A stretch of DNA of 39,737 nucleotides from an uncultured Brevundimonas sp. (lineage in GTDB: Bacteria; Pseudomonadota; Alphaproteobacteria; Caulobacterales; Caulobacteraceae), in assembly GCF_943913055.1 (NCBI RefSeq), contig NZ_CALTWS010000001.1:1-39737 (forward strand), written 5' to 3'. The notes beneath the pieces were generated by a model. It did not search any database. It saw nothing but the letters and a program-made list of their open reading frames with translations, and was not told the DNA's origin. Positions 1 to 39,737 of this stretch are shown piece by piece. The translations under genes were made by a program, and so were the position numbers. Position 1 is the first letter of the stretch; every line of letters begins with the position of its first letter.

Positions 1-640
1 GGCCCAGACCCTGTCGCCGATCGTGCGCAAGGGTGAGGTCGCCGAGGACTATGTGCCGACCTCGCTGGAGGATCTGAACCGCGCCGTGCAGGGCTGTCGC
101 CGCTGTCCGCTGTGGCGCGATGCGACGCGAGGGGTGTGCGGCGTGGGCACCACCGCCGCGCCCCTGATGATCGTCGGAGAACAGCCTGGCGATCAGGAGG
201 ATCTGGCGGGTCAACCCTTCGTCGGTCCCGCCGGTCAGGTGCTGAACAGTGCGCTGGACGAGGTCGGCATCGACCGCGATCAGGCCTTCGTCACCAATGC
301 CGTCAAACATTTCAAGCACGAGCCGCGCGGCAAGCGCCGCCTGCATAAGACGCCTGTGGCGGGCGAAGTCACGGCCTGTCGCTGGTGGCTGGACAGCGAG
401 CGGCGACTGGTCAAACCGCGTCTGATCGTGGCCCTGGGTGCGACGGCGGCGCTGGGTGTGCTGGGCCGCAAGGTCACGATCGGCAAGGAGCGGGGTCATC
501 CGATCGCACTCGACGACGGCGCGACCCTGATGATCACGGCCCACCCGTCCTATCTGTTGCGCATTCCGGACGAGCAGGGAAGGGCGGCCGAAAGGCTGCG
601 GTTCGTCGAGGATCTGGCGCGCGTTCGCGACACACTTTGA
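1..640 (+). CDS. udgX: UdgX-family uracil-DNA binding protein (5' end truncated by the window)
   Basis: Frame is open from base 2. Family-4 UDG motifs CRRCPLW and GEQPG are present, plus the UdgX R-loop KHFKHEPRGKRRLHKTP and HPSYLLR. Confidence 0.9.
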   Translation, partial: AQTLSPIVRKGEVAEDYVPTSLEDLNRAVQGCRRCPLWRDATRGVCGVGTTAAPLMIVGEQPGDQEDLAGQPFVGPAGQVLNSALDEVGIDRDQAFVTNAVKHFKHEPRGKRRLHKTPVAGEVTACRWWLDSERRLVKPRLIVALGATAALGVLGRKVTIGKERGHPIALDDGATLMITAHPSYLLRIPDEQGRAAERLRFVEDLARVRDTL

Positions 641-743
641 GACGTATCGTTGGCTGTGGCTGAACGAATACGGCGTGGCCGCGTTGTCATCGGCTGATGA
701 GCTTTGCCGTGGCCAAAGCCGACGGGGCGATTTAGGTAGAGGC

Positions 744-1862
744 ATGGCCGCAGCGGACTTTCAGATCGACGAAAATGGTGCGGCCGGACTGACCTTGCGG
801 CTGACCGGCGACTGGACCGCGACCGAGCTGGGCCGCGTGTCGCGGCGTCTGGACGAGCAGTTGCATGAGCGTTGCGTCGATGCGGTGGACCTGAAGGATC
901 TGGGCCGTTTCGACACCGCCGGCGCACTCGCCATCGTGCAGGCCTCCAACTGCGTACTTCCCGAAAAGGCCTGGTCCGAACGCCCCGAAGCGGGCCGCAC
1001 CTATGCCATGGTCGAGAAGCTGGAGCGCGAGAGCGCCCCACCGCCGCGCCGCCCCCTGCCGGTCGTTCGGTTCTTCAGCAAGATCGGCCTGGGCGTCCAC
1101 GACATCGCCATGGAGGCCATGCTGTCGATGGCGTTCCTGGGCCGGTTGATCGTGGCGGTCGGTACGGCGTTCAAACATCCCAGCCGCATCCGTTGGGCCG
1201 CGTGGTTCAGTCAGGGCGAACGGGCCGGGCTGGACGCCATGCCGATCATCGCGGTGACCAACTTTTTCATTGGGTCGGTCATAGCCCTGCTGGGGGCGAA
1301 CCTGCTGTCACAGCTGGGAGCCGGCGTGTTCACGGTTCAGCTGGTGGCCGTGTCAGTCCTGCGTGAACTGGCCGTGCTGATTACTGCCATCCTGCTGGCC
1401 GGTCGCTCGGCCTCGTCCTTCGCGGCCGAGATCGGCTCCATGCGCATGACGCAGGAAGTCGATGCCATGCAGGTGATGGGCGTCAACCCGTTCCAGGCCC
1501 TGGTCATTCCGCGACTGGCGGCCATGGTCATCATGATGCCCTTGCTGACCTTCGTCGGGATCGTGACGGGCCTGTTCGGCGGCCTGCTGGTGACTTGGGG
1601 CGTGCTGGGCTATGGCCCGATCTTCTTCATCCAGCAGATGTCGCAGGACCCGATGATGGGCAACCACCTGCTGGTCGGCATGGTCAAGGCGCCGGTCTTC
1701 GCCATCGTGGTGGCCGCCATCGGCTGTCGTCAGGGCATGGCGGTGGCCGGCGACGTCGAGAGCCTGGGTCGCCGGGTTACCGCCGCCGTGGTGCAGGCCA
1801 TCTTCGCCATCATCTTCCTGGACGCCGTCTTTGCTCTGATCTTCATGGAGCTGAACCTGTGA
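744..1862 (+). CDS. mlaE: MlaE-family ABC transporter permease with N-terminal STAS-like domain
   Basis: Motifs LRELAVLITAILLAGRSASSFAAEIGSMRMTQEVDAM and RRVTAAVVQAI; multiple TM segments. ATG 744 is preferred as start. Confidence 0.9.
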   Translation: MAAADFQIDENGAAGLTLRLTGDWTATELGRVSRRLDEQLHERCVDAVDLKDLGRFDTAGALAIVQASNCVLPEKAWSERPEAGRTYAMVEKLERESAPPPRRPLPVVRFFSKIGLGVHDIAMEAMLSMAFLGRLIVAVGTAFKHPSRIRWAAWFSQGERAGLDAMPIIAVTNFFIGSVIALLGANLLSQLGAGVFTVQLVAVSVLRELAVLITAILLAGRSASSFAAEIGSMRMTQEVDAMQVMGVNPFQALVIPRLAAMVIMMPLLTFVGIVTGLFGGLLVTWGVLGYGPIFFIQQMSQDPMMGNHLLVGMVKAPVFAIVVAAIGCRQGMAVAGDVESLGRRVTAAVVQAIFAIIFLDAVFALIFMELNL

Positions 1863-2680
1863 CGGGCACTTTGCAGAAGATCGACGCTGCCGCTCCGGCG
1901 AGCGACAAGCCCGAGAACCTGATTGAGGTGCGCGGTCTGGTCAGCCAGTTCGGCGATCAGGCCCCGATCCACGAGAACCTCGATCTGGACGTCGCCCGGG
2001 GCGAGGTGCTGGGCGTCGTCGGCGGCTCCGGCACTGGCAAGACGGTGCTGCTGAACACCATTATCGGCCTGAAGGAGCCCGAAGCCGGCTCCATCAAGAT
2101 TTTCGGTCACGAGACCGCAGACATGACCAAGGCCCAGGCGGCCGACATCGAACGTCGGACGGGAATCCTGTTCCAGCAGGGGGCCCTGTTCTCGTCGCTG
2201 AGCGTGCTGGACAATGTCGCCTCGCCGCTGGTGGAGCACACCAACCTGTCCAAGGCCGTGATCCGTGAACTGGCCGAGATGAAGATCGCCATGGTGGGTC
2301 TGAAGCCGGAGGTGCATCATCAGAAGCCGGCCGAGCTGTCGGGCGGCATGAAGAAGCGCGTCGGCCTGGCACGTGCCCTGGCGCTGGACCCGGAACTGGT
2401 CTTTCTGGATGAGCCGACGGCGGGCCTTGATCCCATCGGGGCCGCGGCCTTCGACGACCTGATCCGCCAGCTGTCGGACGATCTGGGCCTGACCGTCTTC
2501 ATGATCACCCACGATCTGGACAGCCTTTACGCCATCACCGACCAGGTGGCCGTCCTGGCCGACAAGCATGTCGTCGCCAAGGCGCCGGTCCGAGAGCTGG
2601 AGCGCTCGGACCACCCCTGGATCAAGGAATACTTCCTGGGACCGCGCGGACGCGCCGGTTCCGGATCGAAAGCGGCCTGA
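1859..2680 (+). CDS. mlaF: MlaF-family ABC transporter ATP-binding protein
   Basis: Walker A GGSGTGKT, signature LSGGMKKR, Walker B VFLDEPTAGLDP, H-loop ITHD. GTG start overlaps the mlaE stop (GTGA). Confidence 0.92.
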   Translation: MTGTLQKIDAAAPASDKPENLIEVRGLVSQFGDQAPIHENLDLDVARGEVLGVVGGSGTGKTVLLNTIIGLKEPEAGSIKIFGHETADMTKAQAADIERRTGILFQQGALFSSLSVLDNVASPLVEHTNLSKAVIRELAEMKIAMVGLKPEVHHQKPAELSGGMKKRVGLARALALDPELVFLDEPTAGLDPIGAAAFDDLIRQLSDDLGLTVFMITHDLDSLYAITDQVAVLADKHVVAKAPVRELERSDHPWIKEYFLGPRGRAGSGSKAA

Positions 2681-2693
2681 GGAGAGCCGACCC

Positions 2694-3632
2694 ATGGAAA
2701 GAGACGCACACTACGCCGCCGTCGGCATCGCCACCGTCGCCCTTCTGGCGGCGCTGGCGGTCTTCGCCATCTGGCTGGCCCGCCTGCAGTTCAACAACGA
2801 CTACGACGTCTATGACATCGTCTTCTACGGCCCCGTGCGTGGCCTGTCGGAGGGTGGCGAGGTCCACTTCAACGGCATTCGCGTGGGCGAGGTCACCGAT
2901 CTGAACCTGGATCCCAACAAGGGCGATCAGGTCATCGCGCGCATTCGGGTCGATGGCACCACACCGGTCCGCGTCTCCTCGCGCGCCCAGCTGGAACCGC
3001 AGGGCATAACCGGACTGAACTACATCCAGATCACCGCTGGCGACCCGAACAGTGCCATCCTGAAGACCCAGTATCCGGACAATGTCATTCCGGTGATCCA
3101 GAGCCAGCCGTCGCCCATCGCCGAACTGCTCAGCGGCTCCGGCACGGTCTTGGCCCAGACGGTGGATGCGTTGAACCGCATCAACCGCGTGCTGTCCGAC
3201 GACAACGTTCGCAGCTTCTCGACCAGCCTGAAGAATGTCGAGTCCCTGACCGCCGAGCTGGAAGCGCGCAAGGGCATGTTCGAACAGCTGGAACAGGCCC
3301 TGACCAAGGCCAACTCGGCCATCGGCGAATATGAGGCCCTGGGAGCCGAGGCCCGTCGCCTGGTCGAAACAGACGGCCGCTCCGCCGTCGCCAATATCAA
3401 CAAGGCGGCCGAGGATGCCCAGAAGGCTATCGCCACCATCAACCGCACGGCCGAGGGTGTGGAGGGTCCGCTGACTGATTTCACCGCCACCGGCCTGCCG
3501 CAACTGCAACAGTCGATCCAGGGCCTGGAAGATGCCACGCGGTCGCTGGAAGGCCTCGTCGACGAGGTCCGTTCCAGCCCGCGAGACTTCATCGGCCGTC
3601 CCCCGACCCGTGAACTGGAGGTTCAACCGTGA
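2694..3632 (+). CDS. mlaD: MlaD/MCE-family substrate-binding protein
   Basis: N-terminal TM anchor, MCE motif VRGLSEGGEVHFNGIRVGEV...QGITGLNYIQI, helical C-terminus. GGAGAG precedes ATG 2694. Confidence 0.9.
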   Translation: MERDAHYAAVGIATVALLAALAVFAIWLARLQFNNDYDVYDIVFYGPVRGLSEGGEVHFNGIRVGEVTDLNLDPNKGDQVIARIRVDGTTPVRVSSRAQLEPQGITGLNYIQITAGDPNSAILKTQYPDNVIPVIQSQPSPIAELLSGSGTVLAQTVDALNRINRVLSDDNVRSFSTSLKNVESLTAELEARKGMFEQLEQALTKANSAIGEYEALGAEARRLVETDGRSAVANINKAAEDAQKAIATINRTAEGVEGPLTDFTATGLPQLQQSIQGLEDATRSLEGLVDEVRSSPRDFIGRPPTRELEVQP

Positions 3633-4255
3633 TCCGTTCCCACCTGCTTCGCCCATCCCTCATGCGTTTGGCCGCCGTCGGCGCCACCGCCGTCTCCCTT
3701 TCGGCCTGCGCCCTGCTGTCCAGCCCTGATCCGGTCCAGACCTACCGCTTCGGCGGGGTGTCGGGGCAGGCAGCGACCTTGGTGGCCGATCCGATCCTGG
3801 TGTCGATGCGTCGCGCCGAGCTGCCGGAGGCGTCGGAGGGCGACAAGTTGCTGGGCGTCACGGGCACGGAAACGGCCTATATCGGCGGTGCACGCTGGAT
3901 CTCGCCCGCGTCGGATTTGTTCACCGACGGTCTGGAAAATGCCTTCGCCAGCCAGGCCACCCGCGTGCGCCTGATCGGACCGCGCGAACTGGCCCGCAGC
4001 ACCCGCGCGCTGGACATCGACGTGCGTTCGTTCGAGACCCGCTACCCCGCGCCGGAGGCGGTGCCGACCGTGGTCGTCTCGGCCCGCGTGCGCCTGCTGA
4101 CCCTGCCGGAGCGGCAGGTGAAGGAAGAGCGCATCTTTACCGTCGAACAGCCTGCTGCCGCCAATCGCGTGGGGGCCATCGTCGAGGCCTATGACCTGGC
4201 CACGCGCGATCTGAACACCCAGATCGTCGCCTGGACCGAGGCGAACGCGGCCTGA
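3629..4255 (+). CDS. ABC-type transport auxiliary lipoprotein (PqiC-like)
   Basis: Lipobox LSAC; motif AYIGGARWISPAS; fourth gene of an MCE operon, overlapping the mlaD stop. Confidence 0.8.
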   Translation: MIRSHLLRPSLMRLAAVGATAVSLSACALLSSPDPVQTYRFGGVSGQAATLVADPILVSMRRAELPEASEGDKLLGVTGTETAYIGGARWISPASDLFTDGLENAFASQATRVRLIGPRELARSTRALDIDVRSFETRYPAPEAVPTVVVSARVRLLTLPERQVKEERIFTVEQPAAANRVGAIVEAYDLATRDLNTQIVAWTEANAA

Positions 4256-4261
4256 CGCCGA

Positions 4262-4912
4262 TCAGGCCAGGCCGGGCGCGATCGTATAGGTCGCCTCGGT
4301 CCTAGCCGCGACCTCGTCCAGGGTCACGCCTTCGGCCAGTTCGATCAACTCCAGGCCCTCGCCGTCCGGCTTGACGTCGAATACGGCCAGGTCTGTGATG
4401 ATGCGGCTTACCACGCCCGTGCCGGTCAGGGGCAGGGTGCAGGATTTCAGCACCTTGGACTGGCCGTGCTTGTTGGCGTGATCCATGACGACCACGACGC
4501 GCTTCACGCCCGCGACCAGGTCCATGGCCCCGCCCATGCCCTTCACCAGCTTGCCCGGGATCATCCAGTTGGCGATGTCGCCGTTCTCGGCCACTTCCAT
4601 CGCACCCAGGATGGACAGGTTGATGTGACCGCCACGGATCATGGCGAAGCTGTCGGCGCTGCTGAAATAGGCACTTTCGGGAATCTCGGTGATCGTCTGC
4701 TTGCCCGCGTTGATCAGGTCGGCGTCGACGTCCTCGTCATGAGGAAACGGGCCCATGCCCAGCATGCCGTTCTCGGACTGCAGCGTGACCTCTATTCCCT
4801 CGGGAATGTAGTTCGCCACCAGCGTCGGAATGCCGATACCCAGGTTCACATAGAAGCCGTCCTGCAGCTCCTTGGCGGCACGCTCGGCGAGTTGTTCGCG
4901 GGTACGGGGCAT
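4262..4912 (-). CDS. scoB: 3-oxoacid CoA-transferase subunit B
   Basis: [14 protein letters not shown], catalytic [15 protein letters not shown]. Confidence 0.93.
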
Positions 4913-4915
4913 GGG

Positions 4916-5074
4916 TCAGCCTTTCGAGGATGCGGCCTTGCCGAGATCACGCGCGGCGTCCGACAGGTTGTCACCAAGCGAGCAGGTGTTCAGCATGATG
5001 ATGAAGAGGAAGATCAGCCCCCAGGTCAGCTTGTCGCTGATCGATTTGAGGAGCGCATGGTGTTTGTCGTCCAT
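4916..5074 (-). CDS. Small hypothetical membrane protein (52 aa), not in the ORF track
   Basis: Hand translation [55 protein letters not shown] overlaps the scoA stop (TGATG), the stop lies 3 nt before the scoB ATG, and codons are host-like. Confidence 0.7.
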   Translation of the reverse strand: MDDKHHALLKSISDKLTWGLIFLFIIMLNTCSLGDNLSDAARDLGKAASSKG

Positions 5075-5778
5075 CACGCCATTTCCTTCTGACGCACGGT
5101 CCGCTGTTCGATCCGCTTCTCGAATGTGCCGACGAACAGGCGGTCGACGTAGACGCCCGGCGTATGGATGTGGTCAGGGTCCAGCGAGCCGACGGGCACG
5201 ATCTCCTCGACCTCGACCAGGGTGACCTTGCCCGCAGTCGCCATCATCGGGTTGAAGTTGCGGGCCGTCTTGCGGAACACCAGATTGCCACGCTCGTCGG
5301 CCTTCCACGCCTTGACGATGGCCAGATCGGCGACCAGGCCGGTTTCCATCACATAATCGCGGCCGTTGAAGTTGCGCACCTCCTTGCCTTCGGCGACCAG
5401 GGTGCCGACGCCGGTTGCGGTGAAGAAGGCAGGTATGCCCGCACCGCCCGCGCGAATGCGCTCGGCCAGGGTGCCCTGGGGGTTGAACTCCAGCTCCAGC
5501 TCACCGGCCAGATACTGGCGCTCGAACTCCTTGTTCTCCCCGACGTAGGAGCTGATCATCTTGGCGATCTGGCGGGTTTCCAGCAGCTGGCCCAGGCCGA
5601 AGCCGTCGACGCCGGCATTGTTGGAGATGACGGTCAGGCCCTTGACGCCGCTGTCGCGCAGGCCTGCGATCAGGTTCTCTGGAATGCCGCACAGGCCGAA
5701 CCCGCCGGACATGACGGTCATGCCGTCGAACGTCAGCCCGTCCAGCGCCGCCCGCGCATCGGAGACAATCTTCCGCAT
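5074..5778 (-). CDS. scoA: 3-oxoacid CoA-transferase subunit A
   Basis: [48 protein letters not shown]. Confidence 0.93.
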
Positions 5779-5975
5779 CGCTTCCTCTTTTCATCTTCTG
5801 ATGAATATCTGGTCTTTAGCCGTGTCTAGCTTTCCCCGCGCAGGGGGGCAAGCGCAAGGCGGCATGCGCGATGCGCGCAGGCAGGCTGACATCTTCTGTC
5901 AGATGCAGGGGCTGGAGAGACTCGTGAAAAAGGATAAAGGTCGCTGCGACATTCTGGCTTCCGGGAACCGTGAGT

Positions 5976-6893
5976 ATGAGCGTGCGCAAGGTCATCAATG
6001 CCCTGACCCTGATCTTCGTGATCGGCGTCGTGGCAGGTCTGGCCCTGACCCCGGATGGGCGCCAATGGCTGCGACATCCGACGCTGATGCTCGGCAAGGG
6101 CCAGGCAGCGGAGACTTCCGCGAGCCCCGATGCGCCCACACCCGCCCCGGCCGCCGATACCATTCGCCCGGCCTTGCCGACGACAGCGGTCGACAGCCGC
6201 GCCGTCACCCCCCTGCCTCAACGCCTGGCGCAGGGACCGCTGAAGATCGGCGTCTTCGGCGACTCCATGGCCTCGGACCTCTACACCGGTCTGTATCGCG
6301 ACATGCAGGCCTATCCGAATGTGACGGTCAGCAAGTTCACCCAGCCCGCGACGGGTCTGGCCCGCTATGACTTCGTGGACATTCAGGCCAAGACCCAGGG
6401 GCAGTTGGCCAATGCCGATCTGGACGTCGCCATCATCGCCTTTGGCACCAATGACGGGCAGGGGATGGAGATCGACGGTACCGTCCACCCCTTCGGCAGC
6501 GATGGCTGGAAGGCCATCTATGGCAAGCGGGTCGACGATCTGATCGCCCTGCTGAAAAGCCGTGACATCGCCGTCTACTGGGTCGGCAATCCGCGCATGC
6601 GCAGCGATGCCTTCAACGCCAAGATGCAGGTCATCAACGACCTGGTCCGCAGCCGTATGCAGGCCGCCAATGTGACCTTCATCGACATGGTGCCCCTGAC
6701 CGCCGACGCCCAGGGCGGTTACGAAGCCTATGGCCAGGATGCGAACGGGCGCCGTGTCCTGATGCGCAAGGACGACGGCATGCACCTGTCTCTGGCCGGG
6801 GTGATGCATGTCAGCGGCAGCATCGTCGACCGACTGGTGCGCGATGCGGGACTGGCGCGGCCGCAACCCGCCGCCACCCAGCCTGCCGCCTGA
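5976..6893 (+). CDS. Membrane-anchored SGNH/GDSL hydrolase (DUF459-like)
   Basis: N-terminal TM segment and Pro/Ala linker; SGNH blocks FGDSM, TGLARYD, GTND, DDGMH. Confidence 0.8.
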   Translation: MSVRKVINALTLIFVIGVVAGLALTPDGRQWLRHPTLMLGKGQAAETSASPDAPTPAPAADTIRPALPTTAVDSRAVTPLPQRLAQGPLKIGVFGDSMASDLYTGLYRDMQAYPNVTVSKFTQPATGLARYDFVDIQAKTQGQLANADLDVAIIAFGTNDGQGMEIDGTVHPFGSDGWKAIYGKRVDDLIALLKSRDIAVYWVGNPRMRSDAFNAKMQVINDLVRSRMQAANVTFIDMVPLTADAQGGYEAYGQDANGRRVLMRKDDGMHLSLAGVMHVSGSIVDRLVRDAGLARPQPAATQPAA

Positions 6894-6910
6894 TCGCCGG
6901 GACCGACTGA

Positions 6911-8311
6911 ATGCTGTTCCCGACCCTGGCCTTCGCGGTCTTCTTCCTGATCGTCTATTTCGCGACCTGGGCGCTGGGGGCGGAGAACCGGTCGCGCAAG
7001 ATCTTCCTGCTGCTGGCCAGCTGGTTCTTCTATGCCCAGTGGGACGAAAGGTTCGTCGCCCTGCTGATCCTGTCGGCGGTGCTGAACTGGGGCATTGCGG
7101 CCCTGATCGCGCAACGTCCCCGCGACCGGCGCAAATGGCTGCTGGTGCTCGGCGTCACGGTCAATCTGCTGATCCTCGGGACGTTCAAATACTACGGCTT
7201 CTTCGTGGAGCAGTTCGCGAACCTTTTGGCCCCGCTGGGCTGGGGACGCGACATCCAGATCCTGCAGATTCTGCTACCGGTGGGGATCAGCTTCTTCACC
7301 TTCCAGGGCATCAGCTATGTCGTGGACGTCCATCGCGGCACGACCCCGCCGGCCAAGAGCCTGCTCGACGTCATGCTGCTGATGAGCTTCTTCCCGCATC
7401 TGGTGGCCGGGCCGATCGTGCGAGCCTCGGACTTGCTTCCCCAGTTCGACAGGGCTCCGCGTCTGACGCGCGAGGCGGCCACCTGGGGCCTGTTGCTGAT
7501 CGTCTGGGGCCTGTTCAAGAAGTCGATCATCGCCACCGAGATTTCGGTCAATCTGGTGGATCCGGTCTTCTTCGACCCTTCCGCCTACAGCAGCGTCGAC
7601 ATCGCCTTTGCCGTCTATGGCTATGCGGTCCAGATCTATTGCGACTTCTCGGCCTATTCCGACATGGCCATCGGGATCGCGGCGCTCCTGGGCTATTCCT
7701 TCCCGCGCAACTTCGACCAGCCGTATCGCGCCTCGTCGATGCAGGACTTCTGGCGGCGCTGGCACATCAGCCTATCCAGCTGGCTGCGCGACTATCTGTA
7801 TATCCCGCTGGGCGGCGGCAAGAAGGGGCTGTGGGCCAGCTGCCGCAACGTCTTCATCACCATGCTGCTGGGTGGTCTCTGGCATGGCGCAGCCTGGACC
7901 TTCCTGGCCTGGGGGGCGCTGCACGGCTTCGTCCAGGTGGTCGAGCGGCTGGGTCGTTCCGCCTTCGGCAACCGCAAGGTCATGCCGACCGTCATCGGTG
8001 TCATCGTCACCTTCCACATCGTCTGCCTGGGCTGGATCCTGTTCCGGGCCGAGAGCTTCGGCATGGCCATGGCCATGCTGCAGGGCCTGGGCCGCCCCGG
8101 ACCCGTCTTGGCGCTGACACCGCTGCTGTTGGTGCTGGTCGTCGGCGGCCTGGCCATGCACTGGCTGCCGCCGCGGGCCATCGAGGGGGTGGCGGTGCGG
8201 CTCAAGGAGGCTCCGGCCCTGACGTTTGGCCTGTTGCTGTCCGCCGCCTTCCTGATCCTGGAAGCGGCCCGTCCCGACGGCGTCGCCCCCTTCATCTATT
8301 TCCAGTTCTGA
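6911..8311 (+). CDS. MBOAT O-acyltransferase, AlgI/PatA family
   Basis: LPVGISFFTFQGISY, QIYCDFSAYSDMA, FWRRWHISLSSWLRDYLYIPLGG, GLWHGA, C-terminal FIYFQF. Confidence 0.92.
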   Translation: MLFPTLAFAVFFLIVYFATWALGAENRSRKIFLLLASWFFYAQWDERFVALLILSAVLNWGIAALIAQRPRDRRKWLLVLGVTVNLLILGTFKYYGFFVEQFANLLAPLGWGRDIQILQILLPVGISFFTFQGISYVVDVHRGTTPPAKSLLDVMLLMSFFPHLVAGPIVRASDLLPQFDRAPRLTREAATWGLLLIVWGLFKKSIIATEISVNLVDPVFFDPSAYSSVDIAFAVYGYAVQIYCDFSAYSDMAIGIAALLGYSFPRNFDQPYRASSMQDFWRRWHISLSSWLRDYLYIPLGGGKKGLWASCRNVFITMLLGGLWHGAAWTFLAWGALHGFVQVVERLGRSAFGNRKVMPTVIGVIVTFHIVCLGWILFRAESFGMAMAMLQGLGRPGPVLALTPLLLVLVVGGLAMHWLPPRAIEGVAVRLKEAPALTFGLLLSAAFLILEAARPDGVAPFIYFQF

Positions 8312-8324
8312 GGCGGGAGGCGTC

Positions 8325-8762
8325 ATGACCCACGAACCCGATCGCACACCGACCCCCACCCGGCCCGATCCCGTCAGCGACTGGCTCCCGGAGGCCGACG
8401 CCCACGACCTGCGCACCTTCCGCGGACGGCTGCGCGCCTTCGGACGCAGTCTCTATCCGGTCGAACCGCCGCTGGATGCCGAGGCGACGGCGGCCGCCGA
8501 CCGGCGCTGGACCGATGTCGTCATCCTGGTCGTCGCGGTCTTCATGCTGACCTTCAACGCGGTCTCTCCGCTGAACTGGTCGCGCGAACAGCCGCCGGGC
8601 TGGTGGTCGGTCACGGTGGGGCGGATCTCTGAAGTCTGGGTCGATCAACTGGCGCAGGTTGGCACCGACATGCCGCGTCAGGGCATGCGCGACATCTGGC
8701 ACAGCTGGCAGGATGCCCGCTTCCCCGGCCAGGAACCGGCCGAGCCGCGCCCACCGCACTGA
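8325..8762 (+). CDS. Hypothetical single-TM protein
   Basis: GGGAG RBS, host-like codons, one hydrophobic segment (VVILVVAVFMLTF); follows the MBOAT gene by 13 nt. Confidence 0.7.
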   Translation: MTHEPDRTPTPTRPDPVSDWLPEADAHDLRTFRGRLRAFGRSLYPVEPPLDAEATAAADRRWTDVVILVVAVFMLTFNAVSPLNWSREQPPGWWSVTVGRISEVWVDQLAQVGTDMPRQGMRDIWHSWQDARFPGQEPAEPRPPH

Positions 8763-8773
8763 TGACCTCAATC

Positions 8774-8905
8774 CCGCTCATCCCGGCGAAAGCCGGGACC
8801 CAGAGCTTTGGATGATCGGTGTCCCGTTGCGTACGCGGTCGCTGTCCTGAAACACCCGCGCCAAGCTGGACAGAACTGGTTCCCGGCTTTCGCCGGGATG
8901 AGCGG
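8774..8905. repeat. REP doublet (REPIN-like inverted pair)
   Basis: CCGCTCATCCCGGCGAAAGCCGGGACCCAG (8774-8803) and its near-perfect reverse complement (8876-8905); each arm contains its own hairpin. Confidence 0.85.
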
Positions 8906-8989
8906 CAGGGGATGGGTTGACCCAAGGGCGCACCGACCCCTAGCGTGCCGCGCCCGCCGGGCTGGCGGATGTCATGGGACTGTTCTGAA

Positions 8990-11491
8990 ATGCGTCATCG
9001 TCTGCTTGCTCGGGCTCTGCCCACGTTCGTTCTTCTGGCCGCCCTCGCCGGTCCGGTCATGGCCCAGGAAGCCCAGAACGGGGTCACCTATCAGCAGCCG
9101 CCCGCTCCGATCGCCCAGATCTTGGACACCAAGCCGACGCCGACCCCGTCGCTCAGCCCCGACGACCAGACCCTGGCCCTGTTCGACCGGTCGAACCTGC
9201 CGTCCATCGCCGAGCTGGCCGAGCCCATGCTGCGGCTGGGCGGCTACCGCATCAATCCGCGCAACAACGGCCCGGCCAACAGCCGCATCAGCTGGCTGAC
9301 GGGCATGAGCTTCCAGCAGGTCGAGGGTGGGGCCCTCCGTCCGGTCAGCCTGCCTGCCGATGCACGCTTCACCTCGCCCAGCTGGTCGCCGGACGGCAAG
9401 TCGGTTGCCTTCCTGATGGATGCGCCGCAAGGGATGGAGCTGTGGGTCGCGGACGTCGCTGCCGCGACGGCCCGCAAGGTGGCCGACGGCTACGTCAATG
9501 CCGCCGCCGGTGCCGGCTTCGACTGGCTGCCCGACAACTCCGGTCTGGTGGTGCGCATGGTGCCTGCCGGACGCGGCGCGGCTCCCGACACCACCCGTCC
9601 GCCTGCGGGGCCAACGATTTCGGAGACCGGCGGTCGTGCGGCACCGACCCGGACCTATCAGGACCTGTTGTCCGATGCGGGCGACGAGGCCCTGTTCGAC
9701 CATTACTTCACCTCCCAGCTGGCGGTGGTGTCGCTGGACGGAACGGTCCGCCCGATAGGCCAGCCCGGTGTGATCCTGGGGGCGTCCGTGTCGCCTGACG
9801 GGGCGCATGTGCTCCAGACCCGGGTCAAGAAACCCTACAGCTATGTGGTGCCCGCCAGCCTGTTCCCGTCCGAGGTGACGGTCACCGACCTGCAGGGTCG
9901 GGTCGTGCATCAGGTCGCCGACCTGCCCCTGCGCGACAACATCCCCACCCCGTTCGATTCCGTCGCGCCCGGCCCGCGCTCGGTCCAGTGGCGCGCTGAC
10001 GCGCCGGCCACCCTCGTCTGGGCCGAGGCCCAGGACGGCGGCGATTCCCGCAGCGCCTCCGAGGTCCGCGACCGCGTCCTGATGCTGGCCGCGCCGTTCA
10101 ATGGCCAGCCGGTCAAGCTGATCGATCTGGACGAACGCTACGGCGGGGTCGACTGGGGCCGCGACGATCTGGCGATCGTCGGCAGCCGCTGGTTCAACAC
10201 CCGCAACGAGACCCGCTATGTGGTCGATCCGTCGAACCCGGGCCAGGGCCGCGTCCTGCTGGAGCGCAACTATCAGGATCGCTACAACGACCCGGGCTCG
10301 CCCGTGTCCCAGCCGACCGGCAACGGCTTCAACGTCATGCGCTTCACCCCTGACGGCTCGCGCGTCCTGATGACCGGCGCGGGTGCGACGCGGCAGGGGG
10401 AATATCCCTTCCTGGCGGCGATGGACCTGAACACCGGCCAGTCCGAGCGTATCTGGACCTCGGCTCCGGGGGCCTATGAGAGCCTGGTCGGTATTCTGGA
10501 TGACGAGGGTCGCCGTCTGGTCACGCGCCGCGAGACCAGGGACATGCCGGGCAACCTCTATATCCGCAGCCTGGACGACGATCAGGCGGCGGCCCCGACC
10601 ACGGCCCTGACCGCCTTCCCCGATCCCGCGCCGCAACTGGCTGGGGTGTCGCGCGAGCTGATCACCTATACCCGCGCCGACGGGGTCCAGCTGTCCGGCA
10701 CGCTGTATCTGCCCGCCGGTTACGACAAGACCCGCGACGGCCCGCTGCCACTGGTCATGTGGGCCTATCCGGCGGAGTTCACCGACGCCGCCGTCGCCGG
10801 TCAGGTGGTCGATACCGACAACCGCTTCGTGCGTCCCGGCGGGTCCAGCCACCTGTTCCTGCTGACCCAGGGCTATGCCGTGCTGGACAATCCGACCATG
10901 CCGATCATCGGCGTGAACGGGGCCGAGCCGAACGACACCTATATCGAACAGCTGAGCGCCTCGGCCGAGGCGGCGGTCAAGGCGGTGGTGGATCGGGGTG
11001 TGGCCGACCCGGACAGGATCGCCGTCGGTGGCCACTCCTACGGAGCCTTCATGACGGCCAACCTGCTGGCGCACACCGACCTGTTCCGCACCGGCATCGC
11101 GCGCTCAGGGGCTTATAACCGGACCCTGACGCCCTTCGGTTTCCAGGCCGAACAGCGCACCTATTGGGAGGCGACCGAGACCTATCAGGAGATGTCGCCC
11201 TTCACCTATGCCAACCGCGTCAATGAGCCGATCCTGCTGATCCACGGCGAGGCCGACGACAACTCCGGCACCTTCCCGATCCAGTCGGAGCGCTTCTATG
11301 CGGCGCTGAAGGGGCAGGGGGCGACGGTGCGCTATGTCGTGTTGCCGCTGGAGGCCCACGGCTATCGCGCGCGCGAGTCCGTCGGTCATACTTTGTGGGA
11401 GACCGTTCGCTGGCTGGATCAGTACGTCAAGAATGCCGGCCCACGTCAGGTCGCGGCGGCACCGGCGACGGCGACATCGGGCACGCCCTGA
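8990..11491 (+). CDS. Secreted S9-family (prolyl oligopeptidase/acylaminoacyl peptidase-like) serine peptidase
   Basis: Signal peptide; beta-propeller repeats (SWSPDG, VSPDG); catalytic GHSYG, HGEADDN, EAHGY. Confidence 0.9.
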   Translation: MRHRLLARALPTFVLLAALAGPVMAQEAQNGVTYQQPPAPIAQILDTKPTPTPSLSPDDQTLALFDRSNLPSIAELAEPMLRLGGYRINPRNNGPANSRISWLTGMSFQQVEGGALRPVSLPADARFTSPSWSPDGKSVAFLMDAPQGMELWVADVAAATARKVADGYVNAAAGAGFDWLPDNSGLVVRMVPAGRGAAPDTTRPPAGPTISETGGRAAPTRTYQDLLSDAGDEALFDHYFTSQLAVVSLDGTVRPIGQPGVILGASVSPDGAHVLQTRVKKPYSYVVPASLFPSEVTVTDLQGRVVHQVADLPLRDNIPTPFDSVAPGPRSVQWRADAPATLVWAEAQDGGDSRSASEVRDRVLMLAAPFNGQPVKLIDLDERYGGVDWGRDDLAIVGSRWFNTRNETRYVVDPSNPGQGRVLLERNYQDRYNDPGSPVSQPTGNGFNVMRFTPDGSRVLMTGAGATRQGEYPFLAAMDLNTGQSERIWTSAPGAYESLVGILDDEGRRLVTRRETRDMPGNLYIRSLDDDQAAAPTTALTAFPDPAPQLAGVSRELITYTRADGVQLSGTLYLPAGYDKTRDGPLPLVMWAYPAEFTDAAVAGQVVDTDNRFVRPGGSSHLFLLTQGYAVLDNPTMPIIGVNGAEPNDTYIEQLSASAEAAVKAVVDRGVADPDRIAVGGHSYGAFMTANLLAHTDLFRTGIARSGAYNRTLTPFGFQAEQRTYWEATETYQEMSPFTYANRVNEPILLIHGEADDNSGTFPIQSERFYAALKGQGATVRYVVLPLEAHGYRARESVGHTLWETVRWLDQYVKNAGPRQVAAAPATATSGTP

Positions 11492-11508
11492 TTTCGTCGT
11501 CGCCGCGG

Positions 11509-11526
11509 TGCAACAATCTTGTTGCA
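11509..11526. promoter_or_regulatory. Perfect palindrome upstream of the Anbu operon, candidate operator
   Basis: TGCAACAA-TC-TTGTTGCA in an AT-richer intergenic spacer. Confidence 0.45.
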
Positions 11527-11581
11527 ACGCTGTTGTGTCTCGGTCCACCCTGACCGGACGCATCAGCCTGCAGGAGCCGCA

Positions 11582-12994
11582 TTGGCGTTCGACGAAATGT
11601 CCGGAATGGGCGGCGAGGTCCGCGACAGCTATCGGGGCCTCGCTCGGTGGCTGGCGGACGCGCCGGAGGGCCTGTTGCAGGCTCGCTCGCGCCAGGCCGA
11701 GCTGTTCTTTCGCCGCATGGGCATCACCTTCGCCGTGTATGGCGAGGCGGAGAGCAGCGAACGGCTGATCCCCTTCGATGTCGTGCCGCGCATCATCGGC
11801 GCATCCGAATGGGCGGGGCTGGAGGCCGGCCTGGTTCAGCGGGTTAATGTCATCAACGCCTTCCTGTCCGACATCTATGGCAAGCAGGAGTGTCTGAAGG
11901 CCGGGATCATCCCCGCCGAACTGGTACTGACCAATCCCTACTATGTGCCGCAGATGCAGGGTCGCCGACCACCGCGCGACATCTGGGTCCAGATCGCGGG
12001 CGTCGATCTGGTCCGCACCGGCGAGGACGGCTTCTATGTGCTGGAGGACAACTGCCGCACGCCGTCCGGCGTCTCCTACATGCTGGAAAACCGCGAGATG
12101 ATGATGCGGTTGTTCCCCGACCTGTTCGCCGACTATCCGGTGCGTCCGGTCGAGACCTATGCCGACATGCTGCTGGCCAGCTTGCGCGGCTGTGCGCCGC
12201 TGGGGGCCGGGTCGGACCCGACGATCGTGCTGCTGACGCCGGGGCCCTACAACTCGGCCTATTACGAACACTCCTTCCTGGCCGACAAGCTGGGTGTGGA
12301 ACTGGTCGAGGGCAGCGACCTGTTCGTCGATGACGACCATGTCTTCATGCGCACCACCCAGGGCCGCCAGCAGGTGGACGTCATCTACCGTCGGCTGGAC
12401 GATGACTTTCTGGATCCCCTGATGTTCCGCCCGGATTCGGCGCTGGGCGTGCCGGGCCTGATGACCGCCTATCAGGCAGGGAATGTGGCGCTGGCCAATG
12501 CGGTCGGCACCGGCGTGGCCGATGACAAGGCCGTCTATACCTACATGCCTGAACTGGTCCGTTTCTATACGGGCGAGGAGCCGATCCTGAAGAATGTGCC
12601 GACCTGGCGCTGCCGCGAGCCGGAGGCGTTCAAGCATGTGCTGGCCAATCTGGATCAGCTGGTGGTCAAGGAGGTCGGCGGCTCAGGCGGCTATGGCATG
12701 CTGGTCGGCCCGGCCTCGACCAAGGCCGAGGTGGAGGCCTTCCGCAAGAAGCTGATCAACGACCCCGACGACTTCATCGCCCAGCCGACCCTGGCGCTGT
12801 CGACCGCGCCGACGCTGGACAAGGGCGAGCTGTCCAGCCGCCACGTCGACCTGCGCCCCTTCGTCCTGTCCAGCCCCGACGGCGTGAAGGTCGCGCCCGG
12901 CGGCCTGACCCGCGTCGCGTTGAAGGCCGGATCGCTGGTCGTCAACTCCAGCCAGGGCGGCGGAACCAAGGACACCTGGGTGCTGGATGTTTGA
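11582..12994 (+). CDS. Circularly permuted ATP-grasp type 2 protein
   Basis: ERLIPFDVVPRII, LEDNCRTPSGVSYMLENR, NSAYYEHSFLA, VDLRPF, VVNSSQGGGTKDTWV. GGAG precedes TTG 11582; alternative start ATG 11597. Confidence 0.92.
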   Translation: MAFDEMSGMGGEVRDSYRGLARWLADAPEGLLQARSRQAELFFRRMGITFAVYGEAESSERLIPFDVVPRIIGASEWAGLEAGLVQRVNVINAFLSDIYGKQECLKAGIIPAELVLTNPYYVPQMQGRRPPRDIWVQIAGVDLVRTGEDGFYVLEDNCRTPSGVSYMLENREMMMRLFPDLFADYPVRPVETYADMLLASLRGCAPLGAGSDPTIVLLTPGPYNSAYYEHSFLADKLGVELVEGSDLFVDDDHVFMRTTQGRQQVDVIYRRLDDDFLDPLMFRPDSALGVPGLMTAYQAGNVALANAVGTGVADDKAVYTYMPELVRFYTGEEPILKNVPTWRCREPEAFKHVLANLDQLVVKEVGGSGGYGMLVGPASTKAEVEAFRKKLINDPDDFIAQPTLALSTAPTLDKGELSSRHVDLRPFVLSSPDGVKVAPGGLTRVALKAGSLVVNSSQGGGTKDTWVLDV

Positions 12995-13007
12995 GCCTCG
13001 CAAACAT

Positions 13008-13132
13008 CCGCTCATCCCGGCGAATGCCGGGACCCAGATCACGAACGCGGTCGATGGGATGACGAACGATTTCTTCTGCTCAAGCCGCCGGTGTCATTGC
13101 ATCTGGGTCCCGGCATTCGCCGGGATGAGCGG
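13008..13132. repeat. REP doublet (second copy of the family at 8774)
   Basis: CCGCTCATCCCGGCGAATGCCGGGACCCAGAT ... ATCTGGGTCCCGGCATTCGCCGGGATGAGCGG, perfect 32-bp inverted arms. Confidence 0.85.
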
Positions 13133-13140
13133 TTTTTAGC

Positions 13141-14073
13141 ATGCTATCGCGTACCGCAGACAGCCTGTACTGGACCGGCCGCTACATCGAGCGGGCGGAC
13201 TTTCTCGCGCGCATTCTGGAGGCCACGCTGCGCCTCGCCGCCATTCCCACGCGCGGGGATGGCGACGCTGAAACCGTCTGGGCCAGCGCGCTGGCCTCGG
13301 CCGGAGCGCCCAAGGCGCTGGGCCGGTCGCCGACCGAAAAGTCGGTACGGGAGTTCCTGGCCTTTTCGACGCTGAACTCCTCGTCCATCACCTCCTGCAT
13401 CACCCGGGCCCGGACCAATGCGCGCTCGGTCCGTACGGCCCTGACGGTCGAGCTGTGGGAGGCGATCAACGGGGCCTGGAATGGTCTGGCCGAGCAGGGC
13501 CAACCGACGCGCCGCGACGACTTCGTGCACTTTCTGGAATGGGTGAAGACCGTCACCCTGTCGGTCGAGGGCGCGACCAGCCGAACGATGCTGCGCGGCG
13601 ATGCCTATTATTTCCTGCGTCTGGGCGCGGCGATCGAGCGGGCGGACAACACCGCCCGGCTGCTGGACGTCAAATACCATCTGCTGCTGCCCGAAGGCGA
13701 ACGGGTCGGCGGCCAGCTGGACTATTTTCAGTGGACCACCCTGCTGCGCGAGGTTTCGGCGCTTACAGCCTATCGCTGGGTCTATCGCGACTCGGTCAAG
13801 CCGTGGCTGGTCGCCGACCTGCTGGTGCTGAACCGCCAGATGCCGCGCTCGCTGGCGAGCTGTCAGGCATCGATCGTGCGCTATCTGGAGCGGCTGGCCT
13901 CCGACTATGGTCGCCGTGGTCCTGCCCAGCGTCTGGCGCAGGAGCGGATGCGTGCCTTCGACGGGGCCAATATCGACGCCATCTTTCAGTCCGGCCTGCA
14001 CGAATACATCCAGTCGTTCCTGTACGAGAACGGTCGACTGGGTCAGGCCATCACCGACCAGTATTTGAGCTGA
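13141..14073 (+). CDS. Alpha-E domain protein
   Basis: MLSRTADSLYWTGRYIERADFLAR and a second ER repeat, LGAAIERADNTARLLDVKY; PRSL motif. Confidence 0.92.
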   Translation: MLSRTADSLYWTGRYIERADFLARILEATLRLAAIPTRGDGDAETVWASALASAGAPKALGRSPTEKSVREFLAFSTLNSSSITSCITRARTNARSVRTALTVELWEAINGAWNGLAEQGQPTRRDDFVHFLEWVKTVTLSVEGATSRTMLRGDAYYFLRLGAAIERADNTARLLDVKYHLLLPEGERVGGQLDYFQWTTLLREVSALTAYRWVYRDSVKPWLVADLLVLNRQMPRSLASCQASIVRYLERLASDYGRRGPAQRLAQERMRAFDGANIDAIFQSGLHEYIQSFLYENGRLGQAITDQYLS

Positions 14074-14082
14074 TCCAGACCC

Positions 14083-14907
14083 ATGCGTATCCGGATCGAC
14101 CACTCCACCACCTATTCCTATGATCGCGCCGCGCGGTACATCATCCAGACGCTGCGCCTGACGCCGCGCACGTCCGAGAGCCAGACCGTGCGCGGCTGGC
14201 GGATCGAGACCGATGTGGACGCCCGACTGCGTCAATCCGAAGACGCCTTCGGCAACATCGTCCATGCCCTCTATACGGAACAGCCGACGACCAGCCTTAC
14301 GGTGCGGGTCACGGGCGAGGTGACCACGGTCGACACCGCCGGGGTCGTCCGCGCGGGCCATGAACAGCTGTCGCCGATCGTCTATCTGCGCGACACGCCT
14401 TTAACCAAGCCGGACAAGCTGATCGCGGTCTTCGCGTCCGAGTTCAAGGCCCACCCGCCGCTGGAGCGGATGCACCGGCTGATGGCGGCCATCCACGGCT
14501 CGGTCGCCTTCGAGGTCGGGGTGACGACGCCGACCCACACAGCCGCCCAGGTGCTCGCTCTGGGCCGAGGCGTCTGTCAGGACCACGCCCATGTCTTCGT
14601 GTCCGCCGCCCGCTCGATGGGCGTGCCGGCGCGCTATGTCTCCGGCCACTTCCTGCGTCGCGACCGCGAGGATCAGGAGGCCGCCCATGCCTGGGCCGAG
14701 GCCTGGATCGAGGATTTCGGCTGGGTCGGCTTTGATCCTGCCAACGGTATCTGCCCGACCGACCGCTATGTGCGCGTGGCCGTGGGCCTGGACTATCTGG
14801 GGGCCGCCCCTGTGCGCGGCACCAGCTATGGCGGGCGGGGTGAAAAACTGGCGGTCCAGCTGACCGTGCGTGATGCCGACATGCAACAGGGCCAGCAGCA
14901 GGCATAG
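14083..14907 (+). CDS. Transglutaminase-like protein
   Basis: Catalytic triad context GVCQDHAH, AHAWAE, WVGFDPAN; N-terminal IDHSTTYSY. Confidence 0.92.
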   Translation: MRIRIDHSTTYSYDRAARYIIQTLRLTPRTSESQTVRGWRIETDVDARLRQSEDAFGNIVHALYTEQPTTSLTVRVTGEVTTVDTAGVVRAGHEQLSPIVYLRDTPLTKPDKLIAVFASEFKAHPPLERMHRLMAAIHGSVAFEVGVTTPTHTAAQVLALGRGVCQDHAHVFVSAARSMGVPARYVSGHFLRRDREDQEAAHAWAEAWIEDFGWVGFDPANGICPTDRYVRVAVGLDYLGAAPVRGTSYGGRGEKLAVQLTVRDADMQQGQQQA

Positions 14908-14992
14908 GCTATCGCGTGACAGGGGGATGACGGTCGCGCGAATCGGCTAGTGTCACTCAGCCGACTTTGGGGCGTCGCAGGATGGGGATCCG

Positions 14993-15733
14993 GTGACTTA
15001 TTGCGTAGGCATGCTGGTCGAAGAAGGCCTGGCGATGATCGCCGACACCCGGACCAATGCCGGGGTGGACAACATCTCGTCCTATAAGAAGCTGCACGTC
15101 GTCAACCAGCCGGGCGAGCGGGTGCTGGGCGTCTGTACCGCCGGCAATCTGTCTGTGACCCAGACGGCGCTGGCCATGGTGCGCGACGGGGTCAATCTGC
15201 ATGTCGGCGAACCGCCCGAGACGCTGGAGACCGCGCCCAGCCTGTTCCGCTGTGCCCAGTTGCTGGGTCATGCGTTGCGCGAGACCCGCATGTCCATCGC
15301 CCCGGCCATGGAGGCCGACAGCCTGAACACCTCCGCCTCCATGCTGCTGGGTGGTCAGATCGCGGGCGGCGAGATGGGGCTGTATCTGATCTACAGCCAG
15401 GGCAACTTCATCGAATGCGGCCTGGACACCCCCTTTCTTCAGATCGGGGAGCTGAAGTACGGAAAGCCCATTCTGCAAAGCGGCCTGTCGTCCGACACGC
15501 CACTGGCCACGGCGGTCAAGCTGGGCCTGATCTCGTTCTCGACCACCATGCGATGCAATGTGGGCGTCGGGTCGCCCTTCGACATGCTGACCCTGCGGCG
15601 CGGCTATCTGAGCGGGGACGAGCGCCGCATCGACAGGGACGACCCCTATTTCACCGACCTGCACGACCAGTGGACCCGGGCACAGACGGCGGCCCGCCGC
15701 GCCATGCCCGAGCCGCCGTGGATGTTGAGCTAG
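14993..15733 (+). CDS. anbu: Proteasome-type protease Anbu
   Basis: N-terminal TYCVG (Thr1 nucleophile), ADTRTNAGVDNISSYKKL, AGNLSVTQ, QIGELKYGKPIL; canonical operon position. Confidence 0.9.
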   Translation: MTYCVGMLVEEGLAMIADTRTNAGVDNISSYKKLHVVNQPGERVLGVCTAGNLSVTQTALAMVRDGVNLHVGEPPETLETAPSLFRCAQLLGHALRETRMSIAPAMEADSLNTSASMLLGGQIAGGEMGLYLIYSQGNFIECGLDTPFLQIGELKYGKPILQSGLSSDTPLATAVKLGLISFSTTMRCNVGVGSPFDMLTLRRGYLSGDERRIDRDDPYFTDLHDQWTRAQTAARRAMPEPPWMLS

Positions 15734-15754
15734 GGGGACGGTCGCCTCCCCCTG
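15732..15754. terminator. Possible hairpin between convergent genes
   Basis: AGGGGGA-cggtcgcc-TCCCCCT directly after the anbu stop; no clear U tract. Confidence 0.3.
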
Positions 15755-15769
15755 ACAGAGCCGCGTTGG

Positions 15770-16933
15770 TCAGCGGCTGCCGGAGATCGATCCCGCGAGC
15801 GGCCGAGTTCCGGACCGACCGACCAGACGCACGGCCAGCCACAGACCCAAACCGGCCACCAGCAGCCCAATCGCAAGAAGGGGGCGAACGGCCAGCCACG
15901 CCACCGCAATGGTGCCTGCGGTCAACGCTGTGGCCAGTACGAAGCCGATCCAGCCAGTTACCGTACCGAGCAGCGTGGCCACGAAAGGCACGACATTGGC
16001 CAGTGCGGACAGCGGGCCAAGCAGCATCAGAAAGCCGATGATGGCCATCAGATAGCCCCCGCCGCGGATCACCCAGGTGACCAGTCCCTCACTGGACTTC
16101 TGGTCGGCGAACATGGCGTCGGCGGCAATTGAGCCCGGCCGGGCGGTCAACAGGCTGTAGTCGCTCCCAGGAGCCGTCCATAACGCTAGCCCGGTGCCGG
16201 ATTGCTGACCCAGCACGGACATGACCGTGCCGGATGGCAACTGTCGATAGCTCACGCGGATGTCGCCTATCCGGGGTGATGCGGCGGTACCGGTGCCACG
16301 GAACAGACCCGTCTCTGTTTGCACCCAGCCTTGCGGGATGACATTCGGTCGTACAGGCGTTTCAGCCGGAACCTGCTCAAGCAGAGCCTGTGACACCGCA
16401 AACCCGCCCATCCTGGCGTCGGCCGCGAAATAGGCCTGGGAGCGGAAGGCAAATGCAGGATTTGTGTGTCCCTGGGGCTCTGCAAAGGTCGAGCTGTCCT
16501 GGGGGGCGTCGCTCCAGCCAGGCGCATAGCTGTAGGTGGTCGTGGTCTCCTGCGTGCCACCCAGCTTGTCCTGAGTTTGCGAGGATGTGGTCTGGATCCA
16601 CTGGAACATCTCGACTGTGCGCCGCACACCAAGGGCTGCCGGGAAGACGGCTCCCGTGTCGGGATCGGTGATGGCTGAAGACGTGACGACCGGGCCGCTC
16701 AGGTGCACCAGCCTGCCCTCGTTTGTCGGCGAAACGGTCGGTTGAGGCAGGGAGAGGGCCACACGTTCACCCGCAGCCAACCCGCGGCTCGCCTCCACGG
16801 CTCGCCCTTCATTCCAGAAAACGACGGCGACACTGGCCACGATCAACGCCAGGCCGATCAGTGTGCCGACCAGACTGTCGCCCAGACGTTGCAGATAGTT
16901 GCGCCGCGTCACCACGGTGGTGTTTCGAGCCAT
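15770..16933 (-). CDS. TMEM43 (LUMA/DUF1625)-family membrane protein
   Basis: N-terminal TM followed by FWNEGRAV; NEGRLVHLSG; RRTVEMFQW; PRIGDIRVSY; C-terminal TM cluster ending IAVAWLAVRP. Confidence 0.85.
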   Translation of the reverse strand: MARNTTVVTRRNYLQRLGDSLVGTLIGLALIVASVAVVFWNEGRAVEASRGLAAGERVALSLPQPTVSPTNEGRLVHLSGPVVTSSAITDPDTGAVFPAALGVRRTVEMFQWIQTTSSQTQDKLGGTQETTTTYSYAPGWSDAPQDSSTFAEPQGHTNPAFAFRSQAYFAADARMGGFAVSQALLEQVPAETPVRPNVIPQGWVQTETGLFRGTGTAASPRIGDIRVSYRQLPSGTVMSVLGQQSGTGLALWTAPGSDYSLLTARPGSIAADAMFADQKSSEGLVTWVIRGGGYLMAIIGFLMLLGPLSALANVVPFVATLLGTVTGWIGFVLATALTAGTIAVAWLAVRPLLAIGLLVAGLGLWLAVRLVGRSGTRPLAGSISGSR

Positions 16934-17010
16934 GACAGCCCTCCGAACAGGTGTTGGTGTGGGATCGCAGTTGCGGGGCCGGCCGTTCGGCCAGCCCCGC
17001 TGGACCGTCG

Positions 17011-17466
17011 TCAGGGCGTTTCGGTGATCAGAAGCGTGGCGGACGATGTCCCGCCGCCGAAGGTGCCGATCCAGACGTCATAGGTGCCGCTCTGGGGACG
17101 GTTGAAACGCACCTCGGCGTCCCCGTCGCCATAGCTGTCGTCATCACAGGACCAGCTGCCGTCTGGGCCGTTGATGATCAGGGTCGTGTCCGACGACGAC
17201 AGGGTGCGGAAAACCAGGGGCAGGCTGCCAGCCGAATAGCTGACCTCGAAATCGGGGGCCTCGCTGATCATGCCGGTGCAGGAACCGGGCAGGGCACCAC
17301 CATTCACCGAGCCACCGGCGGTGACCTGCACGCGGTAGGGATCGGGCGTGAAGCCCGAGCGCAGATTGATCTCGCCGTAGTTGGCGGTCAGCCCGGCGTT
17401 CTGGGCGGCAACCGGGCCAGCCACCAGCGTGGCCAGAGCGGCAATAAGAGCGACTTTCCTCATCAT
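17011..17466 (-). CDS. Small secreted protein with a PPC-like beta-sandwich domain
   Basis: Signal peptide; SGFTPDP, DTTLIINGPDGSWSCDDDS, SGTYDVWIG; no catalytic protease domain visible. Confidence 0.7.
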   Translation of the reverse strand: MMRKVALIAALATLVAGPVAAQNAGLTANYGEINLRSGFTPDPYRVQVTAGGSVNGGALPGSCTGMISEAPDFEVSYSAGSLPLVFRTLSSSDTTLIINGPDGSWSCDDDSYGDGDAEVRFNRPQSGTYDVWIGTFGGGTSSATLLITETP

Positions 17467-17530
17467 GCATCCTCAGCAAGTTTCATGGAGCGACGTTATG
17501 TCGACTGTGGCTTTCATAGGACGCAGCTTG

Positions 17531-17561
17531 GCCATATGGCTACCGCCACGTATATGGCGGT
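17531..17561. promoter_or_regulatory. Paired palindromes in the divergent promoter, candidate response-regulator site
   Basis: GCCATATGGC (17531-17540) and ACCGCCA-cgtata-TGGCGGT (17542-17561); both contain ATATGGC. Confidence 0.4.
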
Positions 17562-17652
17562 CGTCGAACGGTGCTCGATGGGCCTTTAACGGCTGTCGCT
17601 GGGACCAAGAGCCAGCCAGGATTTGAATGTCGAGCGCAGCTAGGGGGAGCGC

Positions 17653-19542
17653 ATGGCCGAAACCACGGATCGTCTGAGGCGGCTGGCGCGGTTCGCCATC
17701 ACCGTGATCGTGGTACAGGCCGTCTTCTGGTTTGCGGTCTATCAGCCGTTTCTGGCCACTCCGCCTTCCCGCGATCTCGACAGGATCGCGTTGACCGATC
17801 CGCGGGTCGCCGCGTTGGAAGTGCCTTCCCTCGAGGCGGCCCAGGGGGTGGCGCATACCCCTGTGACCCTGCCGCATACTCTGTGTTGCGAGCCCGTCTA
17901 TGCCTCGCTGCAGATGGACTTCGATCTGGATGCCGTACCGGCACGCGGACTGGGCATGCTGACCTATCATCAGGTCGACAACATGCTGGTAGCTGTGAAC
18001 GGGTCGATCGTGGTCGCTGACGGCAGTTTGAAATTCGGGCGGCAGACCTTTCAGGGCCAGCAGGGCAAGGTCGTCCGCATCCCGTCGGGACTTCTGAGGG
18101 CCGGCTCCAATACCGTTAGCTACGTGATCGTGCGTGACGGCTATCCCTATACCGATCTGTATCCGCCGATCCTCGCTCCGATCGAGCAGGTCCAGCCCTG
18201 GGCCGCCCGCAGGCTCTGGCAGCAGGGCGACTATTTCCTGATCGCGGGTTGGACCACCTTTCTTTTGGGGCTGTTCGCCGTCCTCCTGATCTGGCGCGCC
18301 GAGAACCGGCTGTTCGCCGCCTGGCTAGCCACGGTGTGCTTCACCTGGACTGGCCCGGCAGCCTACGCCCTCGTTCTGGATCAGCCGATCGGTGGAACGC
18401 TGCGGATGGTCCTCTTCTTCGGCTTGAACAGCCTGCTGTCGGCGTCATTGCTGGGTTTCGTGGATACCTGGACGCAGCGGCCTTCACGCGGCCTGCAACT
18501 GGCCGTGCTGGCCTCCTGGCTGGTGTTTGTCCTCATCAGCATCTTCTGGCTGATCTATCGACCCATGCCAGAGGGGTTCGACGTGCCGGCCCAGATCTGG
18601 AGCTGGTATACGACAGCGATCGGGATCGGGGTGGTGGCGCGCCTGGGCTGGCACGCATTCCGCTCAGACGAAAACCGGCTCGTGGAAGCGGCGCTGATGA
18701 GCATCATCGCGGTCTGCATCGTTCTGGACGCGCTGGGCGAACATCTGGGTCTGAACACCGGGCAGTACGTCGTCCAGTCTGCGCCGGTTCTGCTGTTCCT
18801 GCTGATCGTCGCTTTCGTTCAGCGGAACTTTCGCCTCTTTCAGTCGACGGTCAGCCTCAACACCTACCTGTCGGAAACGCTTGCAACGCGTGAGGCAGAG
18901 CTGGCCGAGGCGCGTGCCCGTGAAACCGAGCTGGCACGACAGCAGGCGCATCTGGAAGAGCGGCGCCGCATCATGCGCGACATGCATGACGGCCTGGGCA
19001 GTCAGCTGATGGGCATGCTGCTCGCGGCACGGCGAGGCAAGGTCGATGCGACCTCGATGGCCGAGGGCCTCCAGTCGGTCATCGACGAGATGCGTCTGAT
19101 GATCGACTCGATGGATTCCGTGGGGGAATCTCTCGCGTCCGCCCTGACCACCTTCCAGGAGCGCTCTCGGCCTCTGGTCGAGCGTGCAGGATTCAGCTTT
19201 GCCTGGACGACCTTGCTCAACACACCCCTGCCGGACTATCCGCCCCGGGCGGTGCTTCAGGTCTTTCGCATCCTGCAAGAGGCCGTCACGAATGCGCTCA
19301 AGCATTCGGGTGGGGACCGTATCGAGATCGTGTTGGCACCCGAGCCTGACGGCGGCGTCCGCCTGTCGATCAGTGACAACGGACCTCATGGGCTGGATGA
19401 CGCCGGCAAGTCCGGACACGGGCTGCGAAACATGCAGTCGCGAGCCGCCGCCATCGGAGCCAGCCTCCACAGCAACCGCGACGCCAGTCGCACGACGATC
19501 GTGCTGGTTCTGCCGCGCAATCCCGATCAGGACAGGCCATGA
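17653..19542 (+). CDS. Multi-TM sensor histidine kinase (HisKA_3 type)
   Basis: Periplasmic domain, about 7 TM segments, H-box RIMRDMHDGLGSQL, N-box QEAVTNALKHS, DNG and GHGLRNM. Confidence 0.9.
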   Translation: MAETTDRLRRLARFAITVIVVQAVFWFAVYQPFLATPPSRDLDRIALTDPRVAALEVPSLEAAQGVAHTPVTLPHTLCCEPVYASLQMDFDLDAVPARGLGMLTYHQVDNMLVAVNGSIVVADGSLKFGRQTFQGQQGKVVRIPSGLLRAGSNTVSYVIVRDGYPYTDLYPPILAPIEQVQPWAARRLWQQGDYFLIAGWTTFLLGLFAVLLIWRAENRLFAAWLATVCFTWTGPAAYALVLDQPIGGTLRMVLFFGLNSLLSASLLGFVDTWTQRPSRGLQLAVLASWLVFVLISIFWLIYRPMPEGFDVPAQIWSWYTTAIGIGVVARLGWHAFRSDENRLVEAALMSIIAVCIVLDALGEHLGLNTGQYVVQSAPVLLFLLIVAFVQRNFRLFQSTVSLNTYLSETLATREAELAEARARETELARQQAHLEERRRIMRDMHDGLGSQLMGMLLAARRGKVDATSMAEGLQSVIDEMRLMIDSMDSVGESLASALTTFQERSRPLVERAGFSFAWTTLLNTPLPDYPPRAVLQVFRILQEAVTNALKHSGGDRIEIVLAPEPDGGVRLSISDNGPHGLDDAGKSGHGLRNMQSRAAAIGASLHSNRDASRTTIVLVLPRNPDQDRP

Positions 19543-20192
19543 CCGAGCCCAGGCGCATTGCCCTGCTCGAAGACGACGTGAACGTCGCCGCCCACTTCGT
19601 CGACATCATCGACAGCGACCCGGGTCTGGTGCTGGACACCCAGGCCGGCTCCATCGCACAGGCGCAAACCATTCTGGAGCGGAAGGTCGATCTGGTCCTG
19701 ACCGACATCGGCCTGCCTGACGGCAGCGGTCTGGATTTCATCAGGACCCTGAAGAGCGCTCAGGATTGCAAGATCCTGGTGGTGACCGCCTTCGGAGATC
19801 GCGACACCGTGGTGGCCGCCCTCCGGGCAGGTGCCGACGGCTATCTGCTCAAGGACAGTACGTTGGAAACCATTCTGGACGGGATCCATGTGACCCTGAT
19901 GGGCGGTGCGCCGATCAGTGCATCGGCTGCCGTCTACCTGCTGGACCGGCTGCGTCAGTCGGACGCCGAAGAAACACCTCCGGCCGTCGCGGCAGAGAGC
20001 CTGACGCGCCGGGAGGTCGAACTCCTGACTGTCTTCGCTCGGGGTCAGAGCTACAAGGAAGCCGCCCGCTCGCTAGGCATATCGCCCCTGACGGTCGGCA
20101 ATCACGTCAAGGCCATCTATCGCAAGCTGGAGGTCACCTCTCGCGGCGAGGCCGTCTATGTCGCCATGCGCCGGGGGCAGCTTCAGCTCTGA
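19539..20192 (+). CDS. NarL/LuxR-family response regulator
   Basis: Receiver LLEDD...TDIGLPDGSG...GYLLKD; HTH LTRREVELL...GQSYKEAARSLGISPLTV. ATGA overlap with the kinase gene. Confidence 0.92.
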   Translation: MTEPRRIALLEDDVNVAAHFVDIIDSDPGLVLDTQAGSIAQAQTILERKVDLVLTDIGLPDGSGLDFIRTLKSAQDCKILVVTAFGDRDTVVAALRAGADGYLLKDSTLETILDGIHVTLMGGAPISASAAVYLLDRLRQSDAEETPPAVAAESLTRREVELLTVFARGQSYKEAARSLGISPLTVGNHVKAIYRKLEVTSRGEAVYVAMRRGQLQL

Positions 20193-20199
20193 AGCGCCG

Positions 20200-20820
20200 T
20201 CAGCCGCCGTAACCGCGACCGCCGCCACCAAAACCGCCGCGCGACACCACGGTGGTGCGATTCTGGACCCGGCTGGGGGCCTGACGCGCCTCGGGCGTAT
20301 GGTCCCGGGCATTGGTGATCGTCCGGCCGGTGCGGTAGTCGCGGCTGAGGTAGCCACCGCCATAGCCGTTGGAATACTGACCGTCGCGGTCGCGATATAG
20401 GGGGCCACCACCACGATAGCCGCCGCCGTTCAGCAACTGGCCGATGATGAAGCCGGTGGCCAGGGGGCCGAAGAAGGAGCCGCCGCCATTGTTGTTCAGC
20501 GGGCGACACTGATCAGGGCCCCACTGACCCTCGCACTCGGACTGGGTCGCATAGCGGGGCGAGCTTTCGGCGGCGACGCGCTGGGCCTCGGCATAGGCGG
20601 CGTCGCATTCCGCGTCGGGAATGTCGTTGGCCGCCTGGCATTCCGCGACCGAGGTATAGGCCAGCGCCGGCACGGGCTCGGGCACCGACCGCTGGGGCGA
20701 TCCGCAGGCGGCCACGGAGAAGCTGACCGTCGCCATCAGGCTGGAGACATGCAGTGTCCGGGAGCGCTTCAGGCGGCGCATGGTCGATGTTGGGGAGGGG
20801 GTCTGGATGTCGTCGGTCAT
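20200..20820 (-). CDS. DUF1190 (YgiB/YjfM-like) lipoprotein
   Basis: Lipobox VAAC; YTSVAEC...PRYATQSECEGQWGPDQC; FFGPLATGFIIG; C-terminal VSRGGFG. Confidence 0.85.
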   Translation of the reverse strand: MTDDIQTPSPTSTMRRLKRSRTLHVSSLMATVSFSVAACGSPQRSVPEPVPALAYTSVAECQAANDIPDAECDAAYAEAQRVAAESSPRYATQSECEGQWGPDQCRPLNNNGGGSFFGPLATGFIIGQLLNGGGYRGGGPLYRDRDGQYSNGYGGGYLSRDYRTGRTITNARDHTPEARQAPSRVQNRTTVVSRGGFGGGGRGYGG

Positions 20821-20827
20821 CGTGGCC

Positions 20828-21241
20828 TCACGCCGTCATGCAGGCGGCGTTGAGCAGGCCCACGCCGATGGAGATGGAGCCCAGATAGATGCCAGCCGCC
20901 AACTCGCCCGCCTCGATCCGCGCGGCCAGCCCGCGATAGACCAGGCGGCTGACGACAATGAAGGCCACGATCTGGATCACGCCGGCCAGCACGGCCCAGA
21001 GCGCGAATTCCATCAGGCTGACCGTCTGGGACAGGGCCGAGGCCAGCGGCAGGACGAAGCCGATCAGTGCCCCACCCAGCGACACGGCGGCGGCGGTGTT
21101 ACCCTGCCGGATCAGGCTGCTCTCATGATAGGGCGTGACCAGCTGGTAGATGAATTTGAACGCCACGAAAAAGGCCACAGCCGCGGCAAAGGCGATGATG
21201 AAGGCGGTGGCCCCCGTCTGAAATGCGAACCAGTCGAACAT
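20828..21241 (-). CDS. yjfL: DUF350 (YjfL-like) membrane protein
   Basis: TPYHESSLIRQGNTAAAVSLGGALIGFVLPL; C-terminal GLLNAACMT. Confidence 0.85.
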   Translation of the reverse strand: MFDWFAFQTGATAFIIAFAAAVAFFVAFKFIYQLVTPYHESSLIRQGNTAAAVSLGGALIGFVLPLASALSQTVSLMEFALWAVLAGVIQIVAFIVVSRLVYRGLAARIEAGELAAGIYLGSISIGVGLLNAACMTA

Positions 21242-21265
21242 TCTATCCCCAGTGTCTGTGCGCGA

Positions 21266-21928
21266 TCAGGCGCGGAACTCGGCCATTTCCAGCGGAATGC
21301 CGATCATGATTTCATGTGTGACGTCGCCGACGATGTCGTCCTGGTCGTGCGGTTCCATTTCCAGCGCCATCATCAGCTCACGCCCGCCTGACAGGTCGCG
21401 TGCATACAGCATGCAGGTCTGGAAGATGCGGCTGTAGGGCACAGTCGCCGCCCGGTCGTCGAACAGGGATTCCCACAGCTCCACCGGCGGCTGGATCGCA
21501 TCGCTCTCGGCGAACCAGAAGCGGGGATAGGCGGGAAGGTCCTCGGCCGCGCCGTCGAACACCGGGGCCGACAGTCGGTCGCGCCACATCCGCCGCTCGC
21601 GCTGTCCTGGCGGATAGGCCGAGGTCCAGGGGATGAACAGGGTGAAGTCATAGGCCCCCTGACCATCGGCGCTGTCGCTCATGGCCTGCAGCATCACATG
21701 GTCGTCGGTATAGAAGCGGTGCACATGCTGGCCGCCGTCCAGGACGACCCGCCCCTGGGCCGTGATCTCCAGCGCGTCGCGATCCAGCTTGAACTGGGTC
21801 TCATCGCCCAGCCGCTCCCACGCCAGCGGATCCAACGAGACGGTCCGACCCACCGTGATATTGCGCACCTCGGCCAGGGTGGCCGCGGGCGGGGTCTTGT
21901 CGCCGGCACCGAACAGTCGCTTGAACAT
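21266..21928 (-). CDS. yjfK: DUF2491 (YjfK-like) protein
   Basis: Start MFKRLFG; GRVVLDGGQHVHRFYTDDHVMLQ; QTCMLYARD; sits in a yjf cluster. Confidence 0.75.
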   Translation of the reverse strand: MFKRLFGAGDKTPPAATLAEVRNITVGRTVSLDPLAWERLGDETQFKLDRDALEITAQGRVVLDGGQHVHRFYTDDHVMLQAMSDSADGQGAYDFTLFIPWTSAYPPGQRERRMWRDRLSAPVFDGAAEDLPAYPRFWFAESDAIQPPVELWESLFDDRAATVPYSRIFQTCMLYARDLSGGRELMMALEMEPHDQDDIVGDVTHEIMIGIPLEMAEFRA

Positions 21929-22038
21929 CGCTTCGTCTCTGGTCCGTTGCCGCCGCGCATGCAAGCCTGACCGGACCATCATCAGCATCGCCACGCTCTG
22001 GCCAATGTCAACCGTTCCTGTTACGCGTTACATGAAAC

Positions 22039-22719
22039 ATGCGTAATCAACCCTCGAAACCCTTGCCCTCGGCGAACGATCGTATACGTGCTTGGCGCAA
22101 GGCCCGGCGTGAAGCGGGCATGGTCAAGCTGGAGTTCTGGGTGCCCGAGCCCGCGCGAGAGGATGTGAAGGCGGCGGTCCACGCCATCGTCACCGAGTCG
22201 ACACGCGGACCTGAGATCGTTCGTCGCCCGCGTCGCAACCCTTTCCCCGATCCTTCTGGAGTGAACCATCCCATGGATGCTGTGATCGAAACGTCCTGGA
22301 CCGTACCGGCCATCAAGACCGCGTTGGAGAGTTCCGACCTGGTCCGCGAGGGCGAGATGACCCTACGGGTGCTGGAGGGGGCCGAGCCCGTCCTTCTGGC
22401 GACAATGAACGAATATGGCGACCTGCCCGTCTATCTGTCGGTTGGCGGAGCCCAGATCGTCTGTTCGGTGCTGCTGTGGCCCGTTTCCGAACAGAAGGAC
22501 GCAGACCGGTTCAACGCCTTCCTGCTGAAGGCCCAGCGGGTGGTGCCCCTGTCGAACTTCGCCATCACCACGGTGGATGGCCAGGACGTCTATGAGCTGA
22601 TGGGCGAGCTGTCGTGCAAGACGACGCTTCAGACCATATTGATCGAACTGCGCACCTTGGCCGAGAACGCGATCGACGCCACCGAACTGCGCGAAACCTT
22701 CGGCGCCGACGCGGCCTGA
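22039..22719 (+). CDS. yjfI: DUF2170 (YjfI-like) protein with a basic N-terminal extension
   Basis: EYGDLPVYLSVGGAQIV...FNAFLLK...PLSNFAI...ELRTLAENAI; N-terminal RIRAWRKARREAGMVKLEFWVP. Confidence 0.8.
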   Translation: MRNQPSKPLPSANDRIRAWRKARREAGMVKLEFWVPEPAREDVKAAVHAIVTESTRGPEIVRRPRRNPFPDPSGVNHPMDAVIETSWTVPAIKTALESSDLVREGEMTLRVLEGAEPVLLATMNEYGDLPVYLSVGGAQIVCSVLLWPVSEQKDADRFNAFLLKAQRVVPLSNFAITTVDGQDVYELMGELSCKTTLQTILIELRTLAENAIDATELRETFGADAA

Positions 22720-22734
22720 ACCGGGAGAGAAACC

Positions 22735-23481
22735 ATGTCCATGCTCGCCAAACTGTCGGCCCTGTTCCGCGGCACCGCCCATGAAGCGGGCCAGCAGGTC
22801 GTCGATGCCAATGCCCTGAAGATCCTGGATCAGGAAATCCGCGACGCCGACAATGCGCAAGGGAAAGCGCGCGACGATCTGGCCGGTCTGGTCGCGCGCC
22901 GCCGCATGGCCGAGAACGAGCTCAAGAGCTTCGGCGAGCAGATTGCCAAATATGAAAACTCCGTCCGCGCCGCCCTGGCGCAAGGCAAGGAGGATCTGGC
23001 GCGCGAGGTCGCGGTCCGGATCGCCGAGCTGGAGCAGCAGATCGGCGAGCGCGAGCCGATGATCGCCGGCATGAAGGAGGCCGAGATCCGCCTGCGCACC
23101 GCCATCGCCCAGACGGACCAGAAGATCGAGACGCTGCGTCGCGAGATCGACATCGTTAAGGTCAATGACTCGGTCCAGAAGGCCCAGACGTCCGTCGCCC
23201 TGCAGTCGGCCGGAGCTCATTCCCGCATCGGTTCGGCCGCCGACAGCCTGGCGCGCATCAAGCAGCGCCAGGCCGTCAACGAGGAGCGCCTGCGCGCCGG
23301 CCAGGAACTGGAGGACAAGCGCACCGGAGCGGACCTGGACGCCAAGCTCAAGGAGGCCGGCATCCTGCCGGGTCATTCGTCCGCCGACGACGTCTTGGCC
23401 CGCCTGTCCGCCCCCAAGGAGGTGCAGGTGGTGACGCCGTTGATCCAGCAAGGCGAGGCTGTGGACCGGGACAAGGCCTGA
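22735..23481 (+). CDS. yjfJ: PspA/IM30-family protein (YjfJ-like)
   Basis: Amphipathic N-terminus MSMLAKLSALFRG, VDANALKILDQEIRDA, long coiled coil, SADDVLARL. Confidence 0.88.
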   Translation: MSMLAKLSALFRGTAHEAGQQVVDANALKILDQEIRDADNAQGKARDDLAGLVARRRMAENELKSFGEQIAKYENSVRAALAQGKEDLAREVAVRIAELEQQIGEREPMIAGMKEAEIRLRTAIAQTDQKIETLRREIDIVKVNDSVQKAQTSVALQSAGAHSRIGSAADSLARIKQRQAVNEERLRAGQELEDKRTGADLDAKLKEAGILPGHSSADDVLARLSAPKEVQVVTPLIQQGEAVDRDKA

Positions 23482-23484
23482 CCC

Positions 23485-24648
23485 TTGGAACGCCTGAAGT
23501 TCGACCCGCGCCCCGATTGGCAGGCCCGCGCCGACAGCCTGGGCTTCACCTGGCACCATGTGTCCGGTGAGCAGTACTGGGACGAAACCGCCGCCTATGC
23601 CTTTTCGATGCAGCAGGTCGAGGAGGATCTGGAGGCCCCGACCGAGGCCCTGCACGCCATGTGCCTGGATCTGGTCGACGAGGTGGTCAAATCCGAGCGG
23701 CTGATGGCCGACCTCGATATCCCCGAGGCCATGCGGGACTATGTCGCCGACAGCTGGAAACGGGGCGAGCCGTCGCTGTATGGCCGGTTCGACTTCTTTT
23801 ACGACGGCACCGGCCCGGCCAAGCTGTATGAATACAATGCCGACACTCCGACCTCGGTCTATGAGACGGCGGTGTTCCAGTGGCTGTGGCTGGAAGACCA
23901 GATCGCATCAGGCGTGCTGCCCGCCGCAACCGACCAGTTCAACAGCCTGCACGAGAAACTGGTCGCGCGTTTCCGCACCATCTTCCCCGATGGCGGCTTC
24001 ATGCATTTCTCGTCGGAGCCGGACTTCGTCGAGGATCGCCAGACCGTGCAGTTCCTGGAGGATCTGGCCAAGCAAGCCGGGCTGGATCCGCAATTCGTGG
24101 CCCTGGGCGACATCGGGCTGAATGCAGACGGGCGGTTCGTCGATCACGAGAACTGGCTGATCGGGGCGCTATTCAAACTCTATCCGTGGGAACAAATGCT
24201 GCGCGACGATTATGCGCGGCCCTTGCCGACGGCCGAGGTGACGGTGCTGGAACCGGCGTGGAAGAGCCTGATCTCCAACAAGGGCATCCTGCCCCTGCTG
24301 TGGGAGCGGCATCCCGGCCACCCCAACCTGCTGGAAGCCTATTTCGAGAGCGATCCGGCTCATGCGCGGCTGGGCGGGTCCTACGTCCGCAAGCCTCTGT
24401 TCTCGCGCGAGGGGGCCAATGTCGAACTGGTCGAGGGCGGCGTCGCCGACCCGGTTCTGGACGGCGGCTATGGTGACGGCATCCACATCCGCCAGGCCCT
24501 TCGCCCGCCCGCGCGGTTCGACGACAACCACGTCATCGTCGGCTCATGGGTCGTCGGCAACGAGGCCGCCGGTATCGGCCTGCGCGAGGACGAGACGCGC
24601 GTCACCCGCAACACCTCGCGCTTCCTGCCGCACTTCATCCGGGACTGA
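23485..24648 (+). CDS. Glutathionylspermidine synthase-family ATP-grasp protein (YjfC/YgiC-like)
   Basis: YWDETAAY, LYGRFDF, EYNADTPTS, FKLYPWE, EPAWKSLISNK, KPLFSREGAN, RFLPHFI. TTG start. Confidence 0.92.
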   Translation: MERLKFDPRPDWQARADSLGFTWHHVSGEQYWDETAAYAFSMQQVEEDLEAPTEALHAMCLDLVDEVVKSERLMADLDIPEAMRDYVADSWKRGEPSLYGRFDFFYDGTGPAKLYEYNADTPTSVYETAVFQWLWLEDQIASGVLPAATDQFNSLHEKLVARFRTIFPDGGFMHFSSEPDFVEDRQTVQFLEDLAKQAGLDPQFVALGDIGLNADGRFVDHENWLIGALFKLYPWEQMLRDDYARPLPTAEVTVLEPAWKSLISNKGILPLLWERHPGHPNLLEAYFESDPAHARLGGSYVRKPLFSREGANVELVEGGVADPVLDGGYGDGIHIRQALRPPARFDDNHVIVGSWVVGNEAAGIGLREDETRVTRNTSRFLPHFIRD

Positions 24649-24690
24649 GCGCGTGCCGACCACCGTCCTTGCCCGTACGACGGATACTGA

Positions 24691-25170
24691 ATGCCCGACG
24701 CGCCGCCCCTGATCGTCACCGCCGCGCTGGACGAGGGGTCCTTCGCCTGGTTCGACGACCTGCGTCAGGCACACTTCCCGCGCCATCGAAACCAGGTGCC
24801 TGCTCACGTGACGCTGTTTCATGCCCTGCCTGGCCAGAATGAGCGGGAGATCGTCGGCATCCTCAGGGCGGCCTGCCAGCAGCGGCGACCGTTTCCGATC
24901 GATGTGCGGGGACCATGGTCGCTGGGTCGTGGTGTCGCCTATCGACTGGCCTCGCCCGATCTCGAGGCTCTCCGAAGCGAACTCGCCGACGTCTTCGGGC
25001 CCTGGCTGACGCGTCAGGACCAGGCCCCTTATCGGCCCCACATCACGGTTCAGAACAAGGTCGAACCCGACGACGCCCGAACCTTGCTGGAGCATCTCCA
25101 GCAGACATTCGAGCCGTTCGACATCCTGGCCGAAGGCTTGCTGCTCTGGCGCTATCTGGGCGGCCCCTGA
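24691..25170 (+). CDS. 2H phosphoesterase (2'-5' RNA ligase superfamily), possibly C-terminally truncated
   Basis: Two HxT motifs (AHVTLF, PHITVQ). Ends abruptly at WRYLGGP*. Confidence 0.85.
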   Translation: MPDAPPLIVTAALDEGSFAWFDDLRQAHFPRHRNQVPAHVTLFHALPGQNEREIVGILRAACQQRRPFPIDVRGPWSLGRGVAYRLASPDLEALRSELADVFGPWLTRQDQAPYRPHITVQNKVEPDDARTLLEHLQQTFEPFDILAEGLLLWRYLGGP

Positions 25171-25311
25171 GCCCTGGTCGATCGCTTCGACTTCGACGCA
25201 GCCTGAGGTTAGACATTGCGGAAGATTGCCGCCGCACATGACTTCTGCCCCGTCGCGCACGTCAACCGCTTGCTCGGCTGCCTGCTCGATCAATATGCAG
25301 GAAGTCGACGA

Positions 25312-25359
25312 TGGTGGGTGATGTAGGGTTCGAACCTACGACCCGCTGATTAATAGTCA
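25312..25359 (-). tRNA. 3' fragment of tRNA-Lys (att site of the integrated element), not a complete tRNA
   Basis: Minus strand reads TGACTATTAATCAGCGGGTCGTAGGTTCGAACCCTACATCACCCACCA: 3' anticodon arm, T-arm GTAGG-TTCGAAC-CCTAC, acceptor strand, discriminator A and CCA. D-arm and 5' acceptor strand are absent. Confidence 0.85.
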
Positions 25360-25453
25360 TTAATTGACCTGTCCGGCCTCGTCCGAGATCGTCGGAAAAT
25401 CCTTGTATCTTGGGCATTTGAGATCCAACGTCGTCCGGCGACTTCCGGGGGTA

Positions 25454-25481
25454 TGTTCCCCGAAGTGTTACCCTGGGTAAC
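25454..25481. promoter_or_regulatory. Candidate integrase arm-type sites
   Basis: Direct pair TGTTCCCC (25454) and TGTTACCC (25466), with perfect inverted GTTACCC-t-GGGTAAC (25467-25481), between att and int. Confidence 0.45.
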
Positions 25482-25519
25482 GCGACTGGGGGCCGCTGAT
25501 ATGGGTTCAGGAGGTCTCG

Positions 25520-26758
25520 GTGGCGGGCGCAGTAGGGCTGACAGATGCGAAGATCCAAGGACTGAAGGCACCGGGAACGGGCCGGATCGAAGTGGCCGAC
25601 AAGGTTGTCTCCGGCCTCCGGATCCGCGTCGGCACGTCGGGCGCAAAGACATTCATTGTCCGCAAGCGCATCGGCGGGCGGATCGCCAACGTCACAGTGG
25701 GGCGATTTCACGATCAGCGGTTCAACTTGGCCGACGCACGCAGGAAGGCCCGGACGCTGCTCAACGATATTGAGGGCGGTGGCGATCCGAGGTCCGAGAC
25801 GCGCAAGAAGACAGGAGCGGGCGCCGGCACCGTCCGCGCGCTGTTCGAGGACTACAAGAAGGCGAAGGCCAGCAAGCGCTCGATTTCCGAGATCGAGCGG
25901 ATCTTCAACAAGTATGTGCTGCCGGAAATTGGCGACCGGCTTGCGGACAGCGTCAGCCGCGCGGACGTGACCCGGTTGATTGATGGTGTAGCAACGGGCG
26001 GCGCCAAGCCTACGCCGGTCATGGCGCGCGCGGTCGCCGCTCAGCTTAGCGCCTTCTATTCCTGGGCCATGCCGCGATTACATCGGCTGGAGGTCAATCC
26101 CTGCCGCGACGCCGGCAAGCCGGACAAACCAAAGGCGCGGGAGCGGGTCCTGAGCAATGATGAGCTGAAATCGCTTTGGACTGTTCTCGACGGCGAAGGG
26201 CTGCCTTGGGGACCCTCAGTGAAGCTGCTGATCCTGACGGGGCAGCGCCGTGATGAAGTGTTCAGCGCCGACCGGGCCGAGTTTGATCTGAAGGCGCAGC
26301 TATGGGTGATCCCCGGCGAACGGGCGAAGAACGGCAAGGCGCATCTTGTCCCACTGTCCGCGGCTGCGGTGGAGTTGATTGAGGCGGTGCCGGAGCTCGA
26401 TGGCAGCGCCAAGCTGTTTCCGAGCCGCTCCGATCCCAAACGCGGTGCTTCCGGATTCAGCAAGGCGTTAGCGCGGATCACCGCCCAAATTGTCCAGAAA
26501 CTGGGACCTATCGATCATTTCACCCTGCATGATTTGCGGAGGACGATGGCGACCGGATTGCAGCGCCTTGGCGTCAGGCTGGAGGTTACAGAGGCGGTGC
26601 TGAATCACGTCGCTGGCACCCGCGGTGGACTCGTCGGTGTCTACCAGCGGCACGAGTTCCTCGACGAGAAGCGGCATGCGCTGGACGCTTGGGCTGCAGA
26701 GGTTGAGCGGATCGCGAACCCCACGGCGCGTGGCAACGTCGTTGCGATCAATGGCTAG
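25520..26758 (+). CDS. int: Tyrosine integrase, P4-like with N-terminal arm-binding domain
   Basis: AGGAGG RBS; LTDAKIQGLK...GLRIRVGTSGAKTF arm domain; catalytic R (TGQRRDE), K (AKNG), HDLRR, LNH, Y (GVYQR). Confidence 0.95.
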   Translation: MAGAVGLTDAKIQGLKAPGTGRIEVADKVVSGLRIRVGTSGAKTFIVRKRIGGRIANVTVGRFHDQRFNLADARRKARTLLNDIEGGGDPRSETRKKTGAGAGTVRALFEDYKKAKASKRSISEIERIFNKYVLPEIGDRLADSVSRADVTRLIDGVATGGAKPTPVMARAVAAQLSAFYSWAMPRLHRLEVNPCRDAGKPDKPKARERVLSNDELKSLWTVLDGEGLPWGPSVKLLILTGQRRDEVFSADRAEFDLKAQLWVIPGERAKNGKAHLVPLSAAAVELIEAVPELDGSAKLFPSRSDPKRGASGFSKALARITAQIVQKLGPIDHFTLHDLRRTMATGLQRLGVRLEVTEAVLNHVAGTRGGLVGVYQRHEFLDEKRHALDAWAAEVERIANPTARGNVVAING

Positions 26759-27452
26759 CGGATGGGGAGTTCCTGACTGGCGTGACGCGAAAGCATACCC
26801 TGACCCCGGCGAGACGACAGTGCGTGAATGGTGGTGGGAGTTCACCCGCAGGAGGCCGGATTATCGCGCGCTATGGGACGCAGCGGCCCGTGTGGCGGGC
26901 TACGAACACCGGTTTGCTCCCGACGTCGACGAGTTCCGTCTGCGGTTCGAGCTATCAGTCATACACGATCCGGCGCGCCGGCTGACTGACTGGCAGCTGA
27001 TACACTTTCGCGTCCCCCGGAATTTTGCGCGATCGCACCTGGAACCTGTGTTGGAGCAAGTCGAAAGACTTCTTGAAAGTCCCTATGGGGAGCAGACTCT
27101 GGAGATGGTCGCTCAGGGGCGAAAGATCTCCGACGATGAAAATCAGATCCTTTTCAACTTCGACCTGTCACGCCCGCTCAAGCCGCAGCTGGACGTGGCT
27201 GCACGGTACCTGACCGAGGTGCAGCGGGAGAAATTTGGCAAGGTCGCGACACGGCGGCCGCGGCGGACTAACTGGCCCGAGTTCCTGCGGGCGATCGACG
27301 CTCGTGACGCCGGCGCGACGTACCGAGAGATGCGTGACGTATTCTGGCCGGATCGTTCCCCTCGGAAGGACGGTCGGGAGCAAAAGACGGAGCAGAACGC
27401 GCGCGACGTTCATGCGGCTGCGTGCAAGCTGCGAGACAACTTCCCCATATAA
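26751..27452 (+). CDS. FseA-like (DUF6499 + DUF2285) putative transcriptional activator, single reading frame
   Basis: N-terminal DWRDAKAY...WWWEFTRRRPDYRA resembles the DUF6499 AWEFLRRN motif; C-terminal FLRAIDARDAGATYREMRDVFWP resembles DUF2285. ATG overlaps the int 3' end. Confidence 0.65.
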   Translation: MASGWGVPDWRDAKAYPDPGETTVREWWWEFTRRRPDYRALWDAAARVAGYEHRFAPDVDEFRLRFELSVIHDPARRLTDWQLIHFRVPRNFARSHLEPVLEQVERLLESPYGEQTLEMVAQGRKISDDENQILFNFDLSRPLKPQLDVAARYLTEVQREKFGKVATRRPRRTNWPEFLRAIDARDAGATYREMRDVFWPDRSPRKDGREQKTEQNARDVHAAACKLRDNFPI

Positions 27453-27516
27453 TTCTCAACGCGGCGAGCCAGCGTCCGACCTAAGCCGGTGTCATCCGAC
27501 ACTGCGGACGACCAAC

Positions 27517-27699
27517 ATGCAAAAACTGCTTAGGCTACCTCAGGTGATCGAGCGGACATCCCTGCGCCGCTCGACAATCTACGAGATGATGCAGGGCGGG
27601 AGCTTTCCGAAGCCGGTTAAGCTGAACTTGCGTTCCAATGGCTGGATCGAAAGCGAGATCAGTGACTGGGTAGCCGCTCGAATTGCTGAGCGCGACTGA
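27517..27699 (+). CDS. alpA: AlpA-family excisionase/transcriptional regulator
   Basis: MQKLLRLPQVIERTSLRRSTIYEMMQGGSFPKPVKL...WIESEISDW, the classic AlpA pattern. Confidence 0.93.
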   Translation: MQKLLRLPQVIERTSLRRSTIYEMMQGGSFPKPVKLNLRSNGWIESEISDWVAARIAERD

Positions 27700-27701
27700 C
27701 T

Positions 27702-27833
27702 ATGGCGCTAAGAGCGAAAGTTGGACCGGGATCGTCCCCAGAAGATCGCCGCTCGTCGGGATTCACGGCCGTGTGGCCCGGCGAAGAATCAGGGGTGATT
27801 CAGACCGGGGACTCCGGGGCGCTGTTGCCATGA
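27702..27833 (+). CDS. Possible 43-aa coupling ORF
   Basis: MALRAKVGPGSSPEDRRSSGFTAVWPGEESGVIQTGDSGALLP exactly fills the alpA-helicase gap; its stop overlaps the helicase ATG (ATGA). Confidence 0.3.
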   Translation: MALRAKVGPGSSPEDRRSSGFTAVWPGEESGVIQTGDSGALLP

Positions 27834-28966
27834 GCGTCGCGCTAAAGGCGGTTCCAAACGGCTACGTACAGCTCCCGGTCGTCGATCTTGCTCGCTGGGC
27901 GGACTGCGAACCGCCGCCGCGGGATTTCCTTATACCGGGCCTTATCCCGAACGGATGTGTGACTTCGCTGTACGGCGATGGTGGATCGGGAAAGACCATG
28001 ATCGCCCTCTGGCTCATGGTCGCGATGGCTTGCCGCTATGGTGCAAAGTGGATGGACGAAACGCCTCTCGGGTTCAGGTCAGTCGGACTCTTCGCGGAAG
28101 ATGACGAGGCCGAATTGGTGCGCCGTGTGCATCGGCTATGTAGCGGTCTAGACGTCGACTTCTCGTGCGTGGCGCCGGGGATCATCATGGTGCCCGGTGT
28201 CGGCATGGATACCATCGTCGCCCATTTCCATGCCGACACAGGCGAACTCGTCATTACTCCAATCATGAGATCCCTGATCGACAAGGTGCGTGCAGAGGGC
28301 GCCTCGCTACTGGTTCTTGACTATGCAGCGGCCGTATTCGGCGGGAATGAACTCGACCGGTCCCAAGTCTCGGTTTTCATGCGGTGGCTAAATGCAGTTG
28401 CGCGAGAAGAGAACATCGCAATTTTGCTGTTGGGCCACCCCTCCGTCGATGGAATGAAAAGCTCCAGGGGGACGTCAGGGTCGACCGCATGGCGCAACCA
28501 AGCGCGCTCGTTTCTCAGCTTAACGGTCGACGATGTCCAAGACGACCCAAATGGCCGCCGTCTACTGACGCTTGCGCTGACCAAGAGCAACTACAGCCGC
28601 GCCGGGTGCGTCTTCAATCTGACTTTTGACGGCACGAGGTTCGAGGTTCTGTCCGCATCTGACGGGCCCCTCAGAGGGTCCAAGAGACCTCGCCTACCTC
28701 GGTCTCAGAAGGTCGCTTTGGACTCCCTGCAGAGGGCGGTGGTGGACGAAGGCATTTCGTCCCCTGGGGGCGGGGTGCCTGCTGATGCTCGATGCGTCCA
28801 GCTCAACCGCTGGCGCGAATACTCCTTCCAGAGCGGCATTAGCCAAACTGACACGCCTTATGCCCGCAAGAAGGCGTTCAGTAGGGCAGCGCAAGACCTT
28901 TTAGCCAAAGGGCTTGTGGGAGTCTGCGAGCCTTGGGTTTGGGCGCAATCGAAGGTGGGACAATGA
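27830..28966 (+). CDS. AAA_25/RepA-like SF4 helicase with a putative C-terminal DNA-binding domain
   Basis: FLIPGLIP, Walker A GDGGSGKT, AEDD, Walker B LLVLD, LLGHPS, SGSTAWRNQARS, KSNY. Confidence 0.88.
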   Translation: MSVALKAVPNGYVQLPVVDLARWADCEPPPRDFLIPGLIPNGCVTSLYGDGGSGKTMIALWLMVAMACRYGAKWMDETPLGFRSVGLFAEDDEAELVRRVHRLCSGLDVDFSCVAPGIIMVPGVGMDTIVAHFHADTGELVITPIMRSLIDKVRAEGASLLVLDYAAAVFGGNELDRSQVSVFMRWLNAVAREENIAILLLGHPSVDGMKSSRGTSGSTAWRNQARSFLSLTVDDVQDDPNGRRLLTLALTKSNYSRAGCVFNLTFDGTRFEVLSASDGPLRGSKRPRLPRSQKVALDSLQRAVVDEGISSPGGGVPADARCVQLNRWREYSFQSGISQTDTPYARKKAFSRAAQDLLAKGLVGVCEPWVWAQSKVGQ

Positions 28967-29048
28967 ACAAGACAGAATGTCCCGCGGGACATGTCCAGAG
29001 GGCGACAATCGGGACACCCCTAAAGGGGGAGTGTCCCTCTTGTCCCAC
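28955..29048. repeat. Iteron-like GGGACA/TGTCCC cluster, putative replication origin
   Basis: GGGACA at 28957, 28986, 29011; TGTCCC at 28978, 29032, 29041; outer inverted repeat GTGGGACAA/TTGTCCCAC; located at the helicase 3' end. Confidence 0.6.
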
Positions 29049-29168
29049 CCCTCCTGCCCGCGTTCGTCTCAAGTTCGACGAAGCGAGTGCCCGCGTTCTG
29101 TGCAGAGATGATGCGATGGGAGCCGAGGACTCCCTTCGCGAACCAGTTGCGCAAGGGGCAGGCTCAAA

Positions 29169-29260
29169 GGGGGGAGGGGCATGAAAAGTCCGAAACTGCA
29201 GTCGCGGAGACCGGTGCCGGGGCCGCTTTTTCACAGAGCGCAAGTTTCGAGGTGGGGGTC
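29169..29260 (+). other. Putative cos-like packaging region
   Basis: G-run followed by AAAAGTCCG, GAGACCGGTGCCG, TTTTTCAC and a second G-run, directly upstream of a P27-type terS. Resembles the layout ahead of terS in HK97-like cos phages. Confidence 0.5.
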
Positions 29261-29293
29261 GAGATATCCGACTTGATGTGAATGGAGCTGAGC

Positions 29294-29788
29294 ATGGGGA
29301 AGCGTGGTCCACGTCCGAAGCCGAGTGCGCTTAGGCTGCTCGAGGGCGGCAATCGGGGCAGGCGCCCCTTGCCTCTGAATGAGCCTCAACCGTCGCGACC
29401 GGCAGGGGTGCCCCCACCTCCGCCGTATCTCTCGGGCTACGCCCATACTGAATGGGAGCGGGTCATTGGAGATCTCTGCGCCACAGGGGTTTATGCCAAT
29501 ATCGACCAGACCATGTTGGCCGCCTACTGCATGGCCTACAGGCGTTGGCGTCTTGCAGAGGATCTTGCGTCCAGATTGTCCGCCCAAGATCCAACCATCC
29601 ACGGCGTTCTGATGAAGACGGAGGGTGGCAACGTAGTTCAGAATCCGGCTGTCGGCGCCGCTAACGTCGCCCGCCGAGACATGCTGCGCCTAGCGGCCGA
29701 GTTTGGGCTGACGCCATCTGGACGCGTTGCGCTAGATAACGGTAGGCAAGACAGCGATGACGCGGTGGCGCAGAAGTACGGCATCTAA
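29294..29788 (+). CDS. terS: Phage terminase small subunit, P27 family
   Basis: MGKRGPRPKPSALRLLEG; PPPYLSGYAHTEWERV; LAAYCMAY; VQNPAV; AAEFGLTPSGR. GGAG RBS. Confidence 0.92.
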   Translation: MGKRGPRPKPSALRLLEGGNRGRRPLPLNEPQPSRPAGVPPPPPYLSGYAHTEWERVIGDLCATGVYANIDQTMLAAYCMAYRRWRLAEDLASRLSAQDPTIHGVLMKTEGGNVVQNPAVGAANVARRDMLRLAAEFGLTPSGRVALDNGRQDSDDAVAQKYGI

Positions 29789-29813
29789 AGCGCCGCGACG
29801 GCTAAGCGCCTGC

Positions 29814-29922
29814 AGCGGACGTTGGACCCGTGACCCGAAAGCAGACCTTGACGTGATGATGATGGACGTCCGTTGGACTTTCCTGTCGGCGCGGTGGTCT
29901 CCTTGGGAACCAGCAGACATTG
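29814..29922 (+). repeat. Three short direct repeats AGCRGACNTTG
   Basis: AGCGGACGTTG (29814), AGCAGACCTTG (29840), AGCAGACATTG (29912). Confidence 0.45.
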
Positions 29923-29976
29923 AGCGGCACCTGCGTTAGCGTCCCCGCATTTTCCAACGATCGAGACGAGAGCACC

Positions 29977-30675
29977 ATGGGACGGCCACGCCACTACAGC
30001 GCGGAGATACCGGCCCGATGTCAGGCGCTCATCGAAATGCTAGGTACTGCGGTCGAGGAAGCGTCTGATCCGAACGGGCGCTGGGGCGGGCCGCTGAAAA
30101 CCACCTTCTTGATGGCGATGGCGACGCCGATGATCGCACTGCCGATCGAGCGGATATTCAAGCCGGCGCGCGACAACCACGAAGGGGTCGCGGATGATCG
30201 GGAGCTTGATCCAGATCTGTCTGGTCAAGTGGCTCACGAACTGGGGCCGGCGCGGCCGTTCGGATCCGCCCCCTTTTTCGAGCGCGGAGCCTGGGCCTAT
30301 ATTCCTACTATCGGCCCGTTCAACGTCGCCGGGGACTGGCCTGCTCGGGCCTTGGTCCCCCTAAGGTCTGCAGCCGCGGCCGAGGCTGCAGCCGAGGCAC
30401 CAGCCCGGGTCATCCTCCTCGCCTTGCGTAACGCTTTGAGCCACGGCGGAGTCACCTACCTGGATCGGAACGGAGGCCATGCCGATTACGCGACCCACAT
30501 GCTGGGATTCGCCAGCCTAGCGAGGGCCCGTCATCCTGAGTTGCGTTTGCTGCGCGTTGGGGTCCCCGAGTTTGAGACCTTTCTGCGGCTTTGGGCGAAT
30601 TGGCTCTCGTCTGCGGGTGTCATAGACCAACTTGAAAGGCGCGGTCCGGGGCACTTTCAGTTCGCTGCCGAGTGA
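29977..30675 (+). CDS. Hypothetical protein, putative HEPN-family nuclease
   Basis: Rx4H motif in LRNALSHG preceded by helical TTFLMAMATPMIALPIE, reminiscent of pEK499_p136-type HEPN proteins. Confidence 0.55.
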   Translation: MGRPRHYSAEIPARCQALIEMLGTAVEEASDPNGRWGGPLKTTFLMAMATPMIALPIERIFKPARDNHEGVADDRELDPDLSGQVAHELGPARPFGSAPFFERGAWAYIPTIGPFNVAGDWPARALVPLRSAAAAEAAAEAPARVILLALRNALSHGGVTYLDRNGGHADYATHMLGFASLARARHPELRLLRVGVPEFETFLRLWANWLSSAGVIDQLERRGPGHFQFAAE

Positions 30676-30698
30676 CCCGGCGAGACGAATAGACCGGA

Positions 30699-31559
30699 TC
30701 AGATCTGAAAGAGGCTGCGCAACTCTGTCGTCTCGAGCAGCCGCGCGCGATCAGTGACCCGGACATCGGCGATCACGTCTTCGGTGAGATAGGCCGCGAC
30801 CGCGTCCGCCTCGGACTTGTTTGGGCAGACGACCCAATCTCGGGCCATGCGCATGGCGCACCGACGGACCAAGTCGGCCAGATCGGCTTTATCCGAGCCA
30901 TCTCGCACCTCGACCGAAAACCGCCCTTCGCGACCATCCAGATCCGGCGCGAAGACCATTAGGCATCGGGGCGCCAAGGCAAAGAAGGCCATGGGCTTGT
31001 GCTCTGCTTGTGGAGTCAGGTCCCAAAACGGTTGGTCGTTGGTGAGCAACCGTATCGGCGTATTACGCAGAATCACAATGCGGCCGCTTTTGAAGAATCG
31101 CATGCGGTCGTGAGCGACTGCATAGATGCTGTTGAGCACCGCCAAGCGTGCCTCTTCATCGGTCAGGCCGGGATCCTGCGCCTTTAGGATCACTTCGAGT
31201 TCTCGAACGGCGTGGGCGCTGCGGTAGCCCGAGCTCACGATGCTCTCCAAGGCTCTGTAGACGACGCGCGGCTTGGGCCCTCGCTTCCCGCTCGCGGCTT
31301 GGGCTCGGGCCAGGTCGCACAGCGCTCCTTCGTTCTCGGCGAGCCAATTCTCGAAGCGATCGTCGCGTTGACCGTTTACGTAGACCGGGGCGTACAGATC
31401 TCGGCTAATAGCGAACGATGCCTTCAGGCCCGGCGAGAAGCGCACGGCGCGGGTGGGGATATCGAAGTACCAAATGCCGACCCGCTGCTTGTCGTCGGTC
31501 GACGACCAGCCCGCAAGGTATCCTCGGGTGACCACGTGATTATTGCGCTTGAGAGACAA
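30699..31559 (-). CDS. DUF4238-domain protein
   Basis: N-terminal NHVVTRGYLAGW (HYVPxxYLxxF-like), RDLY, ENWLAENE, and LLTNDQPF (TSDxP-like). AGGA precedes a TTG start. Confidence 0.7.
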   Translation of the reverse strand: MSLKRNNHVVTRGYLAGWSSTDDKQRVGIWYFDIPTRAVRFSPGLKASFAISRDLYAPVYVNGQRDDRFENWLAENEGALCDLARAQAASGKRGPKPRVVYRALESIVSSGYRSAHAVRELEVILKAQDPGLTDEEARLAVLNSIYAVAHDRMRFFKSGRIVILRNTPIRLLTNDQPFWDLTPQAEHKPMAFFALAPRCLMVFAPDLDGREGRFSVEVRDGSDKADLADLVRRCAMRMARDWVVCPNKSEADAVAAYLTEDVIADVRVTDRARLLETTELRSLFQI

Positions 31560-31734
31560 CGGCTAAATCCTAGGAGTCTTGGCTTGGCGGGAGGGGGCCA
31601 AGGCGGCGTAGCGCCGGAACGGGACATTGACGCTGCTCCCAATGGAAGAAGCTTGCTGCGCGCGATTACGGGCAATGGCCGAGCTCAGCAGCAAAGCGGT
31701 GCCGATCATCACCGCCTGCGAGCACAGACCGCCG

Positions 31735-32472
31735 TCACGTCTTCGCTCCCTCCGCCTTCGGCTTTGGCTTTAAGCCCACCTCTGCCCGCGAGAGCTCTTC
31801 CTGGGCCCCGCGCAGCTGTTCAGAGAGCTCCCCGGACAGGGCGCCGGACAGTGCGACCAAAGCGTCGAGTTTGCGTACGCGGCTCTGGAGCCAGTCCACC
31901 CGACTCTTCAAACCTTCGACCGCCCGATCCTCGCCTGACCGCAGGAAGGTGATGATCGTGCGCTCGGGCCCGTCTTCACCCAGGGCTTCGCGCGCGGTGT
32001 CGAGCCAGGCCTCGCCGGTCTCGATGCTCTCGTCCAGGGCCCGTCTCAGACAATAGCGGATCAGTTCGCGGGCAGAATCGTCGATGATAGCGGCGAGCTC
32101 GATCCACTGCCGTCCTTCCTTCGAGGGCCGGCTCGCCGACATTGCGCCCTGAAGCGGCGAGGCGTAGCGAAAGGGCGTCCTGTCCGGCTCCAGGGCGAGG
32201 ATGGCCCCCTCCAGCGCCCTGAGATCGTCGAACGCGGGTATGGCCGGCTCGAGCTCGTGGCGATGAGCCCATACTTCGAGGACAGCTTCGGCGCATTGCC
32301 TCGCTAGAGCGTCCCGAGTTTCGGGGGTCGCCGTCTCCACGGCGAGCATTCGCTCGGCGAGGTAGTGCGCCATCCAACCGGCCAACAGGTCGTTGTCCGG
32401 TTCGAACTCAAGGTGTTCGACCAGCTTTCTCCCGAGTGCGATGACGGCGGCGTCAGAGGGTTCGGATGCCAT
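31735..32472 (-). CDS. avs3b: AVAST type 3 accessory protein Avs3b
   Basis: VIALGRKLVEHL...DLLAGWMAHYLAE...CAEAVLEVWAHR...IDDSARELI; overlaps the avs3a 3' end by 20 nt. Confidence 0.85.
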   Translation of the reverse strand: MASEPSDAAVIALGRKLVEHLEFEPDNDLLAGWMAHYLAERMLAVETATPETRDALARQCAEAVLEVWAHRHELEPAIPAFDDLRALEGAILALEPDRTPFRYASPLQGAMSASRPSKEGRQWIELAAIIDDSARELIRYCLRRALDESIETGEAWLDTAREALGEDGPERTIITFLRSGEDRAVEGLKSRVDWLQSRVRKLDALVALSGALSGELSEQLRGAQEELSRAEVGLKPKPKAEGAKT

Positions 32473-35400
32473 CAGGGCTCACCAGATAGATGCGGAAGTA
32501 AGGCCACGGGAATTCGATCACGCCATCATTGCGGTCCTTGGCGTAGGTGGCGCGCTCCACCGATCGTCGCAGCGACACGGCAAGGATCAGATCTTCGCCT
32601 CGCGCCTCGAGGAGGTCTGCGAGACGGCCGCGATCAACGGTCAGCCTGTCCCCCGGGTGGTTTTCGTGCTCGCGCCCCCGGCGCGACGTCCACGTCCACG
32701 ATTCCGCCCGGAACATCTCGCCGCAGGAATCCCGCCAAACGCGACCTTCCGCGTCTGCAGTCAAGCCGAGCGCCGCGACAAGGTCATCACCTGGGCGCGG
32801 CCCGGGCCAGCCAAGGCTTCCACCGACCCAGCCGTCGCGCTCGTCCAGTCCCTTCTCGGGCGACGGCTCCCGAATCCAGCCTTTCAGGCGCAGCGCACCG
32901 CGGCCGATCTCGTCGTCCCCAGCGGAAGGCAGGCTGTAGACATTGAACTCCCCGCTGAGCTGCATCGATCTCAGAAGCGACGGTCCGCCGGCCCTTGAGA
33001 CGAACGCACTGCGAAGGGTTACCTGCTCCTGACGGTTTTCGTCGCCGGACGTCCAGCTCCCCCAGACACAGAGATCGGGCTCGTCCAGGCGAACGATCGC
33101 ATCCAGTCGGCGTCGGCTGATACCCCAGCGCCAGGTATGATCGTCATAGCTTTCAGGCGCCGGCAGGGGCGGAAGCCGGACGGGGTCGCGCCGATCCGAG
33201 ACCCACCGACCATCCGCTCGCGTTAGGCCTTCCCGCTCGAGCCATTGAGAAAACTCATCGGGAGCGCCGGGCTCCGCATAGGGATCGAGCCGCGTCGGCC
33301 GCGTCCTCAGAAGTTCACCTGCCGTCAGCATCAGCCCGTGATAGCCGTAGTAGTCACGAAGACCTTCGGAGGCTGGGGTCATGCCCTGACCTGCATAGGT
33401 TTCCATCGACTCGAAAATACCTCGGTTGTGTCGCGGGTCGTCCCGCACGTCGTCGCGCCCCGCCACGCCGAAGACGCGCTCGACCTGCAGGGTCGCCATA
33501 TGTTCGACGCGGGCGGTCGAGGCTCCGAAGCAACGGCCGAGCGGGGAGAACATGTATCGCCCGGCGTCCAGGCCGAAGGCATAGGTTTCCTTGAGCGCGT
33601 CGGTTTTATCGCCGTCGGCGTCATAGTCCGAGCGACTGACCGCGACCGGGGCGCTCGCGGGGGCGTTGATCGCCTCGAGCCATCGCTGTTCCGTGGGCTC
33701 GAGCACCACCCTCCCCGACCGCCCATGCGTCAAGATCAGCTCCGCCGCCAATCCGCGGATCAGCACGTGATCCGTCTCTAACCAAGCCCGGGCCAAGCCC
33801 ACCGTTTCCGCAGACAGGGGCGTGCAGCCATCCACGGCCGCGCGGTTCAGTCCCAGGAGAAGCCACTGTCGGGCATGAAGCGCGTAGAAGGGCAGTCGTT
33901 GGTCCGCATAGGGTCCGGCGCCGCCCTGCCGGGCCAGATCGAGGAGCGGCGCCAAGGTCTCGACGACCCCCAGTTCGGCAAGCGCGCGCACCGCATGGGC
34001 GTGGGCCCATCTCAGCGTTCCGGTCGGCGAGCCCAGTCCCGTCCAGAGATAGCCGGCCAAGGCCGAACGCAATTCGGCAGGCGGGTGGAGGGCTTCCCGC
34101 CACTGGCCGTCCCCGTCCTCGTCCGTCAGCAGAGGATCGAGCAGTCCAAGACCGTAGCGAAGCCCTTCATCCGCTTCGTCGGGGGTCAGTTTTTCCGCCG
34201 CAAACCGCGCGAGCTGGAAAAGTCCATCTGCAGAGTACAGCCCGACGCCGTCCGCGAACCCAGCGAGCACCGCATCCACGATCTCCGCCCGGGTAACCAC
34301 TCCGGCCAACCGTTCGAGGTCCACCGTCTGGTACTGGGCGCTGAGGTAAACCTTGGCTGGATTGGCGCGACACACCTGCAATGCGACGCGCTTGATCGTA
34401 GACTTGACCGCGAGACGCGAGAGGGTCGCAATGGGGATACACTCGACCAGGCCGCGAAGACTGTAGGTTTCGAAATCCGGTAGTTGGCTGATGGCGAGGA
34501 CAACCGCGTCCTCCTGTCCGGCACCGGCGCGCGCGAAGGCCTCGCGGAACAGCTCATCCGTGCCCCAAGGCGCTTCGCCGGCCCTGACCCGTCGCTGGGC
34601 GGTGCGCATATCGTCCGCATCGGTCGGATCGAGCTTCTTGAAGATCGCGTTCCAGTAGGGTCGCCCCCGTTCTGACCGATCACCGCGCCACATCTCTTCT
34701 TTCGTGGGGTTGGCAACGGGGAAATCGCTCTCCGCCACCAGGGGCTCCGGCAGGTTGAGGACGCCCGGATCGAGCCCGAGGCGCACTGCCAGGCCCCGCA
34801 ATTCTTCGAGATCCTTCGCGGTTCTGGATCCCATTCTGAGATAGCGGAAGGCGATCGCGATCCCGGCCTCTCGCGTGTTTGCATCCGGTGCGGTCTCAAG
34901 GAAGGCGTCGAGTTGATCCTTGTGGTTCCAGAGGCCCGGCACCCCGGCGAACGCCAAGCTGTCCCGAGGCGTGAGTTGACCGCGCTTGATGAGGGCCTCG
35001 ACGGCTTCGGACAGGAGGCGCTCGTCGTCGCCGAAGCGGCGGTCGCGCCACCGACTCAGGAGGGTGAACAAGGACGCTGGATCGAGCCCGGCCACCGCAT
35101 CGATCGTCCCGTCCCAGTCGAAGTATTTGTCCCGGGCAACGAGAGACCGGGTTAGCTCCCCGACGCGGGACATGCGGTAGGCGGTCTCGGCGCGGGCGAC
35201 GCCGGGCGCTTCGGCAACGCGGGCCAAGTGCAGGAAACACTCCCAGCGCGGGATGTTCTCATCCCCGATCCGGCTGAGGATCTCGATGGCGCGATCAAAA
35301 TGGGCCCGGGCCTCTGGTTCGCTCACCGTGAAAATCGCCCTCGCTAGGGCCAACAGGCTTTGCCCTTGGGTATCGGCTTCGTCCCTGACCGCCTCGACTC

Positions 35401-38400
35401 GGGCGCGCGCGAGGCCCGCATAGTGGAGCGCGTCGCTCGCGCACCGCTTCGTGCGACCGAACAGGTGCGACATCCGGGTCAAGGCCTCAATCGTCGGCGT
35501 ATGCACCGTGCCGGCCACCCAGGCCCGAAGCGCGCGGCGCCGCTTGGCCGTAGCCATACCGTTACGGCAAAGGATCGCGGCTCGTTCGACGGCAATATCG
35601 CTCAGGGTCGAGAAGCCTTCGCGGTACTCGGACTGTCTCGCCTGTTCGGAGGCCTTCTCAGCCTGAACGATCCGAGCGTCGAGTCCGCCGGACGCCACCC
35701 GCCCGGTTACGACATCCGCCCCGAGGACGGACCAAGGCAGAATCGCCCCGGTCTCCGACTTGAAGATGCGGGCCTCCTCGCTACGACCGTAGGAGGCCAA
35801 GAGATCCTTACGGATGGCGTCGGACGCCAGATCCAGGAGATCGAGCGCGCCTCCGCGAAGTGCGGCGCGCAGGGCGTATGCGCGCAGAAGCGCGGGCTTT
35901 CCGTGCCCAAGCCGGGCGGACAGATCGTGAGGCAGTTTCTCCGGCACGACGCGGTCGAGAATCTGCGCCCAGGCCTCGAACTCCGCCGGTAAGGTCAGCA
36001 CCGCCGTTTCGATTGCCGCGGCGACGGCCTGCAAGACCGGCCATGGATCGCTCCACTCGTCGAGCTCCTTGAGCTTCAATCGCTTAAACGACAGAAGGCG
36101 GAGCAGTCGCTTCAGAGGTCCCGCGTCGAGAGCGCGTCCGGCGTTTCGGAGCTCCAGCGCTAGGGCGAGCAGGAGCCATACGTTGTTGCGCGCCCCAATG
36201 CCCAGTGCCTGCACGTCCTCGAAGTGTCCCAGATCAATCAGACGACGCGCCAGCATCCGCCCGGCGATGAAGGCCACAGGCCGGTGCGTCCAACGCCGCA
36301 GGAAGGCCGCCGCCTGCCGGGGGCCGTGGACGCGGAGAACGGCGTAGGCGAGGGTCACCCGGTCCTCGTGGTCCACAGTCTCGTCCCGCTCCCGCGGATC
36401 GCCGCGAGGCCGCCGCGCCCAGCTGTCGAGCCATTCCAGTGCCATACGCAGGCGGCTGGCCGCGTCGCCGGACAGCCGCGGATGATCCGCCATGATCGCC
36501 GCATCATAGGCGTGGTGGGCCCCCATCCAGTCAGACCCGAAGGTGCGTCGTGCGACCAGCTCCTCGACGCGATCGGGCGCTATCAGGGCGGATGCGAGTT
36601 CGACGTTGTTCTGGATCAGGCTGATCTGTCGGCCTTCACCGGCCGTCTCCCCGGCGGCCCTGACGGCGAGCTTCACCGCATCGAGATAGCGGTGGGTGCG
36701 GAGACAGGCTCTCAACGCGAAAATCAGCCGCTGAACCTCGACATCGCGTCGCTCGAGCGGATTGGTCTCGGGGAGGTCCTTGCCAGACAAGGCCAGGTCG
36801 ACGAGCTCCGCGTGAAATCCGCCGTCCAACAAGAGTTCGGGCAATGCGGAGGCGACGTAAGCGCTTTCAGAGGCCTGCGGACGCAGCGTCTCCACGAAAT
36901 CGATCAGTCGTTCACGTGGCGGCTTAAACGTGTCACGGAACCAGGTCTCGACGGGTTCATCCCGGAAGTGGAGGCTGTCTCCAGCGATCCGCAAAGGCGG
37001 ACCAAGGTCAGTAGCGAAGCTGCGGATCGCACCTTCGGGAACGTCGGACAGCTTCGCGAGGACGCCGATGGGAACCAGAGGTCTCAACGTCGCCAGCCCG
37101 ACGCAGATGCGATCAACCTGCTCGGCCGCCACGCCGCCTGTCTCGCTCTTGAGCTTGTTGACGGCGCCCTGCAGCAGCCCGCCGATGGCGGCGGCCACCG
37201 TGGTCGGTTCCGGCCCTAAAGCCTTGAGGACCGCGGACAAGCTGGCGTCGCCCTGCAAGGCGAGCGCTTGGACGCGGGGGTTGTGCGAGCTGAGGTAGGC
37301 GAACTCCGCCACGTCCTTTGGTGTCGCCTTGGAGAACCTGCTCCGAAGATGTTGCCCGGTCTCCATCTCATTGAACGGCTCAAGCTCAATGTGTTCAGCC
37401 TCGGCGGGCGGGTCGAAGTCGACGACACGATGGCTGCGGCTCGTGAACACCAGCCGAACGCCCTCAGGAATGGGCATGCGGATCAAGTCGCGGACGAAAG
37501 ACCCCGGATCCCCCTGTTCGCGCGCCGCCGTCTCGGCATTGTCCGCTGCATCCACGATCACGCAGATCACAGCGGTCGGGTCCAAGGCGCGGATGTGTCG
37601 CGACGCCTGTTCCAGCCGGTAGGCGAACGCCCGCATATAGCCCTTGGCGTCGGCGTGACCGGCCGGGATCAGCGGATGGCACCACCCTCGCGATGCCATT
37701 TCGTTAGCTATCTGGACAAGGCCGTCACGGTGGCGGTGCCGGAAATCCAGGGCGTTGCGGTAAAGCCCGACCCCGTAACAATCGTAGAGGACCGCGACGG
37801 AGCCCTTCGGCATGCCCTGGGCCAATCGCGCGGCGAGGACGGATTTTCCGACCCCACCGTCCGCATGGATGACGATCGGCGCCCCGGCTCCCAGGATTTC
37901 GCGGAGAATGTCAGGCTCCTGCTTTCGCGCGATTGTCCCATCCGGCGAGGGGATTCTGGACGGGGCGGGAAACAGGTCCAGTTCCGAGGTTTTCAGAGCA
38001 CGCAGGATGTCGTCACGCCGGATCGTCGGGTTGGATTCAAACTCCGTCGTGGCCTTCCGGGTGACCAACTCCTTGAGCTGAACAGGCCCATCGACATCCG
38101 CTTCGGGAAGATAGCCGCGCAGGTCCTCGCTCAGCATGTTGCGCTGGTTCCACACGTCGGGCGCGGAGCCGTCGAAATCCAGGAGGCTGAAGAAGGCTTG
38201 GACCTGCTTGCCCTTCAGACCGGTAAACCGGACGAGGCTCGCGGCTGTATCGGCGTAGGTTAGGGCGGTGCCTTCGGCCAGCTGCTTCAGTGATGTCAGG
38301 ATCGGCTTGGAGAAGCGCCGGTTGCTGATGAACTGGAACCGTACGCGACCGGACGAGAAGGCTGCCGCGAGCTGTTTGAGCCTTACTCTGTAGCGCGCGC

Positions 38401-38728
38401 CGAAGCCTGCGAGGGTTTTCTCCAGTTCCGCGGGCGTCCAAGACTTGTTGACCCGGCGCGTCGAGTGTTTGAGCTGGACATAGTGGATCGCTCTGGCGTC
38501 AGCCGGACGTTCACTGCCGAAGTAAAGTCCGACGTCGATGAGTTCGTCGCCCAAGAGACCATCGGGGCCCTCCTTGTCGACGATGGACGCGCCCTCGATC
38601 GTGACAGCGGTTAGCCCGGATTGCGGTGACAGGAGCTTGAGACTCTGACGCGCCGCCCACGCGTAGTGGAACTGGTCACCATCACGGCTCGCCCGTACGA
38701 GATCACTGCCGCTCGTTTCGGACGACAT
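32453..38728 (-). CDS. avs3a: AVAST type 3 anti-phage nuclease/STAND ATPase Avs3a (about 2091 aa)
   Basis: N-terminal LVRASRDGDQFHYAWAAR...ELIDVGLY...VQLKHST (PD-(D/E)xK-type nuclease); Walker A ADGGVGKS; Walker B VIVDAADN; long helical C-terminus. ATG 38728 is preferred over the ORF-track start at 38812. Confidence 0.9.
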   Translation of the reverse strand: MSSETSGSDLVRASRDGDQFHYAWAARQSLKLLSPQSGLTAVTIEGASIVDKEGPDGLLGDELIDVGLYFGSERPADARAIHYVQLKHSTRRVNKSWTPAELEKTLAGFGARYRVRLKQLAAAFSSGRVRFQFISNRRFSKPILTSLKQLAEGTALTYADTAASLVRFTGLKGKQVQAFFSLLDFDGSAPDVWNQRNMLSEDLRGYLPEADVDGPVQLKELVTRKATTEFESNPTIRRDDILRALKTSELDLFPAPSRIPSPDGTIARKQEPDILREILGAGAPIVIHADGGVGKSVLAARLAQGMPKGSVAVLYDCYGVGLYRNALDFRHRHRDGLVQIANEMASRGWCHPLIPAGHADAKGYMRAFAYRLEQASRHIRALDPTAVICVIVDAADNAETAAREQGDPGSFVRDLIRMPIPEGVRLVFTSRSHRVVDFDPPAEAEHIELEPFNEMETGQHLRSRFSKATPKDVAEFAYLSSHNPRVQALALQGDASLSAVLKALGPEPTTVAAAIGGLLQGAVNKLKSETGGVAAEQVDRICVGLATLRPLVPIGVLAKLSDVPEGAIRSFATDLGPPLRIAGDSLHFRDEPVETWFRDTFKPPRERLIDFVETLRPQASESAYVASALPELLLDGGFHAELVDLALSGKDLPETNPLERRDVEVQRLIFALRACLRTHRYLDAVKLAVRAAGETAGEGRQISLIQNNVELASALIAPDRVEELVARRTFGSDWMGAHHAYDAAIMADHPRLSGDAASRLRMALEWLDSWARRPRGDPRERDETVDHEDRVTLAYAVLRVHGPRQAAAFLRRWTHRPVAFIAGRMLARRLIDLGHFEDVQALGIGARNNVWLLLALALELRNAGRALDAGPLKRLLRLLSFKRLKLKELDEWSDPWPVLQAVAAAIETAVLTLPAEFEAWAQILDRVVPEKLPHDLSARLGHGKPALLRAYALRAALRGGALDLLDLASDAIRKDLLASYGRSEEARIFKSETGAILPWSVLGADVVTGRVASGGLDARIVQAEKASEQARQSEYREGFSTLSDIAVERAAILCRNGMATAKRRRALRAWVAGTVHTPTIEALTRMSHLFGRTKRCASDALHYAGLARARVEAVRDEADTQGQSLLALARAIFTVSEPEARAHFDRAIEILSRIGDENIPRWECFLHLARVAEAPGVARAETAYRMSRVGELTRSLVARDKYFDWDGTIDAVAGLDPASLFTLLSRWRDRRFGDDERLLSEAVEALIKRGQLTPRDSLAFAGVPGLWNHKDQLDAFLETAPDANTREAGIAIAFRYLRMGSRTAKDLEELRGLAVRLGLDPGVLNLPEPLVAESDFPVANPTKEEMWRGDRSERGRPYWNAIFKKLDPTDADDMRTAQRRVRAGEAPWGTDELFREAFARAGAGQEDAVVLAISQLPDFETYSLRGLVECIPIATLSRLAVKSTIKRVALQVCRANPAKVYLSAQYQTVDLERLAGVVTRAEIVDAVLAGFADGVGLYSADGLFQLARFAAEKLTPDEADEGLRYGLGLLDPLLTDEDGDGQWREALHPPAELRSALAGYLWTGLGSPTGTLRWAHAHAVRALAELGVVETLAPLLDLARQGGAGPYADQRLPFYALHARQWLLLGLNRAAVDGCTPLSAETVGLARAWLETDHVLIRGLAAELILTHGRSGRVVLEPTEQRWLEAINAPASAPVAVSRSDYDADGDKTDALKETYAFGLDAGRYMFSPLGRCFGASTARVEHMATLQVERVFGVAGRDDVRDDPRHNRGIFESMETYAGQGMTPASEGLRDYYGYHGLMLTAGELLRTRPTRLDPYAEPGAPDEFSQWLEREGLTRADGRWVSDRRDPVRLPPLPAPESYDDHTWRWGISRRRLDAIVRLDEPDLCVWGSWTSGDENRQEQVTLRSAFVSRAGGPSLLRSMQLSGEFNVYSLPSAGDDEIGRGALRLKGWIREPSPEKGLDERDGWVGGSLGWPGPRPGDDLVAALGLTADAEGRVWRDSCGEMFRAESWTWTSRRGREHENHPGDRLTVDRGRLADLLEARGEDLILAVSLRRSVERATYAKDRNDGVIEFPWPYFRIYLVSPDGIRTL

Positions 38729-38900
38729 CAAAGACAATCCAGAAGGTGCCACCAGAGCCTCTAAAGGGCACTCGCTGCCCGCCTTAGTGGAGCCGGTCGC
38801 AAAGAAAAACAACTCGACGGTGCTCTGTTGAAGGACAGTGCGTCATGATTCTCGCGTCGAACTTGGCCATCTGCAGGCAGCGGCGCGGGTGTCCCCGCCC

Positions 38901-39737
38901 TCACCAGCCGCGCCAGGCCCAATCCTCAATCGGCGGCAGTCGGTCAAACGGCGCCGAGCCGTCCAGCAGCGGATCCCGCACGTCCGCCTCCGCCAGCGCC
39001 CAAGCCCGCCAGCCGGGGTAGTCTTGGCTTGTCGCTACAGGCGAGGCGGCCGTGGCGGCGATGTAGGCGCGGATCGCTTCGGCCTCGCGATGACGCTCAG
39101 CCTGGTCGAGCAACCGCTTACCTAACGCCTCCTCCGCTTGGCGGTACGCTGTCTCGCGCCGTCGCTCAGCTTCAGCGGCCGCCCAGTCCGCCCTCCGCTT
39201 CGCATCGAACCGGCGGCGCTCGGCCAAGAACTCCAGCCCCGCCTCGATACTGGCAACAACTACCGGGAGCTGGCCTTCAAGCGGCGTCGTCAGCTCCTTG
39301 AACTCGGTCTGGATCGACAGCGACTCTCGGATTTTCAGGACCAAGTCGCCTGCCGGCACAGTGGCGCGCACGGTTTGACGCTTGGGGTCCCAACGCCGTT
39401 CGTCCTCAGTCGCCGGCCGGTGCACGATCTTGCCGCGCTCATAAAGCGCGAAGGGCAGGGTCTCGTCGCCGTCGGTCGCCGTCAGCAGCCCGCGCTCGGT
39501 CCCGACCACCAGAGACTTGCGCTCGAGTGCTTTTAGCACGGCGCTGGTCAGGCGCAGCCGGCGCTGAGCCAAGGGCGAGGTCAGGTCCTCGATATACTCC
39601 AGACCCCAACCGCGTTGGCGCGCTTCGCGGCGACGGCCAAGATTTTCGTCGATCCAGCTGCGGACGATCGGGTGGGCATGGCGCAGGTCTTTAGGCGGAG
39701 GGATCGGCTCGGCCTTTGCGAGGGCTGCTGCCAAGGC
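38901..39737 (-). CDS. Hypothetical protein (5' end outside the window)
   Basis: Frame is open to the window edge; HPIV...RRLRLTSAVLKALE, coiled-coil region, C-terminal WRAWALAEADVRDPL. Confidence 0.75.
   Translation of the reverse strand, partial: ALAAALAKAEPIPPPKDLRHAHPIVRSWIDENLGRRREARQRGWGLEYIEDLTSPLAQRRLRLTSAVLKALERKSLVVGTERGLLTATDGDETLPFALYERGKIVHRPATEDERRWDPKRQTVRATVPAGDLVLKIRESLSIQTEFKELTTPLEGQLPVVVASIEAGLEFLAERRRFDAKRRADWAAAEAERRRETAYRQAEEALGKRLLDQAERHREAEAIRAYIAATAASPVATSQDYPGWRAWALAEADVRDPLLDGSAPFDRLPPIEDWAWRGW

Follow-up and report, generated by a model that had tools for sequence, protein, structure and literature searches.

The question raised by this locus is whether a multi-system defence island that also carries genes for integration, replication and a small terminase subunit moves between bacteria as a phage satellite. 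The locus occupies positions 25312..39737 of the analysed stretch of DNA (39,737 nucleotides in full, hereafter the window) and forms the integrase-proximal 14.4 kb of an integrative island of ~39.4 kb, integrated at the 3' end of tRNA-Lys(CTT) in a Brevundimonas-like metagenome-assembled genome (MAG; G000). Because integration, replication and small-terminase genes occur together on the island, it has the look of a phage satellite. From its gene order, the backbone (25307-29823) follows the layout of Gram-negative phage-inducible chromosomal islands (PICIs), and a satellite lifestyle is plausible, at about even chances. The spread of large defence islands between bacteria is poorly understood, and the locus offers a concrete, testable case. 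A satellite here would extend such elements to Caulobacterales, where none was described in the literature that we found; if packaging does not occur, the island would be an ordinary one, integrated at a tRNA gene and carrying defence systems together with a phage gene that it has captured.

Extent of the island

The left end of the island was marked by an att direct repeat (25307..25359, minus strand) consisting of a displaced 53-bp 3' fragment of tRNA-Lys(CTT). No intact tRNA was detected in the window with ARAGORN, and the att partner was therefore sought elsewhere and found on contig C48, where positions 7706-7758, comprising the 3' part of an intact tRNA-Lys (C48:7678-7753) and 5 nt downstream, were identical to the window repeat at 52 of 53 bases. 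Thus, the original prediction of a tRNA-Lys att fragment beside the module was correct, and the rightward extension that it had proposed as a check reached the intact tRNA-Lys through a chain of four MAG contigs (C1, C196, C59 and C48; 39,339 assembled bases). The join between C48 and C59 was indicated by an exact overlap of 55 bp. No exact end overlap was found between C196 and C1 or between C196 and C59, and these joins consequently rest on split genes, the brxC gene in the case of C59 and C196 and a gene for a protein of ~370 aa, with a gap of ~12 codons, in the case of C196 and C1. The C-terminal 278 aa of the latter protein are encoded at the right end of the window (38901..39737, minus strand; 94% identical to P0121, 369 aa) and its N-terminus at C196:4758-4994, which corresponds to P0121 residues 1-79 (74 of 79 identical). 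No circle or empty-site junction was seen in four sequencing runs compared as Logan contigs, the uncovered parts of which are uninformative.

Backbone genes and candidate origin

Profile searches placed the co-oriented integrase, FseA-like regulator, AlpA, AAA_25 helicase and P27-family small terminase (TerS) genes, followed by Avs3, where the original prediction had put them. The P4-type tyrosine integrase (25520..26758, plus strand; Arm-DNA-bind_3, 9.6e-14; Phage_integrase, 6.1e-15; phrog_1, 1.3e-53) was 83% identical to that of a tRNA-Lys island in G560, with a dN/dS of 0.10. The next gene, orfX (26751..27452, plus strand; start taken from the Atlas record, model of 233 aa), encodes an FseA-like regulator with a DUF6499-like motif and a weak DUF2285 helix-turn-helix match. 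The AlpA-family excisionase/activator (27235..27699, plus strand; PF05930, 9.2e-18; phrog_2790, 1.1e-12) is given from its first possible start; its domain lies at ~27523-27672 and its true start is probably near 27487. Over 61 aa it shared 87% identity with the AlpA of G560, which has 72 aa. The AAA_25 (RepA/DnaB-like) replicative helicase (27830..28966, plus strand; PF13481, 2.5e-28) had been described as a helicase without primase, and indeed no primase domain was found in it, the matches to PHROG 906 and 239 being confined to their C-terminal helicase halves. Its database gene model (P0001) has 378 aa, and 64 other clusters were at least 55% identical to it, the named ones all from Brevundimonas.

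A candidate origin of replication, consisting of an iteron-like block at 28950..29050 (no strand assigned), was indicated by a cluster of hexamers, six of the window's 22 GGGACA/TGTCCC copies falling within 28957-29046, and by conservation, the block and its palindrome GGGACACCCCTAWAGGGGGTGTGTCCC being retained in all six aligned loci. This conservation lends support to the origin that had been proposed here. The numbers of hexamers after the helicase stop were 6, 9, 8, 9 and 5 across the loci and 0 in L020. A scan for promoters and terminators returned no promoter and a single terminator-like site, which was the iteron palindrome.

Small terminase gene and its upstream element

The orphan terS gene (29282..29788, plus strand; Terminase_4, 2.1e-23; phrog_83, 1.2e-36) encodes a member of the P27 family, as judged from a score of 63.2 bits against TIGR01558 (cut-off 45.6), and was the sole Terminase_4 gene in the MAG, in agreement with the lone P27 TerS predicted. 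Its product was 78% identical to an orphan TerS on a defence island of G490, with a dN/dS of 0.05 at a dS of ~3, a value that is saturated and part of which may reflect divergence before capture from phages. The gene is intact, and by these values appears to evolve under purifying selection.

Despite this divergence of terS, a non-coding element upstream of it (29172..29258, plus strand) contained blocks identical to the G490 island, among them a 25-mer (29234-29258) and a 14-mer (29210-29223). The element is a candidate pac/cos site for recognition by TerS or, alternatively, a regulated promoter; were it the former, a simple plasmid-transduction assay could reveal that phages move an entire arsenal of defence systems. 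Within the genus, the 25-mer was found in G000 and G490 only, besides one match in G558 (3 mismatches) that was dismissed as chance, since it fell within an ORF of 817 aa and had no terS in its vicinity. No exact match of the upstream 25-mer or 21-mer was found in viral contigs, and comparison of the intergenic DNA flanking terS with five prophage loci gave no shared cos-like sequence, only 12-15 nt matches at chance level.

Elsewhere in the genus and order, the closest TerS adjoined TerL, portal, protease and capsid genes in prophage loci, with an HNH gene upstream of TerS in one of two prophages scanned. An order-wide TerS search was positive in five of 400 further genomes, in none of which the island module lay close by. 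In the INPHARED collection, identity to the best phage TerS did not exceed 42%, and the viral contigs yielded one TerS relative, at 35% identity. Among other loci, L014 (G164) contained a TerS fragment of 103 aa and no TerL match, and the contig with the TerS of G598 was too short for its context to be judged.

Cargo genes

Immediately after the backbone, the window contained an ORF of 251 aa (29920..30675, plus strand) with no match in Pfam, PHROGs, PADLOC or NCBIfam, and one of 286 aa (30699..31559, minus strand) with a weak match to DUF4238 (PF14022, 5.5e-05; 23.1 bits, cut-off 27) and none in PADLOC or PHROGs. These were followed by the Avs3 pair, which was complete by PADLOC and bears out the Avs3 originally recognised: Avs3b (31735..32472, minus strand; PDLC02168, 8.4e-49, profile positions 6-225 of 238) and, adjacent to it, a full-length Avs3a STAND NTPase (32453..38812, minus strand; PDLC02167, E=0, 2244.6 bits, positions 2-2086 of 2090) with a NACHT domain (2.3e-07). 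The rest of the island added a BREX cluster, probably of type I, as well as ZacABC and a helicase resembling PDC-S71. The BREX genes found were those for BrxB, BrxC (split over C196 and C59), PglX (two ORFs), PglZ and BrxL, and a 256-aa ORF at the position of BrxA had no match in Pfam. The ~35 kb outside the backbone is cargo, mostly recognisable anti-phage defence, with at least four such systems on the island.

Comparison with phage satellites

No gene or remnant of a gene for TerL, portal, capsid, tail or lysis was detected across the whole 39.3-kb element with Pfam, PHROGs and domain searches, and the best tblastn match of 17 phage structural or packaging proteins to the element had an E value of 0.088. 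The lack of these genes, first noted in the window, therefore held for the rest of the island as well.

As described for SatelliteFinder (PMC10085698), the PICI model has five core components, of which type B may miss one. The integrase, the AlpA regulator and the small terminase were present on the island, and the AAA_25 helicase may stand in for the primase-replicase, of which only the helicase halves of PHROG 906 and 239 were matched. No capsid-morphogenesis gene was indicated, there being no head or capsid family match among the island ORFs. The components forbidden in the PICI model (tail, holin, portal and connectors) were not found in the 39.3 kb by Pfam, PHROGs and tblastn, holin having been covered by the general searches. 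Matched to the published component list, the layout may thus be that of a type-B PICI with four of the five core components and a helicase as replicase.

Likeness to Gram-negative PICIs of the EcCICFT073 type was noted in the co-oriented int, alpA, replication gene, origin and terS, in the absence of structural and lysis genes, in the position of accessory genes after terS and in the lack of a visible repressor. EcCICFT073 itself is described as being without capsid remodelling and packaged in full-size capsids (PMC6092414; PMC10085698). The island differed from these elements in its size (~39.4 kb whole, as opposed to a PICI median of ~9.5 kb from integrase to last core gene), its helicase without primase, its FseA-like regulator, its lack of a capsid-morphogenesis gene and its Caulobacterales host. 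Moreover, PICIs are defined, in the account of PMC6092414, by helper-dependent induction, replication and high-frequency packaging, whereas the island is known from its genes. Compared with cf-PICIs, the island lacks a capsid, portal, protease, connectors and TerL of its own.

The int-alpA-replication core and the absence of capsid remodelling were also shared with the PICMI of Vibrionaceae, which is reported to be packaged in full-size capsids and to protect against other phages (PMC10803314). As described there, however, PICMI amounts to about one eighth of a phage genome, lies next to fis, has a primase and no terS, and fills capsids as concatemers, whereas the present island is of ~39.4 kb, lies at tRNA-Lys and has terS but no primase. 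Features in common with P4-like satellites were the P4-type integrase, an AlpA/Vis-like protein and satellite-borne defence cargo, as described in PMC8628076 and PMC13586616. The island differs from these in having no alpha primase-helicase. To our knowledge, P4 carries no terS.

A further parallel was provided by the tycheposons of Prochlorococcus and other marine bacteria, which likewise combine a tRNA-targeting tyrosine recombinase with replication genes and are described as occurring in two forms, one PICI-like, with either terS or a capsid gene, and the other carrying cargo, linked by their shared integration and replication modules (bioRxiv 2020.12.28.424599). The Brevundimonas family would show a similar split, by functional analogy to that description, but the present island unites terS and a very large set of defence genes in one element. 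With the possible type-B PICI layout and this parallel, the combination of genes, which had been put forward as undescribed, is less novel than first thought.

Proposed packaging and the search for a helper

In the mechanism that we propose, the P4-type integrase would integrate the element, the FseA-like activator and AlpA would trigger its excision and expression, and the AAA_25 helicase would fire the iteron origin, which lies just 3' of its own gene and for which conservation argues. The P27 TerS, acting with the conserved upstream site, would then direct the large terminase and capsids of a helper, presumed to be an infecting HK97-type phage, onto island DNA. Being about as large as a phage genome and having no capsid-remodelling gene, the island would fill full-size capsids. 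Of the original prediction of a satellite that recruits a helper with its own TerS, the layout and the absence of structural remnants stood, the conservation of iterons and TerS strengthened it, and we infer the packaging, the helper and the cos site.

No PF03354 TerL scored above cut-off in G000, and none was found at E<=0.001 in the genomes of five relatives. The MAG contained a single large terminase gene, of the Terminase_6 type, within a cluster resembling those of gene transfer agents (GTA). Hijacking of this GTA was considered and set aside, as no connection between a P27 TerS and the Terminase_6 TerL was evident and GTA heads are small. Close relatives of the helicase were not found in IMG/VR, where three loci, all 38% identical, were the matches; L025, the one of these in which the downstream genes were scanned, had phage head genes there. 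Two further points count against a satellite: the island is ~4 times the usual PICI size, and it carries Avs3. Avs3a is described as a sensor of phage large terminase (PMC13601566), the very protein that a satellite with TerS alone must borrow.

A more specific proposal, which we regard as rather doubtful, is that terS and the ~90-bp upstream element form a portable 'get-packaged' cassette grafted onto unrelated tRNA-targeting defence islands; it may cover one island with a helicase/iteron replicon (the present one) and one without (that of G490). Were it true, multi-system islands (BREX, ZacABC, Avs3) would be packaged unit-length in full-size HK97-type capsids, giving a dedicated route for moving whole defence islands. 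The borrowed TerL would then meet a resident TerL sensor, Avs3, which must spare the helper, and the locus would bear on how satellites keep from killing the helpers that they use.

Related loci and alternative explanations

A distinct possibility, though one held tentatively, is that the locus is an integrative, self-replicating defence island and not a satellite, in which the integrase, regulator, alpA, helicase and origin form a general tRNA-targeting platform of the cargo-carrying tycheposon type. TerS would then be captured cargo, either serving as an anti-packaging defence or having no part in island transfer, which would proceed by generalised transduction, GTA, vesicles or transformation. 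Evidence on this point came from seven helicase-family loci, namely the window, L017-L021 and L028, the last being one close relative added from metagenome contigs. A terminase gene followed the origin in five of the seven (TerS in the window and L017, TerL in L018, L019 and L028). L019 also had a tape-measure-like protein, and no capsid or portal was detected in L018 and L019. L020 and G560/L021, both rich in defence cargo, had no terminase gene, the G560 locus being a 20.2-kb island with the same 47-53 bp att repeats on both sides and different defence cargo. In G490, the orphan TerS followed int-X-alpA in a 20.7-kb tRNA-Arg defence island without any helicase. Thus, neither the helicase nor the terminase module is obligatory for the chassis, which is in keeping with a platform that is not a satellite, as are the failure to find a helper phage in the genomes, INPHARED or viral contigs searched, the size of the island (39.4 kb), the GTA-like cluster in the MAG and the inclusion among tycheposons of cargo-only forms described as unseen in viral fractions (bioRxiv 2020.12.28.424599).

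Against such a platform, terS lies inside the conserved backbone and not in variable cargo. Contigs from run X1, which represents another sample, matched 25328-27472 and 27444-29823 with 33 and 102 differing letters, respectively, so that the backbone was 96-98% identical from att to 29823, and the next 1258 bases were unlike the window. As similarity passed through terS and stopped at 29823, the backbone unit ends 35 bp past terS. Furthermore, the same slot holds a terminase gene in most of the family loci, the conserved non-coding element accompanies terS from one unrelated island to another, and interference with packaging is itself typical satellite behaviour. As far as sequence comparison goes, the iterons, the terminase gene after the origin in five of seven loci, the end of the backbone after terS and the purifying selection favour a satellite.

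It is quite improbable that the island is an ICE-type integrative mobilisable element, with excision controlled by an FseA-like activator and an AlpA-type recombination directionality factor as in ICEMlSymR7A and transfer through a co-resident conjugative system. The resemblance lies in orfX, which has WWEFTRRR at residues 27-34 (nt 26835), the position of the N-terminal motif AWEFLRRN of FseA, and a C-terminal DUF2285-like region; regulators of the FseA type are reported from conjugative elements throughout the proteobacteria (PMC10359603). The motif thus upheld the predicted FseA-like activator, whereas its match to DUF2285 stayed below the threshold (RovC_DNA-bd/DUF2285, 22.9 bits; Pfam cut-off 26.4). 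Atlas look-alikes of orfX (0.97) carried PF20109 and PF10074, the latter in just 13-19% of cluster members. Unlike FseA of ICEMlSymR7A, orfX forms one ORF without a frameshift, on a non-conjugative island: the island ORFs scanned included no gene for a relaxase, a coupling protein or type IV secretion. In addition, the FseA-like ORF was specific to the present island, a motif of the WWEFTRRR type being missing from its equivalents in eight related loci, and the helicase, iterons and TerS are of phage or satellite type.

Finally, a decayed prophage of which terS is the last relic, an origin suggested by the occurrence of P27 TerS otherwise in HK97-like prophages of the same genus and by the TerL of L018 and L019 and the tape-measure-like protein of L019, is highly improbable and largely refuted by the absence of any structural remnant in 39.3 kb, by an intact terS under apparent purifying selection, by the repeated occurrence of the same short backbone, joined to other cargo, in several genomes and samples, and by relatives that are not prophages but islands of 10-21 kb bounded by tRNA-derived att repeats.

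Gene content and boundaries of the island

The window is one complete contig (C1) of a MAG that comprises 287 contigs and 2.6 Mb, and the layout described in the original prediction was borne out, with att fragment, integrase, regulator (orfX), AlpA, primase-less helicase, P27-family TerS and Avs3 all present. No tRNA was found in the window by ARAGORN. Bases 25307-25359 (minus strand) matched contig C48 at 52 of 53 positions, over the final 48 nt of its intact tRNA-Lys(CTT) (C48 7678-7753) and 5 nt downstream; the assembly contained no further copies of this repeat. The co-oriented backbone genes encode a P4-type integrase (25520-26758), orfX (26751-27452), an AlpA-domain protein (ORF end 27699), an AAA_25 helicase without primase domain (27830-28966; database model P0001) and a 168-aa small terminase (29282-29788) that scored above the cut-offs of Pfam Terminase_4 and NCBIfam TIGR01558 (P27 family). 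These are followed, in order, by a 251-aa ORF, a weak DUF4238 ORF, full-length Avs3b and Avs3a and the 3' part of another gene. GC content was 59-64% within 25-30 kb as opposed to about 62-70% left of there, where the flank is ordinary chromosome (PspA, glutathionylspermidine synthase, LigT-like). Within this flank, 20200-24648 is an ordinary stress-response neighbourhood in which PspA is accompanied by DUF2170, DUF350, DUF1190 and DUF2491 genes and by one that is glutathionylspermidine synthase-like.

The minus-strand orientation of the tRNA fragment means that the element has to run rightwards to an intact tRNA-Lys. Contig ends were joined accordingly: 55 exact bases overlap between the ends of C48 and C59; BrxC is split between C196 (profile positions 5-803) and C59, which begins inside the gene at 809-1180; and the terminus of C196 encodes residues 1-79 of a protein family of 370 aa (74 of these 79 being identical in P0121, a 369-aa member), of which the C1 terminus encodes residues about 92-369 (94% identical). 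The resulting chain, C48(+), C59(-), C196(+), C1(-), contains 39,339 assembled bases from tRNA to repeat, to which two gaps of a few codons are added, one strain being assumed for all four contigs of this metagenome bin. Beyond the window, the island encodes a 251-aa ORF adjoining the tRNA, a helicase of 1223 aa whose C-terminal part is PDC-S71-like, ZacA, ZacB and ZacC, the BREX proteins BrxB, BrxC, PglX (two ORFs), PglZ and BrxL, an 83-aa ORF and two ORFs of 219 and 256 aa. The absence of terL, portal, capsid and tail genes noted in the original prediction held over this joined island: in domain searches, neither these genes nor any for a protease or HNH protein came up, and the best tblastn match to 17 query proteins with structural or packaging roles, drawn from related prophages and elements, was only E=0.088.

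The two consecutive PglX ORFs (locus L002 on C59, 1150-5231) each matched a different full-length PglX model of PADLOC (with 640 and 682 positions) and may represent a natural split form rather than a broken gene. The family of about 370 aa, located between BREX and Avs3 (window 38901-39737 and locus L024 on C196, 4758-4994), had no domain match and 57 database homologues, mostly 52-94% identical, the named ones being from Brevundimonas or Alphaproteobacteria.

Conserved backbone, regulator and candidate origin

The extent of the backbone was evident from contigs of X1, a public sequencing run of another study and sample in which 45% of sampled words were found. One contig covered 25328-27472 with 33 differing letters and a second covered 27444-29823 with 102, the next 1258 bases being unlike the window. 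Thus, the conserved unit begins at att and ends 35 bp after the terS stop, with different cargo following in X1. Pieces of the module (90-100% identity) were also noted on short contigs of three other metagenome runs, which belong to two studies; one of these runs may be the source sample.

The DUF2285-type activator of the original prediction was upheld in part. The match of orfX to Pfam DUF2285/RovC_DNA-bd (22.9 bits) was under the 26.4 threshold, but residues 27-34 of the 233-aa model, WWEFTRRR, occupy the position of AWEFLRRN in FseA, a hallmark motif of its DUF6499 domain (PMC10359603), and the closest ESM-Atlas clusters (score 0.97) contained PF20109 as well as PF10074, the latter in 13-19% of members. 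Given this motif and these look-alike domains, "FseA-like" seems a reasonable label. A motif of the WWEFTRRR type was absent from the equivalent ORFs of eight related loci.

Directly 3' of the helicase stop, six GGGACA/TGTCCC hexamers are clustered in the window, and corresponding clusters of 9, 8, 9 and 5 were noted in relatives L017, L018, L019 and L021, as compared to none in L020. The hexamer was not enriched window-wide (22 versus 24.4 expected), but 6 of the 22 fell inside 28957-29046. A six-way alignment of loci with helicases that share just 59-69% identity revealed a stretch of about 90 bp in which many columns are invariant, including the palindrome GGGACACCCCTAWAGGGGGTGTGTCCC. From its position and conservation, we infer that this block is a putative initiator-binding origin.

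Islands related through the helicase

At 55% identity or above, the helicase had 64 other clusters, the named ones all from Brevundimonas, and 6 of the 276 species genomes that represent the genus contained it, the window's own included. Close loci from public contigs (five in genomes, one in metagenomes) brought the family, with the window, to seven. The island of G560 (L021 and L056) carries an integrase and AlpA that are 83% and 87% identical to those of the window, the same tRNA-Lys repeat adjoining the integrase and an intact tRNA-Lys 20.2 kb away, past which the chromosome is syntenic with C48 (77% over 3.3 kb). Its cargo comprises genes for a TIR-KAP NTPase, type I restriction-modification, McrBC and an FRG protein, and it lacks a terminase gene. 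A terminase gene is also absent from L020, in which a tRNA-Arg adjoins X, HTH_17 and helicase genes and the cargo after them comprises nuclease, FHA, protease and kinase genes.

In the remaining five of the seven loci (the window, L017, L018, L019 and L028), a terminase gene lies after the helicase. The order in L017 is integrase, three small ORFs, helicase, a short Terminase_4 protein (8.1e-08; phrog_83 1.4e-10) not similar to the window TerS by BLASTP, and then, where the contig ends, an IS element. The islands L018 (4775-14849) and L019 (7584-19983), 10.1 and 12.4 kb in length, extend from a tRNA-Ser to an 18- or 15-bp repeat, respectively. In these, the helicase is followed by a 134- or 146-aa ORF and a 474- or 493-aa protein matching large-terminase PHROGs (phrog_2 4.5e-13 and 1.9e-15); L019 also encodes a 774-aa protein with tape-measure-like segments, and neither island contains a detectable capsid or portal gene. 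They may represent a different satellite flavour in which the same helicase-iteron backbone is combined with its own large terminase, an arrangement of helicase and TerL seen again on the 2.4-kb contig L028. Every bounded relative was an island of 10-21 kb and none was a prophage.

The terS cassette

Matches to TerS (E<=1e-8) were found in 9 of 276 genus genomes, the window's own included. Contexts were sorted without G456 and G008, and the G598 contig was too short to judge. In four of the eight others (G028, G506, G576 and G173), TerS adjoins TerL and portal genes, together with protease and capsid genes in G028 and a capsid gene in G506. In G490, TerS is an orphan, 78% identical to that of the window, inside an island of 20.7 kb that is delimited by tRNA-Arg and a repeat of 48 bp. 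The gene order of this island, which has no helicase, is integrase (27% identical to the window's), 213-aa ORF, AlpA, 77-aa ORF, TerS, DUF6615, 1414-aa ORF, type I restriction-modification genes and PLD protein.

Although synonymous divergence between the two orphan terS genes is saturated (dN 0.145, dS 2.97, dN/dS 0.05), about 110 bp upstream of terS align and include fully identical blocks, among them a 25-mer (29234-29258) and a 14-mer (29210-29223), which argues that terS travels together with a constrained cis element. The 25-mer, at up to three mismatches, occurred in just 3 of 276 genus genomes as compared to none for a reversed-pattern control; the match in G558, which falls within an 817-aa ORF, was dismissed as chance. 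No exact match to the core 21-mer was found in the viral contig collection. The element may be either a regulated promoter or the site that TerS recognises, and the cos site of the original prediction was a reasonable guess at location rather than a finding.

A TerS fragment of 103 aa in L014 (G164:C69, about 9828-10136), 94% identical to the TerS of a G267 prophage and with no TerL, portal or capsid match within 19.5 kb, may be a true relic, in contrast with the intact orphan TerS of the window.

Search for a helper phage

The window TerS was the sole Terminase_4 protein in the MAG. No PF03354-type TerL scored above cut-off there, nor was one found at E<=0.001 in any of five relatives' genomes. 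The sole large terminase seen in the MAG, a Terminase_6N and 6C gene beside a portal gene on the 6-kb contig C167 (2932-6014; L047 and L049), looks like part of a gene-transfer-agent head cluster of the alphaproteobacterial kind. The closest TerS proteins from prophages (45-46% identical) were encoded in methylase-TerS-TerL-portal-S78 protease-capsid modules, which we take to be of the HK97-like, HNH-dependent cos type; an HNH gene was noted ahead of the module in one (L012) of two prophages. Among 50,697 phage records, the best TerS was 42% identical over 103 aa (61% of length). Its carriers, "Tetraselmis viridis virus" S20 and SI1, are 38,987 and 39,398 bp in length, a closeness to the island size (about 39.4 kb) that is considered coincidence unless shown otherwise.

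Proposed life cycle and comparison with known satellites

In the proposed cycle, the integrase would insert the element at tRNA-Lys. For later steps, we infer that the FseA-like activator, triggered by phage or another signal, would switch on AlpA, which would drive excision and expression as in EcCICFT073 (PMC6092414); that the helicase would replicate the excised circle from the iterons; and that TerS would bind its own site and recruit helper TerL and HNH to package island DNA. Being about 39.4 kb long and having no gene for remodelling capsids, the island would fill normal ones, and its defence cargo would shield the host from other phages.

The PICI-like satellite reading of the original prediction is supported in part and stands at about even odds. 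The gene layout, the lack of structural genes and the occurrence of bounded relatives as islands, not prophages, argue for it. Counting against it are the missing helper, the relatives that lack a terminase gene, the G490 island with its lack of a helicase, the element's size and Avs3. Since Avs3 detects large terminases (PMC13601566), it would have to spare that of the helper.

In the SatelliteFinder definition, an integrase, a regulator, a primase-replicase, a capsid-morphogenesis gene and TerS are the five core components of a PICI, and any four of them make it "type B"; the paper gives a median size of 9.5 kb and names a few non-enterobacterial hosts, Sinorhizobium among them (PMC10085698). 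Three of these components are certain in the island and its replicase is helicase-only. It differs from PICMIs, which lack terS (PMC10803314), and from cf-PICIs, which carry capsid genes. Full-text searches, supplementary tables aside, returned no described satellite in Caulobacter, Brevundimonas or Alphaproteobacteria. The distinctive points of the island are its size and defence load, FseA-like regulator, primase-less replicon with a conserved candidate origin and apparently portable terS cassette.

Follow-up and report, generated by a model that had tools for sequence, protein, structure and literature searches.

A satellite-type core beside a tRNA-Lys repeat

The window analysed here is the whole of one contig (C1; 39,737 nucleotides) of an uncultured Brevundimonas sp. 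whose assembly comprises 287 contigs. An island begins within it at a 53-nt attachment repeat on the integrase side (25307-25359, reverse strand), which consists of the 3' part of tRNA-Lys(CTT) and 5 nt downstream. This copy is identical at 52 of 53 positions to C48:7706-7758, a stretch within the intact tRNA-Lys at C48:7678-7753 on another contig, and the sole mismatch lies in the anticodon (CTT versus ATT). Neither ARAGORN nor Rfam called a tRNA in the window. A 42-nt pattern taken from the repeat, searched at up to three mismatches, occurs there a single time, with no further attachment copy, and the rest of the assembly holds none beyond this repeat and the C48 tRNA-Lys.

Next to the repeat lies, on the forward strand, a gene for a tyrosine integrase with an arm-binding domain (int, 25520-26758; Pfam Phage_integrase 6.1e-15, Arm-DNA-bind_3 9.6e-14; phrog_1 1.3e-53). 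An integrase at one end beside the attachment repeat is a feature of PICIs, as is an AlpA/Stl/MerR-type regulator, represented here by alpA (27517-27699, forward), which encodes an AlpA-family regulator or excisionase (Pfam Phage_AlpA 9.2e-18; phrog_2790), the Pfam match covering residues 97-146 of an ORF at 27235-27699. Between the two, a putative regulator gene (26754-27452, forward) matches RovC_DNA-bd (1.2e-4) and Trans_reg_dom (3.3e-3), both under the Pfam cut-offs; phmmer found its homologues in two of the best 80 IMG/VR rep-family loci (L190 and L208). The replication gene, rep (27683-28966, forward), encodes an AAA_25 (RepA/DnaB-like) NTPase (Pfam AAA_25 2.5e-28) that matches the primase/helicase families phrog_906 and phrog_239 of PHROG in their helicase portion, and Pfam and PHROG scans detected no primase domain in it.

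Downstream of rep follows an orphan gene for a small terminase subunit of the P27 family (terS, 29294-29788, forward), identified by Pfam Terminase_4 (E 2.1e-23; 83 bits against a cut-off of 24.7), NCBIfam TIGR01558 (P27 family; 63.2 bits against 45.6) and PHROG phrog_83 (E 1.2e-36). The ORF itself runs from 29282 to 29788, and 29294, the start given in the initial annotation of this DNA, is its second methionine. Over its whole length the protein is 43% identical to prophage TerS proteins; its closest relatives, at 44-46% identity, are the TerS proteins of HK97-like prophages, whose terS genes adjoin genes for P27-type Terminase_1 TerLs, and a search of viral contigs returned one distant locus, which was set aside.

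The int, alpA, rep and terS ORFs are all open and full length. Pfam and PHROG scans found no terL, capsid or portal gene among the ten ORFs listed for the window, no tail, holin or lysis gene in this part of the island, and no match to a capsid-modifier family among the ORFs scanned on the integrase-side contig; tblastn of the same contig with prophage TerL, portal, protease and capsid proteins likewise gave no match. Repeat, promoter and terminator scans of 25200-39737 returned nothing above chance, and no iterons, cos site or pac site could be named from them.

The kinship of rep places this core among satellites. Its relatives adjoin int and packaging genes, mostly in capsid-forming satellite-like elements of ~10 kb. 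Eleven rep loci of the order sample were scanned downstream of rep: three carry TerL-HNH-capsid-protease-portal, a further three carry capsid with or without protease and portal, or P27 TerS, one carries an Sf6-type TerS followed by type I RM, Abi_2 and Mrr, one carries MTase, ResIII and PAPS-reductase genes, and three are uninformative. In IMG/VR, rep relatives are encoded by 451 of 594 candidate stretches; the best 80 loci, many of them on contigs of 8-14 kb, include TerL in 29, capsid in 32 and portal in 28. A single-protein rep search of genome contigs and viral contigs found no relative. One element beside a tRNA-Arg (G073; rep 59% identical) was set aside as a direct comparison, having no terS by tblastn or by Pfam (14 ORFs). 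The initial annotation had taken the element to be of satellite type, and int, alpA, rep and an orphan terS in a window without terL, capsid or portal, together with rep relatives in PICI-like or cf-PICI-like elements, bear this out.

The Avs3 operon and its exchangeable slot

The DNA after terS is cargo. Its first gene (29977-30675, forward) may be HEPN-like, which we offer as a lead only: the Atlas feature search pointed to clusters with PF18736 (pEK499_p136) at scores of 0.96 and 0.94, and the translation contains an R-x4-H motif (RNALSH), while Pfam gave no match even at E 5. The second (30699-31559, reverse) has a weak match to DUF4238 (5.5e-5; 23.1 bits, under the Pfam cut-off of 27). 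Thereafter comes the avs3a/avs3b operon (31735-38728, reverse), 1.9 kb from terS.

The avs3a gene (32453-38728, reverse) encodes a Cap4-like nuclease, a STAND NTPase (Pfam NACHT 2.3e-7) and a sensor; its ORF spans 32453-38812, with an ATG at 38728, where the initial annotation had ended the gene. The PADLOC Avs3a profile is matched with E 0 and 2244.6 bits (residues 34-2116 on positions 2-2086 of 2090), and SeAvs3 (PDB 8dgc_A) with 1429.5 bits (residues 34-2115 on 2-2076 of 2092). The protein is full-length colinear with the solved structure, from the N-terminal Cap4-like nuclease through the STAND NTPase to the long C-terminal sensor. The motifs GVGKS and DAADNA and the N-terminal block SRDGDQFHY...QLKHS align with SeAvs3, and we take these aligned nuclease, Walker A and Walker B motifs to contain the catalytic residues. 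Named relatives are 29-52% identical.

The partner gene, avs3b (31735-32472, reverse; PADLOC 8.4e-49, NCBIfam NF041817 2e-46), shares 20 nt with the end of avs3a. Both proteins score below the NCBIfam equivalog cut-offs, Avs3a with 2323.5 against 2800 (NF041816) and Avs3b with 158.6 against 200 (NF041817), these cut-offs being naming thresholds and the alignments full length. Avs3 matches occur in five of 401 order-sample genomes, and none of the five reaches the equivalog cut-offs. A model of Avs3b (mean pLDDT 80.9) is all helical and gave no Foldseek match in the PDB at E <= 0.001; a wide VIA-align search reached a best Z of 8.5 over residues 3-75, which we discounted as generic three-helix bundles within the helical noise range of the tool. 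The literature searched contains no mention of the term Avs3b. An Avs3b homologue directly follows Avs3a in 69 of 80 loci, and these are without terS; Avs3b is therefore part of the Avs3 system and not an adaptation to the satellite.

The characterised Avs3 of Salmonella, SeAvs3, binds the phage large terminase, whereupon its nuclease is activated. SeAvs3 blocked the Drexlerviridae phage Bas03, while the other five Drexlerviridae tested resisted, as given in the available text of PMC13673623; one target among six makes selective action of an Avs3 plausible.

Beyond the operon, ORF38901 (38901-39737, reverse) is a conserved gene of the element whose frame is still open at the contig end. Scans with Pfam, PHROGs, NCBIfam and PADLOC assigned it to no family, and its missing N-terminus was not found on other contigs. 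Contigs of a public run from another organism (X4) match the window at 25328-29823 and 38889-39708, with ~96-98% identity over the core and ~98% over ORF38901. Past these matches the contigs extend into unlike DNA, by at least 1258 nt and by at least 2071 nt, and both flanks, at terS and at ORF38901, are present at similar depth. Since both flanks are thus kept around unrelated DNA, 29824-38888 is an exchangeable cargo slot rather than a tandem element. That terS and an intact avs3a/avs3b pair belong to one element, as first annotated, is accordingly upheld by ORFs open throughout and by the two flanks retained in X4, and it is good as far as the contig reaches, which is 925 nt beyond the avs3a ORF. 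In three other runs (X1-X3) the stretch is covered by scattered low-depth contigs, the uncovered parts of which are uninformative. One X1 contig joins 26085 to 36552, an internal deletion of 10.5 kb, and so decayed copies exist.

Origin and consequences of the terS-Avs3 pairing

On balance, we lean towards reading the locus as the integrase-side half of a PICI-type satellite, or of a recent derivative of one, in tRNA-Lys, the slot after terS having taken up a 9-kb Avs3 defence cassette by chance. The HEPN-like gene, the DUF4238 gene and the two-gene Avs3 system would then occupy the usual PICI accessory slot directly after terS. When an HK97-like phage of the P27 type comes in, the island TerS would recruit the phage's TerL and so have the island packaged. 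Avs3a, if it acts like SeAvs3, would bind TerL, oligomerise and destroy DNA through its nuclease, aborting the infection. The clash with the helper may either be avoided, with Avs3 unresponsive to the helper's TerL, or be paid as a cost in transfer, as P4 does with its TIR-NLR. This conflict had been raised in the initial annotation and is soundly reasoned; its general form is already published, the accessible part of PMC9122126 reporting that a P4-borne TIR-NLR lowers P4 transfer as much as P2 is blocked. Defence-carrying satellites, and the cost of such cargo to their own transfer, are hence already known.

Several points weigh against this reading. The right end of the island lies outside the contig, the island would measure ~39 kb if it is one, and no primase domain or capsid modifier was detected. 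In addition, Avs3 is missing from the rep loci surveyed below, the genome holds no cognate helper, and X1 carries the deletion described above.

The pairing was sought from both sides. No P27 terS lies within 10 kb of Avs3a in any of 80 loci, terS is absent from three further Avs3a contexts of the same order, and a PF05119 match occurs anywhere in only three of 50 Avs3a-carrying genomes. Conversely, Avs3 occurs in none of the best 80 IMG/VR rep-family loci and in none of 13 order-sample rep loci. Among the loci surveyed the pairing is met only here, and the cargo tables of PMC10085698 and PMC9122126, sources consulted in part, might list Avs-type systems. Avs3 is an ordinary kind of satellite cargo; its pairing with terS is unusual.

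Less probable is that the locus is an immobilised remnant: a relic satellite or cf-PICI core in which other genes have taken the place of those for packaging and capsid. The locus would then be a chromosomal defence island of ~39 kb, containing Avs3, the HEPN-like gene, DUF4238, BREX, ZacABC and a helicase. Such an island would never be packaged, and therefore no conflict with a helper would arise. Defence genes do fill the contigs proximal to the tRNA: beyond the intact tRNA-Lys, C48 carries a PDC-S71-like helicase and then ZacC, and it is joined by a 55-nt overlap to C59, which holds ZacB, ZacA, BrxL, PglZ, PglX and part of BrxC, the remainder of BrxC lying on C196. If these contigs and the window form one island it may measure ~39 kb, and it may be immobile or packaged no longer; the part on the window contig is at least 14.4 kb, and PICIs are given as 10-15 kb in the text available of PMC11364771. 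Unlike this locus, most relatives of rep are accompanied by TerL, capsid and portal genes, and the X1 deletion fits decay. The host genome (completeness 93%) has its only PF05119 match in terS, contains no PF03354 or PF20441 TerL, gave no tblastn match to two prophage TerLs, and holds no cognate helper or P27-type prophage; its own TerL, on C167, is of the Terminase_6 type. Against an immobilised remnant stand the four open, full-length core genes and the nearly identical core with other cargo in another organism, which indicates recent activity and cargo turnover. Moreover, the contiguity of C196 and C59 with the end of the window is only presumed, and neither C1 nor C196 has an exact end overlap of 15 nt or more.

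A more ambitious proposal is that the satellite uses the pairing purposely, TerS-bound helper TerL, or Avs3b, keeping Avs3a silent while every other phage TerL would lead to abortive destruction of DNA. We regard this as improbable; were it true, it would amount to discrimination between helper and competitor at the packaging motor. In a weaker variant, Avs1-3 cargo could be carried only where a satellite no longer encodes a TerL, and terS would stand alone in this member of a TerL-encoding lineage for that reason. Quite improbable, too, is co-adaptation, in which the island TerS or Avs3b would shield or re-tune the helper's TerL, leaving Avs3a to kill competitors but not the helper. Its appeal lies in the proximity of terS and a TerL sensor in one element, in an Avs3b that has no known function and no fold match, and in the precedent that mobile elements with immunity against a part they need can bear cognate counter-defence, for example Tai (PMC11364771, as far as its text is available). 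The surveys nevertheless speak against it, as terS is missing from all 80 other Avs3a loci and Avs3 from all 80 best rep-family loci, and in X4 the cassette is swapped as a block while terS stays. The suggestion made at first annotation that TerS tunes or masks TerL recognition thus finds no sign of co-adaptation, and the same role for Avs3b is left unsupported by a partner that accompanies Avs3a where terS is lacking.

Least probable are two tandem elements, with avs3 in a neighbouring island bounded separately from the terS element, the case named at first annotation as fatal to its own proposal: the contig does end just past avs3a in a fragmented assembly, and GC is 0.65-0.67 over avs3a versus 0.59-0.64 over the core, but no second attachment copy exists in window or assembly, and in X4 the terS and ORF38901 sides enclose different DNA, which sets avs3 between conserved parts of one element.

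With a captured cassette in a PICI-type satellite as the favoured reading, the locus provides a natural case in which the molecule sensed, TerL, would be the very one on whose recruitment by its own TerS the island depends. It offers a small, clean test system for asking whether such cargo ignores the helper, carries a cost or is actively masked. It further documents a PICI/cf-PICI-related satellite lineage in a high-GC genome (65%) with a defined cargo slot after terS, and Avs3b as a near-constant partner of Avs3a.

Comparison with known satellites and defence systems

The PICI core is described as integrase, regulator, primase-replicase, capsid modifier and TerS, with accessory genes placed 'after the terS homolog' (PMC10085698, in the part consulted). 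Measured against the classical Gram-negative PICI of the SatelliteFinder model, the island has four of five core parts, its replication gene yielding no primase domain. It resembles that class in its gene order, which runs from int through an AlpA regulator and a replication gene to terS, in the accessory or immune genes that come after terS, and in the absence of tail, lysis, portal and TerL genes from the part seen. It differs in lacking a detected capsid modifier or primase domain, in its possibly larger size, and in its host genome of 65% GC. With cf-PICIs it shares its rep relatives (and, in two loci, regulator relatives), which belong to ~10-kb elements encoding TerL, HNH, capsid, protease and portal; the window itself, in contrast, has no TerL, capsid, portal or protease, and hence none of the TerL, capsid, portal and connector genes of its own that would make it a cf-PICI.

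For the cargo, the closest standard is SeAvs3, or AVAST type III (PDB 8DGC). Identity is only partial and the island proteins score under the NCBIfam equivalog cut-offs, whereas the alignment is colinear over the full length, the nuclease and NTPase motifs align, and the Avs3b partner is present.

The P4-like satellites described by Rousset et al. 2022 (PMC9122126, in the text available) likewise have a swappable defence slot adjoining a packaging determinant and STAND/NLR-type abortive systems among their cargo, and in P4 the transfer cost has been measured. The core genes of the island differ from theirs and follow no Psu/Sid/Delta-type layout. Its packaging determinant is a terS gene, whereas that of P4 is a shared cos site, and the cargo of the island would sense TerL itself.

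The satellite core and its small terminase

The window is an entire contig (C1, 39,737 nt) from an assembly of 287 contigs (2.6 Mb, 93% complete). The element beginning at 25.3 kb opens with a series of forward-strand genes: a tyrosine integrase with an arm-binding domain (25520-26758; Pfam), a regulator-like ORF (26754-27452; weak RovC_DNA-bd and Trans_reg_dom matches), AlpA (27517-27699; 9.2e-18), an AAA_25 NTPase, rep (27683-28966; AAA_25 2.5e-28), matching the helicase part of PHROG primase/helicase families, and a P27-family small terminase, terS (29294-29788; Pfam 2.1e-23, TIGR01558 above cut-off, phrog_83 1.2e-36). Pfam, PHROG and tblastn found no TerL, capsid or portal in the element. 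Passages of PMC10085698 give the PICI core as integrase, regulator, primase-replicase, capsid modifier and TerS, with accessory genes after terS, and describe the int-regulator-replicase half as common to PICIs and cf-PICIs; counting the AAA_25 NTPase as a putative replicase, four of these five parts are present here.

In a sample of 401 genomes from this order, 15 have a rep homologue, the present genome among them. Of the 14 other loci, 13 were examined, a contig of only 1.9 kb being set aside, and ten of the 13 have an integrase 1-3 kb away from rep. At 11 order loci, 85 ORFs on the downstream side of rep were scanned with Pfam. Three loci (L145, L146, L148) showed TerL-HNH-capsid-protease-portal, and another three (L147, L152, L150) showed P27 TerS, or capsid, in some cases with protease and portal. 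L155 has MTase, ResIII and PAPS-reductase genes, at L151 an Sf6-type TerS precedes type I RM, Abi_2 and Mrr, and the remaining three loci were uninformative. A search of IMG/VR with the rep alignment returned 451 relatives among 594 candidate stretches; in the best 80 of the 451, many of them contigs of 8-14 kb, local profiles detected TerL in 29, capsid in 32, portal in 28, protease in 35 and P27 TerS in 10, and the regulator ORF has homologues in two. These contexts match the published PICI/cf-PICI picture. Together, the core parts and the kinship of rep support the initial annotation's view of a satellite; the core is of PICI type, and its TerS is an orphan of phage type.

Two relatives deserve separate mention. 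At L151 (2783-13467), int, rep and the Sf6-type TerS are immediately followed by HsdM, Abi_2, HsdS and an Mrr-like nuclease, which gives the rep family a second case of defence cargo placed right after terS. A cf-PICI-like IMG/VR contig of 11,418 nt (L190) has integrase fragments at both ends and a regulator ORF homologue, and may be a circularly permuted complete element.

The island TerS is the genome's only PF05119 match. No Terminase_1-type TerL was found in the genome by PF03354 or PF20441, and tblastn with two prophage TerLs gave no match. The nearest relatives of the island TerS (44-46% identity) come from a pair of HK97-like prophages elsewhere in the order, both carrying ParB-methylase, TerS, TerL, portal, S78 protease and capsid; TerS proteins from satellite-type relatives reach only 26-34% identity.

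A single large terminase, of the Terminase_6N/6C type, is present in the genome. It is located at the end of contig C167 (L004: 428-6014), adjoining genes for a portal and an S78-like protease; a fragment of an HK97 capsid is encoded on a separate contig (C236; L005: 2649-3452). This resident TerL may come from a prophage or be gene-transfer-agent-like. Since the genome also has an intact Avs3, the TerL either is silent or escapes Avs3 sensing.

Attachment site, island extent and cargo slot

Neither ARAGORN nor Rfam found RNA genes in the window. Immediately left of int, at 25307-25359, is a 53-nt copy of a tRNA 3' part, identical at 52/53 positions to an intact tRNA-Lys(CTT) on contig C48 (L006: 7706-7758). 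The sole mismatch, at the first anticodon base (CTT vs ATT), is compatible with a crossover in the anticodon loop. The whole assembly holds two copies of this repeat, one of them in the window, and their orientation would put the C48 tRNA at one end of the island and the window fragment, beside int, at the other.

Directly 3' of the C48 tRNA are a PDC-S71-like helicase and ZacC (L006: 7759-14661). C48 overlaps by 55 nt with C59 (L140), encoding ZacB, ZacA, BrxL, PglZ, PglX (two ORFs) and the C-terminal third of BrxC; C196 (L142) covers BrxC profile positions 5-803 and has further BREX-type ORFs upstream. The BREX set beside tRNA-Lys is type I, with BrxC divided between C59 and C196. No sequence linking C196 to the window end was found among the contigs. 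These contigs probably belong to the same island as the window element; if they are contiguous with it, that island would span about 39 kb, and if not, two islands are neighbours.

The slot after terS (29824-38888) begins 35 nt past its stop codon. It holds an ORF without family (29977-30675, +; no Pfam match even at E 5) with an Atlas lead to HEPN pEK499_p136 and an RNALSH motif, a weak DUF4238 match (30699-31559, -; Pfam), avs3b (31735-32472, -; PADLOC 8.4e-49) and avs3a (32453-38728, -; PADLOC E 0, profile positions 2-2086 of 2090). Beyond it, ORF38901 (38901-39737, -), of unassigned function, is open at the contig end. Contigs of X4, a public run from a single organism, match 25328-29823 at roughly 96-98% identity and then continue into at least 1258 nt of unlike sequence; others of similar depth match 38889-39708 after at least 2071 nt of unlike sequence. 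The same core and ORF38901 thus surround a different insert, and 29824-38888 therefore acts as an exchangeable cassette. The initial annotation's own refuting case, that avs3 forms a separate tandem element with its own att boundary, was checked here, and the retention of both flanks around other DNA places avs3 within the terS element.

Fragments scattered over the avs3a region occur in metagenome runs X2 and X3; X2 additionally has DUF4238 and one contig spanning the terS end. In run X1, an 856-nt contig (depth 4) joins 26085 to 36552. This amounts to a deletion of 10,466 nt with one end in int and the other in avs3a, possibly a decay variant of the island. All four data sets are contigs, not reads; uncovered parts carry no weight. 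We read the whole as one element with a cargo slot and natural decay variants.

Avs3 and its pairing with TerS

PADLOC, Pfam, NCBIfam and alignment to SeAvs3 agree with the initial annotation that terS accompanies intact avs3a and avs3b. Residues 34-2115 of Avs3a align with 2-2076 of the 2092-residue solved SeAvs3 chain (1429.5 bits), with the N-terminal nuclease block, GVGKS and DAADNA in register. NCBIfam scores of both proteins fall under the curated equivalog cut-offs, so they are divergent family members. SeAvs3 is described in PMC13601566 and PMC11564622 as recognising both conserved features of terminases and a wide range of these proteins; many phages nonetheless escape it in plaque tests, according to PMC13673623.

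Scanning one genome per species gave 421 Avs3a relatives among 577 candidate stretches. In the best 80 of these, Avs3b directly follows Avs3a in 69, and in most of the other 11 the sequence ends at or inside avs3a (loci table). Avs3b is therefore part of the defence system rather than of the satellite. It accompanies Avs3a almost constantly and is translationally coupled to it. The fold predicted for Avs3b consists of helices throughout and matched nothing in the PDB at E <= 0.001, and the term 'Avs3b' is absent from the literature searched. At a locus in a different genome of the order (L035: 18054-19558 and L036: 1-6555), an Avs3a-like gene of 2184 aa directly follows a tRNA-Gly and integrase, and tblastn found no Avs3b homologue there.

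Avs3a occurs in 5/401 genomes of the order sample, this genome included; three other contexts in the order are integrase or recombinase islands without terS. A 14-sequence P27 TerS profile matched none of the best 80 of the 421 loci within up to 10 kb on each side. PF05119 occurs anywhere in only three of 50 Avs3a-carrying genomes searched with Pfam, and the loci from those three gave no match in the P27 TerS profile scan. Conversely, neither Avs3a nor Avs3b appears in the best 80 IMG/VR rep loci, and searches of the 13 order rep loci by tblastn and phmmer, with proteins of the window as queries, detected no Avs3a. The TerS-Avs3 pairing is a single observation, which argues against co-adaptation.

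Explanations and precedents

The gene arrangement is confirmed, and in sharper detail than sequence reading alone could give. We lean towards ordinary cargo carriage: a PICI-type core with an orphan TerS, its slot currently filled by an Avs3 that would act as in Salmonella, any clash with a helper being either tolerated as a cost or avoided because Avs3 does not recognise it. A relic defence island ranks second and seems unlikely; the relationships of TerS fit matching to a phage type infecting the host group, and a relic would suit them equally. That TerS or Avs3b masks or tunes TerL recognition, as had been proposed, is highly improbable and unsupported, since the pairing does not recur and Avs3b belongs to the defence system.

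No description of Avs3 on a terS-bearing satellite was found in the literature searched, and the locus is mainly useful as a compact experimental system. Related arrangements are on record. According to PMC9122126, the defence hotspots of P4 satellites include STAND/NLR systems, and a TIR-NLR on P4 reduced transfer of P4 to the same degree as it blocked P2; natural helpers, the authors suggest, may be unaffected. PMC11364771 places immune systems at PICI ends and describes some MGEs as pairing an immune system with its cognate counter-defence.
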